NCBI GenBank assembly: GCA_973895155.1
Contig: OZ316893.1
Coordinates: 16,088,645 to 16,152,644 of the forward strand
DNA length: 64,000 bases
Direction of reading: 5' to 3'
Origin: Marsupella aquatica
Taxonomy: Eukaryota; Plantae; Marchantiophyta
Shown here piece after piece: positions 1 through 64,000 of the stretch. Numbering within the stretch: position 1 is the first letter of the stretch; each line of letters begins with the position of its first letter. The notes under the pieces are model-generated. The model searched no databases. It was given only the letters and a program-made list of their open reading frames with translations, and was not told the origin of the DNA. A program made the position numbers and the translations under genes.

Positions 1-3000
1 GGCACGCGTGATGTAATACCGCTTAACCCATGCTAAGCACTACAAAGTAGACTTAGAATCCGTAGTTATTAGCATAGCGACACAAATTAGCTAGTCATGA
101 TGTTTAGGAGCGTGTTATGGCCGTCTACCTTGGATCCGTATAACTGATCCAGAGGCGGCGCTCTAGCACGCCCTGACCCAAACTTGAGGGGTGGTTGGTA
201 CACTTTGGGCGTGAGGGGCTCGGCCTATCAGAGTAGGAGGAGCTGATCGGTCGATGCACCACAAGGGTATAAAAGGCAAGCTCTTCCCCGCCTCTAAATC
301 ACTAGTTCACTCTCCGCGCCAGCTTTGCTCTCATCTCCTCTATTTTCCCCTTAGTAATCCTGGGCACACCCTGCCATATGTCTGTCACGATTATGTCCAG
401 TTCTACCATTTGCTTTTGGTTTCAAGTTTTAAGCGTTGGTAACCATCTTGCGGCCTCGCTCGCAAAGCACAATCCACGCAAGTACAAAGCCAAAAAGTAG
501 TACAAACAACTTATATGTTTGAACGGGCATTCTCACTACAACAACAACCTTAACCTTCCATTCAAGAGCAAGTATTGTCGGGACGACAAGATAGCCAAGT
601 TCTTCTTTGAGGGAACAAAGTACCTTGGCTTTGGAGAAGCACTCCTCCAACTCCCGGACGAGGTTTACAAGATCCCGGGCATAGTGGACTTATAGCGCCA
701 TCACTTTGACAACATACTTGCTCGGGTGCAGTCCTTCCTTGATTGTTGGTTTGGTAATGACCTAAACCCGGGTGGACCATCGTCAACCTCAGCATCGCTC
801 GGCTTCCCTGCTGGAATGTTGGGCCCTATGGCACCTCCTCCAGCAACACCGGCGGCCAGTGCATAGGCGCAGACCCCACCCCGGGCATCCTCAAGCCGCT
901 CCCCACCACCAGTCGCACCGCTCGCTTGGGTACGATCTGTGGTGAATGCGGTGAACCTAAGCTCGGAGGATGAGGAGGTTCCTCCACCTCTTGTCTAGAA
1001 ACCACCAGGGATGCACCAACCCGGGATGGGTAACACATTGTCATCCCCACAAGCCCGAACCCGAGAGGCGGCCCCAGTAGACAACACGGTGACGGTTGCA
1101 GCCTCGACACCAGTTCTAACGGCGATAGCAATACCACCGCCAGATAGGGAAGAGGGGGAGATGTCCCCCTCCATGAGCCACCCCAAGAACCAATCTCGAA
1201 GTAGGAAGAGGAAGGAGCCAACTACAATATCTAGCTTACCCGTGGCCACCGTCGTAGTGGCCAAGTTGACCATGCAACGCATGGGGGAGAATGTCCACAA
1301 AAACATTCTCCACCCAAAGCATGCATCTTACCTGAAGACCCAAGGGTTTGAACACCTTGCCGCCCTCCCTTGGAACACTTGCAGGTACTACGGGCAAGAT
1401 ATGATGGAGTTCATCTAGAACTTTGACGAGGCCCGCCAACAAACCCGTGCGCATGGACGGGTAATGTCCCTAACCAAGGAGCGGCTGAAGCTCATCTTTG
1501 GTCTACCTGAGGGACAAAATCGGGTGGAATCACAAGCCCTGGGGGCAAGGGAGCAAAGTACCAATCTTCTAGCTTCCTGGCTGAGGGTTCGGTGGACAAC
1601 AGCTTCCTGATGAGGACATGCCTCATCCCAAAGATTGCAGAGCGGCTGGAGTTTCAGAGGTATGCCCTCCACATGATGGAGCCACAGGGTGAGATATTCG
1701 CCGCCCAGGTGATCCAGGTCAAGAACTACCAGCCTAGCAAGTGGGCTTCTTTCTTTGTCAAGAAGTTCCACAAGGAGATGGAACGACAAAGGAAAACCTT
1801 GTACCTCGGGGGAAGGCGTACCTTGCAAGCCACATCAAGATCATCATCAAGTGGTACGCCCGTTTCAATTGATGAACCATTCCGAGGTGCAACGAGCCAA
1901 ACTCACCCCGGCCAGGTGGGTCTTCCCGGCTTAGAAGAGGCGGCCACAACCCAAGAGCCAAAGACCAGCGGTTGTGGTGTCCACCCCGACCCCACAAACA
2001 ACTGTTGGGGCAACTTCTTCTATGCCGGACTCGACGGGTATTGCAACACTGGATGCCCAAAACCAGGTCCGTGCAATCACAGCTGATCGGGTTGAAGCTG
2101 GCCCCAAACCAGAGGCCATGATCCTGGAGGAAACCTTGGTACCCTCCGCACCTATACAAGCAGGTCCCCTTTTCCCTTCTGGAGACCTTCCCCCTCTACC
2201 CTTACCACCCCGGGGCTGGACATAACAATGCCGGCCTCTGCTTGAGTCGAGGTCTGTTCCTGCCCTACCCAAGTGGGCACAGCCTGGTGAACCCGGAACT
2301 CTTTGCACTGGGCACGTATTTGAATGGGTTGCTAGGCGACTTCTCCCAACAAGTTGGTCGGGACATGGGGGAGTTCATGGCCTGCAAGGTGGCTTACTTC
2401 TTCAACTAGGAGCCGGTGGCAATGGTGAATGCAGGGCAGGCTCAGGCCGAAGCCACAGCAAGGATTGAGCAATATCGGGTTGAGGCAACCCAACTATTAG
2501 ATGAAGCCTCAAGCCGAGATACCGAGCTGCAACTTCTCCGGCTTCAGCTTGCACCCGCTCTAGCCCAGGTCACCAATGCTGAAGCCAAGATTGCCTTGGC
2601 CGTACAAGCCGGAGCCGGAAAGGATGCCAAAAACTTGCGGCTCCGGGCCCAGATTGATAGCTTGAAGGGGCAAGCCATCATCTGGCAGAAGGACGTAGAG
2701 GAGGCCGACGCTCAGGCCCAAAGGGATATAGCCAAGGTGGATGCCCTAAAAGCGAAAGTGGCACAGCTTCTACAAGAAGCCACTAAGCAAGACCAACTGG
2801 TGGCGTAGCTGATGAGCGACGCCCAGCAGTTGGAAGAGGCGTGCTAGGAGGCCGCAGAGGAGACAAACACGGTGAGATGAGAGAACGAGTCTATCCTAGA
2901 CCAAGTCTAGATCCTCAAGCAGGACGTTGACCGACTGAGGAGACAGCGGGACAACCGCTCCAAATCCAGCTCGGGCGGTCTGGCAAACATGCCAGACATT

Positions 3001-3897
3001 AGCGGCATGACAAGTTTAGAATAGAGTAGGTTTAGCCAGGAAGGTTAGATGCTAAGGACAAGTGCCAAAAACTAGTTAGCGGCGCTGTCCTATCTGACCA
3101 ACCTTCTTTAGCATTGAATCTTAGAATGAGACACGTCGTTTTGCGGCCTGACAATTAGCTGAATTTAGGGTAGACTAGATTCGAGCATGTGGTCGTTCTT
3201 GGCCGTGGCTCTTAGTTAGTATTTAGTGCACCCCCCGATAGAGGCAAGGTGGATTTTAGGTTCAAAACCGGGTATCCGCAGGATGTGCGAGGACCTTATT
3301 GAATAAAAGAGCACCAAGGAGTGAGGGTACAACTAGTCTCGTCGGGTGAGTGCGGAGCCGGGCTCCGATTGAGTGTACACCTTCCTGCCGTTGGGCCTGT
3401 TTATTTCCAAAGAAGTCAAGTCAACTATGTATATGTGTATGACGGATTTTGAAGTAAAGTCTTTTCCCCATCATTTCCTTTGTGTAAACCGAGATTGTAT
3501 GTTGTGGACTCTGATGTAGTAATAAATCTTGTACGCGGGTAGAGAATGCTTGGCCGAACGCATTATACGACTTGTGCATGGGGTGAAGGCTGCGGATAGT
3601 GGTTGCGAGTCCGGGTTAGATACCCGTATCATTGGATCCGGATTGGAGGTAGATAGCACGAAGGCTTAGAAGTCCTTAAGCCGGGGTCGATCTAGCTATA
3701 GACTTAAGGTACGTTCCGACAATGGAACACAAAGTATACCTGTGATGCGTGTAAGAATAGGATCAGGCGCGGTTACCATCAAGTTACGAGAATAAAGTAC
3801 AGTTTGCACATCCCTCCTTGCCCGAAACCTCAATACTAATAGAGCTTATGGCCGCCTAAGCCAAAATCCGCGTAAGGATAAATCTTTTGGTGTGACA
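1..3897 (+). mobile_element. Element family X copy 1 (~3.9 kb solo-LTR-like element with an internal ORF); 5' end lies just upstream of the window
   Basis: Positions 1-820 align with the reverse complement of 42548-43390. The 3' end ...ATCTTTTGGTGTGACA (3897) is the reverse complement of 8875 TGTCACACCAAAAGAT. TATA-like GGGTATAAAAG at ~266. Confidence 0.8.
378..3019 (+). pseudogene. Degenerate X-family ORF: Pro-rich linker, plant-transposon/PMD-like helical domain (GFEHLAALPW...LIFGLPEG...KWASFFVKKFH) and C-terminal coiled coil
   Basis: ORF pieces 1011-1418, 1592-2086, 1974-2225 and 2416-2808 are broken by stops and frameshifts. The same peptide recurs at 4847-5299 (+) and 12815-13726 (-). 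Boundaries are approximate. Confidence 0.65.
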
Positions 3898-4211
3898 CAT
3901 GACAAGAAACAGGTTTACTAGCACTAGCAAAAATTTTCATGTTACCAGCAAAAAGTTACTATTACCAAGATGAAAATCTTTTTAACAATATCTCCTAAAA
4001 AGTCTCATTTTCCAAAAAAAAATTATAAACAATTTTTTTGGCTAGCTTTGGGTGCTACTATTACCAGGGCCGGGCGCTAGGTAAAGAAAGTTGTTGACAA
4101 AAAAAAATCCAAAAAAAAATTCAAAAAATTATCACTCATTTTTATGTTACCAGTTTTTGTTTCTTGTTACCAATTTTTGTTTCCTGTTATTGTTTGTTGT
4201 TTCCTATTGTT
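3898..4211 (+). mobile_element. AT-rich MITE-like element (family b), copy 1
   Basis: Inverted, diverged copy of 5749-6005. Termini resemble CACGACAGGAAACAG; repeated GAAACAG/CTGTT motifs. Confidence 0.55.
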
Positions 4212-5748
4212 TGTGAATAACTATGATCAACTTCCCCATGAAGTCTTCAAGATTCCTGGGACCATAGACTTGCAGCGACACCATTCAATGAGATACCTAC
4301 AACTGTACAGTCATTTGTCAACTGTTGGTTTGGCTCACCCCCAAGCCACCAAGGAAAACCTCCTAGTGCTCCACCACTGCTTGACTTGGCAGTAGGGACC
4401 TTAGCTCCCATGGCCCCTACTTCAATGGCCCGGACACCAAACCTTCCAATGGGCAGGCAACATCAAACGCCACCCCGGCCACCTTCCAGCCATTCACCAT
4501 CGCCAGTTTGGGTGCAATCTGTGGTGAATGCAATGAACCTGAGTTCAGACAAGGAATCCATCCCCCTTGTCCGCCAACCACCAGCTTCAAGGCAAGCCCC
4601 TGCAAGTACCACCCCACCACCCGAATAAGCCCAAACTGGGGCCCAAACTCAGGTGGTAACCCCAATGGATATAGCGGTCATGGTTTCCACCCCATTACCA
4701 ATACCAATGGCGGTAGCTATACCACCACATAATGAGAGAGAAGATGGGGAGTTCTTGCCCTTGGTGAGTCACCCCAAGAGTCATATTTGGGGTAGGAATA
4801 GGAAGGAGTTGGCCTTGAAGGCTAACTTACCCGTGGCCATTGTGTAGTGGCCAAACTCACCATGCATCGGATGGGGGAGAATGTCCACAAAAACATCCTC
4901 CATCTAAAGCATGGGGGTTATATTATGGCCCATGGGTTTGAGCACCTCATGGCCTTTCCCTGCAACACTTGCTGCTTAGCTAAGCAAGACATGACCAAGT
5001 TCATACAGAACTACAATGAAGCCCGTCAAGAAGTCCGCGCATAGGGGTGGGTGATGTCCTTGTCCAAGGCACAACTCAAGCTCATCTTTGGCTTACCTAA
5101 AGGGGCGGATAGGGTGGAATCCTGGGCACCAGGGGGCAAAGGAGCCAAGTACCACTCATCTAGTTTTACACCCAATGGATCAGTCGACAATGACTTTCCC
5201 TTGAGGACGTGCATAAGGCCAGAAGTTACAAAATGGCTCGAGTTCCAGCGGTATGCGCTTCACATGATGGAGCCACGAGGAGAAATATCCGCGTCTTAGG
5301 TGATTTAGGTGGAGAACTACTGGCCAAGGAAGTGGGCTTCTTTCTTTGCTAAAAGTTCCACAAGGAATGGAGCGGCGTAGAAAGACATTGTTCACCGGGG
5401 CAGGCGTACCTAGCCAGCCACATTGACATCATTTTGGAGTGGTGCGCCTGTTTTGATCAACGGACACTCCTGCGATGCAATGAGCCGGAGATCATCCTAG
5501 CCAGATTGGTCTTCCCAATGGAGAGGAGGCCCCAACCCAAAGCCAGGACCCTGGTACCCGCGGCCCCTATCCCCAGCCTGGGGCCGACCAATGAGGCCTC
5601 TTCTTTGTTGCCTGATACCGCGGTAATTGCAGCCTTAGAGGCGCAAAACCAAGATTGGGCAACCACCTTGGACAGCCCTCCTATGACTGATCCCGTACCC
5701 AAGGCCCCTACTATGGAGGAAGTTCCACCAACCATCACCCCACCTTCC

Positions 5749-6005
5749 CACGACTGGAAACAGCAAACAATAACAGGAAAATGAGTGGTAATTTTTTTGA
5801 AATTTTTTTTTGAAATTTTTTTTGGGGAAAAAAAAGATTTTTTTTCAAAATTTTAATTTTTTTGCTAGCGCCCAAAGCTAGCCAAAAAATGTTGTAATTT
5901 AAATTTTTTTGGAAAATGAGACTTTTTAGAAAATATTTTGACATGGTTATTTTTCCTGGTAACAGGAAAATTTTTGCTGGTACCAATAAACCTGTTTCCT
6001 GTTTA
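5749..6005 (-). mobile_element. AT-rich MITE-like element (family b), copy 2
   Basis: Begins CACGACTGGAAACAGCAAAC; its reverse complement matches 3898-4211 along most of its length. Confidence 0.55.
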
Positions 6006-6006
6006 C

Positions 6007-7334
6007 TGTCACGCGTGCCATACCCAATGTCCGGTGTGTGAGTGGTGAGGAAACATTGTGGAGAAGAGAGGTTCAAGCAATGTCGTGGGAAGGAAAACAG
6101 TGGACATGGTGGAGCATGGTGTAGGCGTCGTGTTGTATGTGAGGAAGTTGAGTTTTAAATTTTATGGAAACAAGGGAGTCCGATAACAGAGGGCGGTGAG
6201 AGTGAAAGCAATTGGCTGAATTTATGGACAATAGAACAATACCACGAGCAGTAACAAATTGAGCAAGGTAAATATTAAACTCTTGGGACATTAATCTTTG
6301 TAAAGATGAACAAGTGCTAAATGAGTGGCAGTGCAGTGGTGGAGATCGAGCAGTAGACATCAAAGCCAACAGAAATGGAAAAAATTGAAAACAAGATGCA
6401 AGCAACAATGGGGAAAATGCGGACTGAGCTGTTCTGAGCTAAAGACGTTGTGATGAGAGAATGAAATCCAGGAGGCAGTTTTATGAAGGAAACTGAGTTG
6501 TGAAGACATTAAGCTGAAATAGTAAGAGTGACGTGTTTAGAAGAAGAAAATAAGTGAGAGCTGCTAAGGAGAGAATGCAGACTACTTTGTGCTATTAAAA
6601 GAAGAAGAATTGTCGGACAAGAATGGCAAAACATACACTAAACCTAGAAAGAGAAGTATATTTATGGAATTAGCAAGGAAGTTTCAATTAGAAGTATGGG
6701 TTAGTAATTCATTTTTAATTTGATGTTATGGGGTTTTGCAAAAGAATACAAGTTGGATAAGTTGCACTCTTTTAGAGGGTAGAATCCAGTGATTGGAACA
6801 ATCTTCAAAATAGGGGCTGTCAGTTGCACAGAATTTGTTTGACTAAAGAGGGATTAGAGGAAGAAAGGCTGAATAGAAGAAATTAGGAAGGATGAGTTTA
6901 TATGCTTCTAGTTAGAGATTCTTTGTGTTATGGGACTGGGACTGCAAGAAGGGAAAGCAGGAAGGAAATAAACAGGAGTCACAAGAGGGAATGAGAAGTG
7001 GTGATGTTAATCACAAAAAAGAAGAGGCAAGGTGGAGATTGAAACTGTGTTCCAAGTGCCTGGGAGAAACCATTGATGACCTTGAGCCGACACCGGACCG
7101 TGACCTGAACTGACCTGACGTGAAAAGAGCATGGAACCCTTGAGCTAGAGAACGGTCAGCCAACAAAAAACTTGTGTAGCTTCAAACCTAAGTTTTTATA
7201 TTAATAAAGGAAGAAGTTAAGATGTTTGGTGTACCTTTGTTGTGAGTACAATGGGTTGTAAATAAATCAAAATGATGCTTGAGTAATTTTGATGACTGCA
7301 TTGGGTTGTAAATGAATGAAAATGATGCGTGAAT
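6007..7334. other. Unassigned purine-rich insert within X copy 2, probably a decayed transposon fragment
   Basis: Not homologous to X. Strong A/G strand skew and a short tandem duplication at ~7251-7345. No recognisable protein motif. Confidence 0.3.
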
Positions 7335-9743
7335 AATTTGGGTTACTCACCAACTTTTCCGAGGCGATCAGCCGCAATCTGGGAGAATTTTTGGCCCACA
7401 AGGTAGCCTACTTCTTCAAAACTGGTTGCGCTAGAAAAAATGCAAGCCACACCCAGGTTGAAGCAGAGAGGCGGGTTGACAGGTTTTGTGCCAATGCCAC
7501 CCAGCTCCTAGATGAAGCTTTGGCCAGGGAGACAGACTTGTAGCTCCTTTGGCCACAACTAACAACCGCCCTAAGCCAAGTAACTAAGGGAGAAGCACAA
7601 TTAGCTTTGGCACTTTAGGCCAACGCTGGCAAGGATGCCGAGATGCTTTGGGCACAGATTGACGGCCTAAAGGGACGGGAAATTGTGTGGCTGGAGGACG
7701 CCAAAGCCTAGGCCCAGAGAGACCCACAGCCAAAGTTGACACCTTCAAAGCCAATGTGGAGCGACTCCAACATCCAAAAGTTGGACAAGGCATGGCAGGA
7801 CGTGATGGAGGAGGCAGACGCATCCAAGTGGTAGTTTGACTCCCTCAATGAGCACGTCCGGCTGCTAAAGCGAACACTGATCGGCTGAGGAGTCAATGTG
7901 ACGTGCGGTCCGGGTCAGGCTTGGGTGGGTCTCACAAGTGCGCCAAACATTAGCAGTGGAGCTAGAATTAGAGTTAGAGTTAGAGTTAGGGTTAGGTAGA
8001 AGTGTTAGTGGCAAGGATGGGCACCAAAACTAGTTAGCGGTGCTGTCTTATCAGGCCGTCACCACTTAAAGGTAGAATCTTAGAATACAACGCGCCATTA
8101 GAACTCTGACGCTTGGATAGGACTTAAGGTTAGACTAGGATTTGCACTACTGGCCCAACCCAGTTCAGTGCACTTAGATAGTATTTAGTGCACCCCCAGG
8201 TAGGAGCAAGGGGGAAGATTATAGTTTAGACTTGGGTACCCGCATATGTGAGGGAAGTCCCGACCTTCAGTGATAGAGCAAACCAAGGGGTGACTGTACA
8301 ACTGAGCTTGTCGGGCAAGCACGGAGCTGGGCTCCATTCTAGTGTACAAGTTGCTGCCGTTGGCCTGCTATTTCTGTTGAAGTTGCGTCAACCATGTGTA
8401 TGTGTAAACCAAGCTTGATGAGTTAAGTCTTTTCCCACCATTTCCTTTTGTGTAAATTGAGACTGTATGTTGTGCTTTGTATGCATTGGATACAATAGTG
8501 TTGTCAGCGTTGAGCCGATGCAATATCTCAATATGCACTGGGTGCAAGCGGAGTTAAAGGCTGCAAGTTGGGTTTGGTGGATGCATCCAATATCCAGGGA
8601 CGGAAGGCAGGGACGCATGAAGGCTTAGAAGTCCTTAAGCTTGGACTGATTGGGGAATTGGACATGCATACGTTCTCACAACGGAAAATAAACTATACTT
8701 GAGGACTATATATGTATGGTAATGCGTACTTAGCACTAGTACGCTATAACTCGGGGGGTTCACTTCCACGGAAGTGACACATCACGTGCGACAAAATATA
8801 AGCCCATTTAAATGGGTGTGGCGGACTTGCAAAGTTTGGTCGAAGAACACACAGGGCATGTTTTATTGGCTGGTTGTCACACCAAAAGATCCGTCCTTAT
8901 GCAGGGTTTGGCTTAGGCTGGCATAAACTTCATTAGTATTGAGGTTTTGGGCAAGGAGGGATGCGCAAATGGTACTTTATTCCCGTAACTCGACGCTAAG
9001 CGCGCCCGATTTTACACTTACACACACCATAGGTATACTTTGGTTCCGCCGTCGGAACATATCTTAAGTCGATAGCTTGATCGACCCCGGCTTAAGGACT
9101 TCTAAGTCTTTGTGTTGTCTGCCTCAACCCGGATCCAATGATACGGGTATCCAACCTGGGCTTGCAACCTAATCTGTAGTTGACACTGTAATACAATAGT
9201 TATTCAGAATTACTGAGAAACTTTAAAATTTTGAATTTTTTGAGATAAGTAGTGATTCAACTCAGGTTATTTACACTAATTAAGAGCATCAGAGTAGCTA
9301 AGCCATCCCCAGGTACATTCCTATAGTTATATACTAAAACTAGTTACTTCTATTACCATGTCAAATTGGAGAATCGCAAAAGTAGCACAAGTGCTAATGC
9401 GCTTATGCACTCCGACGCTAATGCGCTTATGCACTCCGACGCTTATATGCTTATGCACTCATGCGCTTATGAGCCGCCCACTCTACCGGTAACTAAAAGT
9501 AACCGTTGACGACAAGGAGAGAGAGAGAGGGAGAGAGCAACTTATTAGGCCACCTGCTTGCGATGAACACTTCCATTCTCATGTTTTGATATTAAATGCC
9601 CAACCACAAAGATAGTGATACGCCCATACGCTATGGAGCTTATATGCTGATGTGCAATTACGCCAATGCGCCACAACGTTTTGCAACTTAGATTTCCCAG
9701 GCGATAGTGAATCAGATTTCAAGAGCTGTAGCTACAACTTGTC

Positions 9744-12185
9744 ATGGCGGACGTAGATGAGATGAGTTGCAACTCACCTGTCCTGAGGGCTGTCCCTGTA
9801 AAATACCTTGCACTTGAGAGAGATTCAATGTTACTGGCCGACGCCTTAGAAGTTATGCACCTGGGAAAACTCCTATCTATTCCATGGACTTTTGTATGCC
9901 CTAACTACTTGCGCAAGTTTGCCGATGGATCACACATACCAGAAGTATTTTAGGATACTGTACATAAGGGCGGATCCGGAGAAGTGGGACTTAGAGTTTG
10001 TTTTTGACACTTTTAGTTGTCCCTTTGAAGGTTGTGGTTTACAATCTAGAAAGAGTGCTTTGTCCAATCCAATGTTTGTTGGGATGAGAAATTCAAAAGC
10101 TGGATGGAAGCTTAATCAATGTATTGATTATACCTTCAAGATTATCCTTGAGTTTCTGGTACCAATTTTTCATCCCACTCGACCATACATGGTACCTGTA
10201 TCTTTGGCAAATACGTAATTTGTTACTTCATGGAAAGGACTTGCTAAAGTTAATTGGGGATTGCTACTGATTCAAACCATTCACAATCAAATCAATGTTG
10301 TACAGAATGGTAAGCCTACTTACCTTCAAGTTTACCTCAGTCAGCTCTATTGGTATGGGGATTTTTTACTCCCACATGAGAAGGCCAAAAGGATTGCATT
10401 ATTGGAGGAATTAGGCGTGGAACAATCAGAAACTGATTTGAAACCTGATGATCTGAGAGTGGAGGAACTCTCAAAAGCTGATGACCAGGGAACCATGTCA
10501 CCTGCCCCGGAACTTATGAATGAGGATATTAATCCTAATATTGAGATTATACCTTTCCATACCAATAGTAGTCCATTAGACCACCCTTCTCTCCCTATCA
10601 TCACTGCAAGTAATCCTACTCATCCAGAGAAATTGATTGATGGTGGGAATGTTGTTTTTAATCAACATGTAGTAGACAGTTTGTCTAGAATGCTGACTTG
10701 TGATCTAGATGAAATCCTCACCATTGTAGAAAGATTAAGGACTGCTTCTGTTACTCAACCATCACCAGCTTATAATTGTATCACTCCATACAGCCCCACT
10801 TCTATTTATTCATCGACACAAAGTCCTATTCAATCAAATTACCCATCCATTGAAGGACAATTAGAAACCCCTGGGACTACAGATCACCTCTCTCTGATAG
10901 ACATCCAGAATACAAACACCATTATGGGATCCCCAATAGATGAGAGATTACCACCACTGAGAATGGATCTTCAACAAATCATGTCCGACACTTCACCCCA
11001 ACATTCAGCTGAGTATTATTTTGATCTTGTGGGTGAGATGTGCAAAATGCTGGAGTGCGACTCTAATCATTTGGTTGAAGTTTTAGACGAGGTTATGTAT
11101 AGATTATCTAGTATTTCAAGCCACAACCCACATTTGGAATACTGTGAAGATCTTGTCCAGAGATTTACTCAAATGTTTGGCTGCAGCACTAAGCAAGTTT
11201 ATTCTATAGTTCGCTATCATACCTCAGCATCAGGTTCCCCAATTTATTATTCTAGCTTTCCCTCTAGCCACTCACCTACCTCTCCTTAGAGTCCTTCAAA
11301 TCAATCAAACCACCTTTTTCCTACTTTTCCAGAACCCGAGATTACTCCTGCAAGTGAACATCTTGCCATTTCTTACCCTGACACTCTTCCACTCAGTCAA
11401 GATAAATCATGCCAAGTCAATTACATTCCTACCCTGCATATTGACCCTAAGACTCCTCAAGAGAGTATTAAACAGTTTGCTGAATTTGTCAGAGTTTCAG
11501 ACCTTAGAACTCCTCTGATCTTAGAGTTTTGGAAGTATTATGATAAGAAGAGAGTTGAATGCCTCTATATCTTGAAACTTCCTTTGTTAGAAGTCACCCG
11601 TTTAGAGATAGCAGAGATGGATGAGATCTGGACAGAAGCTGAATGAGTCATGATCCTAGTTGGACACATTGTACTGGAGAATGGAGATCTAGCTTTAGCT
11701 TATTTTGGGAATCTACCTGCTTATGTCCTAGAGTTCATTATTGTCTTTGTAAGACAAACCAAGAGGAGGTTCCAGATGAATCATGAAGCTTCTCTAGTAC
11801 AACCTGTTGTCCTTCAACAATTTATTACTCCAATCACGAGAAGCAGAGGATCTGGAATAACATTACCTCTCAACGATTAACAGAGTACACCTTGAAGTGG
11901 TATGAACTCTTACCTAGAGTCACTCTACTTCTACCACTTGCTAGAGACTCTGAGACATTTATGGCCAGGTTTCCTCAAAACTATCATGCTACTTGCTTCA
12001 ATTACAACTTAATCGGTATTTACATGCAAGCCAGCAAGGTAAATACCATGCTACACTGGAGACTACTATTGACACCACGCCCAAGACATGGATGTAATTC
12101 AAGAAGCTATGCAGGAGAATACCTACACGAGAGTTCAGCAACCAGATCAGACAGCGCTACTCCAACAAGATTAGCTCTCATGTGA
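9744..12185 (+). pseudogene. Degenerate repeat-encoded protein of the liverwort transposon-associated family (LSIPW...IRADPEKW...EFLVPIFHPTRP...VNWG...LSQLY), on a ~3.3 kb insert (~9180-12512)
   Basis: ORF pieces 9744-9953, 9892-10218, 10261-11289 and 11650-12185 with stops and frameshifts. The motif order resembles multicopy Marchantia hypothetical proteins as recalled. The insert has GCTTATGCAC repeat clusters at ~9400-9470 and 12358-12515. Confidence 0.55.
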
Positions 12186-12438
12186 TAATAGTTCAACTGT
12201 ACAGATCTATGCAATTTTTATTAAATAGTTAAAGTAGCTAGAAAAGTCTCATACTTTTCCAAGAGGTAGCCCTTACGTAGTAAAACCTACCCTGAAAGTA
12301 TCGACTCAAACCGACATGTGCTTTGAAAGTTAAAAATGTTTTTGTTTTACTGTTTTCCGCTTATGCACCTATGCACCTATGTGCTTATGCGCCTATGTGC
12401 TTATGCACGACTTCTCCATAGAAGTTGATCGAGATGTT

Positions 12439-12520
12439 GGGTTGCTTATGTACATTCGCGCATAAGCACATAGGTGCATAGGTACATATGTGCTTATGCG
12501 CGAATGTACATAAGCAACCC
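12439..12520. repeat. Perfect 34-bp inverted repeat with a 14-nt loop
   Basis: GGGTTGCTTATGTACATTCGCGCATAAGCACATA (12439-12472) and its exact reverse complement (12487-12520). Confidence 0.9.
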
Positions 12521-14778
12521 ATTCAGAAAGTACCCGGAGAAAGTATTCTAGGTTCATTAGGTCATGGCCGTTGGCTCTCGTGCATTGACCTCCTTCTATC
12601 TGGGTGGGAGTGGGGGTGGACAAATCCAGCTCTGGGGTGATGAAGATAGGGGTAGCTGGATCCGTGGAGGAAGGGGGTTCTATTGGTGCTGGGGCGGGGG
12701 ATGTAGGTGCTTCCTCGACTGGGGCTACCTGCTCGGGGTCAGCTTCAACAGGGTTGGCCGTGACAGTTTCCCGAGCTTGGTTTTGTGCATCCAAGGTCTT
12801 GATGACTGCCGTGTCTAGCTGGTACGGAAGGAGGGGCTCCAGTAGTTGGCTGTAGGGTCAAGATGGAGGCGAAAGCCACGGGTGCTGGGCTTTGGGCCGG
12901 GTTGGGGCCGTCTCTCCTGAGCTAGAAAGACCCACCTTGTCGGGCTGAGTTCAGGCTTGTTGCACCAAGGAAGGGTTCGGCGATCAAAATGGGCGTACCA
13001 TTCTATGATAATCTTGATGTGGCTTGCAAGGTACGCCTTTCCCCAAGGTATAAGGTCTTCCTTTGTCATTCCATCTCCTTGTGGAACTTCTTGACAAAGA
13101 AAGAAGCCAACGGATATCTCTCCTCGTGGCTCCATCATGTGGAGCGCATACCTTTGGAACTCTAGCCGCTCTACTATCTATGGGATGAGGCATGTCTGCA
13201 TGAGGAAGCCGTTGTTCACCAAACCTTCAAGTGGGAAGCTAGAGGATTGGTACTTGGCTCCCTTGCCCCCTGGTGCCTGTGATTCTACCTGATTTTGTCC
13301 TTTGGGTAGGCCAAAGACGAGCTTAAGCCGTGCCTCGTTCAAGGACATCACTCGTCCGTGCGCACGGTTCTGTTGATGGGATTTGTCAAAGTTTTGGATA
13401 AACTCTATCATGTTTTGCCCGTAATACCTGCAAGTGTTCCAAGGAAGAGCGGCAAGGTGCTCAAACCCTTGGGTTTTCACGTAACATGCATGCTTTGGGT
13501 GGAGAATGTTTTTGTGAACATTCTCCCGCATTTGATGAATGATCAACTTGGCCACTACAATGGTAGCCACTGGTAAGCCGGATACTGAGGCTGGCTCCTT
13601 CCACTTCTTACCCCAAGATTGGTTTCCGGGGTGACTTGTTGAGAGGGACAACTCCCCGTCTTCCTTATCCGGTGGTGGCGGTATTGTCACTGCCGTCAGT
13701 ACTGGTGTCGTGGTCGTGACCATCACTGTGTTGTCTACCTAGGCCGCCTCCTAGGTTTGGACTTGCTGGGATGGTGGGGTGGTACCCGTCCTGGGTTGGT
13801 GGGTTCTCAATGGTCTACGGATAAGTGGTGGAGGAACTTCCTCATCCTCCAAGCTCAGGTTGACCGCGTTCAACACGGATTGCACCCAAGCGGGTGGTGC
13901 AACTGGTGGTGGAGAGCGGCTTGAGGGTGCTCGGGGTGGCCTCTGCGCCGGTCTTGGTACTAGTGAGTTGGCCGCCAGTGCTGCTGGAGTAGGTGCCATA
14001 GGACCTAGAGTTCCAGATGGGAACACTACTACATATTGGCCCCTTTTGCGAAGCTTTTTTTTTACGTCGGGATGGTCTGCGATGTCATCAACTTCAGATA
14101 TTTTGTGATCAAACACGCATCACAATAAACCATGCTCAAAGGTTTGCAACATAGTGTTGCGAAGCTAAATACCTCGCAATTTGTTTGAGATTGGATTGAA
14201 TTCGCAACTCTTTCAGATACTATTCGTCTCGCAAAGTATTTGTGGATCCGCGACCATTGCGACTGCATTTGGATCTCTTTTGTTTCATAATTTAGCGATA
14301 ATAATGTACTCAAATATATCTTGTGAACCTATTAGCTTCGCACAATATTGTGAAGTATAAATAGTCGCAAGTTACCGAAGCCAGTTGATTCACAAAGTTG
14401 AGAACCCATTGGCATCACAATTACCGATGGTGTGTTATTCACAAAGTGTTCAGAAGTTGCTTCTTGACAAGCTTGAAAATGTTTTTGCAAAGAGAGTTGT
14501 TTGAAAAGTTTGTAGAATGGAAATGTTTGAGAGAGTTTCTTTACAAGATGGAGAATGCATGTGTTTAGGTTACAGCTAGGGTTTTCAAAAAGGTGGCATG
14601 CATGAGGATAGCTTTGGAAACGGCTAGGGTTGCATATATAACAGTGAGATGAAATTTCAAAGTCCAATTAAGTGTTTGTAAAACAAAAGAAGAAAATTAA
14701 TATGTTAATATAAATAAAACCATGATAGTTAGTTTAGGGTCAAATTTTGGGCCCACAACAAGTTTTACTACTAGTGCA

Positions 14779-17700
14779 TCAAACCTGGTCCTCATCCTCT
14801 CCTCCATTTGACACAATAATAACGTCAGGTTTTTCCGAGATAATGGAACGGGACCGTGGCACATACGGTATAACAACTGACCACTCTGGGTCTGGTGGGT
14901 ACGGAATATAGAAACACTGCTCAAGGTGAATTGGGAATGTAAATGGTTCAGATGTTTGCCAATGAGATGGTTGAAAGCTAGTTGCTGATGTCATTAGTCG
15001 AGTAAACCCACACTCATCAAGAAGTACCGTGCGATTATCACCAACCAGGTGAATTTTGAACCACTTACACTTGAAGACATACTCTTCAAATTTGGAATCG
15101 GCATCATAGGATATGATCAAGATCTCCTCAATCTTCCCATAGTGAGGCACCACATCTCTGATCACATTAGTGTCATGACGGCTACTTTGTGAATCTTGCA
15201 TGAACTGCCCTTGAACTCCACAATCAAAAGTTCTTCCCCTCTTCTCATCAAGGTCAGAAATCCTGAAATGCCTCCCTTGTGTCCACATTGTTGTTCTGGT
15301 CTGAACAAGTCTTAGAGGACCATGAACAATTGTTCGAACCTCAGGAGTCATATCTGGAAAATGTGATACATTTTCACCTTGGGCCACCATAGCATCCAAT
15401 TGAAGTACTTTCTCCTTCATATACTCAAGGAACTTTGGAAAGATCCTTGGGCGACGACTCTCCCTCTTTGCATCCTTATAAAACTCTCTCCAATCTTCCA
15501 TCACATTGCTATTACTCAACATGAAAGTACTAACCTGTGTCAACTCCACTGCGGTTAGTAAGCGTGTTTTTTTTGCACCTGTTAAACGGTCCTCCTCCAC
15601 TTCCCTCTCTTCCATCCAAGTGCGTGGACAACTAGGATCAATGGTAGCTAAGATGTTACTACAATAAAACATACTCTCAGCTGCCAAGTATCCAGTTGCC
15701 ATGCTCCCCTCCACTCGTGCACGGTTCCGTACATAAGCCTTTAACACGGCCATATACCTTTCCAGCCAATACATCCACCTACAATGCACCGAACCGGCAA
15801 TGGCAACCTCCCTCACAAGATGAACGAGAAGATGCACCTAACAATCAAAGAAGGAAGGAGGGAGGGCCTTCTCCAACTTGCATGCCACCTTTGTTGCCAA
15901 TACCTCCATCCGTGGTATCTCTTCTTCATATATTTCCTTTGAGCATATCCATCTCAACAAAGTGCCCAGTGACCAAAGGGCATCTTGCACTTCTTCACTC
16001 CCCAAACCTATGATTGCCACAGGAAGTATATGTTGTAGTAAACGATGATAGTCATGTGTCTTGAGATACATTGGCCATTTATGATTGTCCTCCATCCCAA
16101 AAGCCTTACGTAGATTGGCACCATAGCCTGTAGGAAACCGCATCTGCCCTATGCGTTGTCAAAACTCTCTTCTTTCACCAACACTCAAAACCCATGGAGC
16201 TGAAGGACGATGTTCCATCGCTGTGGATTCATCAACTGTTATCCATACATCTGGATGTCGTTCTAGATCCTGGCATGCCTCCCTAAAATTAATGTTCTTT
16301 TCCCCATAAAAGTGCTTGATCAAAGCCTTCCCAACATTTCCCTCTATATGCATGGGGTCTAACAAGTGATGAATCTTCAACTTAGGCCAATAGGGCAAAG
16401 TGGCCAGTATACTCCACCTTGTCAATCCACTACCATCAAATCCCATGGCATCTTCAGGGTCTGCCACCCTATCAGCTATGGATTTCCAATACAAAAATGT
16501 TGTGCGGTCAGGTATCTCACGCTCATCACCATTGATCATGTCAAAGTCTGAAAACAAAAGGGGGTCAGACCTCATGTGATGCCCAAGTGGAAGAAACTTG
16601 GTATGACCAAGGTAGATTATCTTGTGCAGCCATTTTGAGTACTTGGCCATATCGTGAAGGCTTGGACCACAAGTGGAGCATGCCTTGTACCCTTGAGTTT
16701 GGAACCCAGAAACAAACCCAAACCCTGCTCACAAAATAACATTCTCAATTAGAGTCAAAGGAATTGAAAAGTTCATGTACATAGAATTAAAGAGGGACTT
16801 CCTTCCAAACAAACTTGATCTCCAATACATGAAAAAAATACAAATCCATACCACTCACCTGGATAGTCATGCATGGTCCACATAATGATTCCCTTCAATT
16901 GGAAGACACGTGGTAACCCTCCTGTAGTTGTCCGACCATCATATGCCCATACACCCCCCCATAATTTATGGAGTTCCCCAACCAAGAGCGCCAAGTAGGT
17001 GTCCATGTTTTTTACCTTAGATGGACCTGGGATAATCAATGATAGCAATAAGAATCCCTTTTTCATGGACAACCATGGGGGAAGGTTGTAATTCATAACA
17101 ACCACCGGCCAAACCGAAGTAGGGCGCCCTTTCCCTCCAAGGGAGTGTGGGCTCACCCCATCTGATGCCAACTCCAACCTCACATGACGAGGGTCACGTG
17201 CAAACTCTGGCCATTGTGACTCCACATGCTTGTGAGCAGGGGAATCAACTGGCAACCGCATGACACCAGCCTCTGATCGATGTGTCTTATGCCATACCAT
17301 CAATTCTGCCAAGTCAGAACATTGGTACATGTGCAACAATCGAGGAATAATAGGAAACCAACGAACAGCTTTTCTAGGCACCTTTGAGGTCAACATGTTG
17401 GTTTCATATCGAGGCTCTTGACAAATTGGACACTTAGTTGCGCTGACATTGGTCTCATGATAGAGAATGCAGTCATTCACACAAGCATGAATGATATGGT
17501 ATTCCATGCCAATGGATGATAGAACCCTCTTTGCCTCCTTCCAAGTTCCTGGCAACACATTTTCACTGGGTAACAAGAGATCATGGCAAATTGCAAACAA
17601 ATCCGATAGTAGCGCATTGCTTGCCTTGTGTTTTGCCTGAAGATTCATCAATGCCAAGATGGCAGATAGTCTATTCAAACGAGCACCCCCATAAATAGGT

Positions 17701-19356
17701 GTTCTAGCATGTGCCTCAGCTTCTTCCCATTGTTTTTGTCCTTCAGGTGTACGTTGAGGCCTTGGATCATGTGCAACATTTGGTGGAGGATCTCCTTCAT
17801 TGGGTGGGACACCTCCTTCACCACCAATGTCTACACCAAACCAATCTGTCATGAAGTCATCCATGGCTGACTCTTGGTCTTGCATGACCTCATAATATGT
17901 CCGAGGTGCCCCTTCATCTGGACTTTCATTATCATTGTCACTTGATGAGGAATCTGTTGATGATGTTTCCCCGTCTTGTGGCAAGCCCATTTCTTGATAT
18001 GTAGCTCTCAACCTCCTTGGCAACATATCTTGACTAGGCCGCACATTCTATAGACAATACAATAAAGCATTCACAATGAAATTAACTCCAAATATAGTAG
18101 TGCTCGAAACATATTATTAACAATATAAAAAGAACATGTCATTACAAAACATACGCTCACATACGATGAACGTATAATACATGTCCCTAAAGTAATCCTA
18201 ATCCCATTCATAATGTGTAAACAACTCCTCTCCAGCCAGAATGGTCCTATTAGCTACAACTAGACAATGGTCATGATGATATCTCTGCCCATAAGGGGCT
18301 GGAGGGGGACCATCAACAAAAACCCATTCACAGTTTTTCCTACGCTTAGGCCGGGTCCCCACAGTACTGTTGATGAAACCGGCAATATTCCCACTACAGA
18401 TGGGATCACCATCAATTATACGCTGGTCACAATATTTTCTGGTGCAACCATCAAAAGTATCCATGTCCAATGCATAAGTCTTCCACTCAGGGTGTTGAAC
18501 AAGGATCATGTTCCAATGTCTCCTCTTGTAAATGGGTCCACCATACGGGAACAACGTTGGTCCATCCGAAGAGCGCCCTTTTCCACCCATATCATCCACA
18601 ATAATGTCCTGACAAGAGAAAATCCCATACCCATGCCTCTCCCCTAGGGTCGAACTCTTGACAACCCAACGTCTTCCCCAAACTTCTATCTCCTCACCAT
18701 AGGTTATATCACATGGCAAACCAAGGCACTCCGGATTCCAATCCTTTATGATAGGAACACACTTCCCTGTGAAGGTACAAGGGCCCCATCTACCATCAAC
18801 CCTACAAGTGTACTGATCCACTTCCCCTCTAGGCTGTCTTTTTGACTTTTTTTTCCCTCTTGTAACAATACCGTCACCCTGAATTGTCCCAACACTACCT
18901 TGCCCTGTTGCCACTAAACGAAAAGCTTGTGAAAGTGCCGAGCCTATAGCATCTAGAACTCCTTGTGAGGGAACATAGGGTGTTGGTGTAGTGGGTGTAG
19001 GCCTACTGGATACCTATAGGAAGAAATGGAACCAAGTGAGTGTGATGAACCTCCCAAATTTTATTTTATGCTACCTAGCAAGATTTACAAAATAAAATGG
19101 AAATCACAGTAAGTTTACAACTCACCATACGGGATGAAGAAGCTCCCGGTGTAAGACCTCGATGTTGGCCATATCGAGCAATGTGCTCCGCACATACATT
19201 TGACTTTTGGACAACCATCCCCACACATTTTTTACAATCACAAAGTTGGCGTGGTGGACCACTAGGTTGACGTACGGTTGGTTCAGGCTGAGGAGGAGGA
19301 CAACTTTCTTCATCGGAAGAGGAATCTGTGGTGGAAGTTGTAGAGGATGAAGACAT
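14779..19356 (-). pseudogene. CACTA-A TnpD-type transposase (transposase-associated domain, Transposase_21, DUF4218, DUF4216); exons 19356-19126, 18047-16859, 16724-14779; two premature stops
   Basis: Motifs IHACVNDCILY, YNLPPWL, MHDYPG, LDPMHIEGN, KTHDYH, HLLVHL, WMYWLER and VFKCKWF. GT-AG introns keep the frame (1122 codons). Stops at 16159-16161 (TGA) and 15838-15840 (TAG) are consistent with C>T changes. Confidence 0.9.
18198..19356 (-). CDS. SET-domain protein carried by CACTA-A; predicted exons 19356-19126 and 19013-18198 (348 aa)
   Basis: SET motifs VKSSTL..HGYGIFS, YGG, IDG...GNIAGFINST and VVANRTILAGEELFTHY. The ORF is uninterrupted, and a phase-0 acceptor (TTCCTATAG) at 19014 is in frame with the upstream CxCxxC...H exon. 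Confidence 0.8.
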
Positions 19357-19789
19357 CTGACAAGTATAGCAATTGGAAGGCGATTAGTAAAAACTTCACC
19401 AAAACCATCATTGATAATCCCTACCTAAACATATTAAAAAGAATTGACAGAAAAATACCTTTATGAGACCCGGGCTTAGCAATGCCTTGACGGATCTTGT
19501 GGCTCAAATTTCATGAACCAAATCTGGAAGAAGGAGGGGAAAATCTGCCAATATACAATGAATTAAGCCATGCCTTATGGTGAACCAGAAAAAAAGGATG
19601 ATAGATTGTAACCCTCCATATTTACAGCAATGACTAGAAATGCATGAGAAAATGTTATACCTTTCAGATGCCCGGGCTCTCGCAAGGCATTATCATGCAT
19701 TAGCCAAAACTTTAAAAAACATGGGGAAGTGCCCTACAACGCCAAAGAGTTTTCCACTCCATGTTAATGAGATAGAGAAAGAAATATAA

Positions 19790-20760
19790 GTAACCCAAAA
19801 CCTACCCTAAACCCAAACCATGAAATGAAACCTTCATTAAAACCTAACCCAAATCCCTCAATCACCCTAAACCCTCACCCTCACCCTAACCAATACCCAA
19901 ATCCCTCATTAAAAATTCAAACCTTTACCCTAAACCCAAACCCCTACCCTAAACCCAAACCATGAAATGAAACCCTTCATTAAAACCTAACCCAAATCCC
20001 TCAATCACCCTAAACCCTTACCCTTATCCTAACCAATACCCAAATCTCTCATTAAAAATTCAAACCTTTACCCTAAACCCAAACCCCTACCCTAAACCCA
20101 AACCATGAAATGAAACCCTTCATTAAAACCTAACCCAAATCCCTCAAGCACCCTAAACCCTTACCCTTATCCTAACCAATACCCAAATCCCTCATTAAAA
20201 ATTCAAACCTTTACCCTAAACCCAACCCAAATCCCCCAATTACATATAAAACCCTTACCCTATCTACTTTACCTATATAGGCCAACCCCCACCCCTATAG
20301 TTATTCTAAACTTCACCCTAACCCCTAAATTGAGGCCCTTTTTTAAAACTTAAGCAAAAATTGAACCCCCTCAATTAGAACCAAATCCAACCCTATATCA
20401 TGTTACACCCCAACCCAAACACTTACATTAGAAACCCAACCCCTTTAAAAAAACCACAATTAAACCCCCCAACTAAAAACCAAACCCAATCCCTTTAAAA
20501 AACAACCACAATTCAACCCCTCAACTAAAACCAAACCCAACCCCTGTAATTACTCACAACCTAATGCAAACCTCTACCTTGAACCCTAAGCCAAACCCAT
20601 TAATTTAAACCCAACCCTTTTATTCCAACCTAACCCAAGTTTTAACCCCCTTAATTAAACCAAATACTCCTAGATTAAAACCAAATATAAACCTAACCTT
20701 TAATTAAACCCAAACCTTTGTTAACTTATATTCTAGTTATCCTTACAACCCAAACATCCA
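19790..20760. repeat. Telomere-like (CCCTAAA-rich) degenerate array including ~3 tandem copies of a 142-143 bp unit
   Basis: Unit starts at 19801, 19943 and 20086; almost no G on the + strand; lies between the divergent genes of CACTA-A. Confidence 0.85.
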
Positions 20761-21215
20761 TTGACACCCCTTCCATGTTAACTTATGGGCACTTAACATA
20801 CCTTAAATGTCGTTTGACAAACCTTAATAGCCGTTTGACACCCCAAAGTGTTTTCCAACCCTAAACCGATAAGACCTGCCTCGCAAATTATTTCACAAGT
20901 TAGAGAATCTTTTTGCGAACCTACGGCCTTCGCACTTACTTCGCAAAAACAGAGGCCGAGAACAATTTTTTGGGTCTTTTGCGGGTTGCGATGGCCTTGC
21001 GAAGGGAATAGATTCGGAAGTGCCTCGCAAGTTGCGAGACTATTTACGAGGGCGCGGGCTTCGCAGTTTCCCATGCGTATGTCATCGCAAACCCATTTTT
21101 GAACGGCGTAAACATCGGCGGGAGCTCGCATTCGGGCTCATTTCAGTTTTTGAGCGAGACGAGAAGGGCAGGGGCGCGTGTGACAGTATGAGGGAGACTG
21201 TGAGAGAGGGGAGCT

Positions 21216-23165
21216 ATGGCTACCGGTGAGGGGAGTGGAGGGCAAGGTGGTAGTGGTAGTGGTAGTGGTAGTGGCAATGGGGGAAATCCAGAGAAAGAGA
21301 AGAATGCCTGGGCAGACTTAGTGGCCCAACATCTCAGTGCTGCACAATTGGGAGAAGAGAAGGCTAGAGAGAAAAAAAGGAAGAGAGAGGAAAGAACTAA
21401 GTCGGGAGTTGCCTCTCCTCAAGCCCTAGAGAAGCAGAAGAGAAGAGAGGAGAGAGATTCAATTCGAAAACAGAGGGAGGAGCAACGTCAGAAAGAGGAA
21501 GCAAGAAAAAAACTTCCATTCATTGCCTTGGAGACGAGTGGGACTCCAACTGAGCTAGCGTATGCAGGGGCTAAGAGCACAATCAAGCAGATTATCACAA
21601 GCAATTTCTCACGAGGCATGCAGTGGGGGAAGATTGAGAAGGCATAGCGAAAGAGGGTCATCAACCAAATCAAGGATGCATTTCGCAATGGGCCTGACAT
21701 AGATGAGCAATGGTTGGCAGATAAGATTTCAAATTCTATGTCTCAAATGCGATACCATGACAGGATGAAGATTAGAACCCACCTGAAAGACTTGAGATCA
21801 TACAGGAACTTGCGCAGACCCCTCCACTTCACCGAGGACATCTGGAATTCGTTTTACAAGATTGAGGTGCAAATTAAGGCAGCTCACGAGTTGGAAGAGT
21901 GGAAGGGCAATCTAGATCGAGCCTTGAAAGCAAAGGAGGCTGGGAAGCTCCCCCCTGACCACAACCTGAAGCCACTTGAGCAGAAGGTAGCTGAGATGCA
22001 GAAGGTGGCCGACCAGGAGGGAAAGCCACCCAAGCGTTTCACAGATGCAACCAAATGAGTGAAATCCACCCCCAATCCAGTCCACAAGTTGGGTCAAGGC
22101 GGGCTCCCCGGCCTCAAGTCACACTTTGTGAGTGCCTCTTGCTCCTCCCTAACCTCTCTATTCCTTTCAGAGTTGTGCAATGCAAGTGAATGACATCCCC
22201 GAATGTTCTTGCTGTTGTGCATGCTTGCTTGGTTACTAGTTTAGGGCAACTCTGACACTTAGAATTTTTGGCAAATTTTTAAAAGCTCTCGGGAACACAG
22301 TTTGCGAAGGTGCTGCGATGCGCATTTGTTCGCAAACCCCTCGCAAAGTCTATCATGGACTTTTTCCATTTCAATTTTCCGATGCCTTTGCGAACAAATG
22401 CGCATCGCAAACTCCATCGCAACGCCTTCGCAAAAAATGTGGTTCGCAAGTTGCCATGCTTATAGGTTTGCAAATTTGAATTTTGAAATTTTTTTGGGGT
22501 CGTGTTTAGTAGTTGAGGATTTAGGCGTCACTTGTGGCTATAGGGTATGCTTAAGGGCAAATTTAACCAATTTTAATTGGTTTTATGCATGGCAGTATCG
22601 GAGGTACAAAAGGAAGATATCAAAAAAGCATATTGCGGTGGCGATAGAGCATGGACGAAAGTACCTCTTTGCGATGGTAGATGCCGAGTTGGCTACTATA
22701 AGTGTCTAAGTGTGAACCATATGATTAGCATGCGAACATTGTGAGTGACCCTTTATGTCTTGCGGAAACTAATGATATGTAATGGATGCAGGATTCGGAT
22801 GAGCCTGAGGGGTCGGGTGCTGATGTGAGCAGTAGTGATGACGATGAGGGGGCTACTCCTGGTACTAGTGGTGCTCGGGGGGGAGTAGTCGTGAGGTAGG
22901 TTCTTCCCACCGTGGTAGTGGTGGTAGTTGTGTGTCATCAGCACACGTTGATGACCTGGGGGAGGAGGAGGACCCTGAGGATGAGGAGGAGGAGCAGGAG
23001 GGGCAGGAGGAGCCAGAGGAGTAGCAGGAGCAGGAGCGCCGACGGCCATCACGCACCCGTCACCAACAGGATCCCCGGAAGGATAAGGGCAAGAAGCCAG
23101 CCAAGAAGCCAACCAAGAGGAGCCGCAAGAGCCCATTCTAGTTATTTTGTAGAGATACATGCATG
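21216..23165 (+). pseudogene. CACTA-A second gene (TnpA/Ptta-like), spliced, with premature stops
   Basis: In-frame pieces 21216-21647 and 21714-22058 read on to HKLGQGG. Donor GTGAGT at 22128; further likely exons at ~22596-22675 and ~22792-23165. Acidic and basic low-complexity tail. Confidence 0.6.
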
Positions 23166-26100
23166 AGAGTGACTTGTCATGTCGGAGCTTAGGGTAGGAA
23201 GAGGCAGCATAGGTTTAGAAGGGCGGACCTAGCATCAGATATTCCCCCCTCTTGTCCATGTATAGGGTTCTTTGAAGCCCTATCATTTTGTTCATGCTTT
23301 TCCATTTTATAAAACAACAATTTTGCCTTCCACATTGGGTCCCAAGGAAAACCCCTCGCAAATAATGTATTGAATCCTCTGTGATCATAATTTTGTGAAC
23401 CCTTTAAGAACTCATTCCCATTGCACAATATAAACCCCAAGGCGTCGCACTTTTTGAGTCAATTAACTTCAGAACTTCAGATCCAAATATGTCAGGTTTT
23501 TGTGATACTTCTAGGATCGCACTTTCCTAATCGCACTAGAAGAAACCGGCCCATTCTGAGACCCTGCCTTAAGTGACTCTAATGAGACCTTGCAAAATTT
23601 GTGACTCCTAGGTTTTGGGTGTCATTATAGTTACAAGTTGTGGACTGAGTTTTGGAGAATTCTTGGGAAGTCATTTCTATAACTATTGGGGAAGTTGCAA
23701 CTATAACTAAGTTCAGCCAACAAGAATGAAGTTGTATAAGTGACTCCCTCTACAATAGAGCGTTATATATGTAAGAGAGCCTTAGGGTTTAACACCACAA
23801 TCTAACCACATTTGACCCCGCCCAACACATACCATTTAGGATATATCCTAATTTTCTTAGTTGTCAATGGGACTAAAGGAGATGCCCTCGGGATATTGTG
23901 TGAGTACGCAACTCTACAAGGTAAGTAAAGGTCCTTGGTCAATGTCAATGCTAACAGATCTCAAATATATACTCTACATTAGAGTAGACTGAATTACAAC
24001 ATATGTATGCCACAAGTTTACAAGTGTTACAACATAACAAAATAATCCCAACTAGCTAGGGTCCCACAATGGCATGCATGTAATATTAATTGGACTCATT
24101 TTTGTGTCTAAATGGGTACATTTGAAGTTATCTCCTTGGTTATCTCTAACTCTCACATATGCAAGGGCAGGTTATTTTTACTTATTGCGCGCCATGCCAT
24201 GCATACATACCGTCATGTACCCCCTCCACACATTGTTCCATCTAGATTCCTTTAATTAAAGGTTCAAAATCACCAAGAACTGGGAATGCAGCTGGAACCT
24301 CCATGTACTTGGCATGTCTACATGTTATAATTAGACATATCTGATAATGGCACCCCACACACTATGCTCATGGAATGAGCATAAGAACTTGTGACAGTCC
24401 TTACCTTAATTAATCAAGCAAGGATCTGACGGTCGTAAACTTAATCAAAGGATGATCTGACGGTTGAAAACAAATATGGGCACATTAAACCAGGTTTAGG
24501 GTTTAATGGATTCCTTCACGCCAACTCCCATTGCGCCTTGGATTCCTTTGGATTTGCGGACGAGGAGCTGATCGCGCATTCTTTGCGAGGGAAAAAAGGG
24601 GGCAGTTTGTCGATCACTAAGGCTGAAGCTGCATTGACAAATTGCAATCCCGACTGCAATGGGAGTAGTAGGAGGCAAGAAGAGCGAGTTTAGGGTGTTG
24701 CATAGACAAAACAGAATGTGAGTCGTAGGCAACATTCAGCCATTGTATGTGTTTAGCATTGATCATAGGCACTGTGGGAGGCACTGCAGGAGGCGTTTGC
24801 CACTGCGCAAGGCACTGTAGGAGGCACTTGTTCCTTCAAGCTGGGAGAGTCAATTTGACGTTCAGCTGCAACCTGGGATCGAGAACCAGGAGCTTCTCAT
24901 TGCGGTTTGGTGTGCATTTGGACTGTTCTTGCAAAGTGGGACTCCAGGCCTGGAGACATTGCATTGATCGCCTTTGGATGTACATTGCAGTCCGACTAGG
25001 AGGCTTTCAAGTGGAGCTGGGTTGGAAGTGAGTTGAAGATTGAGTTGCCATCACATTGCAATAGCGGGGGATTGTTGCTCAGCTTCACATACTGCTACGG
25101 ATTACTACGCAGCTTCAGTTTGAGCGGCTTGGTGCTGCATCAGCCCATGTAAGGCTGCAATCCCCTATCTTTGCTATGTGACCTCGCGGCTGCAAGTTTG
25201 GTTGACTTCTTTGTGCTGTGAAGCTGTTTTTGACTCAGGTTCCGGCCAAGTTTCACCAGCGCAAATTTTTCTAAACATGAGTGTGGGCTACAACTGGTGA
25301 GGTGGAAGGGATAAGAAAATGCGCTACCGTCATTGACAACATCTCAACCTTTTACAGTGAGCGCTATTGACATTCGGCCGGCTGTAAGTGTATTTCAAGC
25401 TTGACTTTAACTTGCCATCTGCATGAACCGGCTTGCAATAGATGTTGTAGCTTTTGCTTAGCTGCATTCACCTCCCAAGATGCCCCGTGACATCCAGGTT
25501 TGCACAATGAGATAATAAGGCTGAAATGATAAGGTAGTGATTGCCAATGGATAAAAAGCTTTATGAGAGTTGCTTCAACGTTCAGCTGCAAACTAGGATT
25601 AGGAACCAGGAACTTGTCGCGGCAGTCCAGCTTGTTTACTTGGAGCCGGAGCTGGAGTCAAGTTTCACATGTTTCTTGTTTAGTGACAGAGTACTTCTGA
25701 GAAATGTGACAGCCCCTGTGAGAGCTTTCGGCACCAGTGAGGTAAAGGGTGTTCTTACTCATGCAATAGTCACTTTGACCTTCTGAGTTTCAGCAAATTG
25801 AGTTTCAAGTGCGGGCACTGAGAGTTGACCTGTTTGAGCTGGGGTCACTGAGAGTTGAGCTCTTTGAGCTACGGTTACAGAGAGTTGAGCTGTTTGAGAT
25901 GCGGTCTCATAAGTGAACTAGATCCTCCCCCGTGTAAACGTCTAGCATAGTCACATGTCCAAGCTTTGCTTTTGACTCTGAATATATTCACTGTCAACCA
26001 TTGAAGGAGCTACGTGCATGAATTGTCTACTTATTGGGTTGTTTAGGGATTCAATATACAAAAATGACAACTTGAGTAAGGCAGTCTACGGAGGCGCGAA

Positions 26101-27014
26101 AGAGTCGCGAGGAGTCGAGTTCAGCTACGGCAGTATTCACTTCAGTTGTCTCAATGTGGTTGGCGTGAGCTGCAGGTGAGCTTAGCTGTGTGCACATTTC
26201 ATGTAAGTCAGGTGGTCGGTGTTTTAGGCATTGCGGAACTTGATTGACCACCCCATGGCTAAGGTTTAAGGTGCGGACTACAACAAATATGTGTTGTTGC
26301 TGAAAGTGTTGGTGGTGAGCGACAACTGGTATTGTTTCAGCTAAAGGGAGCACATTGGAGCTTGTGTATCCATGACCTGCGACCGATTGCGGTTGCCTGC
26401 TGTTACAATTGCCGAATCAATCACGCACCCAATCTTGCGGGCAGACACAACTTTGCGGGAGTGTTGAAGGTTTAGGGTGAGCAACAGCGGAGAGCTCATT
26501 GCTTGGTGGCAGGGTTGAAGGTGGATGATCGGGCTGCAAGGCCAACCGGGGACTTGTTTTGCATTGAGCGATTGCTGCGGATTGCTACGCAGCTTCAGTT
26601 AGGGCGGCTTGGTGCTACATCGGCACAGGTAAGGCTGCAATCCCCTATCGACGCGGACTCACCTCGTGACTGCAAGTATAGTTGTCTAGGTGATGTATGC
26701 ATTGCGTGTTTAGGGTCTAGGTGACATCACTGCTAAGCAAAATTTGTGAGCTGCCTAGGTCCATTGCCGAATGTTGCTTCCTTTAAATTACCTGGTGCCT
26801 GCTGTTACAATCGCCTGCTCAATCATGCACCCAATCGCCTGGAGCTCATTTGCCTGGAGCTTCATCCGTCAGATTCAAACTGTTATTGCTGCTCTGCCCT
26901 TTTGCCATGGGTTGCCGGCCTACCGGATGCTATCAACAGATTAAGAACAAGTCATATCCTAAGTCCCGGTGTTGCAGTGATGTCCCCGACCCTAAGATGC
27001 TTTCCAAACTCATC

Positions 27015-27385
27015 TTTCTTGTTTCCTGTTGCTGCTGATGTATGTATGTTCTCCCCTATTTTTGCTTACAGATTGGTCTCTCCACACTTCTTGCTTGACA
27101 TGATTGTTTTGCTCCTCCCTGTATCAGAACATGCCTTGTGCCCGGCGGTGGGGTGGGGGGGTGAACAGACGACCTTAAGGTTCACTACATTTCTAGGAAC
27201 TGTGCATCTTTCAGCTGATTTTAGCCGCAAGTTCCCTTGCTTTCCCCTGTTTTTGCTAAGATCCCTCCCACTAATCACATGCATCTTTCAGCTGATTTTA
27301 GCCGCAAGTTCCCTTGCTTTCCCCTGCTTTTGCTAAGATCCCTCCCCACTAATGACATGCATCCTTTACTTTTCTCGGTGGCCCG
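27015..27385 (+). repeat. ~300-bp segment shared with 61900-62208, with an internal ~76-bp tandem duplication
   Basis: Shared strings such as GATTGGTCTCTCCACACTTCTTGCTTGACATGA and GCATCTTTCAGCTGATTTTA. Confidence 0.85.
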
Positions 27386-28553
27386 TGCGCCTGCCTTCCT
27401 ACTTTCGTTCTTATGGACTCTCCTTAGGTTTTCATTCACCTGGTTTTGGACTTTTTGCTCCGGTGGAATCTGTCTTGACAACTTGTGTTTGTTCTAATTG
27501 TTAATATCTCAAGAGGGTCGTCAACTAAGCTGAAAGGAGTCAAAGCTAACTACAAGCTAGCAAAATAATACAGAGAATGCTCCCAAGTCGAGTCAGGAGG
27601 AAGTTACTAAAACTAGACCTTCACAACTCTCGAAACTGGAAAGTGAAATTCAGCGTGAGACACGTAGCTGAAGGCCACAAGGATAACTATATGGCCACGC
27701 TGTCCCCCATTCAAGTCCAAAGTCCTCTTCAGATTGTCTGAACTCCTATTGAATGTATTGAATAATTATTTCATCACAGAAATTTTCAGAACAAACACGG
27801 AAGCACCAGGGGGCTGAGGATTAGGTATTGAGGCTGAAGACATTGAGGTCATAAACTAGGTGTGGTTCGGGTGACAATGTTAGCAACTGATGCTTCTTCA
27901 GGGGAACTTCCCATGTGCAGTTTATCCACACATGATTGACTTTGGTTCTTGCTGTTTTTCTTTTGGTGTACTCTTGAGTTTGGTGTCACTCTATCCTTTC
28001 CTGTAGCCTCGAAATAGGAACACACCTGCTTAGTGGTCCCCAATCGCCCAATGATTTATAATGACTGTGTCTAGGTGATGTATGCATTGCGTGTTCATTC
28101 CAGAAGAATGAATATGTACACTTTGCACAAACCTGGACAGATTTTGAATGTTATTTATCTGAGTTTCTGTTTGTGAGCTCTGACTTGGAGCCTTAACATT
28201 TGTGTTTCTGTGGGGCTGAGCAGAGTTTGTTCAGTCTAGAAGCTGCTGTACTGAAGTGATCAGCCTCCGGCTTGGAGGTGAATCTTCAATTTTTTGTGGA
28301 TCCGAGTGACTTCTGTCCAACTGAGTTTTGCTTTGTCGGGACGATTGTGTTTGGCTAAGATGCTAGATTGTGGCTTGTCTTCTTGCTTCCAGCTTGTGTA
28401 TTTTCAATTAATAGAAGTTGGGAACGAAGTGATAATTGAATTTCCTTATATTAAGCATCTTCACCTAGAAACTCAATACATAAACTCCAGGATTCCCTCG
28501 GGACATAAAATGAGCCAAATTGTCTCAAAATTGGGAACCTGCACCCGCACTAC

Positions 28554-28896
28554 TCAAACAATTGTGTTGGGCTTGGTGGCCTTGTAAGTCTTCTTTAGCT
28601 TTCGCAATGGAGGTTGAATCTTGCAGTACGTCAAGGGGAACTTGATCTTTGAATCATGGAACTGCTTGGTACTTTCTCGCTTGCACAGAGAGACAGGGAC
28701 TGTCGTAGTCTTCATGATCTGGATGCAAGGGAACCGAACTCTATGACAAGAAGCCATCTCATCATACATCTGCTCTGCAGCTCCGTTTCTTGTGGTATCA
28801 CAATATTCCTTGTACATGTTGTGATAACCTGTACGACTCTGATACGTGGACCCAGATACCGAAGTTCTTAATTGTGGTGGGCTTCTTTTTGAAGAT
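28554..28896 (-). pseudogene. RPL18A: Captured fragment (C-terminal exon) of 60S ribosomal protein L18a/eL20
   Basis: [46 protein letters not shown]...[18 protein letters not shown]. The frameshifted [11 protein letters not shown] start directly follows a CAG acceptor. No N-terminal half is present. Confidence 0.9.
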
Positions 28897-29904
28897 CTGG
28901 TAGACACATTATTCAGCATTTGCTAACTTCAAAACTAGAAGGGTAACACATTAAACAACAGAGAAACTCACAACATCCTCCTTTGGTCCTTTAGAGTCTG
29001 TACTTTGATTCTGAAGTTTGACTGAGTTTTTGTTTACTAAAAGAATGTGACTGTGTAAGAGTTCCGTTTGGCAGTGGATTGGTTGAAGCACTTCATGCTA
29101 GTGTGTTGTCCACAGCTCTTCAACCAGCTTTCGTCTTCCTTGTCTTTCACCACTTACGATGACATCAATTCAGCTAAGACCATAGAAGGTTCCAAAGCAT
29201 CTAACTTGTAAAATCGCATTCTGTTACATCAAGGACTAAGGTGTTGGGTGCCAAAGGAGACAGCACAACAAACACGCTGAAAAGACTTCAGGACTGGGTT
29301 CAACAAGGTAGTGAAGGTGCTTAGAGCCATAGTAAGTATGCATTCTGTATCTTTCTCTATTGATGTGAGCTTGTGCATAATGGGAGTTGTAGTTGGCAAG
29401 AGTTCCAAATATGAATAGATCCAGAAGTATGTGATCATGTACTTGCTCTATAAAGTTCTGAAGATATAAGCATTTTCTGTTAGACCAGGCAACTTGGGAG
29501 TTGGTAAGTGTCACCTGCATCTGAGGGGCTACACCGGGGCATCAGTGGAGGTTCACTTGCACAACACGACAACCAGTGAATTTTCTCTCTGCTGCAACCT
29601 GCAAGGTGAGACTTTCGGTCTTTCTGGATGAAAAAACAGGAGTTTAATATGATTGATATACATGTCCGTCGAGAATATGGGTTTATCACCAAGCTCTTTG
29701 TCTTAGGAAACTCATAAACTCAGAATCAAATATGTACTATGCACGTTTCATGCTATGTGTATACTATGACCTGTAGTTGGAACCAAGACAATGAGTGGGA
29801 ACTGATTAGTTTAGGTGGTTGCTGTTGGCGAGGCAAGTCGACCTCCTGCTCACCTTGCTCATCAAAGGACGTGAACAGAGGACATCACAACGAAAGCAAC
29901 ACTT

Positions 29905-30354
29905 ATGGTGAGGACCCGCAACGCTGAACATGTGCGACTTGCACGCAAGGCAGAGATGTTGCGCCTTGAGTATGTCAGACTTGGGATCCTTCCAGCCCAG
30001 TCTGCATGGTACTTTGAGTACCCTGTTGTTTCTAGGAACAACTACAGCCGGCCTCTACCTGCTTCAGTACCCTTCCCGACATCCTTGGTATTTGTGTCTC
30101 TTGTACATGACCCGCCACAAATTAGGTGCCAAGGGTGTGTACACAGTTGCCAATATGACTGTCCTGCCTGTAGGGCTTCTGGCCCAGAATTGGATGACCG
30201 TTCTCTTGGATGCCGATTTTTGCACAGAGCACAATGTATCATCTGGAACCACTCGCCATCCTGCAGTGTGCCTGGTGATGTCACTTGTCCTGCCCTCCCA
30301 GACCCCACCACCGGTGACTTTGGTGTCTACACATGTTTGGATCACATGCTCTAG
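29905..30354 (+). CDS. Cys/His-rich 149-aa hypothetical protein (possible zinc finger) in CACTA-B
   Basis: ATG-initiated open frame with CQGC..SC..DCPAC...C..H...C...H...C...C...C..H; same strand as the neighbouring cargo ORFs; no family recognised. Confidence 0.45.
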   Translation: MVRTRNAEHVRLARKAEMLRLEYVRLGILPAQSAWYFEYPVVSRNNYSRPLPASVPFPTSLVFVSLVHDPPQIRCQGCVHSCQYDCPACRASGPELDDRSLGCRFLHRAQCIIWNHSPSCSVPGDVTCPALPDPTTGDFGVYTCLDHML

Positions 30355-30970
30355 AGGACCACTTGTCACACCGCATGCACAGACCAGATACCATTGACCT
30401 ATAGCTTAACACTCTGACTTCAACACAGAGGATATTTACTTAAAATTTTGATGTATGAGCAATTTTGGGTCCAGGGTTTAGGGTCAACAGTACATAACTT
30501 ATATCCTATTATGCCTGCACTAAGCAAAATATCCTAATTTAAGAGGCTAGCAAACTCGCATAAAAGTCTCTATTGAAAGACTGCTTTCATGACTGCTTTA
30601 ACCTGGTGAACATTGCAACGTTGAATGAATTAATGGGCCATGTGATAATATGCAAAATGATTTATGCCTCACTTATTTGTCTCAGCCACTATCATAACCT
30701 ATTTAGGATGTATAAATTTCAACCCTTATGACACTGCTTCATACCAATCCTCTTCGAAGAATGCCTGTTTTACATGTCACGACTATTGTATGTGATTCAA
30801 ATGCATGAAATGTTGTTGCAGATCTCCTTTGGTGAATCATAGCCACAATTAAAATTGAGGTGTTGGTGGAGAAATTGTATTAGGGGATCAGTTTTGTGTG
30901 TGGGCTCAACATACCAAAAGTATGTGTGCTCTGCATCCTTGTGTGGCCATTCCAATTCATTGCAGTAGCA

Positions 30971-31113
30971 AATGCCTTTGTACCTTAAATGCTAAATATA
31001 TTTTACTTTCTGTGCAGTCTGCTAAATTGTAGAGTCTATCTAAATGCCTTTGTACCTTAAATGCTAAATATATATTACTTTCTGTGCAGTCTGCTAAATT
31101 GTAGAGTCTATCT
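30971..31113. repeat. 72-bp tandem duplication immediately upstream of the PHD ORF
   Basis: AATGCCTTTGTACCTTAAATGCTAAATATA...GTAGAGTCTATCT at 30971 and 31043. Confidence 0.85.
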
Positions 31114-31124
31114 CATGCGCAGGC

Positions 31125-31805
31125 ATGGCACGGCCTAAAATTCAAGCCAAAAAGCGTGTGACAGAGGTGAGAAACACAGGTGTACTTGGGGCAGATGCTA
31201 CTAACTTCTCTGCAAGTCAGATTTTCCAGAAGGCAGCTCATTGTTGTGCCATTTGTGACGATGGTGGGGGCCTGGTCATTTGTGAGGGCCCTTGCATGAG
31301 GCATTTCCACCTCAACCCGGAGTCTGACCTTGCTGCAGAAAACAACTGTCCAGGGGTGGGCCTCCCGTCAACACACCAGGGAGACTGGATGTGCACTGAT
31401 TGTTTGGAGAAGCAGGCTAAGTGTGCACAGTGTGGGAAGTTGGGGTCCTATGAGGGCTCTGTTGATGCTGCAGCAAATGTTAGGAAATGTCCAGACCATT
31501 TTTGTGTGAGATTTTTCTGTTTTGAGTGTTTGCCTGCTCATGCCACAGCTTGCCCACTTCATAGGTGCAAGGCATGTGGTGAGCATGATGATGACTACTG
31601 GACTGACATAGTCCACTGTGCTAGGTGTCCCACTATGTGGCACTATCATTGCCTGAAAGATCATCAAGCAGAGGGTTATGCTTGTGACAGAGAAATCTAT
31701 GATCACTCTGCACATGGTGTTGATCGATGGATATTTTATTGTCATCGCCATGCCATTGATCCTACCTCGCGCACTCCTGTGAGAGATCACATATCTTGGC
31801 TGTGA
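31125..31805 (+). CDS. Stand-alone EDM2/NSD-type composite PHD-finger protein (226 aa) in CACTA-B
   Basis: CAICDDGGGLVICEGPCMRHFH...C..C...C..CGKLGS...CPLHRCKAC...CARCPTMWHYHCL...IFYCHRHAID....TPVRDHI follows the EDM2 PHD region as recalled, including its distinctive YCxxHxID...TPxRDH tail. Confidence 0.85.
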   Translation: MARPKIQAKKRVTEVRNTGVLGADATNFSASQIFQKAAHCCAICDDGGGLVICEGPCMRHFHLNPESDLAAENNCPGVGLPSTHQGDWMCTDCLEKQAKCAQCGKLGSYEGSVDAAANVRKCPDHFCVRFFCFECLPAHATACPLHRCKACGEHDDDYWTDIVHCARCPTMWHYHCLKDHQAEGYACDREIYDHSAHGVDRWIFYCHRHAIDPTSRTPVRDHISWL

Positions 31806-32391
31806 AGCTGAACATTGTACATGCACAGTGCACCTGATGTGGATGTACTATTTTTTGAGATTGCAGAGATTCCAATTTTGAAAAGGAGTTGGGTAGGCGA
31901 GTTTATATAGGCAGCACTTATCTTGTGCTCTGGCGTCAGTGGCTGGGTACATGCCTATACAAACTTATCCTTACAAGCCTTCTTGGAAGTATTTAGGCTG
32001 AGTGGTCATTTTCATAAACACTTTCATCACACTGCTAAATTAAAACAGGACTTCTAAGTTGTAAGCGTATAAATTATCAGGCATGCAATTAATCAAATTG
32101 CCCTATAAGTTTGTCATTGAATGTATCCTCCTTTACAACAAAATATGTATGTGCCATGACAAGTTGGTTGCACTTCATTTCACCACGGATATGGATTTTG
32201 TAGTATATATTCAAACAATGTCCTGCATCCGTGCAGGTGCCTAGTACGTATTGTTCACATATCCCTTGTACCTATCAAAATCGGACCTGAGCACCAGTGG
32301 GCCAGATCAACTCAAAAAGCAGGAATTTTGTTGTCCTTGTATTGTCAGGTGAACCCATTCTTCCAAAATTCACTGTCATCACGTAGGGTGT

Positions 32392-33270
32392 GTGTACATG
32401 GAGCCTGGTAAACGTAGAAAGTGTGACCACCCAGCAGTGTTTACAGGGGTCAGAGCGATTTTGGTCCATGGCCAGCATGGGTTGACCAAAGTGCATTGGC
32501 CAACTGTACAGAAACGATTCTCTGAGCTCCATGGCACTGTAGTTCAGGACATCACTCCAGAGACTACACATGTTGTTGCAGGGACATGGCTATCAGTGAT
32601 AAAGAAGTGGTCATGGTCCTACATGAATTCTGCAATTACTAAGCAAGGCCTAAAAGTAGTTGAGGCCTCTTGGATCACAGATTCCATAGCACATAAGATT
32701 GTACAGGATACTGAGCAATATGAGTTGTGGGAGGATGAAGAAGCTACTGCATCAGCTTGGGCTGAACAAGAAGTCTGGGAAGCAAAGGCACGGCTTGCTG
32801 ATCTCCAATATGGACCTGTACTCAACAAAGGACAGAGCTCTACAAGGCTGAAGAGTATGTTGGCTGAGGAGACGAAGCAACCAACCCCCATTCTGAAAGG
32901 GCTGAGCATGGTATTTGTGGAGGCGGGAATTGGAGAGGTTAAGTGCAAAGTGTACAAGTCCACAGTGCTTGACCTAGGTGGGACAGTGGAGGAGAATATA
33001 ACAGAGGACACCACTCATGTCATTACTAAGTCATATCCCAAAGCCTGCCGCAAGTTTGGGAAGGGAGACATTCGCTTTTATGTCATGTCCCATAATGTGT
33101 TTGTGGTTTCATATGCTTGGCTTGTGGAATCAGTAGCAGCTGGGAAGCGTCAAAACCCAATGGACTATGATCTTTTTGAGGCCTGGCCACGGAAGGGTCA
33201 GGATCCTTACAGAGAGGACTATGAGACAACAAGTGAGGAATGGGTCATTAGCGATTCTGAATCAGAGTGA
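32392..33270 (+). CDS. Tandem BRCT-domain protein (292 aa), DNA polymerase lambda-like BRCTs, in CACTA-B
   Basis: Two repeats: FTGV...HGTVVQDITPETTHVVA...VVEASWITDSI...QYEL and LKGLSMVFVEAG...LGGTVEENITEDTTHVI...VSYAWLVESVAAGKRQNPMDYDL. Acidic tail; uninterrupted ORF. Confidence 0.85.
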   Translation: MYMEPGKRRKCDHPAVFTGVRAILVHGQHGLTKVHWPTVQKRFSELHGTVVQDITPETTHVVAGTWLSVIKKWSWSYMNSAITKQGLKVVEASWITDSIAHKIVQDTEQYELWEDEEATASAWAEQEVWEAKARLADLQYGPVLNKGQSSTRLKSMLAEETKQPTPILKGLSMVFVEAGIGEVKCKVYKSTVLDLGGTVEENITEDTTHVITKSYPKACRKFGKGDIRFYVMSHNVFVVSYAWLVESVAAGKRQNPMDYDLFEAWPRKGQDPYREDYETTSEEWVISDSESE

Positions 33271-33703
33271 GGAGTAGTAGCATCAGTTTGGACACAAGTT
33301 TTTTTGTATAAATCAGATCATTGAAATAAATGTGATCTTTGAACTAATGTACCTTGTTATGGTTGGTGGCAGTTGGGCTTATTTTACTGTTGGCGGATTG
33401 TTGTTTCCTGCTGCCTGGGGGTGTCACTGTAAACGTACATGCAGAGGCGGTACATTTGAGGACAGCGGAGGAGGTGGTGACACCCTCCAACATTTAGAAA
33501 TTTTGTGTCATTCACTTGACAATAGGTACACTACTTGCGAACCTGTTTTTTTCTTTTGGGGTGGTTTAGGGTTTGTGAGAATTTAGTACACGTTATGTTA
33601 ACTCTTTTGGCAGATACAGTCAGGGATATATGGAACACAAATACCACCATTAGGCATCCTTGTTCACTGCTGTCCATGACTGCAGAGCTCCCAGCCTGTT
33701 ACA

Positions 33704-36700
33704 ATGCACCCTGGTCACCACCCTCCCCAGACCCAGCCCAGGGCACAGGCACTGCCTTTGCATCATCCCACAAGGATATCACGCCATGATAATAAGCTTT
33801 GGCAGCGTGAAAGGTTACGAACCAGACTTTCAGGAGCCAGTAGGATGAGATGTCCTTGTGCAATCTGCCAAGGATCCCGTACCAGGGGTCTGAATGAGGT
33901 TTGGCGGCATATCGCGGTTCATGGAAGAGATCCACGACATCGAGTTTGGAATGATCCTGCAGAGGAAGATTCTTCCGACGAGGAGTGGAGGTTAGAATTT
34001 GATGCTGCCAATGCTGCAAGACGGGCAAGTGAGGTTCTGCCTGGTGCATTTGAAAATTTGTAGCTGGTCTCTGTGGGTTGTCAGCTCTCCAACGGGATGG
34101 TGCTCAGGCAGCACCACGTGACGAAGGAATTCATGTGGAAGAGATGGTGAGAGACATCTTCCAAGACTTGGATGCATTTCATGATGGGCTGGACAATGAA
34201 GAGGATACGGCTGCAGATGCAAGTGTGCCCCCTGTCGAAGAGCCTCTTGATGAGTTTGAGATAGGGCAGGAAACCCCTGGGCATGATGGGATGTTTGGCT
34301 CTCCCCTGCAAATACAGGAAGGCAGGAAGTCTTTGTACCCCGGTAGCAAATGTTCTAAACTGGGATTTGTCATCATGTTCCTGAACATTTGCGGCAACCA
34401 CAATGTCCCCAACGTTTTGGTTTCTGAGTTGTTGGCATTCTTGCGAACAACTGTGCTACCAGATGGTAATATTTTGCCCAAGAACATGTACGAGGCAAAA
34501 AGATGCATATCTAATCTTGGATTGAACTATGATTCGATCCATGCCTGTCCTGATGGGCATGTTCTTTTCAGAAAGGAGTATAAAGAATCGTTGACATGCC
34601 CTAAGTGTGGGAAGCACAGGTATCGGAACTCAGGAAAGTCTATGGTTCCCGCCAAGGTACTTCGTCATTTTCCACTCATTCCCAGACTTCAGCGGATGTT
34701 CAGAAGCCGTGCCATCTCGGAGATGATGACTTGGGCAACTGACAAGAAAAGTGATGATGGGCTACAACGACATGCTGCAGATTCAAGGCAATGGAAACTC
34801 ATAGATGAGATGTATCCCGAATTTGCTGCTGAGCCGAGGAATGTCAGACTTGGGCTGTCATTGGATGGGGTAAACCCATTTGGAGACAAGAACAACAAAT
34901 TTTCATGCTGGCCTGTAACTATTTTGAATTATAACCTTCCTCCTTGGATGACTACAAAGCGATTTTTTGTTCTGATGGTCCTACTGATACCAGGGCCAGA
35001 CAGTGCTGTATCTGCCAACATAGATGTGTTTCTGGCTCCCCTAGTGGAGGAATTGAGAAAGCTTTGGGAGGAAGGAGTTCTCACATATGATGTCCTACAG
35101 AGGCTTGGGAGGTTAAACCCATTCATCCTTAGAGCCATTGTCATTCTGACTATAGCTGACTACCCAGCCCATGGGATGATATCAGGCCAAACAACAAAAG
35201 GATATTGTGCTTGTACTATCTGTGGGCGCAATGTCACCAGTGAGTACTCCAGAGCCCTGCAGAAAGTGATATACATGGGCCATCGTCGTTTTCTGAAGAC
35301 AGATCACCCTTACAGAGAAAGACAGGCACTGATTGCACACTTTGGCAATGAGATTGAGCAACGTGGACCCCCGGCACGAGTGACCAAAGAGGAGATCAGG
35401 CAGTGGGGAGCACTGAGGGATGACTATATCAAACGAGGGGGCAGGGAAGATGGAGTGAGTGATCCAATAAAGCGATATGGTGTAAAAAGACTGAGCATAT
35501 TGGACTTGGAGCTCAAGTACTGGAGGGTAAGCCTCTTGGAGTTGATGCTAATTGGGATACATGTTTTGGTTCAGAGCATGTGCATTCATTTCGAAGAGAG
35601 AGACTAAACTTGAGGCATTTCCTGACGCTTTTGCATTGCAACGATGCAGGAGTTTGAGCCAAGCAAACATAACATTGATGTTATGCACATTGAAAAGAAT
35701 ATTTGTGAGAGTCTACTCAGATTCTTGTGTGGAGAGAAAGACACTGGTTCAGTGAGATTGGATCTTGAACAGAGGGGAATGAAACCCCATCTTTGGTTGA
35801 GGCCACATGCCCACAGAGCTGATGTGCTCTTGAAGTACCAAGCGCCCTATGTTCTGACAGACACAGAGTGGGAACTATTTGTGCAGAGGTTGAGTTCTTT
35901 GAAGGTTCCTTCAAACTATGGCAGTGCTTTCAAGAAGCATATCATGACTAGAAAGCTTGGTAGTATGAAAAGCCATGACTACCATATGTTGATGCAACAG
36001 GTGTTGCCTTTATGCCTGAGGGGCCTGTTGCAGAAGCCTGTTCGTACTGTGATCATGCGACTCAGTGATGTGTTTCGTCGTATTTGTGTGAAGGTTTGGG
36101 ATGAAACACACTTCCCACAACTGACAGAAGATGTCGCTCAGGTGCTGTGTGACCTGGAGATTTATTTTCCTCCCGCATTTTTTGATGTCATGACCCACCT
36201 ACTTGTCCATGTTGTGGAAGAGCTACACCAATTTGGGCCTGTGAGTGCTCGTTGGTTGTACCCTTTGGAACGGTACATGAAGCTACTCAAAGGTCACGTG
36301 AGAACATATTACAAACCTGAAGCAAGCATGGCTAAAGGTTACATCAAGGATGAGACTCTGGGATTTCTGACCGAATACATAGCACAATATGAGCATGTGA
36401 AGACCAGGGTGTGGAATTCTGATGAGGAGGAAGGGGTGGTAGGTGAAGTACTGGAAGGGGCTGCAACCACAAAGAACCTGACCATATCTATGAGAGACTT
36501 GGCACATGACTTTGTATTGCACAACACTGTGGTGATGGAACCCTGGATACAGTGAGTGCATACATGTGCTATAATCCAGTTCATGAGCTTAAATGTTGTG
36601 TTCGTGTGGTTTTCTCCTTCAGCCTGTTCATGTTTACCCAAGCTAATGCTGTGTGGTTGTTCGTTCAGGGAGTATGAGTCATTGAAGGCGGCCCATCCCA

Positions 36701-37434
36701 CTGCAGGAACAACTTTTCCAGGTTTCATGGAGTGGATCAGAGTGGCAATTAGAGAGCATCACGAGACCCACCCAGACATGGATGCAGATGTTTACCTACT
36801 GTCTAATGCCCCTAGCCTGAAAGTGAAGACTTACAAACGGATGAGAGCATATGGGAATCACTTCCGAGTGAAGGATGGTGACAGTGCCTACAGGGTGACG
36901 AATGACTGCGGGCTCATCACTGTATTTGAGCAACAGAGCCACAATCACGACAGGGCCTGGATGGAGATGGGATATGTGGGAGAATTAGTTGACATATGGG
37001 CTCTGGACTATGGGGCGGTGTCCAGTCCTGTGATTCTTATGAAAGGTTCATGGGTGCGGCAGGATTGGCTTGGTAACAGGGCTACCATGAAGAGAGACAA
37101 CGACGGTTTCTTGCTGGCCAATTTCAGAGGGAAATTGCCCGAATGGTCTGAGCCATTTGTGTTTCCTAGTCAGGTGGAGCAAGCTTTCTTCCTGGATGTG
37201 GAAGACTCCCCAGGTTGGCGTGTAGTGTGTCATAAACAGGCCAGGCAACGCCGGATGGAAGGATCAAACCTTGAGTTTCATTTACACTCTCATAGTGCCT
37301 TTGATCGTCGGCGTTCAGACCAAGTGCCTGTAGTTCATGATAGCGGGGACTTCATTCCTGTGACAAGGGTAGATGCATTTGCTGAAGGAGGCGAATTCAG
37401 AGATGCAGATGCCAACAGTGTGCCTGTGCCATGA
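33704..37434 (+). CDS. CACTA-B TnpD-type transposase; predicted exons 33704-34028, 34085-35526, 35650-36551, 36669-37434 (1145 codons)
   Basis: CPCAIC...H N-terminal domain, IHACPDGH, LGLSLDGVNPF, YNLPPW, ADYPA, DVMHIEKN, KSHDYH, FFDVMTHLLVH, WLYPLER and EPFVFPSQVEQAFF. Stop-free only if a short 56-nt GT-AG intron (34029-34084) is spliced. Confidence 0.85.
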
Positions 37435-37590
37435 GTAATGTGAATTGTTTGCATAGACATTAGTGAGGGGAAGGATGTGTAATAAAGTAATTTTGAAGCA
37501 ACACAGATGTATGGATGGATGCCTGGTGATTGTGGTTGCATTGTGTTATACGGGGTGACCATAGATGACATGTTTTTGTGGTCCAGTAGG

Positions 37591-40500
37591 ATGGAACAGA
37601 GTGACACAGAGATGTGTGAGTATGAAAGGAAAGCTATGGAACAACGAGCATACGTGAAAGCCAAAATCGCAGAACTGGATCTGGAAAAGGATGTGGTTGA
37701 ATTGTAAGGGAACGATTCTCAACTACACCCCTCCGCTGAGTTTGTGTGACATGAATAGTTCAATGTGGCACTGAAATTGTGACTGTATTCTCATATTGGA
37801 ATGTCGCAGAGCCACAGCATTTTCAAAGAAACAAAAGGAGTACGCAAGAAGGGTGACCAGCACTATCTCTGGGCCTGTGCGTCGGAGTGACAGGTTGAGC
37901 AAGAAGGTCGTACCTACAATGGCAGAATGTGGAGATGACATTGATGCTGCACAGGTGGGTGCAGACACTAGACAAGAAGATGCAGATGATGAGTATTTTC
38001 CAGAGGAAATGGATGAGGATGGGGGTTATGAAGATGAATACATTGCAGAGCAGCCCCAAAAGAAACATGTAAGTAGTTTTCCCAACAAGGTTTTGAGTTA
38101 AAAACTCTTGTTTAGAGGTTTCATATGTTCAGTACTACACATATGTACCTTGCTTAGTTCCTGACATTGTAGTTGGTGATGTGATGCAGCGTCCTGCCAG
38201 TTCTGTTTTGCCTTCGAAGCCTGTGCATGCACCATACCAGTAGGGGGGGCTGACCTCTGATCAAGGTTGGCGAGGTGGTAGTAGTGGTAGATCCCAGGCT
38301 GGTGCCCAATACTATGGCAGGGGGCAAGCTCTAGGTTATGCCCGTGGTAGAGGCAGAGCAGGTCCAAACCCACAATCTCGTGGGTATGGACGTCCACCTC
38401 AACCGTGGGGATGTGAGTATATATCTATATGCCAGTTCTTTGTGAAGGCATGGCACTCCTGAATTTCAGACTGCATATCAATTTTTGACATTGTTTGGGA
38501 TGTATTGGATTCAGACAACATGAAATTCTGTCCACCTGCCATTGCATGCAGATTCTGCCCAACCTGATTGGGCAAATGCTAGTAATGATCAGTTCCAATG
38601 TCCACAAGGACAGACATGGGTTGAACCAGGTTGGGAGGATGGTGGTGGGTCGTGGAATGAACAAGGTTGGGAAGGTGGTGAAGGTAATTGGCAGGGATAT
38701 CAAAATTCAGTACCTACAAACGCTGGAAGAGGAGCAGGTAATGTCTGATCTTGTCAGCAATGGAAGAACTCATTATATGTGGAGTCCATTCACGTGGGGG
38801 GGACTCTGCACATGTATAATGATAGAAAATGTATGTGTGCAGGTTGGACAGTCGAACCATCGACTCAAGTATTCACTAATGCCCCTATGCAGATGCAGCA
38901 CGGAAGGGGGACAGGTATGTCGGTGAATGTTCAGTTGTTTTCCTACAGTTTGTACTTAGTTTTCAGTACATATGTTTGCACACACATACCTAGAAAGTGA
39001 CATCATCCGGCCCCTGTACTAGGCTGGACAGGTGGTCCAGGGTCGCAACAATTTCAGAGTGCAGTCCCTGCACAGGCATCTACAGGCAGAGCTACAGGTA
39101 TGTATGTTTGAAGAATTTTTCTTGAAGTGAAGCATTGAATGTTGCCGTCATCCATTCTGCTATATGTAGTTCTCAAGCATGAATGGCATTGTATTTTCCC
39201 AGGTGGCTTCAGAACCCCAGGTAGGGTGAATGAAGGGGTGGCCAATACAACGCCCAGTACTACCGAGAGCAGTGCACGAGGGGAGGTGACAAAGAAAGGG
39301 AACGTAAAGTTGAATGAGAGACAATGGGTGGATGCTGAGTGTCCTCGCAAGAACCGATGGCATGCTGATTTGAAAGCTGAAGTATTGCGTTGGTTAGATG
39401 TGAGTGTTATTAATTTTAAAAAACAGCATCCAAAAGATTGGAAGACTGTATGTGAAAATGTTGCTGCCAAATGGAATTATGTGGGCAGTGATGATGGCGT
39501 GGACATAGGTTGCCTAGAGAGTACAGCAGGTAAAATTATCAAGCAAGAGAGGTGGAGAATGCATAAGGCTTGGAAGGAAGGTGGGGAGAAGCCAGATATG
39601 CCTCCACCAGCCAGTTGTGATGATAAAGTGTGGGCAAGGTTAGTAGCTTATTTTGTAACAGATGCTTCAAAAAAGAAGAGTTCACAGATGACCGAGGCCA
39701 GGTTGAGTGTTCAGAACCCTAATCTGACAGGAAGGACCGGCACTGCACCGACAGCTAAACGTTTGGTAAGAATGAATGGCCTAGCTATGTAATTTATGCT
39801 ACACTATGTACTATTTTTTAGTGTAAACCCATACATGTAAACTTTGTTTTTTAGTGTACGTTCCCTGAATATTGATCGATAACTTGTGTTTGCCATGCAT
39901 GTGCAGAAAGCCCAATTGGGGCAAAGCCCTTCAAAAGAAGAGTTGAGGGCTGAAATTGTGAACACCCGGGCTCAAGAGGGTGCATCTGAATCCTCCAAGC
40001 ATGTAAGTTATATGAGTTCTGATTGGTAATTGAATGACCTGCGTTGAATTTCAGGTGTACACTGTATATAACATTGATTGTGCATATATTGCCCAACATT
40101 TCATATGGAGTGATTGAACCTATACCCCTGTGTCATGTAGGGAGGTGGATCTTCACTTACAGAGATAAGTGGTCGTTTGAAGGCTGTCGAAACATGTCTT
40201 CCAGAGATCAATGAACGTTTGAATTCATTGACTGACTTGTTCCATGTGAACTTCAAGACATTAATGGAAGCTGTTGTGTCGGTGAGAGATAAAATTGATT
40301 CCAATTCTGCAGGAGTTCCACCATCACCACTTGAGGTGGCAAAGTCGATGCACTCTTCTGGCATGCCAACGACATGTAGGCTTGAAGGTAAGGCCTTTAC
40401 AACTGTGTGGGATATGATTATTAAATGTATAGTTTGAATTGACATTGTTTGTTGAATGTGTTATTTTCAGTAACATATATTGTGGTTGTTGTGTCCATAG

Positions 40501-41297
40501 AGAATAAGACAGGTGCTACAGAGAAGAAGTATGAGAACCTGGCAAATACTCGCTGTAATTTAGAGGCAACAAAGTTGCAGTCTGTACAAGCAACTTGTTT
40601 GACAGAGGGCAGTCAACCATGTTTGGATGAGGATGACATTGGCAAGGGAGTGGATGATATCAATGTTGGGGCAAATGAGGATATCAGCAAGCATGACAAT
40701 GATACCATTGAGCCAGATTCATGCTATGTAGATCTTGACTCCATTGCAGAGATAAATGATTTGCAGAATGTATCATTCTCAATGACAGGTGTGCCTCTTG
40801 TTGAGATAAATCCAACCAAAGAGTTAGTTGGTATGACACTCCCAGGTGATGAACCTGCTACTGTGACAGTCCTAACAGAGGAACCTACTGAGCCTAGCTT
40901 CACTACTGTGAAGAGAGGAAGCATGCGCACACGAAGCAAGTCTGCTGGTGGGAGCAGAGCCACGTCAAAGGTTTCATACAAACCTCCAAGAACAGTGCTG
41001 GCAGAAAGATCTAAGGTGGAAGTGGGGAAAGCACCTAATGCTGAGGGACAAAGTGGCTTGTTAGCTGTTGATGAGAGTGGAACACGAGTAGGATTTGCCA
41101 GAGTGCAGGTTGGTTCCACAACGTTCCATGGCAAGAGGATTCCCCCAGGTTATTCAGTAGTGTTAGTCACATTACTAGTGAAACCTAAAGCTGTCCTTCC
41201 CATTCCAAACACAAATGATGATCCTCCTCAAAAGACACTTGGAGATGCTGCAGGTTCTTTGGTATTATGGCCAAGCAAGTTCATAGAGGATCCATAA
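37591..41297 (+). CDS. CACTA-B second gene (TnpA-like; Ptta-type middle domain and Tnp1-like C-terminal domain), multi-exon, possibly disrupted
   Basis: Exons 37591-37703 and 37810-38068 splice in frame. Motifs VWARLVAYF...KKSSQMTEAR...TGRTG (~39630-39745) and FHGKRIPPGY...LPIP...TLGDAAGSLVLWP. One candidate exon near 38188-38410 contains stops. Confidence 0.65.
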
Positions 41298-43781
41298 CAA
41301 TGTCATGCCATTATTTGTTTGTAGTGTGAGTCATGTTATGTAGATTTTAGATGTCAAGAAGCAGTACAAGAATCATGTCCTCTTGGAGATTCATAGTATC
41401 ATGCATGTGCTTTCAGTTATCTCATCCTACAGTCATCAATTATGAGTTCCTGTTTTGTCTAAATTACATTGATCACATTGTAAACTATTCCATTGGAATT
41501 CAAATGATCTTCATTTTTTAGCAAGATTGTGATTGTGTTTAATTCTTATGAATGTTTTATGTAGGATCTGCTTATATGATGCTTTGTTTCATGTGGATGT
41601 CATTCATGCTATGTTCATTTCTTGTATTCAATGTGTTATATTTCTAAAGTTAGAACATCAGGTTTCTATGTATTGTAATGTCGAGTGCTCTCTCTTCTTA
41701 TGAACTGTCCCTCTGTGTTCATTAGTCATGGTTATAACTTGCATGTGAACCTTATTAGTTATAAACATGAGTATATAGAGTCCCAAATGGTTCTGTTGTG
41801 TGACGCGGGCCAGGGTCTCCATTGGTCTCTCCTGTGACACTAAATAGTCACACGCTAGTCGTTGTTGAATGCGGGTAAGTCATGTATGTGACTTACGATG
41901 TGACTCGCTGAAGTCATATTGCAGTCACGTCGAAACAAGGCTAGACTCCACAATAAAGTCACAGATCAGTCACAAATGGGTATCAAGCAAGTTGCAAAGC
42001 CCAGTATCAATAGTGACTTCCATTTTTTGGTCTCAACTTTTGCAACTCCAAGGGTCACAGCGTGGGTCAAGTCACGTTGAGTCACAATGAAGTCACATGA
42101 GCCAAAATGAGTCATATATTGCGGTCTCAGTTCACCTCGGATTCTTCTAGTGTCGAAACCGTTCACAAACTTCTAAACTCACCGGTATCGCTCTTTGTCA
42201 TACAATCCCCATCAAAACAATTGAACCAGTATCTTTCGCAAATATGATGCGATGGTAAATCCTTCTCAAATATCGACGCCCGCGCGGGACGTGTGCGTGT
42301 ATGTTTGCGAACCTTATGCGACGTATAATGGATTGCACAAGTATTGAATCTTGCAAACCTCTCAGCTTCGCAGTTTGCCATGGTGTTGCGATGCCGTTGC
42401 GATGGTCCGCGTGCGAAGTTATTAGGTTCACAAAGTGCAAAGGTGGTGCGATGCGCGTATGTTCGCAATGGCCAGAATTATGAAAATCAGGGGCTTGTTA
42501 GTTGCGATGAGATTGTCTTCGCAAAACCGGCCGATAGTGTTGTAGTGGAAGCTGAGCAACGCTGCGATTGAGGAAGGTCCTTCTGGGTTTGGTCTATTGC
42601 TGAACCAATAGTCAAGGAAGGCCTGCACCCTGGCGGGCATGTCGTCAAAGTGATGACGTTGTAAGTCCACCGTGCCAGGGATCTTGAAAACCTTGTCCGG
42701 GAGTTGGAGGAGTGCTTCTCCGAAGCCGAGGTACTTGGTTCCCTCAAAGAAGAACTTGGAGATCTCTGCATCCCGACAATACTTGCTCTCAAATGGAAGG
42801 TTGAGGTCATTGTTGTAATGAGAGCGCCCATTCAATCGGATAAGCCGTTTGTAATGCCTTTCGGCTTCATACTTTTGCGGGTTGTGTTTGACAAGTGAGT
42901 CGCAAGATGGTTACCAATGTACAAGAATTGGTACCAAAAGCGAATAGCCAAACTGGACATAATCATGACAGACATATGACAAAGTGTCAAGGGCTGGCTG
43001 AATCACTAAGTGCGCAAGGGGGCCGAGCTCAAAGCTTGCGCAAGGAAAGAACTGGTAAATTTGAGGCGGGGAAGAGTCCACCTTTTATACCCCTATCGTG
43101 CACGGATTGATTGGCCCTTCTTGCTCACGATAGGCCAAGCTTGTCATGCTCAAGGCTTACCAATCACTCCTTTAGTCCGGGTCAGAGCGTGGCAAAGACA
43201 GCCATAACTCGCCCCTAATCCGGCAGTATGTCAGGTGCCGTGCCGCCAGCCCAAGCATAAACTCCCATCATTACTAAAACTGATCCTAAGCATCATGACT
43301 AGCTAATTTTGTGACCTTATGCTAATAACTATGGATTCCTACGTCTACCTCATACGTGCTTACCACGGATTAAGCCGTATTACTCATTACCAGCCATACT
43401 GGCGGCGTCACACTGGTTCACTAAAGAACATGTAGGCCTATTTAATTGTAAAAAATACTTTTCAAAAGTTTTTAGGGTTTTTTTTAGTAAAAAATGACAA
43501 AATTTAAAGAAAAAATGGTTTTGCAAAAAAACAATTGTCACTTATAAGTTAGGGGGTCAAACCCTAAAACATCGCATGCAATGTATGGCCCTCCATATAG
43601 TGACCCCCCAAGCGCTATAAACAAAGTATGATGCGCATCCCTCCTTGCCCAAACCCTCAATTACTAACAAAGTCATGTCCCACGGGTTGGAAACACACGT
43701 AATGACAGGTTCTTTGGTGTTAGTGACAATAACAATGAGTCTAAGTTTCACTCACTAACTATAACTTGCTAATGAGTATAG

Positions 43782-44077
43782 CTTGGGGGTTTCACTATAT
43801 GGAGGCTTCCCCACCACCTGCAATGTTTTAGGCCTTGAACCCCCTAAAATGTGAGAAAATTATATCTTTTAAATGCAGGCCTATAAAGTTGGAATATTCT
43901 TGGATAATTTTGCATTTAAAAAAAAGACCCTAAGGTTCTTGTAAGTCTCAAAATTGGATTTAAAAGTCTCTCTTGTTGTTTTAAGAGAATTCTTAAGTCT
44001 TCTCCTTAGAACCAACAAAATAACCCTATCCTTCTTTGCACGTGATGTGCCATTTTTGTGGAAGTGAAACTCCCAAG
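43782..44077 (-). mobile_element. MITE related to family a, inverted and diverged
   Basis: TIRs CTTGGGGGTTTCAC / GTGAAACTCCCAAG; near-perfect 8-bp TSD GAGTATAG / GAATATAG. Confidence 0.8.
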
Positions 44078-45914
44078 GAATATAGTTATTAATACTCAAA
44101 CGTAAGCAAACATGTAACTATATAGTTAGATTGATTGTGAGTACATAGTAAGTAACCCTAGGCCTACAAGTAAATGCCTAACAAATGAGTTGTTGCGACT
44201 AACATTAGCTTGTTCAACAAAATCTTCTAAAATTTATTTGTTATTTGTCTTTGGCTCCGCATTTGCTACCTTGTTTGCCTCTTGTCCAATTTATTGCTTG
44301 CATGATTTTGTTTACTATCAAATAGCCCAATTACTGTAAAACACGCCTTTTGGGGGTCTCAATTTGGTTCTCCTTCCAAGTGCATTTCCGCCATTGATGT
44401 TGCCACTTATTTCTCCCGTCTCATCTTTCATTTTCATTTTTGAGTCAAGCAAATTTGCTAAAGTCCTACCTATGCTCCTTTAAAAAAAAATTAAAAAAAT
44501 CTGTGAAACCCCACAGAAAGGGAAGAGTCAGCCACAATAGTTGAACCCAAGACCTATCAGTCTGTACTCAAGTGAGCTACCACAAAGTCATGTCTCTCTG
44601 GGCTGCCTATGCTCCTTAATTTGATCACTTGGCCAACTCTTCGGTCTCTATACTAGGTTGTTGATTTGCTTCAAGTGACTATCCAAGTTTTTTCTATGGC
44701 TTTTCTGAGAAAGTCAAATTGCTTTGCTTCTGTTCAATGTAATACCCAAGTCTTGCCACTACATCCAAGCAATTGTTTGCATGCTTGCTCCCACACATTG
44801 AGTACTTTGTCACCAATTTGGATGAAGAAACTATTTAACATTTGTTTCCCCACTTATATTTCTTAGTCTGCATGCATGTCAAATTGATTGAATTCTCATG
44901 GAAGGTACATTTACCCTAAGTTTTCTCAACATACCTTCTTGGCCACGACTTTAAACATACAGTCTCTTCATCCAACAATTCTAAACCATGACGTTCTTGT
45001 AGTGTTTCTGCGGTGCGACCCATGACTCTCCAAACCCAAGAACCCTCCCGTAGCAAGCCGATTCCCACCGGTTTCTCACTTGCCAAGGCCAATTCCACGG
45101 TTTATCGGCATGGGATGCTGCTTTCCTCTCACTACTGTACTAACTTTTAACCATATATATTGGACAGATCCTTCATTGGGTCATGAGATGTGTACCCGGC
45201 CTATTCTAGGCCTCACCTCCGTCTCTTCTATCAGTCTTCCTTCAGGTATGTTTGGATTCCGCCCCCAGAATGATGCCCAATCGGCTTGGGTAGCCGCTAA
45301 GAGCCCTCTTAGCTCAACACATCCAACTCTCCCTGCTTCTAAGCTTACTTTCTCTCCTTTAGTTGATGTGGGCAATCTTCACACAAGTTGATGCGACACA
45401 CAATTAGAAAGATGACTCCTACTGACTAAGGTATACCATGCCATTGCCATACAAGGAGTACTTCTCATGCACAAGGTCTGCGAACTAAGCTGGAAGGCCA
45501 ACTCTATTAAGCTCTTACGCATGAGGAAACATAAATATACACAAAGGTCACTGCATAACTAACCGAGAGCTTCTCTTTACTAACTGATTCTAGCCTTGCT
45601 GGTGCACTAAAAACTTGCTTAGGAAGAAGGCCCTGGGGTCCCCGCTGACCAGGTATTTATCCTGGCAGCATACCTACCTATTTCCTTGTTGCGTAAGCCA
45701 AATCTACTCCTAAGTGGAATCTACCTATGTACAACGGGGCAAGAGCACAAGTGTTGCTCTTACCAATGAATCCGCAATCCCACTAAACTAAGTGTCAGGG
45801 CTGCTTCTTGGTCCTGATCCTAATCCTAAATTTGGAGGTCCGCGCCCGCTCTGCCCACTCACGCCTCCTACCTCCACGTCCGCCCTCTCTAAAAGGGATA
45901 GCGCCCTTACACCA

Positions 45915-48900
45915 TCACGACACGGGTGGCTGGTCCTCAATGGACGCCCCCAATCCTTCCTCGGTGACCAATGTAGGCCTTCCATTTTCTGATAGGTTAC
46001 CCGCTCCTGACTGGGTCAACCCATCTTTGGCGTCTCCGGGCCCCACCATTACTTTGGCCTCGGCTTCATCGGCTTTTGCCTGTCCGGCTTCCGCCACCCG
46101 GCTTCTGTCTGCCCGGGTTCCACCCCTGCGGCTCCTATACTCTCCTTCCCGACATTGGCTACCTTGCCGTAGTGGTCCTCCTCATAGGCTTGTTCTATGA
46201 GTTAGGTTGTCTCGTCCTCCCAAGGTTGCAGTTGATGCCAATCAATGGTTGGCAACTTTGGGTTAATGCATGTCATGGCCTCCCCCAACCGGTCTTTTGG
46301 CCTACCTCCCGGACTGCTTCCTTGACGGCCACAACCTCGCATAAGGCTGGTGCCATGCTTTCCACCTCAACCACGGTGGCTTGACAAACGGTGTGGCTCC
46401 CTGACCCAGAAGGCTTCCGCTTTTTGTCCTTCCCCTCCCAAGCAGCTGGTGCCTTCCCCTTGCCACTTACTTTTGGCAAAGGTGAGGGTACCACGGCTTG
46501 TCGCTCGGTTAGTACCACGCCCTGCAACCCTGTTGCCGCTACTGGGGTTCCACTTGTTGCGGCCAGCCAATTTAGCTCCTTGGACTGCTTCCTCAACCGC
46601 TCAGTTTGGTTGTCCGCCCACCGCTGCAGATTCTCCATCTTCTGAGTGGCGTCCTCCAATTCCACCAGGGTCTCGTCTAAATCCCCATGGGCTTGCTCCA
46701 ACTCTGCTAGGTTCTCGTCCAACTCCTTCCGTAAGGCCGCCCTTTCCTCCTGGGTTGCTTTCACCTCTGCGTTGAGCTCATGGACAACATCAATCTTATT
46801 CATTTAGTTGTAGGTTTGATCAAGCATGTCATCCTTCTTCCGCAGCTCGGCTTGAAAGTTGTCCGACAGGTCCTCCAGGTCTCCTTTCAACTTGTCGATG
46901 CCCATGTAGGTCTCATCAAGTTTGCCTTGTTTCTGATGAAGGGCCTTGCGGCATTCTTTGATCTCATCCTTTAGTGCCCGCTCCTTCCTTTGGGCTTCGG
47001 TCATGGCTCTATTGCAGGCCGTTATGTGAGCTGCCTCTGCCTTCTTCAGCTCTTGCTTCCACTTCTCCTTCTCCTTGAGGGCTTCGGCCAAGTCTTCTTG
47101 AGTCTAGGCTAGTTTCCCCTGCATGATACTTATTTCATGCTTCCTAACTCGTAGCTTGTCCTGGGCCTGCTTGGCCACCTTTAACTCTCCGGCCTCGGCT
47201 TCCTTCTCCCTTAGCCGCCGGATGACTTCCTCCTTCTTCATCCTCTCCAAGGCCAGTGCGTCCTCCAATTGGCTTTTCTCCAACATCTCCTTATGGACAA
47301 AAGGTCCCGTCTCTAACTCCTCCCCAAAGATGTTGAGGGCAAAGGGTGGACCTAGCCACCCAGCGCCCTCACCAATCCCAACACTTGCGCCTAAGTGCCC
47401 TGGTGCCCGAACGCCTCCACGGAATACCTTGAGCAAGCATCCAAGTGCCTCTTGCACCACCAGCGGCCCCTCCCATACGAAGTCGCGCCTGCTCACTTAC
47501 ACGACCGCTACTCAACGGTCCTCATTGCGTGCACAAGCAACCAAGCACCTCAGTAAGTAACCCTCCGGATCTAGAACTTGCCGAGTCTAGCATCCTAACT
47601 CAAGCTCAACAGACGTTGGTAAATAGGTCAGCGATAGGTCCTCCCAATGCCATAAGCCGGAACCAGAACCCACACCCACTGTTCGTCCAGAACAGCTCCT
47701 TCCTTGGGCGCGGCCCGGGTTCCCCCTCGTACCTATCTATCACCAACTGACCGCCCTGATCTCACGACATGCTCATGGCCCAATTAGCGTAGCTTGTCCC
47801 AACCTTGTCCCAACACCTCGGGGGGTTGACTATAAAAAATCTTAGGAACCACTTAACTAAATTTTTAAAAAGCGTAGGAGGCAAAAGAAGGTATTATAAA
47901 CTCATGTTTATAGAATATTCGTTAATATATACAATTTATAAAGTAAAATAGGTCATTAATATTAAAAATAGAGAATATTATTGGAATATTTTCTTTATAA
48001 AATAGGTCTATTTATATTAGGCTAGGATCGCACGTGGTACCCCAAAATATACACTTAGTTAACCCCCCGAGCCCAACACGCCGGGACCAGAACGGCCCCG
48101 ACTCAATCAACCGCTCCCGGTTTGCCCCACTGGTGGTCTAGGGGCTGAGCACCCTTGGAACTCAGCCTCCACACCTACTTGGCCTTGCCTCCCCAATGCA
48201 AGCTCCCTTGAGAGACTGAACGCGGCTTGGCTGCTGTTCGGCAGGATTTGGCAAGCGGGCGAGCTAACACCCGCAAACCTCAAGAACCCATGGCACCCCC
48301 AGACCCAGCTGAGCTCAGGAGGCGTATCCCTCCTCAAGAGCTTTCCAACGCACCTAAGAAGTCCTCCAATTGACTTCCCGTTGGGAAGATATCGCCATTT
48401 CCGTTTGGCGGTTTCCCTTAGTGTCGCGATCGCCGCGGCTCACGACTTCGGCTCGCCCTTAGCCCCCAGGGAGACACCACTCCCCTCATATATGCTTCTG
48501 GAGACCTGCCACCCCCGGACCAGCTTTGGTCCCTAAACATTTGGCCCCCAACCCGGATCCCATCGCACATAATGGGCGCGCCACCAACTGGCAACGCCCA
48601 TAACTTTCTTGATAGGCATCCGCAAGCGGAGTGCCTTAGCCCATTGTGACCGGGCCGACCCAGTGCTCATGCCTAGGCCCTCAGGTCTGATTGCCGCTCA
48701 GGGCCCCCGACCGGCCCAACCCGGATCGGGCCACAACTTGCGCCCCAAGCGTCCGTTGCCAATGGCGTCAACTCCATTGGCCTTGGGCCCAAGAGGAGCT
48801 CACTCCCAAGCCCTCAGAACTCAAAGTCCATCCAGAGGTGCGGACAGCCATCCTTGAGCCTGGCCCATTTTCCCTTGACCCGACCAGCCATAGGCTAGTC

Positions 48901-50884
48901 CAAGTCCTTAGTGTGTGCCCCCAGCTTGGCTCCTTGCCTTGCTAGTGCCACGTCTCATTGCCCACAAGTCTCCCCATGATAAGTCCTCCCTGGATGGCCT
49001 ATCCAGGCCTGGACCATAATGGAGCTCGGCGTCGGAGTCAGCGACGCCGGAGCTAAGTGTTACAGTAGTCGAGTTCTGCGACTGGGCAAGTAGCCCACAC
49101 ATCCTCCCGTACTCCAGGGCTCTGGAACGTGCATAGGTGGAGTGGTTAGGAGATGTTGGCATCTCCCAATGTGGCCTTCTTTCCCAAGACGCCCTCCGTA
49201 TCTCGTCAAACTTGGGCAAAGGCCCAGCTTGAGTCCCTGCAAGTCGCCGAAAGTCCTCCGACCATCCTCTGCTTGGAAAATCCTTCTCCTTGGCCAGGCT
49301 TGCTTCCTCCAGGTCACTAAATCATTCCTGCAATTCATGATCAGCCTGTTGTCTTCGGTAAAAAATTGGCGGAGGTACGTCTGGTGGGGGAGACTCTGGG
49401 CTTCCCTGCTGTTGTGGATCCCCATGCACCACTCTTGGAAGTGTGGGGATAAAACGGCCACAGGTCCGCACCCCTGGTACCGAGCGATCAAACCCGTAAC
49501 CCAAGTCCTCGTGGTATTCCTCCACATGCTTCCCGGCCTCCGAGCATCCTGGTGCCTTCTTGTCCTCTCTAGGACTAGCCGCAAACCCGGCCTCCTTCTG
49601 AGGACTATACATGCGTGCGGATTGCCCGTCCGGCTCCTGCACCTGACTTTTGCACTCTTTTTCAGGACTGGGAACCCTGGGTCCCTGTCCCTCTGATTCC
49701 GCACTAGAGGCTCCTACATACATCCACACCCCTGGCTTGTTTTCCGGCCTGCTTCTCTTCATGGCCTCGACCACGGGTTTTCCTCTAGCGGTTCTTGCGA
49801 TGCCCGCTGCCACTGCCTCCGGTGCTAATGCCGCCTTCTCCTTCTTCAGTATGTGTAGAAGGCTCTATATAGCCAGTTGTTGCATTGGCTCGGCTTCCGG
49901 CACCTGTCGGAAGATCTGAGCTATCGTGGGACTGCCGGGCGGGTCGAGCTACTTTGCTACCGGGCGGGTCAAGCTGCTTTGCTGCCGGCCTTGGTTCTGA
50001 TTCCTCTTCTGGCGCTCTAGCCTACAAGGGAAGGATCGGGGCAAAGATTTGACTCTGGGCATACCGGCATAACAACGGCATGTGATAACCAAGCCGAGAC
50101 ACGCTCCCTTGGCTAACCACCTGCTGTTCCTCCCTCAATATCTTTCTCAGTTGATTGAGGAGGTACCCATTGTAATCCCGGCTCGGGTTTGGCCTCTCTG
50201 CCTTTATTGTGCCTTGCCGATCTCCGGCCTCGGCCAGTTGCAATGCATTGTCACCCGCAGGAAATTAATCATTTCTCCAATATGCGGGTTGGTGCAGGTG
50301 CTTTGAAGGAAGCCATTCTTCGTTGACGGCCCAGGGAACGATCTAAACTCCTTGTCCGACAAGTTCTTCCGGGTTTCTACCTTAGCCTTGTTGCCCATCG
50401 GCAAGCCAAACACTTCAGCAATTATGTTGGAGGTGAGATAGAAGTCCCTCCTGTAGATCTTTGTGGAGCTGGTCTCATGGTCCCATGATCCCACAAATTC
50501 CAGTAAGTTCAATTTTGGCACTTCATTCTTCAGCCACGGTAGTCTCACAAAGGTCTCCAAGCCTGATCTGGCCATGCAGCCCTGGTACTTCTTGGTCTGC
50601 ATGGCTGTAAAGCATGCATCCTCCTCTCGTGCAAAATGTAGCTGCATTGCCAGTGGTATTATTGCTGCCCAGCCCTTCCAGGTGTCGTCTTGGGTAGGGA
50701 CGACATTGACTAGGTCAACTTCTTGTTCCTCGGTTGCCTCCTCTCTCTGCCTTCCTTGTTTGGCCGGATTCCTTGATACTACCGACCTCGTCCTCTTGGC
50801 CGGTGTGTTTTCTTCATTGTTGGCCATCTTCCTCTTCATTGCCACACCTGACAATTCTCTCAACACTGTTGCTTTTGTCCACAC
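45915..50884 (-). pseudogene. Degenerate Y-family ORF(s): plant-transposon/PMD-like domain (GLETFVRLPW...EFVGSWD...IAEVFGLP) and a long coiled coil
   Basis: ORF pieces 50204-50884, 49060-49813, 47104-47496, 46804-47091 and 46273-46803 separated by stops; same architecture as the X ORF. Confidence 0.6.
47817..48071. mobile_element. 255-bp AT-rich MITE with family-a-type TIRs but a different interior
   Basis: TIRs CTCGGGGGGTTGAC / GTTAACCCCCCGAG; perfect 8-bp TSD CCCAACAC. Confidence 0.9.
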
Positions 50885-51597
50885 CGCCTTGCAACCTTTT
50901 AGGTCCCAATGTTCGTTGTTGTAGTTGTTGATGGCTTGCCGGATGCCAACAATTCTGTTGTCTCAAATTAGAAGGCCGTCAAGCTCATTGCCAGTAGGTG
51001 TCCACAGGAATTCAGCCTTGATGAATTCTCCTCCTAAGAAGGCCGTCTTTTACAGTTCCCATAGCCAAGCAAGCTCATGTCGCTTGCGGGCTGCTCTTTC
51101 TGATTCTTCCTCCTCGTAGGTCCCAACGTACTCACTTGCCCATTTGAACAGGCATCCCCAAAAATGTGATGCTTGATTGATGTTGCTCATTCCCTTCTCT
51201 GGCGTTGCTCGGTAGCTGCTTATGCCTCCCCGTGTTCTCCTCTGCAGCTAACAGTCGATGGCTTTTGCTAGCACTCTGCTTGCTCGAGGTGTGAATATGA
51301 GCCGTCACTCTTGGGTTGCCCTGCCTTACCCCCCCTCCTTCTGGCCTGTGCTGTATGTCTTGGTACCGCTTACCGGCAGCCGCCAGTGTTACATGCCTTA
51401 ACCCTAATTGTGACCTAGTGACCGTTACTCCTCTTTCGGCCTCAGCTCCGGTTCCATGTATGCCCTTAATTGTTCATGGTTTCCCTGTTTTTTTGCCCTT
51501 ATACTAATGGTTTATTGTATACCCTCCTCTTTTACTCCTTATACGGCCTAGTGATTCCTGGCTAGGCATCACAGTTTCCTGATCAACAAGACCAGTG

Positions 51598-51927
51598 CTT
51601 GGGGGGGTCACTTCCACGGAAGTGAGGCATCACGTGCGACAAAGTATAGGCCCATTTAAATGGGTATGGTGGAAGACTTCCAAAGTTTGGTGGAAGAACA
51701 CATAGGGCATGTTTTATTGACTAGTTGACTTTAAAGAACACGTAGGCCTATTTAATTGTAAAAAATATTTTCTTTAAAGTTTTTAGGGGTTTTTTTAGTA
51801 AAAAAGGACAAAACTTGAAGAAAGAAAGGGTTTTGCAAAAAATGTTTTTCACTTATAAGTTAGGGGCTTGGTCAAACCCTAAAATGTTGCATGGGATGTA
51901 TGGCCCTCCATATCGTGACCCCCCAAG
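51598..51927 (+). mobile_element. MITE family a, intact 330-bp copy
   Basis: TIRs CTTGGGGGGGTCAC / GTGACCCCCCAAG; TSD GACCAGTG / GACCAGTA. Confidence 0.9.
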
Positions 51928-51999
51928 GACCAGTACTCATTCCCATAATTATGCCTTTTGAGTTGTAGCATTTTGGGAGTTTTTTAAGTATCATAGTTG

Positions 52000-53680
52000 A
52001 GGCTCCTATAATGGATTGAGCTTAATTGGATTCTCTCTTCAAGAGGGAACATGAGTACAGGCGGTTGCTTCAAGCAAATCCTGCCATCCCTCATATGTGG
52101 ATGTCTTTAGAGGACAGCCATGCATCTTGTACATATGGGGTTACGACATTCCCGACCTTCTTGTGGGCCTCCTTGCTTCAATCCATGCACTTGTGGGAAG
52201 TCATGTGATGACACTAGGGTCCAAATCACGAAACTTGACTACCCTAACACTTAGCTCTAGACTAGCGTTGTTAATTTTGACTCCAAGCTCCTCTATGGTC
52301 TATGCCTTTGGAACGCCCATCCGGTGGGGACTAAGTATGGGGAGACCAGTGGGCAACAAAGTGTTGCACTAGCAAGGGCAATGCGCTAAACTGGTGACGC
52401 ACACTAAGGACTTAGACTAGCATGGAGCTGGTCAGGTCATGGGAAGGGCCGGGGTCAGGGTAGACCATCTAGACCCTTGGACGGACTTTGAGTTTGAGGG
52501 CTTGAGTGAGAGCTTCTCTTTGGCCCGAGGCTAAGGATGTTTACTTCATGCATAACGGATATTTGGCACATGAAATACGGTGTGGCCTAGGTATGGCCGT
52601 TTGGACCCCAATAGACGACCAGTTCTAAGGGCCTAGACATGAGCATTGGGTTGGCCCGATCACAATGGACTAAGTCACTTCACTTACGGACATCTAGCTA
52701 GAAAGTTATGGGCATAACAAGTTAGTTGCGTGTCCATGCGAGTGGGTTGGAGTCCAGGTTGAGGGCCAAATATAGGGGACCAAAGTTGATCTGGGGGTGG
52801 TAGGTCTCCAGAAGCATATATGAGGGGAGTGGTGTCTCCATGGGGACTAAGGGCCAAAACGTGACCTACGACGATTGAGACACTAAGGAAAAACACCAAA
52901 CGGAAATGATGATAACTTCTCAACGAGAAGTCCATTGGAGGACTTCTTGGATGCATTGGAAATATTTTGTAAAGGACTACATCCCCTTGACCTCAACTGG
53001 GTCTAGCAATGCCTTTGAGTCTCAAGGTTTGCAGGGGCTATTTCAAAGGTTTGCCAAATCCTGCCAAAATAACAACCAGGCCGCGTGCAATTTCCCATGG
53101 GAGCTTGCATTTTGGAGGCAAGAAGAGGCATGGGTGTTGAGGTCCAAGTAAATTGGCCCCTTGGAAATGGTTGCTAGAGTCAGGGCCAAACTGGTCCCAA
53201 CATTTAGGACAAGCTAGCTTATTTGGGCCATGAACATGTCCTAGGGGCAGGGTGGTTAGCCAATGACAAATAGGAAGTGGGGAAGCATGGGTGGCACACG
53301 GTAGAGGGGCTGTTCTAGACAAATAGTGGGTGTCGGCTCTTGCTTTGGCTTATGGCAAGGCCACACAGGCCCGAGAGGTTTTATTCACTGACTGACTGAC
53401 TAATGTTTGTTGAGCTTGAGTCAAGATGCTAGTCTTGGAGTTCCTAGATCCTGTGGGGTACTTACTTGTGCAAACAATGAGGACCGTTGAGCGAAGGTTG
53501 AGTTAAGGAGTAAGTGTGATTTTGTATGGGAGTTGCAATCAGAGGTGCTAGAGGTACCAAGTTGTTTGCTCAAGGAGTTCCGTGTAAGCATTTGGGCACC
53601 AAGGGCAGTTAGGCGAGAGTGCTGGGATTGGTGAGGGTGCTAGTAGCTAGGTCCACCAATGTCCACCAAACGTCTAGCAT
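52000..53680 (+). mobile_element. Old diverged fragment of a Y-related element, opposite orientation
   Basis: ~52240-53200 resembles the reverse complement of ~48080-49065, and ~53380-53670 resembles the reverse complement of ~47330-47620. Confidence 0.65.
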
Positions 53681-54729
53681 GTTATGAGACCCCCTTTAGA
53701 GTGAGGCCCCAAGCTTGCTATTGAGATCTTTAAGAGCTTCCATCATCCCTTCCATGGGCTCCTTCAACAGGGAGCTTGGGAGATTCACGGACGGGTACCG
53801 TTGGCAAACCACTATCCATTTTGACCACGCACTTTCATCAGCAGTTTTCAGTGATGCTACAACATGGTTGAGCATGAGCTATCTATCATAGATCTCTAGC
53901 CATGGGTACTCATGTGCCCCCGTAGCAGCTTGCCCCCTTAGAGAACATCCATGTCCTACTTGCAAACTTAGTTATGATACTCAATGTAGACCATTAGCTC
54001 ATCCCACTATTGCATACATGTAGGTGGTCAGCTCATCACCGTATGGCATTGGTAGATTGTTTTCCCATTTTCTTTTCCTCTTTGTAGGTTTTTGGGGTGT
54101 GCCTTTGCACATGTCTTTTGACTTTGGTGTTTGTCTGTTTTGGACCTCTTTTGCTTGTTCCTCAGTCTTTCTTTGTTTGGCCCTTTTTGTTTATTTCTGT
54201 AATGATGATACTTCCAAGGAAACAACACTACAAGTATAAAATGGGCTGATGAAAAGAGAACATATGCAGCTCTCAGTTCAGTCCACAAGGTGATGGATTG
54301 AACTAAATGATGTCAAGTAGTGGGGCCTTAAGACATTTGCAATTCATATGTGAGGTAGGAGTCCCAGTAATTGCACATCAAAATGTGACAATATCTAGTG
54401 TTCAAAATCTGACAATATTTAGTGTTTTATATCATTACATACGATGATGAAGCCAATCATTCTGTTTAAATCACTGAGTGTTATCCTAAATGCGTACGTT
54501 GGTTTTTGGTTTGAAATTACTGGGACGTGGTGGGGTAGGGCATTTTGGGAGGTAGGAACAGTTCATTTTCATCCGTGACCAAACTCTGTTTACCTTTACC
54601 AACCCAAATTTATTGTATAAATGCAACAGGATACTGTGTATGAGGACCCACCAGAGGTGATAGCCCTGTCCCTGCACTTTGTGAATGTATATCTCACTCA
54701 TTTCTTGGAAACAGGGGAGAGAGGGATCC

Positions 54730-54823
54730 GACTTAGTTCGGTGTGTAATAAAGCTTTTGATTTCAAGAAGACAATAGAATGATAGCTTAGTTCGTTGTGT
54801 AATAAAGCTTTTGATTTCAAGAA
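54730..54823. repeat. Short tandem duplication
   Basis: CTTAGTTCG(G/T)TGTGTAATAAAGCTTTTGATTTCAAGAAG occurs twice. Confidence 0.8.
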
Positions 54824-56371
54824 GGAAAAATACCGATGCAGCTATCGGCCATTCCTGCGAGCCTAGCTATCTGGTCAAAACGAGTCACCTTGCGTCATTT
54901 TTTAATGACATATATACATAATGAATTGTCCAGAAGTGCAGAAGGATCGCAGAAGACGCCAACGATAGACTAAAATCTGGGTTCAGCTTCCTGGCTCCGT
55001 AAACTGCTCGCTCTGGCAGTACCTATCAGTTCGTACTGTGCTCGGCTCATTTATTCCTTCGATCAGATGACCCCCTTTGTAGCATTTATACCTGTACTAT
55101 GGTACTCATCGTGGCATGCAACGTCGTCACGAAATTCATGACTTACGGCAGCAGAACTGACTGTAGAGCGAAAAGTTAGATGGTCTCGTTCGGATTCCTA
55201 CCGGCCCTCCGCCCTAGCTTGCCTCGACTCGAGGTCATGGCCTTCAGTAACTACCAGAGGTAGTCAGTAAATTACTGGAAGTCAGAGATTGGAAGCTACA
55301 GACAAGACGAGGAGTTACGGTACCAGCCTGCACTGAACATCCATGCATCACTGTATTGCACAGACGGCCTAATGCAGCCTGACAGATGAGGCGATAGTTA
55401 CGGCAATCACGGCATGACAAACTCCAGAGAGAACAAAGAACCACAGAAACTGCTCCCAACCCCACCCAGCAGAGTGGAGGATCGAGGCGTCTGACAGTCG
55501 CAGGACTCCAGGACGCCCAGGTTGGACTATTCGAGTTTCATAGAGAGCGAGCGAAAAGGGACTTTGCTGCGAGAGGTGTCCTCTTTGGTACAACGTAGCG
55601 AACGAAAAGAAGGCCTTGTACAGGGGTACGTCCCTGTAGAATCTCTGATTGGCTTGAGTGAGAGCTTGGGTGGAGCAGGATGCGAACTAGTTTATAGCAA
55701 TATTATCGAGCGCGGGATGAAAAGGGATGATGGCGATGGGAAAGCGAGGGGGAGGTCAGCTAGTGTAATCAGCTTTGTTTGCAGAATGATGCTCTGCACT
55801 TTCACGGTTGAGAGGGTTGTCCTGACGACACAGTTTTGAACAGCGAAAGGCGAAAACAAAGGCGGAAAGTTTGTTTGAAGGCAGCAACGAGCAGACAGGT
55901 ACAGTCAATCGAATGCACTGGTCTATTGGTGGCCTATACTTAACCCTGGCGGTCGAAAGATTGAGATTATATTTTCCAAATCTGTCAAATAGTGATGGCG
56001 TGGATATTCCTCTCCTCTGCTACTATTTCTCCTGAATCATTATGCGGGCTTGCTTGCCAGGCTTGCCATCCTTTCCCTGTGGTCCTCTGCATGAGCAAAG
56101 TTCCCTACCTCTTTAGACCGTGTGATCCGGGAAGGGGGGATTGTTGGCGCATTATGAGCAGCCGGGCCTATGCTTCAGGGCAGGGGATCTCGAAAGAGAG
56201 ATTCTCATAGTTAAGTGTACAGACCGGCAGGCGCCGTGGGAGTGCTGTATGAGACAAGAAGATGACTACTGTCATAATAGAACCCGGTGTTAGAGCTCCC
56301 AGTGATTGGTAGGTCTTGGCACTGCACGAGCTCCCGAGTCTAGATCTAACGTTTGTAGATCACAACGTGAT

Positions 56372-56519
56372 GACGTGGCAGATCTATTCTCTCAAGTCCA
56401 AATAAATCACTCATACTTTACCGTATTGGAAAAACAGAAGTGACAGACGTGGCAGATCTATTCTCTCAAGTCCAGAAATAAATCACTCATACTTTACCGT
56501 ATTTGGAAAAACAGAAGTA
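56372..56519. repeat. ~74-bp tandem duplication containing ABRE/G-box-like ACGTGGC
   Basis: GACGTGGCAGATCTATTCTCTCAAGTCCA...GGAAAAACAGAAGT occurs twice. Confidence 0.8.
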
Positions 56520-58776
56520 GCAGCATTATTTTTTATGGGACACTTGGGACTTGGGTGGGCTTTTGCTGAAGGACATCTGACAAGGCAGTGGGAGTTGTCA
56601 ACTACCATATCCCTTCAGTGGAGTTCATTTAAAATGTCACCTACTGTTCACTGTAGCCTAGGAGCGTAACCGTCTCTCACATTCCAATTCCCAAAATTTC
56701 TTTTGCGGAAAGTAAAGACACGCACGTTGGCAGTAAACTTATTGGTTTAGGTGAGCTATAGTCGTATAGCCTGACATCCTCTCAATCATCAAAAAATCCC
56801 GTATCGAACTGGCTTACTCTGAAATTTGTTGCTGACAAGACATGGCGGGCAGCGAACGCTCGCTCCCTGTTCTACCAGATCGCAATGAAAGCTGCCCGCC
56901 ACGAGACCAAACATTCTGCCTCTCTCCATCACACATGGGAAATCTACTTCCTATCTTCCCCTCCAGCCCTCTTCTACTGACTAAATCTCAAGGTCGAAGG
57001 ATCCCTGTCTCTGCGCAAACCCTGACAGAGGTGTTTCACCGGCGCAAACTTTAGCCTCTGCATTGGAAAGTTTCAGAGTTCGGACGTTTCCTCTATATAT
57101 AATTTTCTTTAAGTTTTCATGAGCTAATGAAATCGATTTTGAATTTTGAGTAGTGAATCTATTCTCTATCTCCCCGGAAATCTCGGAACAGTTTAATGGA
57201 CCTAGCTTTCATTCCATTCCTTCGTAGAAAAAATAATTCAATGCGATGTTGTTACTTGATGTGGATATGCATGCCATTCGTTTGTCCGACTCGGCGCATA
57301 CGGAGTAACCTGTCTGGGCCGTTGGCAGGGACCGGCCATCTTATCTTTGACTCTGCTCACTCAGCGTGCGCCTCCCACGAACAGCAGTCCAAGATCATTC
57401 CGGGACGAGGTCACCACCCGAGTTGCGAATAAGAACACGAGTAAATTTCTTTCCGGGTCGCCTAGAGGTTTAACCTAATATGGAGCAAATCTTAATGAAG
57501 TTTCCTGTAATTGTTCAAGACAAAACAATACTGGAATCTATCCCTGCGCTGTCTTCATGGATTTAATCTGAGCTTACGTTCGCGTACTGTTACTAGGAAA
57601 TGTACAAAAGAAGAATGAGTGAACATCATCACAACAAAACACTCCAGGCCACCACTCCAACCATCAAGTTGATGTCATACAAAACGTGCGAAAACAGTTA
57701 AATGCAGTGACGCACAAATTTCGAACAATTTAAAATTTATTAGAAGTGCGTGCTCATCTGCATTCTTTCTTGCGATGAACCCCGGAGTAGTTTTCCATAC
57801 TCTTGATCGTAAACGAAGGGGTATGAAATGCACCGCCCACTACTTGCCACGCCAACGTGACGAGGGCCGGGCCTCTTATTTGCCAAAGGCTGTTTTAGAC
57901 GAAATCTACATTTCTACAGAAGAGTTCCCTCACTACTTAATAAAATCTACAGGACGAAACAATGTGGTATCGAATGACACGAGGCGGTAACCCGGACTCG
58001 GGTCAAATCTCGATCGCTGTAATATGCACAAACTTCTCGACAGGACCGTACGGTTAGTGTCCGCCGCTTCTGTGCTCGGTCGTGATCATCAAAGCAACTC
58101 AAAGCAACTCAAAGCAACTGGCACGAAGTCCCCGAATTTTTCCAACAGTTATTGGAAGAACTTCCCTGACCGATGAAGCACATTCATGGCAATGGGACTC
58201 TTATTAGTCAAAGAGCCGTTTGCTCTATTTCACTTTTCTACAGGAGAGATTCCAGTCGATGAACTGGCTCAGAAGACAAGTCCACATCCACTTGGCAGAC
58301 ATCAACGTGGTGGAGAACAACTTCTTCGAATGTCGTTTCCAGGCCAATATGGAACAGGAAGAACGGGATTTGGGGTAGAGGTATTACTAAAAGTATCTAC
58401 ATTAACTTCTCAACAGAGGCTCGCAATTAATAATCCGCACTGCTACTTCTACCAAATGTACAATAAATTGTCCCAGTTCACAGGTCGGTCTGTAGCTGCA
58501 AGGTTGAATAAAAGGACTTTGCAGACCAACCGCTAAGTTGACGACTGGGGCCACCGTGACTATTTCCCGGAAGAACATTCTTTTCTGTATGGGACTCGTT
58601 CGCGTTCACTTCATCTACGGAGTTACTACAAATTTACTTTCGTCTTTCCCACATCTACAAAGGTGGCGAAAGGTTCCACACATGGTGTATAGGACTTGTC
58701 CAGTTTACATCTCAAACGTAATTGAGGCGCAACTCTGGAACGAATCACTCAAAATCTTGAAGAAGTCCCAATTAAA

Positions 58777-61555
58777 TCATAGGAAAACGTAGAAAGGAGT
58801 TTGTTCAGCTTCCGGCTCAACTTCTCGGTTGTGCTCCTCGTTATCGATCGCCCGTGCGCCCGCCCGTGCGTCTTTCTGTTGTGTATCCAGACTCAAATGA
58901 AGGTGATGCTGGTCAATGTTCGTTACCCTTAATAACGTACTTTCGTTCTCCGTGCCCATGCTAGGGTGAATGCTGCCTTGTTCAAAATTGGGCGTCCACG
59001 ACGACGAAGTCGCCCTGTCTTGCGGAATGCGATCCTTAATCATCATCCATGCTGGCAACTGTCCCCCTTGGTGGTGGCTCTCCTCTCCTTCCCTCACGTG
59101 CATCCTTCTCAGGTTGTTCACGTATGGATTTTGAGGTTGTTGCAACTCAGATTGGCATGTGCTTCCGAGAGGGCTGCTTCTGGTGCTTCCCCTCTCAGAC
59201 TCCTCCTGGCCGACTGGGCTGGTTGTCCCGGTCGTTGAACTGAATTTGACGAGACTGTTCGATGACCAGTGAGATGCAGCCAATCGTCCCGCAAAGAGCG
59301 CACCTTCTTGTGAAGTCTTCAGACCCACGAAGGAGGATCCCTCCAAAGGCCTTTTCATAGAATCATTCTCCGGGAGCACAGAGCATAAAGGCTTGCTGAT
59401 GGGGCCAGCCAGGTTAGAATGGTTCAAGAGACCAGTTTGCTTCATCATGGGAGCAAATAGTGGTCTCGTATGAGTCCCTGCATTCATGAAACGGTGTACA
59501 AGACAGTTAAGTTCATGTGATCTCATGCCACGTGACCAACATTGTGGACGAGGTGTACTTGCAAAGTATCTAAATTAATACAATCAGGCCACTAGTCAAA
59601 TTGCTTCAGCATCTCTTACTAAATCTGAAGGTATGAAGAAGCAATTACCTTGTGTGCGATCAAAAGGATGGTCGATCAAGCTAGTCGACCGACCCACACT
59701 ATGCGAATCCTCGGAAAGTGATTGGGCTGAAGGATTGTAACGGTTCATGAAACTGTGTCCATGCTCCTCCTTTTCTGAAGTGCAAAACGAGAGTCCAGGA
59801 ATCTTAGACACGTGTGATCTGGGTGAATCGTCACATAGGTTGAAATGATCCCTAGCAAGTGACGATGGTTCGTCACACTCATCATCGTAAGAACCGGGAA
59901 TATTCGAAGGCTCGGGATGGACTCGACGAGTTGGTTTGCGAAACGGGGGAAGAACTCCAGAAAAATGGGAAGAAGGGCTCATAGGGTCGACATCGAACGT
60001 GGGTACGGGATGCTTCTCTAACCAGGCAGTGACAGGATTAGAGGCACTGTTCTGGGATGCATGTAAGGCACTGCTAGTGGTACCTGTGCTCCTTTTCCCA
60101 CCTCTTCTCGCAGGTTGAGTTTTGTTTCGTCTCCCATAAATGCGAGATCTTTCGCGTGTCCTTCTCGCTGTCACTACGTGAAAGTGATTCTTCACTGCGT
60201 TATCTGTTCGCCCGGGGAATTTCTTCGCGATCTGAGCCCACTTGTTTCCCAGCAGCTTGTGTTGCAAGACCAATTCCTCTTCCTCTTCTTCAGAAAATGG
60301 ACCCCTATTGATCGACGGGCTGAGTTGGTTGAACCAGCGCAATCGGCAACTTTTTCCTGTAACTACGAACAGAAAAAATTGTTAGAATGGAAAATCGTGG
60401 TCTCAATGACGTGCAAAAATATCTCATTCTTCCAAGCGCATAGAACTCACAATTGACCACAACAAGCTGACAACTAAGGAACATTCCCAAATACGCAGGG
60501 TTACCACCAAGAAACGTGAATTGTCGTCCGACGACGTTCTCCTGCCTTCCAACAAATCTTGCCTGACATACGGGATTGCTTTGATGCGGGTGGCACCCCT
60601 ACCCACTCGAGAGATATGAGTACAATCAGTGCGACGTGACTGGAGGGACGCAAGGGTCTCAACCTGGTCGGGCCTGTGGTCAAGCCTATGGCGATGCCTT
60701 CGTAAAGGCCGAAGATCATCGCTTTCGACCGGTCAGACTCGGCACATTGCGATAGAGAGGATGTATCAATCACGTTTGTAAGGATGCATTCAACGTGATT
60801 AAAAGTGCTATGCCGAGGCTCTAGTCAAAGTGAGAGATGAGAGGGCAAGCAAACTCCGAGGTAAACTCAATTGAGAGGGGTCCTCGCTTTCAGGGTATCA
60901 CATTGAGAACGCGTAGGAGTCTCACAATGACAAAGTAAGATGTGAATCCTTACGGAAGTTAGCGGAAGCGGGACCGCACAATCAACGACACATATTACGA
61001 GGAGAATGTATAGCAAGGAGCCCCCCTACTTATGAGAATGTGGTGATTAGATGTGTTGGAGGCAGATGTGTCTATTATCTAACAGTCTAGAGCCATTGAC
61101 GACACATTGCCCATATCTATCACGCATGGCACACCTAATCTGGTAGCGGTCGTAGACGATGTGGCACCTGATCTGCCGTTTAGCTTTTCAGCTATAAAAT
61201 TCCAGTTCTGAGCTCCGTGAATGGCAATAAGCTCTTTGAGTTTTTCGTCCTCCGGAGCTCGCCAATGACCTCGCGGATAAGGTTTGGAGCCACTGCTGAG
61301 ATCCATCTCCGACTTCGCCGAATACTCAGTACCGTCGTCATTTGTCTCGATGTCATCCATACTCATCTCTCCTTCTGTGTCCGCATCGACGACTTGACGC
61401 ACGCGTTTCATGGATGCACCGTTAGAGTAACCGCGAGTACAGCTCTCCAACGATTGCACTTGCCATGATTGACCACCTTGCACGATCTCCATCCGTGGGC
61501 TGGACCCCAGGAAGGAGATCTCAGTAACTTGACTTCCGTCCGCTCCCGCACACAT
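58777..61555 (-). CDS. R2R3-MYB transcription factor, subgroup 21 (LOF1/MYB117/MYB52-like); exons 61555-61168, 60356-59649, 59477-58777 (598 aa)
   Basis: [15 protein letters not shown]...[15 protein letters not shown]|[13 protein letters not shown]...[20 protein letters not shown]. Two phase-1 GT-AG introns keep the frame. C-terminal PFYVFL resembles the subgroup-21 FxDFL motif. Confidence 0.92.
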
Positions 61556-61867
61556 CTGGTTCTCTATTACATGCCTTGTTGTCCCGTCGACGGTTTCCTG
61601 CGATTTTCTTTACGTCGTCCAGAAGAGAATGGTGATTTCTTCTTCGATCAAACAAAACCCCACCCAACCACCACCTAAGAACGTAGGGTGCGCGCTTCTT
61701 AATCTCTCCTCAAACTGGCCCCAAGTCTGTTGAAACCCCATATATACCCACCGGCACCAAGGGTCCGGTCCCAGCCTGTCTTCCGCTTGCCACCCTCTTC
61801 ACTCTCTCGCGCATCTATCTCCCGAGATTTCACGCGCAGCCGAGCCCACCAAAAGCTCTCTCCCTAC

Positions 61868-62208
61868 AACTTTCTCGTTTCAACTTTCTCGTTTCAACTT
61901 TCTCGTTTCCTGCTGGTGCTGATGTATGTTTGTTCTCCCCTATTTTGTTTACTGATTGGTCTCTCCACACTTCTTGCTTGACATGACTGTTTTGCTCCTC
62001 CCTGGATCAGAACATGCCTTGTGCCCCGTGCTCCGACGGTGGAGTGGGTGGGTGAACAGAAGACCTCAAGACCGTTGCAATTTACAGGAACCGTTAGCGC
62101 TGCATTGCCGCATCTTTCAGCTGATTTTAACCGCTAGTTCCCTTGCTTTTCCTTGTTTTCGCTAAGATCCCTCCCCACTAATCACCTGCATCCTTTTCTT
62201 TACTCGGG
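61868..62208 (+). repeat. Segment shared with CACTA-B (27015-27385), preceded by three tandem AACTTTCTCGTTTC units, in the MYB upstream region
   Basis: Direct visual alignment with 27015-27385. Confidence 0.8.
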
Positions 62209-64000
62209 GGGGGACCACAGCCTCCAGCCATACCGGGTGGCGGGCCTGGTCAAGACGGTGGTCGGTAACAGATGAGGCTCGTTTGCTTTTTTCTCTTTTG
62301 TTTCCCAAGCTGGGCAGGGCAGCGGGCAGCCACCTTGACCAAAGTTGGCCGAATGCTTGCTGGATGCCCTGCCCGACACTCGCCCCGGTGATACCGCTTA
62401 TCAGTTACCGTATCGGTTTCTCAACACATTACCTGTTGGCCCGTCCGTGATGGAAGGGCGTGGATGTCCCTCTCATCAGGGACTCTTTTACTAATAATCT
62501 ACTTAATATCTATCATGAGTGATGAGCTCTGCAGTGAACTTGTCCGACAGTGTAAACTACTGTTAAAATCTACCCCTCGACACCTTTTCCAAATGAAGAA
62601 ATTGTTACCATGGCTATCATTCTTTCGATTCGATCGTAATAAAGACTACCGACTATCAATACCAGACCGTATACTGCCCAAGCATTGTTGGACTACCGCA
62701 ACAGGAAATACGGAGGCACAAATCCTGTTAACCGTACATAAGTGAGGTACTTACAGTCTACGTGATCAACAAGGACCTTTATGGTGGCGAGGGGACAGTG
62801 CTACGTCTATGCTTGGGAAGCTCGATGCCCGTTCCTCAGTTCGAAGTCGCGCGCGTCACTACGTTGTGTGTAAGGTAGCAGAGCTCCTAAGTGTAAGGTA
62901 GCAGAGCTCCTAAGTGGGACTCGGTCCGAATTAATGCTCGAGTGCCTTTCATTTTGAACAACTCCAAAAACACAAGGACTTTAGGTAGCTTTGATGGTGT
63001 AACTTTAGTGTCAACAAGTGCATTCTGCTATCTGCACTATTCTCTCGACAGTTTCTCCTCGTAAGCACTTTCCAAGTACAAACAATTTGTTTGGGTAAGG
63101 CTTAGAGTCTGCTCAACACAACACTGATGAACTTTATTAGTGAGCCACCGCAATCAACACTACTTGCAGTTACATAAGTTCATACATAAGTTCACACCCA
63201 GTTCTTGCTTGGAATTTGTTTAAAGAGCCTCATGCCCAATGGTGTTTGATTTTAAAGGTTGAATAGAGGGAACCAAACCAAAGCACCAAACCCCACACCA
63301 TCAGGGTAAGTGGTTGTAGAGTTTTAAAATGTTTCAGTTGATGGAGCAGGACCAAAACGAATGTTTCCATATATGCAAACGGGACATGCACTATTTCCAC
63401 ATATGGAAGGGGCCTGAGTTACTAAAAGTGCACAACTTGAGAGACAATCTGTTTCAAGAAAAACTGAACAAAGAGAATGTGTGTTGTGTTTTTTTACTAG
63501 ATTAAGTTGAAGGGTGCATCATGAACTCAAAACAGATGATTACAAAACAAGTGCTACCACATTTTGAGTAGTAAGAGCAATGAAGAGAAGAAGTACACTT
63601 GACACCTGGACTAAAGGTAGAATTGCTATTGGCATTGATTGGATTTGAAATAGTGGATAATGTAGTTGACAGAACGTGCCAAACCCTGAGTAGTATGCAG
63701 ACATTGAAAGCAGCTGCAGTAGGTTGTTTTAGGAACGCTCTCAGGAACATTAGACTGTTATTTCAAGAAAGCTGAATCTTAGAATCTGAAGGAATGCTGA
63801 TTGGAGACTCAATTGCTACACAGAAATAGACCTGGTAAGTGAAAGAACTCAAAGCTCAATTGATGATGCGGAGGTTTGTATTTCCCCGTTTCAGGCGTCC
63901 AACACCTTTTCTGTGTGTAAATGGAAGTCTCAAGGCTGCACGTTTGGGATGTTTGTTTCTTGGATTTGTTAAATTGCAATTTATTCCACATGAACCTTGT

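Follow-up and report, generated by a model that had tools for sequence, protein, structure and literature searches.

A SET-domain exon within the transposase gene of a CACTA element from Marsupella aquatica, its predicted splicing to a shared first exon, and its candidate role as a lysine methyltransferase

Can a plant transposon make a chromatin-modifying enzyme from the same gene that makes its transposase? The question is raised by a locus of Marsupella aquatica in which an exon encoding a SET domain lies between the first exon and the Tnp2 exons of a CACTA transposase gene. Other transposons bear chromatin-modifying accessory genes, as described in the available parts of PMC12730594 and bioRxiv 10.1101/2025.02.11.637652. 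The locus was analysed within a stretch of 64,000 nucleotides, called the window below, and all positions refer to it.

The host element spans positions 14024-42547, and its ends, TSD and a nested insertion are resolved. The left TIR (14024..14043), on the 3' side of the transposase, starts with CACTAC like the right TIR (42528..42547), to which it is identical at 13 of 20 bases. A 29-bp stretch of the left TIR is 93% identical to the end of the related locus L020, and the matching end of the related loci L005, L008, L038, and L039 starts with CACTACAACA... Comparison of the flanks identified a 3-bp TSD, GAA, at 14021..14023 on the left and 42548-42550 on the right. Moreover, the flanking repeat has a paralogue near 770-840 (minus strand) in which both flanks are joined by a single GAA and which represents the empty site. 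The CACTA-type TIRs, 3-bp TSD, and Tnp2-type transposase agree with the definition of CACTA (EnSpm) elements given in the available text of PMC4158355. The CACTA context claimed in the original prediction is thus genuine, with the SET exon located between a Transpos_assoc exon and the Tnp2 exons. From the ends, the TSD, and the empty site, the element that houses the SET exon is a complete CACTA that was once mobile. The copy in the window is decayed and has three premature stops, two in the transposase and one in the second gene, ORF A.

A second, different CACTA (23534..42152, TSD TCG) sits in the right subterminal region of the host element, which has a length of 9,902 bp when this insertion is subtracted. 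The nested CACTA has its own Transpos_assoc and Tnp2 domains, and no SET match was found in it. Just 5' of its transposase, at 31098-33270 (plus strand), one ORF has three regions that match NSD-type PHD fingers (23.8, 23.6, and 17.1 bits, each under the cut-off) and a second ORF has tandem BRCT domains (50.5 bits, above the cut-off); judged from these matches, the pair resembles an accessory gene for chromatin reading and DNA repair, borne by a second CACTA lineage. The nested element also contains a ribosomal protein L18a fragment at 28554-28922 (minus strand; Pfam 66 bits), probably a captured host piece. A Transposase_24 (Ptta/En/Spm)-like ORF and another ORF at 39139-41297 (plus strand), 3' of the nested Tnp2, are probably the ORF2 of this element. 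Elsewhere in the window, long inverted arms with 70-90% complementarity and a 3.3-kb centre (47400-53600) resemble a fold-back element, and ORFs at 58777-61609 (minus strand) resemble exons of what is presumably a host R2R3-MYB transcription factor gene.

The host CACTA has two divergent genes, the transposase gene on the minus strand and ORF A on the plus strand (21216..22058; one premature stop at 21645-21647). They are separated by telomere-like, strongly strand-biased T/G repeats with a 143-bp tandem unit (19790..20720); related loci have weak, unconfirmed matches to this repeat region at the equivalent place. ORF A is rich in Lys/Arg, matches no Pfam family, and probably has a degenerate acidic second exon near 22790-23140. 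The transposase gene starts with a shared exon 1 of 77 codons (19126..19356, ATG at 19356), comprising a Ser/acid-rich start and a CxCxxC...H domain. This exon matches Pfam Transpos_assoc (PF13963) at 19.1 bits, below the cut-off of 27.7, and is 36% identical over 33 aa to the equivalent domain of the nested CACTA. An AG immediately 5' of the ATG suggests an intron in the 5' UTR. The predicted intron 1 (19014..19125, minus strand), recognised from sequence signals, is 112 nt long with a phase-0 GT donor, an AG acceptor, and a T content of 0.40. The SET exon follows (18198..19013, minus strand) with 271 codons and a stop; it consists of a variable linker (residues 1-70), a family-specific pre-SET hairpin and helices (71-106), and the SET core (107-271). 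The AT-rich spacer behind it (18048..18197, minus strand; T 0.46) is predicted to serve as the 3' UTR in the SET form and, in the transposase form, as the 3' part of the long intron. The GC contents of the two intervening stretches, 0.33 for intron 1 and 0.29 for the spacer, are lower than the 0.45-0.48 of the exons.

The remainder of the gene encodes the transposase. Exon 2 (16859..18047, minus strand) carries the Tnp2 domain (PF02992, 129 bits, E 1.6e-37) and ends in a phase-1 donor, and exon 3 (14779..16727, minus strand, acceptor at 16727 or 16724) carries the end of Tnp2, DUF4218, and DUF4216. PF13960 is matched in the transposase at 76.7 bits and PF13952 below the cut-off. The two premature stops are located at 16161-16159 (TGA) and 15840-15838 (TAG); both are of the C-to-T type relative to the related loci, as expected for the decay of a methylated copy. 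The last transposase exon, uninterrupted from 14779 to 16727 in the window, contains at least one and probably two extra introns in relatives (L014 2890-3070, L015 2615-2790), a difference that would fit intron loss or gain between lineages.

The central claim of the original prediction was that a phase-0 donor, 19126|GTGAGT, serves two acceptors at 19013 and 18047. Both predicted junctions are in frame. Exon 1 ends in phase 0 at 19126, directly before GTGAGT, and its joining to acceptor 19013, after the AG at 19014, gives a protein of 348 aa that ends in ...ELFTHYEWD with the TAG at 18200-18198; the length and the end at 18198 are those foreseen for the fusion. When exon 1 is joined to acceptor 18047, the frame continues for 473 codons up to the next donor. 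Moving either splice site by 1-2 bases leaves a product of only 79-97 aa, and a shift of 3 bases keeps the frame but has no AG. In 20,000 shuffles of the SET exon, an open frame of 271 codons was never obtained. The acceptor TAG of intron 1 is itself an in-frame stop in the window copy, and the first Met of the SET exon is residue 142, within the domain and past the GxG motif. The SET domain can therefore be made only by splicing to an upstream exon. Inside the SET exon, no conserved donor was found, and the donor-like sites of the window copy are not kept in relatives; the exon thus reads as a terminal exon. The form that skips the SET exon, a predicted transposase of about 1,120 codons, is supported by the conserved in-phase acceptor and by the exon-1-type domain directly before Tnp2 in the nested CACTA. 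As a point against this form, codon 8 of exon 2 is a Met from which the transposase could be translated with no exon 1. In contigs from four DNA-like runs, none of the 15 joints listed corresponds to either junction and one contig crosses intron 1 unspliced, observations that have no bearing on expression.

Relatives of the locus share this geometry. Of 655 candidate proteins, the search with the SET exon retained 41, with identities of 30-80%. Public gene models of Calypogeia and Sphagnum, which are themselves predictions, have the same exon 1 start and the same junction, including P0001 of Calypogeia fissa (351 aa, 67%), P0003 of Sphagnum (343 aa, 63%), and others. The Sphagnum protein belongs to a 90% cluster of 360 sequences, of which 40 were read. 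A metagenome scan using conserved SET patterns gave 40 loci that resemble the Sphagnum proteins; since they belong mostly to one young family (dS ~0.05), they are equivalent to one or two independent lineages. In 33 of the 40, the SET match has exon 1, transposase exon 2, or ORF A beside it, with the order unchanged. Where there was room, exon 1 was present upstream in 16 of 20 loci and exon 2 downstream in 24 of 27; ORF A was present in 7 of 13, placed and oriented as in the window. Seven loci (L023, L024, L031, L033, L034, L036, and L037) have partial SET matches with no transposase parts nearby and may be copies with deletions or fragments carried off by other elements. All 17 related loci compared keep the donor GT of exon 1; 15 of 17 have an in-frame AG in front of the SET exon, and 21 of 23 have an AG acceptor in front of transposase exon 2. 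In contrast to these splice sites, the intron interiors align poorly with the window copy. The layout with one shared exon, as originally proposed, thus has its donor and both acceptors conserved across related loci, and it is likely, judging from these signals, that the exon 1-SET protein and the transposase are produced by splicing in two ways.

Wider searches place the SET family in context. Searching 1.84 billion representatives with a profile yielded 124 clusters; an exon-1-like domain occurs in five of them and four continue into Tnp2 sequence, the remaining clusters being mostly single-ORF calls with no visible neighbours. Among 20 clusters looked up, the organism was named for five, four from Riccia sorocarpa and one from Calypogeia fissa. 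In an unrooted tree of the 69 of 94 rows with at least 125 core residues, the window SET falls in a supported clade of 13 rows with the Sphagnum and Calypogeia copies. No canonical host SET gene is present among the named relatives. A viral origin was also considered: no relative was found among 37 pattern matches in viral contigs, the 17 viral structure models matched at E<=0.001 are no better than cellular SETs, and Atlas matches are mixed, comprising haptophyte, streptophyte, and giant virus entries. Searches for a gene model that joins exon 1 to the transposase gave weak negatives. The exon-1 search of longer proteins had one match among six candidates, which was an exon-1-SET piece, and the first 180 residues of exon 2, compared with proteins longer than 693 aa, gave no match among 743. 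Five gene models (P0027, P0071, P0158, P0183, and P0192) present a three-way fusion of exon 1, SET, and transposase. They are taken as prediction artefacts because the SET domain is broken at differing places and the donor-like sites are not conserved.

The exon is maintained by selection between lineages. For the SET core (codons 107-271), comparison of the window copy with 30 loci gave a median dN of 0.17 and dS of 1.21, and the transposase core, compared with 12 loci, gave 0.17 and 1.22. A dS of about 1.2 could point to horizontal transfer. The dN/dS of the SET core thus equals that of the transposase, which marks the exon as a kept accessory gene. Against five single loci, dN/dS of the SET core lies at 0.12-0.16 (95% bootstrap upper limits 0.20-0.26); SET divergence by codon position is 0.17, 0.13, and 0.47. 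The linker is nearly unconstrained (dN 0.66, dS 1.11). The choice of loci by conserved SET patterns brings some bias to intact exons, which cannot yield such a contrast over 163 codons. The comparison across the family proposed at the outset therefore returned purifying selection on an exon that is present in relatives, with no neutral decay between lineages. Young related copies differ among themselves with a dN/dS of about 0.9 in SET and 0.64 in the transposase, values to be expected if the bulk of their differences postdates insertion. The original prediction had also contrasted an open SET frame with a transposase broken by two stops. The stops are there, but the contrast carries no information, because an open frame of 271 codons is expected with a probability of 0.6 at the stop density of this copy. 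In the related loci, stops per 1000 codons number 3.3 in SET and 4.8 in transposase exon 2.

The product of the exon was examined by profile and structure. Pfam SET (PF00856) matches the exon at 26.5 bits against a cut-off of 22.4 (E 8.8e-6). A model of residues 62-271 built from a 94-sequence alignment reached a pLDDT of 92.2 and a pTM of 0.87; this alignment remedied an earlier model from 29 close sequences (pLDDT 43.6, best Foldseek E 0.34). Likewise, the PDB sequence search had no match with the single protein or the 29-sequence alignment, and the 94-sequence profile matched. At E<=0.001, Foldseek returned 274 matches in the PDB, with SET8 and LegAS4 at the top. In a search against 48,161 chains, the best 41 rows are all SET/PR entries, with the best Z of 12.2 for Set1 (rmsd 2.5, 124 aligned) and with PR domains among the close matches at Z 10.9. 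The Z values of Set1, EZH2, SET8, SET7/9, NSD2, and LegAS4 are tied within 1 at identities of 14-26%, so no histone site is assignable. Both checks proposed for the fold, by HMMER and by structure prediction, thus gave positive answers, and it is well supported by the modelling that the exon encodes a real SET-fold domain. The domain was originally likened to the compact viral vSET. The absence of Cys-rich pre-SET and post-SET clusters, which the window SET has in common with LegAS4/RomA, SET8, and vSET, bears this out. In contrast, no special link to vSET was found, as viral and cellular SETs match equally well and vSET is absent among the matches listed for the 94-sequence model.

The motifs of SET enzymes are GxG, NHS/C, and ELxF/YDY; in solved structures the amine of SAM is bound by the Asn, and Cys can stand in place of the His (available sections of PMC6054832). 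In the window protein, the GxG motif is G128-Y-G130 (18624..18632, minus strand), with G128 kept in 76 of 83 family rows and G130 in 83 of 84. E263 of the ELxxxY motif is kept in 72 of 75 rows, and the catalytic-position Tyr of ELFTHY is retained as claimed: it is Tyr268 (18210..18212, minus strand), three residues before the stop, and Y stands there in 69 of 72 rows. At the NHS position the protein reads N-S-T from N215 (18363..18371, minus strand). The family departs from the canonical NH(S/C) form, with the Asn kept (82 of 90 rows) and the His replaced; the next residue is S in 86 of 89 rows, N in 3, and H in none. This departure counts more against canonical membership than against activity. 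NST was originally taken to make activity uncertain. The motif is present as described, but its reading as damage fails, as it is a family-wide trait. It is not a sign of decay because S is found in 86 of 89 family members and because the active relative LegAS4 has no His. LegAS4 is the best PDB profile match (E 3e-8, aligned end to end) and reads N-F-S at the NHS position. It is an active H3K14 methyltransferase according to the accessible text of bioRxiv 10.64898/2026.05.29.728679. Of the six residues altered in the dead allele of LegAS4 described there, four counted on the alignment are identical here (Y157, Y180, N215, and Y268), the fifth has a similar counterpart in T179, and the sixth (Tyr231) lies in a segment missing here.

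The C-terminal end of the domain is more unusual. After the catalytic-position Tyr, the tail has 3 residues in the window protein and 2-59 aa in the family, with a median of 5-6 (n=70 rows). The structural alignments end at SET8 residue 339; the post-SET/cSET segment is therefore absent from the window protein. In solved enzymes this segment helps to form the cofactor and peptide sites, as stated in the available sections of PMC6054832. The nearly absent post-SET tail is the main doubt about the predicted activity. The conserved pre-SET region and the inserted loops of the family might replace the missing segment.

The preferred reading, with a probability of roughly 0.4, is that one pre-mRNA with two acceptors gives rise to both proteins and that the shorter one is a SAM-dependent lysine methyltransferase that acts on the histones of the element to counter silencing. 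In the DNA, a single predicted donor after exon 1 stands in frame with two acceptors. Use of the near acceptor would join exon 1 to SET and end the transcript in the AT-rich spacer, and skipping of the SET exon would give the transposase of about 1,120 codons. Since the SET exon lacks a usable start in the window copy, its translation would depend on exon 1. The SET core is predicted from the model to bind SAM via GxG, Asn215, and Tyr268. The weakest step comes last: the shared Cys/His domain may target the SET form to the transposase complex or to element DNA, and there the SET form may write a mark that opposes host silencing and keeps the element expressed. The choice of acceptor would also fix the ratio of transposase to regulator. 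A broader proposal, which we regard as doubtful, is that a widespread bryophyte CACTA lineage encodes minimal, tail-less histone methyltransferases by acceptor choice and aims them by the transposase N-terminal domain. Such a lineage would give the first demonstration in land plants of a transposon that writes histone marks on itself to counter silencing, and its SET active site would be closed in a new way.

Alternatively, the exon 1-SET protein would be a catalytically dead SET domain that serves as a reader or decoy and binds a histone tail or a host silencing enzyme. The almost complete loss of the post-SET tail across the family, the absence of the NHS His in all 89 rows, and the closeness of PR domains (Z 10.9) speak for such a protein. 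In contrast, GxG, Asn215, Tyr162, Tyr180, and Tyr268 are found in 91-99% of rows despite pairwise identities down to 22%, which exceeds the expectation for a binding module, and the active LegAS4 shows the same loss of His. A dead domain is on balance improbable, though a serious contender. An active lysine methyltransferase with a non-histone substrate, most likely the transposase, ORF A, or a host silencing factor, would tune transposition directly. The protein has no histone-reader domain attached, its first exon is common to the SET form and the transposase, ORF A is rich in Lys/Arg, and SET7/9 is tied among the top structural matches. SET7/9 has non-histone substrates. No substrate is indicated by any analysis here, however, and most accessory enzymes of transposons in the literature have been interpreted as acting on chromatin or DNA (available parts of PMC12730594 and bioRxiv 10.1101/2025.02.11.637652). 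This substrate assignment is rather unlikely, with enough in its favour to be kept in view.

The locus may also consist of two genes with no alternative splicing, in which exon 1 always leads to SET and the transposase, encoded by an RNA of its own or by read-through, is translated from Met 8 of exon 2. An early exon 2 Met occurs in Sphagnum proteins too (P0071), and the Arabidopsis En/Spm families alternate between spliced and split-gene layouts (PMC13547354, in the text available). Such a division is quite improbable: in 21 of 23 loci exon 2 is preceded by an AG that is in phase with the exon 1 donor and follows a T-rich tract, and the exon 1 domain is transposase-associated and lies directly 5' of Tnp2 in the nested CACTA. 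A functionless passenger, captured as a host-gene fragment, is the least credible explanation and highly improbable. CACTA elements do capture fragments, such as the L18a piece of the nested element, and dN/dS of SET is about 0.9 among young related copies. Decay after insertion yields such a ratio, however, and the value of 0.12-0.16 between lineages at dS of about 1.2 largely refutes a neutral passenger; moreover, a captured fragment finds no canonical host SET gene among the named relatives.

SET-bearing DNA transposons are already known. In the available text of bioRxiv 10.1101/2025.02.11.637652, the accessory gene PAG2 with SET (PF00856) is carried by Plavaka elements (EnSpm/CACTA superfamily) of red algae, and its function is proposed. 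PAG2 and the window element are alike as SET accessories of DNA transposons of the EnSpm superfamily. In contrast, PAG2 is a separate gene in a three-gene cassette with another transposase lineage, and its SET is fused to an N6-adenine methylase, whereas the window SET lies inside a Tnp2-type transposase gene and shares the first exon; the two were compared by description only. Pfam finds SET alone, with no N6-adenine methylase, in the exon and in the full-length homologues P0001 and P0003. SET genes also occur on HarbingerS and Phytophthora MuDR (Kojima and Jurka 2014, as cited in the accessible part of PMC12730594) and as ORFs in oomycete Helentrons, with an intronless stand-alone SET ORF of about 153 aa in the proto-Helentron (PMC4067079, available text). 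These are SET-carrying DNA transposons like the window CACTA, from different superfamilies and hosts, and a shared-exon layout is not described for them in the portions of PMC12730594 and PMC4067079 available.

Alternative splicing of En/Spm genes is established (available text of PMC13547354 and bioRxiv 10.64898/2026.08.24.746577). In maize En/Spm with TnpA/TnpD and in Arabidopsis EN/SPM3 and 7, as these sources describe in part, a single CACTA gene yields both the transposase and an accessory protein, and the predicted window layout is alike. TnpA is a helix-turn-helix DNA-binding regulator reported in the text accessible as confined to flowering plants, whereas the alternative product here would be an enzyme-type domain. 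VANC of VANDAL MuDR elements is a plant DNA transposon protein that counters the silencing of its own family; the same role is only proposed for the SET form. VANC differs in being a separate gene and in inducing loss of DNA methylation (as cited in the available parts of PMC12730594 and bioRxiv 10.1101/2025.02.11.637652). Primate SETMAR, which unites SET and transposase sequence and has splice isoforms, resembles the predicted window gene, but it is a fixed host gene that combines a host SET and a tamed mariner in one protein (PMC6715855, in the sections available). In contrast, the window SET is part of a mobile element, and its SET form has no catalytic transposase domain. Among the compact SET enzymes, at only 14-25% identity, LegAS4 and SET8 continue past the Tyr into a C-terminal segment that is missing from the window family. 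In the literature covered, which lies outside Repbase and subscription journals, no published report was found of a SET exon with a shared-exon layout in a land-plant CACTA, and the available text of PMC11982613 mentions no such SET-bearing CACTA element. What is new here is the host group, the exon shared with the transposase, and the tail-less SET family.

The oomycete and red-algal transposon SET genes have been catalogued, with no functional tests in the parts of that literature available. The window contributes a complete element with its empty site and a selection test between lineages. The land-plant case offers mosses and liverworts with genetic models, a small single-domain protein with a high-confidence predicted fold, and selection as strong as on the transposase. 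The question of whether transposons write their own histone marks thereby becomes directly testable. Moreover, many of the genes annotated as 'SET domain-containing' in Sphagnum, Calypogeia, and Riccia are probably parts of transposons and not host chromatin genes. If the preferred reading is true, anti-silencing by plant transposons would extend from VANC and TnpA to an enzyme.

Follow-up and report, generated by a model that had tools for sequence, protein, structure and literature searches.

A five-gene cassette in a CACTA transposon of Marsupella aquatica and the predicted leader that its genes may share

How might a DNA transposon express five closely packed genes of one orientation, and are the three that precede its transposition genes regular cargo or a peculiarity of one copy? 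These questions are raised by a 64,000-nt stretch of the Marsupella aquatica genome (the window), in which the element CACTA-B sits within another, CACTA-A (Table 1). The original prediction described an operon-like cassette of five ORFs, each preceded by a splice acceptor, to which one upstream promoter and leader might be alternatively spliced. The cassette is real, and splicing of all five genes from one promoter and a short leader is, as a whole, the best explanation of the sequence, to which we give a probability of about 0.5.

The CACTA-B element and its genes

CACTA-B is an En/Spm-type DNA transposon of the CACTA superfamily, having terminal inverted repeats that begin with CACTA and agree at 13 of 14 nt, the 3-bp target-site duplication (TSD) TCG on both flanks, TnpD and TnpA-like genes, and subterminal repeats (an AGTCACA-type 7-mer occurs eight times across both 400-nt ends, a raw count with no shuffle control). 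Contigs from two of the four runs aligned, X1 and X2, connect 23534 directly to 42157, the empty site. Six public runs (contig sets, kind unrecorded) have contigs covering the cassette, at greater depth than the 23.7-26.3 kb region of the element; from this depth, which is not a copy number, we conclude only that the CACTA-B family is multi-copy.

Table 1. Features of CACTA-B and its host element (positions in the window)
Feature	Position	Strand	Remarks
CACTA-A, element hosting CACTA-B	14024..42547	.	TSD GAA
CACTA-B element	23534..42152	+	18,619 bp; in right subterminal region of CACTA-A
CACTA-B left terminal inverted repeat	23534..23547	+	TSD TCG at 23531-23533
Captured ribosomal protein L18a fragment, uninterrupted	28557..28922	-	PF01775 E 3.4e-18; antisense passenger in CACTA-B
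Candidate cassette promoter and leader (predicted)	29449..29605	+	TATA-like box 29449; donors 29504, 29606
Orphan accessory ORF, 149 aa	29905..30354	+	10 Cys, 6 His; candidate acceptors 29776 or 29878
GTATAAAT, once per cargo spacer	30710, 32067, 33306 (within 30710..33330)	+	Predicted poly(A) signal; rival reading TATA box
72-bp tandem duplication	30970..31113	+	Doubles acceptor-like TGTGCAG 5' of PHD ORF
Stand-alone EDM2-type PHD module, 226 aa	31125..31805	+	Acceptor AG at 31122, 2 nt 5' of ATG
Twin-BRCT ORF, 290 aa	32398..33270	+	Candidate acceptors 32386, 32348
AATAAA, predicted poly(A) signals	33325, 37481, 41952	+	
TnpD transposase gene	33704..37434	+	Predicted introns 35527-35649, 36552-36668; candidate acceptors 33685 or 33613
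TnpA-like gene	37591..41297	+	10 predicted GT-AG exons, 876 codons; acceptor 37589 (or 37586)
CACTA-B right terminal inverted repeat	42139..42152	-	TSD TCG at 42153-42155

The genes follow one another on the plus strand in the order orphan, PHD, twin-BRCT, TnpD and TnpA-like, separated by 770, 592, 433 and 156 nt, and their predicted co-orientation and close packing hold. The description as five ORFs stands for the three cargo genes, which are intact, whereas TnpD and the TnpA-like gene contain introns and bear one lesion each, a single frameshift near 34058 and a lone in-frame stop in exon 3, respectively. In Pfam, TnpD matches Transposase_21 (PF02992, E 1.4e-70), DUF4218 (E 4.8e-28) and, weakly, PF13963 and DUF4216, and shares 40% identity with the TnpD of CACTA-A over 286 aligned aa; the TnpA-like gene matches PF03004 at E 1.5e-4, under the gathering score. 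Some contigs skip parts of TnpD in several segments, which was considered as splicing and is read instead as partial alignment of diverged relatives; contig joints with GT..AG ends were found neither among the 15 listed of 98 nor among the 15 listed of 25, a result that is uninformative on expression. An Rfam search gave no matches, the 11 loci from a metagenome scan were EDM2-like host sequences or unrelated PHD proteins with no related element among them, and none of the viral-contig candidates, 128 in one set and 2 in another, was confirmed.

The three accessory proteins

Its sequence identifies the PHD protein as an EDM2-type PHD module that stands alone, a new finding here; EDM2 is the plant protein ENHANCED DOWNY MILDEW 2. 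Its PHD fingers are of the NSD type (Pfam; best E 4.9e-5, under the gathering score), and it aligns colinearly with an EDM2-architecture protein at 30% identity over 210 aa (pairwise E 1e-24). The H-x-I...TP-x-R-D-H-I tail of the EDM2 PHD cassette is present as well, a motif found in 53 of the 70 listed proteins having EDM2's C-terminal motif and missing from five divergent rows inspected singly, one of which has that C-terminal motif. The protein resembles EDM2 in its colinear cassette and tail, whereas EDM2, according to the available parts of PMC7529245 and PMC10241880, has ~800-1600 aa with RFD-like and methyltransferase-like parts, neither of which is in the 226 aa encoded by CACTA-B. The N-terminal RFD-like domain PF12047 was not detected by Pfam in this protein or its five homologues and was found in L001 and several long hits; the C-terminal methyltransferase-like domain is absent, the ORF stopping two residues past the PHD tail. 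In the tree, the PHD proteins that stand alone group together on a long branch as a clade of their own (support 100/99), split from the EDM2 rows at 91/82 (unstarred); with the midpoint root, the only one used, the tree does not place this clade inside EDM2, although it may descend from there.

The other two cargo proteins are harder to name. Two BRCT domains are evident in the third ORF (Pfam PF00533, E 2.6e-13; structure model pLDDT 36), and since it resembles Rtt107, BRCA1 and ligase 4 only weakly in sequence (E 0.0009-0.01) and its Atlas scores are <0.9, no donor gene can be named. The orphan ORF has no match in Pfam or the Atlas, and its modelled fold (mean pLDDT 59) has none in Foldseek at E 0.001 and a best Z of 4.1, which is evidence neither of a new fold nor of missing relatives; it is most simply a predicted zinc-binding accessory factor.

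All three proteins have full-length relatives at 37-82% identity, and the cargo is therefore, in line with the original prediction, not peculiar to this CACTA-B copy. There are two homologues of the orphan (56-59% identity in the alignment, MVRTR start kept), five of the PHD protein (217-245 aa, 37-82%, 52 invariant columns) and two of the BRCT protein (294-295 aa, 54-60%). It should be noted that these are sequences without genomic context, which may or may not belong to a lineage-wide class of accessory-gene-bearing CACTAs such as the original prediction suggested, and that among the three the PHD protein was the one searched by profile without a length limit. The cargo also appears to be family-wide, in that contigs from the six runs span the cassette and the listed family indels spare its ORFs: none of the 10 within 29500-33703 lies inside an ORF, although ORFs make up 48% of that stretch (binomial p 0.0015; rows are the best 12 of 168 and the best 12 of 32, and adjacent rows may be a single event). 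As a counter-example, one aligned contig shows 38 gap letters across a region consisting largely of the PHD ORF. The 10 substitutions listed in cargo ORFs (4 synonymous, 6 non-synonymous) are too few and too clustered for a verdict on selection, two neighbouring BRCT codons holding five of them. The three cargo proteins are conserved, and the relatives and the indel avoidance together suggest that they are under selection.

These observations bear on whether the extra ORFs are Pack-type captures of host fragments, silent and functionless. CACTA-B does contain such passive cargo in the form of the L18a piece, and TnpD and TnpA carry a lesion apiece in this copy. Against this stand the three intact ORFs, with same-length relatives down to 37% identity in which Cys and His are conserved, the separate, long-branched PHD clade and the indels that spare the ORFs, and we regard passive capture as very improbable.

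Splice acceptors, leaders and promoters

All five AG words predicted as acceptors are present where they were placed, but two of them, 29776 and 33613, are followed by upstream ATGs. Scored over the 1311 AGs of CACTA-B with a small weight matrix trained on 14 predicted introns of the window, acceptor 31122 of the PHD gene reaches the 99.6th percentile, 33613 of TnpD the 94th, 32386 of BRCT and 37586 of TnpA the 90th (the adjoining 37589 the 96th), and 29776 of the Cys-rich orphan only the 70th. Against 2642 control ATGs, the acceptors before the five starts, taking the best at each, are collectively stronger than expected by chance (Fisher p 0.0006-0.0016 over three window sizes), an enrichment that is mostly due to PHD, the orphan alone not being significant (p 0.25-0.6). 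A 4-codon uORF lies 3' of 29776, and 33613 is followed by two upstream ATGs, one of which overlaps the TnpD start out of frame. Acceptors 29878, which scores low (-0.4), and 33685 escape these ATGs; both were partly chosen for that absence, which makes this half of the upstream-ATG test circular. The branch-point motif is uninformative, occurring in 4 of 11 introns against a background of 24%.

What these acceptors would be joined to is the central issue. Donors 29504 (98th percentile) and 29606 (99th) in the candidate leader outrank all others up to 280 nt away from the first acceptor, there is no ATG from 29479 to 29627, and joining either donor to 29878, 31122, 32386, 33685 or 37589 gives predicted 5' UTRs without upstream ATGs. 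Local donors 90-175 nt 5' of the PHD, BRCT, TnpD and TnpA acceptors have likelihood ratios of 0.05-1.5, so that short local introns may also be used. CACTA-A offers a parallel for either arrangement. The zinc-ribbon exon of that element (19356-19126) keeps phase with the SET acceptor (19013), at which the SET frame opens, as well as with the TnpD acceptor (18047), which is consistent with the SET/transposase switch that the cassette was said to mirror. In the same element, an acceptor immediately 5' of an ATG is matched by a local 102-nt intron candidate, and hence the acceptor-before-ATG pattern need not mean a distant leader.

The latter arrangement would fit tandem separate genes, operon-like in layout only, with their own TATA promoters (29449, 30711, 32068, 33307) and short 5' UTR introns. 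TATAAA lies 330-456 nt 5' of the first four ATGs, as happened for all four regions in 4 of 3000 shuffles, and medium-strength donors stand at intron-like distances (30920, 32237, 37487; 131 nt for 30920 once the 72-bp duplication is discounted). Moreover, GTATAAAT is the sole 8-mer common to the three cargo spacers and is absent elsewhere in CACTA-B, but a shared 8-mer of some kind arises in 14.5% of shuffles. Eight of the nine own-promoter 5' UTR models built on the spacer TATAAAT hold 2-6 upstream ATGs, and 5' of TnpA there are only 156 nt and no TATA-like word. The copy of GTATAAAT at 33306 is placed like a 3' end, 37 nt past the BRCT stop, after a T run and ahead of an AATAAA, and a poly(A) signal appears to suit the motif better than a promoter. 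Another AATAAA lies inside the TnpD-TnpA gap, 108 nt 5' of the acceptor. CpG depletion of the spacers (o/e 0.22-0.34) equals that of the ORFs, a further point for the shared leader. There is precedent for separate genes in the split-gene Arabidopsis EN/SPM families: in four of them, TnpD and TnpA are separate head-to-tail genes (available part of PMC13547354), and CAGE gave the two independent start sites (available part of 10.64898/2026.08.24.746577). As Arabidopsis En/Spm families have both layouts, separate promoters are a strong rival, albeit one we hold to be unlikely; overall, the sequence modestly favours a shared leader over them.

A mixed layout, in which TnpD and TnpA share a leader in the En/Spm manner (TnpD transcripts possibly extending into TnpA exons) and part of the cargo is driven by promoters of its own, seems less likely again. 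The narrow space between TnpD and TnpA, like the example of En/Spm, concerns those two genes only, and the cargo spacers are longer and contain TATA-like words, but the strongest acceptor is the one before the PHD ORF, for which this copy offers no good donor nearby.

Under the preferred shared-leader model, a single promoter near 29.45 kb would drive all five genes, its short ATG-free leader would be spliced to one of the five acceptors (predicted introns of ~0.3 to 8 kb), and each block would end with a predicted poly(A) signal of its own. EDM2 is an H3K9me2-binding protein that represses the use of proximal poly(A) sites (available part of PMC7529245). The PHD protein, lacking EDM2's other domains, might recognize H3 tails in the methylated chromatin of the transposon itself, and either help transcription to continue beyond the proximal poly(A) sites or compete with host EDM2 as a decoy. 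The BRCT protein might attach to repair factors that are phosphorylated at the breaks left by excision. The most elaborate version, a five-way alternative-last-exon transposon whose PHD protein, as a trimmed copy of the EDM2 reader, binds the element's H3K9me2 chromatin and shifts polyadenylation from the proximal cargo to TnpD/TnpA while BRCT steers excision-site repair, is a speculation that we think doubtful.

Known systems and implications

As described in the available part of PMC2613891, maize En/Spm, Antirrhinum Tam1 and soybean Tgmt* share with CACTA-B the CACTA ends, subterminal repeats and a TnpD 5' of a multi-exon TnpA-like gene, and one alternatively spliced unit yields two products, with TnpD inside intron 1 in maize En/Spm; CACTA-B differs in having three more intact protein genes 5' of TnpD and in that its splicing is predicted. 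Arabidopsis EN/SPM2, 5, 6 and 9 resemble it in their non-overlapping, head-to-tail TnpD and TnpA (available part of PMC13547354). PHD/BRCT cargo is unmentioned for Arabidopsis EN/SPM in the main texts, as available, of PMC13547354 and 10.64898/2026.08.24.746577, where the word PHD occurs 0 times, and the set of PHD, BRCT and orphan was not found in the literature searched.

Accessory-gene EnSpm elements are known from red algae, where Plavaka carries the PAG1-3 cassette (available part of 10.1101/2025.02.11.637652). Like CACTA-B, Plavaka has a conserved three-gene accessory cassette with chromatin-related domains and one unknown gene; its cargo, according to the same source, is an adenine methylase plus SET (PAG2), a ParB-like domain plus 2OG oxygenase (PAG3) and the unknown, whereas CACTA-B, which encodes TnpD and TnpA and belongs to a land plant, carries an EDM2-type PHD, a twin BRCT and an orphan. 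Pfam found PHD and BRCT, and no PAG2- or PAG3-type domains, in the CACTA-B cargo. Like the PHD protein, the VANDAL VANC and the TnpA anti-silencing factors are accessory proteins that transposons encode and that have kin among the chromatin regulators of the host; they are sequence-specific, DNA-directed factors of shown activity, and the PHD protein is predicted to read histones. Few counter-silencing proteins encoded by transposons are known (VANC, TnpA and the red-algal PAGs).

If a CACTA family maintains an EDM2-type PHD protein that stands alone, this would be a new counter-silencing route, one that would read a histone mark and act on RNA processing rather than on DNA sequence, and the protein would be a natural minimal version of the EDM2 reader for testing that module alone. 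If the shared leader is true, the two-product En/Spm design would be extended to five products, with poly(A) choice as the control point. If the five-way alternative-last-exon reading is true, the silencing mark itself would govern which transposon proteins get made.

Cassette structure and conservation of the cargo

As the original prediction held, CACTA-B contains a cassette of five genes that are all co-oriented on the plus strand. Its three cargo ORFs are intact. The introns predicted in the TnpA-like gene are of the GT-AG type and 105-141 nt long, and a gap of 156 nt separates this gene from TnpD. The left end of CACTA-B (CACTAGAAGAAACC, at 23534) and its right end (CACTAGAAGAATCC, at 42152) both adjoin TCG, and contigs of two of the four runs compared join both flanks in an empty site; together, these observations define an element of 18,619 bp, nested in the subterminal part of the right end of CACTA-A.

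Features of CACTA-B, its host element and the neighboring sequence
Feature	Position	Strand	Remarks
Orphan ORF	29905-30354	+	intact
PHD ORF	31125-31805	+	intact
Twin BRCT ORF	32398-33270	+	intact
TnpD	33704-37434	+	two predicted introns; one frameshift near 34058
TnpA-like gene	37591-41297	+	ten predicted exons; one internal stop
CACTA-A	14024-42547		CACTAC ends, TSD GAA; holds CACTA-B near its right end
Zinc-ribbon exon of CACTA-A	19356-19126	-	PF13963, E 0.0015
Host R2R3-MYB gene	58777-61400	-	three predicted introns; no CpG depletion

The cargo is not idiosyncratic to this copy. Homologues were found for all three cargo proteins, namely five among 124 candidates for PHD (37-82% identity, 217-245 aa), two among 1261 for BRCT (54-60% identity, 294-295 aa) and two among 23 for the orphan; all come from read assemblies and are known as proteins apart from their genomic surroundings. 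The cassette stretch is covered by contig sets of six public runs, and none of the ten family indels listed in 29500-33703 falls within the ORFs, which occupy 48% of that stretch (p 0.0015; the test used the best-supported rows, 12 of 168 and 12 of 32, with adjacent rows merged, and some may be single events). Passive capture of the cargo ORFs is, in our view, very improbable. In contrast to these conserved ORFs, a ribosomal protein L18a fragment inside CACTA-B (28557-28922, minus strand, antisense, no intron within it) is a passive passenger. The spacers are as CpG-depleted as the cassette ORFs (o/e 0.22-0.34, against 0.88 for the host MYB gene). A 5' piece of CACTA-B, 27010-27381, matches 61894-62210, upstream of the MYB gene, at 81-89%.

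A contig from another organism (run X6, record 30) matches the PHD ORF from 31216 with five differences in 155 nt, and its unrelated upstream part ends in an acceptor-like word. Contigs of organism D, also in run X6, pile up at 30968-31631 (PHD) and 34288-37607 (TnpD), with few on the orphan or the spacers, which may point to a related family whose cargo differs.

Splice acceptors and a possible shared leader

A splice acceptor had been proposed just before each of the five starts. A bare AG means little in this position because some AG lies near 60-72% of control ATGs. Scored with a weight matrix trained on 14 predicted introns, and ranked among 1311 AGs, the proposed acceptors reach the 99.6th percentile for PHD (31122), the 94th for TnpD (33613) and the 90th for BRCT (32386) and TnpA (37586, with an adjacent AG at the 96th). 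As a set they are non-random relative to 2642 control ATGs (p 0.0006-0.0016). The proposal holds less well for the orphan acceptor 29776, which reaches only the 70th percentile, and a transcript spliced at 29776 or at 33613 would retain upstream ATGs; an alternative TnpD acceptor, 33685, scores above 33613 and removes those of TnpD. Given the non-random set and the availability of 33685, introns probably end just before the cassette ORF starts.

We give a probability of about 0.5 to the reading in which all five genes would share one leader, with a single promoter near 29.45 kb and donors at 29504 and 29606. The box at 29449 has no ORF before it to terminate and is followed by 149 ATG-free bases that hold the two strong donors, whose predicted splicing to each ORF yields ATG-free leaders. 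Separate promoters, one per gene, are a less probable but strong rival. Six TATAAA words occur on the plus strand of CACTA-B, and for each of the first four genes one of them lies 330-456 nt upstream of the ATG; all four regions contained one in 4 of 3000 shuffles, with a distance band drawn post hoc. However, in eight of nine models that read the spacer words as TATA boxes, the 5' UTR carries 2-6 upstream ATGs. The word GTATAAAT occurs once per cargo spacer and nowhere else in CACTA-B, and any shared 8-mer among the spacers arises in 14.5% of shuffles; its copy at 33306 lies 37 nt past the stop codon of BRCT, in T-rich surroundings, and is followed by AATAAA. Local donors are indecisive: four genes give likelihood ratios of 0.05-1.5, and the 29776-29606 pair (13.6) is usable by both models. 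A mixture of shared leader and separate promoters seems less likely again.

CpG retention within CACTA-B peaks in the region 24450-26700, where units of 115 nt are repeated, a telo-box lies at 24497 and several donors (24718, 25149, 26203 and 26629) are very strong; family contigs are thin there. It is a possible further upstream leader.

The PHD protein and EDM2

The PHD profile search retrieved 566 proteins at E 0.001. Among the best 150 of these, stand-alone proteins of ~220 aa come first, followed by long proteins, and 70 carry the EDM2 C-terminal motif. Of ten clusters looked up, two bear the name ENHANCED DOWNY MILDEW 2, and Marchantia, Riccia and Calypogeia proteins are among the named long matches nearest the PHD family (five of ten looked up). 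The MYB gene marks the host as a plant, and these matches make it probably a bryophyte. The PHD protein of CACTA-B shows 30% identity over 210 aa in a colinear match to the cassette of a protein with EDM2 architecture, and the alignment reaches through the EDM2 tail H-x-I...TP-x-R-D-H-I, which was absent from all five divergent rows checked singly; solved NSD2/3 structures match the profile only to position 171 of 217. In a tree of 38 rows, hand-chosen from 151 with the whole cassette, ten stand-alone proteins form one clade (100/99) on a long branch, which is not resolved inside EDM2. Judged by its sequence, the protein is an EDM2-type module and not an EDM2. EDM2 itself is described as binding H3K9me2 and, within heterochromatic introns, suppressing proximal poly(A) sites (PMC7529245, PMC10241880). 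Metagenome contigs (L002-L007) encode short, grass-like, EDM2-related PHD-only proteins of about 300-390 aa; in the tree a similar protein, P0036, falls with the EDM2 of seed plants and not with the transposon clade.

The host element and known systems

The TnpDs of CACTA-A and CACTA-B are 40% identical over 286 aa, and the two elements thus represent distinct families. On the minus strand of CACTA-A, the zinc-ribbon exon joins in phase 0 to the SET acceptor (19013) as well as to the TnpD acceptor (18047), which supports a putative splice choice between SET and transposase; an acceptor precedes the exon's own start, paired with a local 102-nt intron candidate. CACTA-A is itself inserted in another repeat; the sequence flanking CACTA-A matches 455-1142 in inverted orientation. 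CACTA-A also holds a decayed, divergently oriented multi-exon gene (21204-23100, plus strand), TnpA-like by eye and with no convincing Pfam match, and, between its two genes, a C/A-rich array of three 143-nt units with telomere-like AAACCCT words (19790-20720). Elsewhere, a 356-codon open frame (9850-11289, plus strand) with no Pfam match is flanked by GCTTATG-type repeats (9384-9471 and 12342-12506), and is possibly another element.

In maize En/Spm, TnpA and TnpD are products of a single unit that is spliced (PMC2613891), and Arabidopsis families have either an En/Spm-like spliced unit or separate tandem genes (PMC13547354; 10.64898/2026.08.24.746577). Accessory-gene EnSpm elements are already known, since a three-gene accessory cassette is described for red-algal Plavaka elements (10.1101/2025.02.11.637652). 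The literature searched, partly by title or abstract start and with most subscription journals and Repbase outside its coverage, contained no description of a CACTA/EnSpm element with PHD and BRCT cargo. CACTA-B is a real, conserved five-gene CACTA carrying a previously unnoticed EDM2-type reader, and a sequence-based shared-leader splice model for its expression appears reasonable and now has testable coordinates.

Follow-up and report, generated by a model that had tools for sequence, protein, structure and literature searches.

Why should a DNA transposon carry the zinc fingers of a host chromatin protein, and what would these fingers do for it? The question is raised by the window analyzed here, i.e., the whole 64,000-nucleotide stretch of contig OZ316893.1 of the liverwort Marsupella aquatica, in which a sequence-only reading had noticed an open reading frame (ORF) resembling the PHD array of EDM2 between the terminal inverted repeats (TIRs) of a CACTA element. 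According to published work on EDM2, its PHD fingers bind H3K9me2 and, with AIPP1 and ASI1, EDM2 promotes distal polyadenylation over intronic heterochromatin (PMC7472560, PMC7529245, PMC9292364, PMC5364540, PMC11265718, PMC3632883).

The ORF does lie within a transposon. In the whole window, a single pair of CACT-type ends (23534/42152) combines a match at 14 of 15 TIR bases with a target site duplication (TSD), TCG being duplicated on both sides, and none of 200 block shuffles yielded a comparable TIR/TSD pair. The element delimited in this way encloses the PHD ORF, as had been claimed, and contains the following features, apart from the PHD ORF and its surroundings:

23531..23533, no strand: left TSD copy, TCG (3 bp), from the TIR/TSD pair search
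23534..42152, plus strand: whole CACTA/EnSpm element, 18,619 bp, from the TIR pair, the TSD and the transposase domains; likely autonomous
23534..23548, plus strand: left TIR, beginning CACTA, from the TIR search
28557..28900 (approximate), minus strand: fragment of a ribosomal protein L18a gene (PF01775, E 3e-18), frameshifted and decaying
29905..30354, plus strand: Cys/His-rich ORF, 149 aa, a possible third accessory gene, covered by contigs in all four sequencing runs
32398..33270, plus strand: two-BRCT ORF, 290 aa (PF00533, E 2e-13)
33704..34063, plus strand: ORF with a transposase-associated zinc domain (PF13963, below cut-off)
34144..37434, plus strand: TnpD transposase, with candidate introns at 35527-35649 and 36552-36668
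39139..41297, plus strand: TnpA-like region, with a weak PF03004 match at 39139-39792 (E 1.5e-4, below cut-off) and further, inferred exons
41751..42137, no strand: subterminal cluster of GTGACT repeats, with 10 copies within the final 400 bases, compared with 0.4 per kb in the interior of the element
42138..42152, minus strand: right TIR, from the TIR search
42153..42155, no strand: right TSD copy, TCG, from the TIR/TSD pair search

Downstream of the PHD ORF, Pfam identified the TnpD domains PF02992 (E 1e-70), PF13960 and PF13952, and three reading frames of TnpD fuse stop-free and in frame across two GT-AG introns. Taken together, the TIR/TSD pair, the subterminal cluster and the in-frame TnpD indicate that the element is complete and likely autonomous. 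From left to right, it consists of about 6 kb of mostly non-coding DNA, within which the L18a fragment sits, followed by the Cys-rich ORF, the PHD ORF, the two-BRCT ORF, TnpD and the TnpA-like region.

The PHD ORF and the DNA immediately ahead of it contain the following parts:

30970..31113, plus strand: 72-bp tandem duplication with splice-acceptor-like sites, immediately upstream of the PHD ORF
31125..31805, plus strand: stand-alone EDM2-type zinc-finger ORF, 226 aa, from the ORF call, Pfam, profile searches and the tree
31245..31403, plus strand: finger 1 (aa 41-93), with eight ligands present and no acidic residue ahead of Cys1
31422..31562, plus strand: finger 2 (aa 100-146), in which C132 replaces a His, as in the whole family, and the loop has 7 residues
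31566..31802, plus strand: finger 3 (aa 148-209), together with the TPxRDHI motif of EDM2 type at the C-terminus

The ORF had been described as intact and as almost entirely PHD array, and both descriptions hold: it is stop-free, and the finger module (aa 41-223) makes up 183 of the 226 residues, with a basic N-terminus as the remainder. Two other descriptions hold in part. The motif TPVRDHI is present, but the protein actually terminates three residues further, as TPVRDHISWL; and the coding region is intronless, but an acceptor-like CAG two bases 5′ of the ATG makes an intron in the 5′ UTR likely.

Pfam found no domain other than the zinc-finger module in this ORF, and its NSD-type PHD models match all three fingers, each below the curated cut-off (E 5e-5, 7e-5 and 7e-3). 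The 24 ligand positions align to the three-finger spacing, one of them with Cys for His. The suggestion that the fingers are of EDM2 type, rather than NSD-type or unrelated zinc fingers, was borne out by profile scores and by the tree. A profile built from the family scores 105 bits on full-length grass EDM2 and 38-40 bits on NSD proteins, and for the C-terminal segment by itself the scores are 49 and 6-9 bits; in a search of longer proteins, 3 of 3098 candidates passed, i.e., one of EDM2 type (E 1e-15) and two NSD proteins (E 1e-4 and 6e-4). A first tree of 12 rows left the choice between EDM2 and NSD affinity open; in the tree used here, the ORF places on the EDM2 side with support of 90/80. 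Two AlphaFold models of the protein are weak (mean pLDDT 49 and 57), and for neither did Foldseek give a match with E at or below 0.001. The NSD1/2/3 arrays (PHDV-C5HCH) have a ligand spacing identical to that of the PHD ORF and are the best structural match for fingers 2-3 of the better, low-confidence model (Z 4.7, rmsd 3.0, 72 aligned, low significance), but their sequence score is much lower, they lack the TPxRDHI tail, and the PHD ORF has neither SET nor PWWP. With Arabidopsis EDM2 it shares the atypical PHD array, including an insert within finger 1, and the TPxRDHI at the C-terminus. Unlike EDM2, it is transposon-borne, has the His-to-Cys swap and the short finger 2 loop, and lacks the RFD, the acidic regions and the methyltransferase-like ELP domain (full EDM2, L001, carries PF12047), and with them domains that in EDM2 might recruit RNA-processing partners. 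Judged by its sequence, the PHD ORF is an EDM2-type triple zinc-finger module without a further domain.

Short proteins related to this ORF make up a family, at 36-82% identity. Of 124 candidates matched in length, five are full-length relatives (217-245 aa, 37-82% identity), all of which stop at the same DHISW motif and most of which begin MAR. Our exhaustive profile search returned 566 matches at E 0.001 or better, and among the 150 matches listed there are 14 with the family motifs, which occupy most of the top ranks and in 4 of which the C-terminal motif is visible. Several relatives, judged by the protein sequences alone, pass into unrelated tails, as broken copies would. The 13 family representatives that we looked up are all found solely in Logan, JGI or ENA assemblies, and most long host relatives bear NCBI names; annotated proteins of Marchantia, Riccia and Calypogeia were matched, yet no family member that we looked up is among the annotated gene sets. 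Linkage of the gene to a transposon is demonstrated for this element and its near-identical sisters, and since the distant relatives were seen apart from their flanking DNA, it is presumed for them. The search for further family loci covered metagenome contigs, where 221 pattern matches gave 11 loci and none of this family (they are grass EDM2, short EDM2-like transcripts and algal PHDs), and viral contigs, with 0 of 42, 0 of 128 and 0 of 319. In genome contigs the yield was 1 of 20, from a bacterial stretch that lacks the ligand pattern and that we dismissed as chance. A bacterial promoter scan of the locus stayed at chance level and is not relevant to plant DNA.

Finger 2 carries the mark of this family. 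The sequence-only reading had noted FFCFEC and had taken the zinc ligand set to be altered; in the alignment, FFCFEC does stand where host proteins carry FYHPxC, so the site differs, but no ligand is lost. Cys can bind zinc, and the His-to-Cys change, which is common to the whole family, is therefore a swap. Ligand 5 of finger 2 is Cys followed by a 7-residue loop in 9 of the 142 rows examined, all 9 of them family members, and the host-type rows listed have His at this ligand and a loop of 15-36 residues. P0004 has lost two finger 2 ligands. Ahead of finger 1, an acidic residue at -5 to -2 is present in 30 of 30 host proteins and in none of 15 family members, which also lack the acidic tract of full EDM2; all 15 do carry the acidic residue that follows Cys3 of finger 1. 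We take these positions around finger 1 to be those that contact H3K4 and H3R2 in PHD fingers. With the residue ahead of finger 1 lost throughout the family, EDM2-like reading of H3K9me2 cannot be assumed, and histone reading may be altered or lost.

Is the ORF maintained by selection? Among the first six family members, the zinc-ligand columns are invariant in 22 of 24 cases and the other columns in 30 of 202, and this ligand invariance holds at 36-40% identity between members. Aligning the contigs of four sequencing runs to the ORF gave 68 variant rows, and we analyzed the 40 that were listed. Among these, 34 variants lie inside the PHD ORF, 15 synonymous and 19 non-synonymous, with no stops and no ligand changes. 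The synonymous share (15/34) exceeds the expected 0.21-0.26 (p 0.002-0.014; rough pN/pS 0.34-0.43), an estimate that pools copies 80-99% alike to this element and scores each change singly, with no codon model. Counting against constraint, five of the six PHD ORF variants listed in a wider set are non-synonymous; three of these six are sites where the copy in the window deviates from most of the depth. No indel at a share of at least 10% falls inside the PHD ORF and two fall just after it, and the 12 indels listed, of 46 in the wider set, are all outside the three cargo ORFs. Gapped low-depth contigs over the PHD ORF do occur.

In runs X1 and X3, contigs with zero or one difference flank the PHD ORF and reach the start of TnpD at one shared depth, and in X1 near-identical contigs also span the BRCT gene. 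Compared with the divergent contigs of low depth in these two runs, their depth is about 80-fold; since depth is not copy number and X1 is possibly the source sample, this is only a hint that the element belongs to a young multi-copy family. The ORF is not a single-copy recent capture, and the long independent evolution that had been proposed is borne out, under constraint, by ligand invariance and the synonymous excess.

The other cargo of the element can be set beside the PHD ORF. In the L18a fragment, homology shifts between frames, and it serves as an internal control for unselected cargo; since it begins at an acceptor-like site, it was likely captured from genomic DNA. The 149-aa Cys/His-rich ORF has no Pfam match and no usable Atlas match, its first three listed variants are synonymous, and the listed indels lie outside it. 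The two BRCT units of the 290-aa ORF align with each other, and 2 of 1261 candidates are full-length relatives, at 54-60%; the BRCT protein could act in excision-site repair. A PDB profile search gave only weak, generic BRCT matches and did not confirm a possible resemblance of these units to the BRCT at the N-terminus of plant DNA polymerase lambda. The decay expected of neutral Pack-CACTA cargo is not seen in the PHD ORF, which shows the synonymous excess and ligand invariance instead, and we consider it probable that this ORF is a selected accessory gene of the transposon.

From where was it taken? In a tree of 51 rows, picked from about 160 proteins with most near-redundant seed-plant EDM2s and fragments omitted, the 11 family members form one clade (99/94) that nests at 100/100 with liverwort paralogs of EDM2, apart from the full-length liverwort EDM2s. 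In a 29-row tree that omits the long-branch P0158, support for the grouping of family and paralogs drops to SH-aLRT 86, and AU tests rejected neither a sister grouping with full liverwort EDM2 (p 0.32) nor one with the grass short genes (p 0.08), so that the paralog is the best-supported donor and not a proven one. The EDM2 ancestry originally proposed is right as to type, but instead of EDM2 itself the donor with the best support is a paralog of it in liverworts, in which the protein ends after the fingers, and the PHD ORF likely descends from such a paralog. The tree also suggests that the host is a liverwort or a similar non-seed plant. The nearest host relatives by tree (Marchantia MPTK1_1g03210, Riccia R1sor_003797 and Calypogeia CAM6087769) have a finger 3 Trp in common with the family and end 3-47 residues past the module, yet they retain a long N-terminal part and, unlike the family, have His at ligand 5, a loop of 25-27 residues and an acidic residue ahead of finger 1. 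Identity between the family and the host paralog is 32% overall, a loop of about 20 residues has been lost, and fingers 2 and 3 have strongly diverged; we infer that capture took place long ago and that the N-terminal part was lost.

While the anatomy and conservation of the PHD ORF are solid, its function is a matter of weighing explanations. That the protein reads H3K9me2 like EDM2, or acts in polyadenylation of the AAE type, is not supported so far. We favor, tentatively and at somewhat less than an even chance for the two parts jointly, a selected accessory gene whose product is predicted to be a nuclear, non-catalytic adaptor that would help to keep the element expressed in silenced chromatin. 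An element 18 kb long whose transposase lies at the 3′ end would be helped by any protein that made transcription through H3K9-methylated chromatin easier. The PHD ORF would be expressed from a spliced leader, its basic N-terminus would allow nuclear import, and the protein would dock either on nucleosomes or on a chromatin partner from the host, its specificity having moved away from that of EDM2. TnpA bound at the subterminal repeats could lend it specificity for the element, and the docked protein would favor full-length transcription to TnpD and TnpA at the 3′ end. In published work on NSD proteins, the NSD1 PHDV-C5HCH module binds Nizp1 and, only very weakly, H3, NSD paralogs at 61-64% identity differ in their binding partners (PMC4838375), and the NSD fold switches between histone and non-histone partners (PMC4838375, PMC11724302); this partner switching, together with the differences of the family from host proteins, leads us to favor an adaptor with shifted specificity over the alternatives. 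A recent preprint reports that Arabidopsis Spm elements activated by TnpA retain H3K9me (bioRxiv 10.64898/2026.08.24.746577).

The same evidence of selection and anatomy would fit a protein that steers insertion by anchoring the TnpA/TnpD complex on nucleosomes that belong to a single type of chromatin, with the BRCT protein perhaps acting at break repair. Immediately downstream of the PHD ORF come the two-BRCT gene and the transposase, all 15 members retain the acidic residue behind Cys3 of finger 1, and the chromodomains of chromoviruses provide a precedent for insertion guided by a reader. Nonetheless, the protein is encoded on its own, unfused to the transposase, between a conserved start and a conserved stop, and we regard this targeting role as unlikely. 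Loss of the acidic residue ahead of finger 1 across the family could also mean that the protein reads no histone at all and is a decoy, which sequesters a non-histone partner of the host EDM2-family paralog and so weakens a silencing or surveillance complex in trans. The likeness of fingers 2-3 of the low-confidence model to NSD PHDV-C5HCH, and the partner preferences of the NSD modules, agree with this. A protein that mimics a conserved surface for a partner would hardly be expected to diverge from the host paralog as strongly as fingers 2 and 3 have, and other elements would profit from a trans-acting benefit too; we consider a decoy quite unlikely.

Two further explanations were considered. 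The short family might consist of host genes on which selection acted, only this CACTA lineage having gained a copy; stand-alone EDM2-like finger genes do occur as spliced host genes in grasses, and the distant members are known from protein sequence with their DNA context unseen. Such an origin is improbable, since the looked-up members are absent from annotated gene sets despite the liverwort matches there, the synonymous excess lies among close copies of this element, and the grass genes fall elsewhere in the tree. These grass genes resemble the PHD ORF as stand-alone finger modules with a basic N-terminus, but they contain introns, nest among seed-plant EDM2s in the best tree, and keep the His ligand and the long loop. 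Least probable, in our view very much so, is that the ORF is neutral cargo, small-RNA camouflage or a single exon from which, by splicing, a longer protein of the transposon is made. Pack-CACTA elements are known to capture genes, and camouflage has been reported as well (PMC13317346), and the acceptor-like site ahead of the ATG would suit an exon, but ligand invariance at such low identity, the synonymous excess, the conserved MAR start and the conserved stop position all argue against it, as does the decay of the neutral L18a fragment that this element also carries.

That a DNA transposon can take over a host chromatin protein and put it to use is already known, VANC having been proposed to derive from a MAIN-like protein of the host (PMC13547354). 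What appears to be new is a family of EDM2-type fingers carried by CACTA elements: in full-text searches, judged by titles and abstract openings and with most subscription journals outside their scope, we found no report of a transposon-borne PHD or EDM2-type gene in CACTA/EnSpm, and term searches of PMC13547354, PMC13317346 and bioRxiv 10.64898/2026.08.24.746577 gave no mention of a transposon-borne PHD gene. VANC (VANDAL/MuDR), TnpA (Spm) and TET/JBP are all, like the PHD ORF, extra chromatin-related genes on DNA transposons. TET/JBP is reportedly an accessory enzyme in fungal DNA transposons (PMC12730594). Like VANC and TnpA, the PHD ORF is element-encoded and likely selected, with linkage seen for this element and its near-identical sisters; unlike these sequence-specific DNA binders and TET/JBP, it encodes a PHD-type module in which neither catalysis nor DNA-sequence specificity is evident. 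The plant counter-silencing proteins that we found described, VANC and TnpA, come from flowering plants, and if our reading is true, selected EDM2-type fingers on a transposon represent a different design, drawn from the host machinery that senses heterochromatin, in a non-seed plant. The PHD ORF is a small test object for transposon transcription through H3K9-methylated chromatin, the family is a natural variant series for binding by EDM2-type fingers, and the finding draws attention to an unstudied liverwort EDM2 paralog. A wider proposal, which we regard as doubtful, is that CACTA elements in plants of the liverwort kind are equipped with an ancient and selected toolkit of enzyme-stripped host modules (an EDM2-type reader, a doubled BRCT and a Cys-rich protein), and that the reader turns host heterochromatin read-through machinery to full-length transposase transcripts while the element stays H3K9-methylated.

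Our searches also recorded host proteins with EDM2-type fingers in other settings. The liverwort EDM2 paralogs P0017, P0020, P0022 and P0033 end after the fingers, without the C-terminal methyltransferase-like part. In grasses, L002-L007 are spliced, transcribed short EDM2-like genes consisting mainly of the finger module, and are probably an independent truncation. In P0143 (1635 aa), EDM2-type fingers are combined with a protein kinase domain, which may reflect a gene-model fusion.

Elsewhere in the window, a second CACTA-type element has a TnpD at 14779-18026 on the minus strand, and its ends were not found. It contains a SET-domain ORF (18201-19356, minus strand; PF00856, E 4e-6, above cut-off) that sits between a transposase-associated zinc-domain exon and TnpD and has no PDB sequence match; under the wider, doubtful proposal above, this neighbor would suggest that chromatin-related cargo is a recurring strategy in this genome. 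Beside the second element lies an array of 143-bp units rich in AAACCC-type repeats (19791-20716). About 300 bases are 81% identical between 27010-27381, inside the first element, and 61894-62210, upstream of a Myb gene (61079-61555); they are either captured DNA or a repeat of small size. Other repeat families have several dispersed copies, 71-92% identical, at 231-5348, 12954-14023, 42547-43126 and 47398-53604, in both direct and inverted orientation, and some contain ORFs without a Pfam match.
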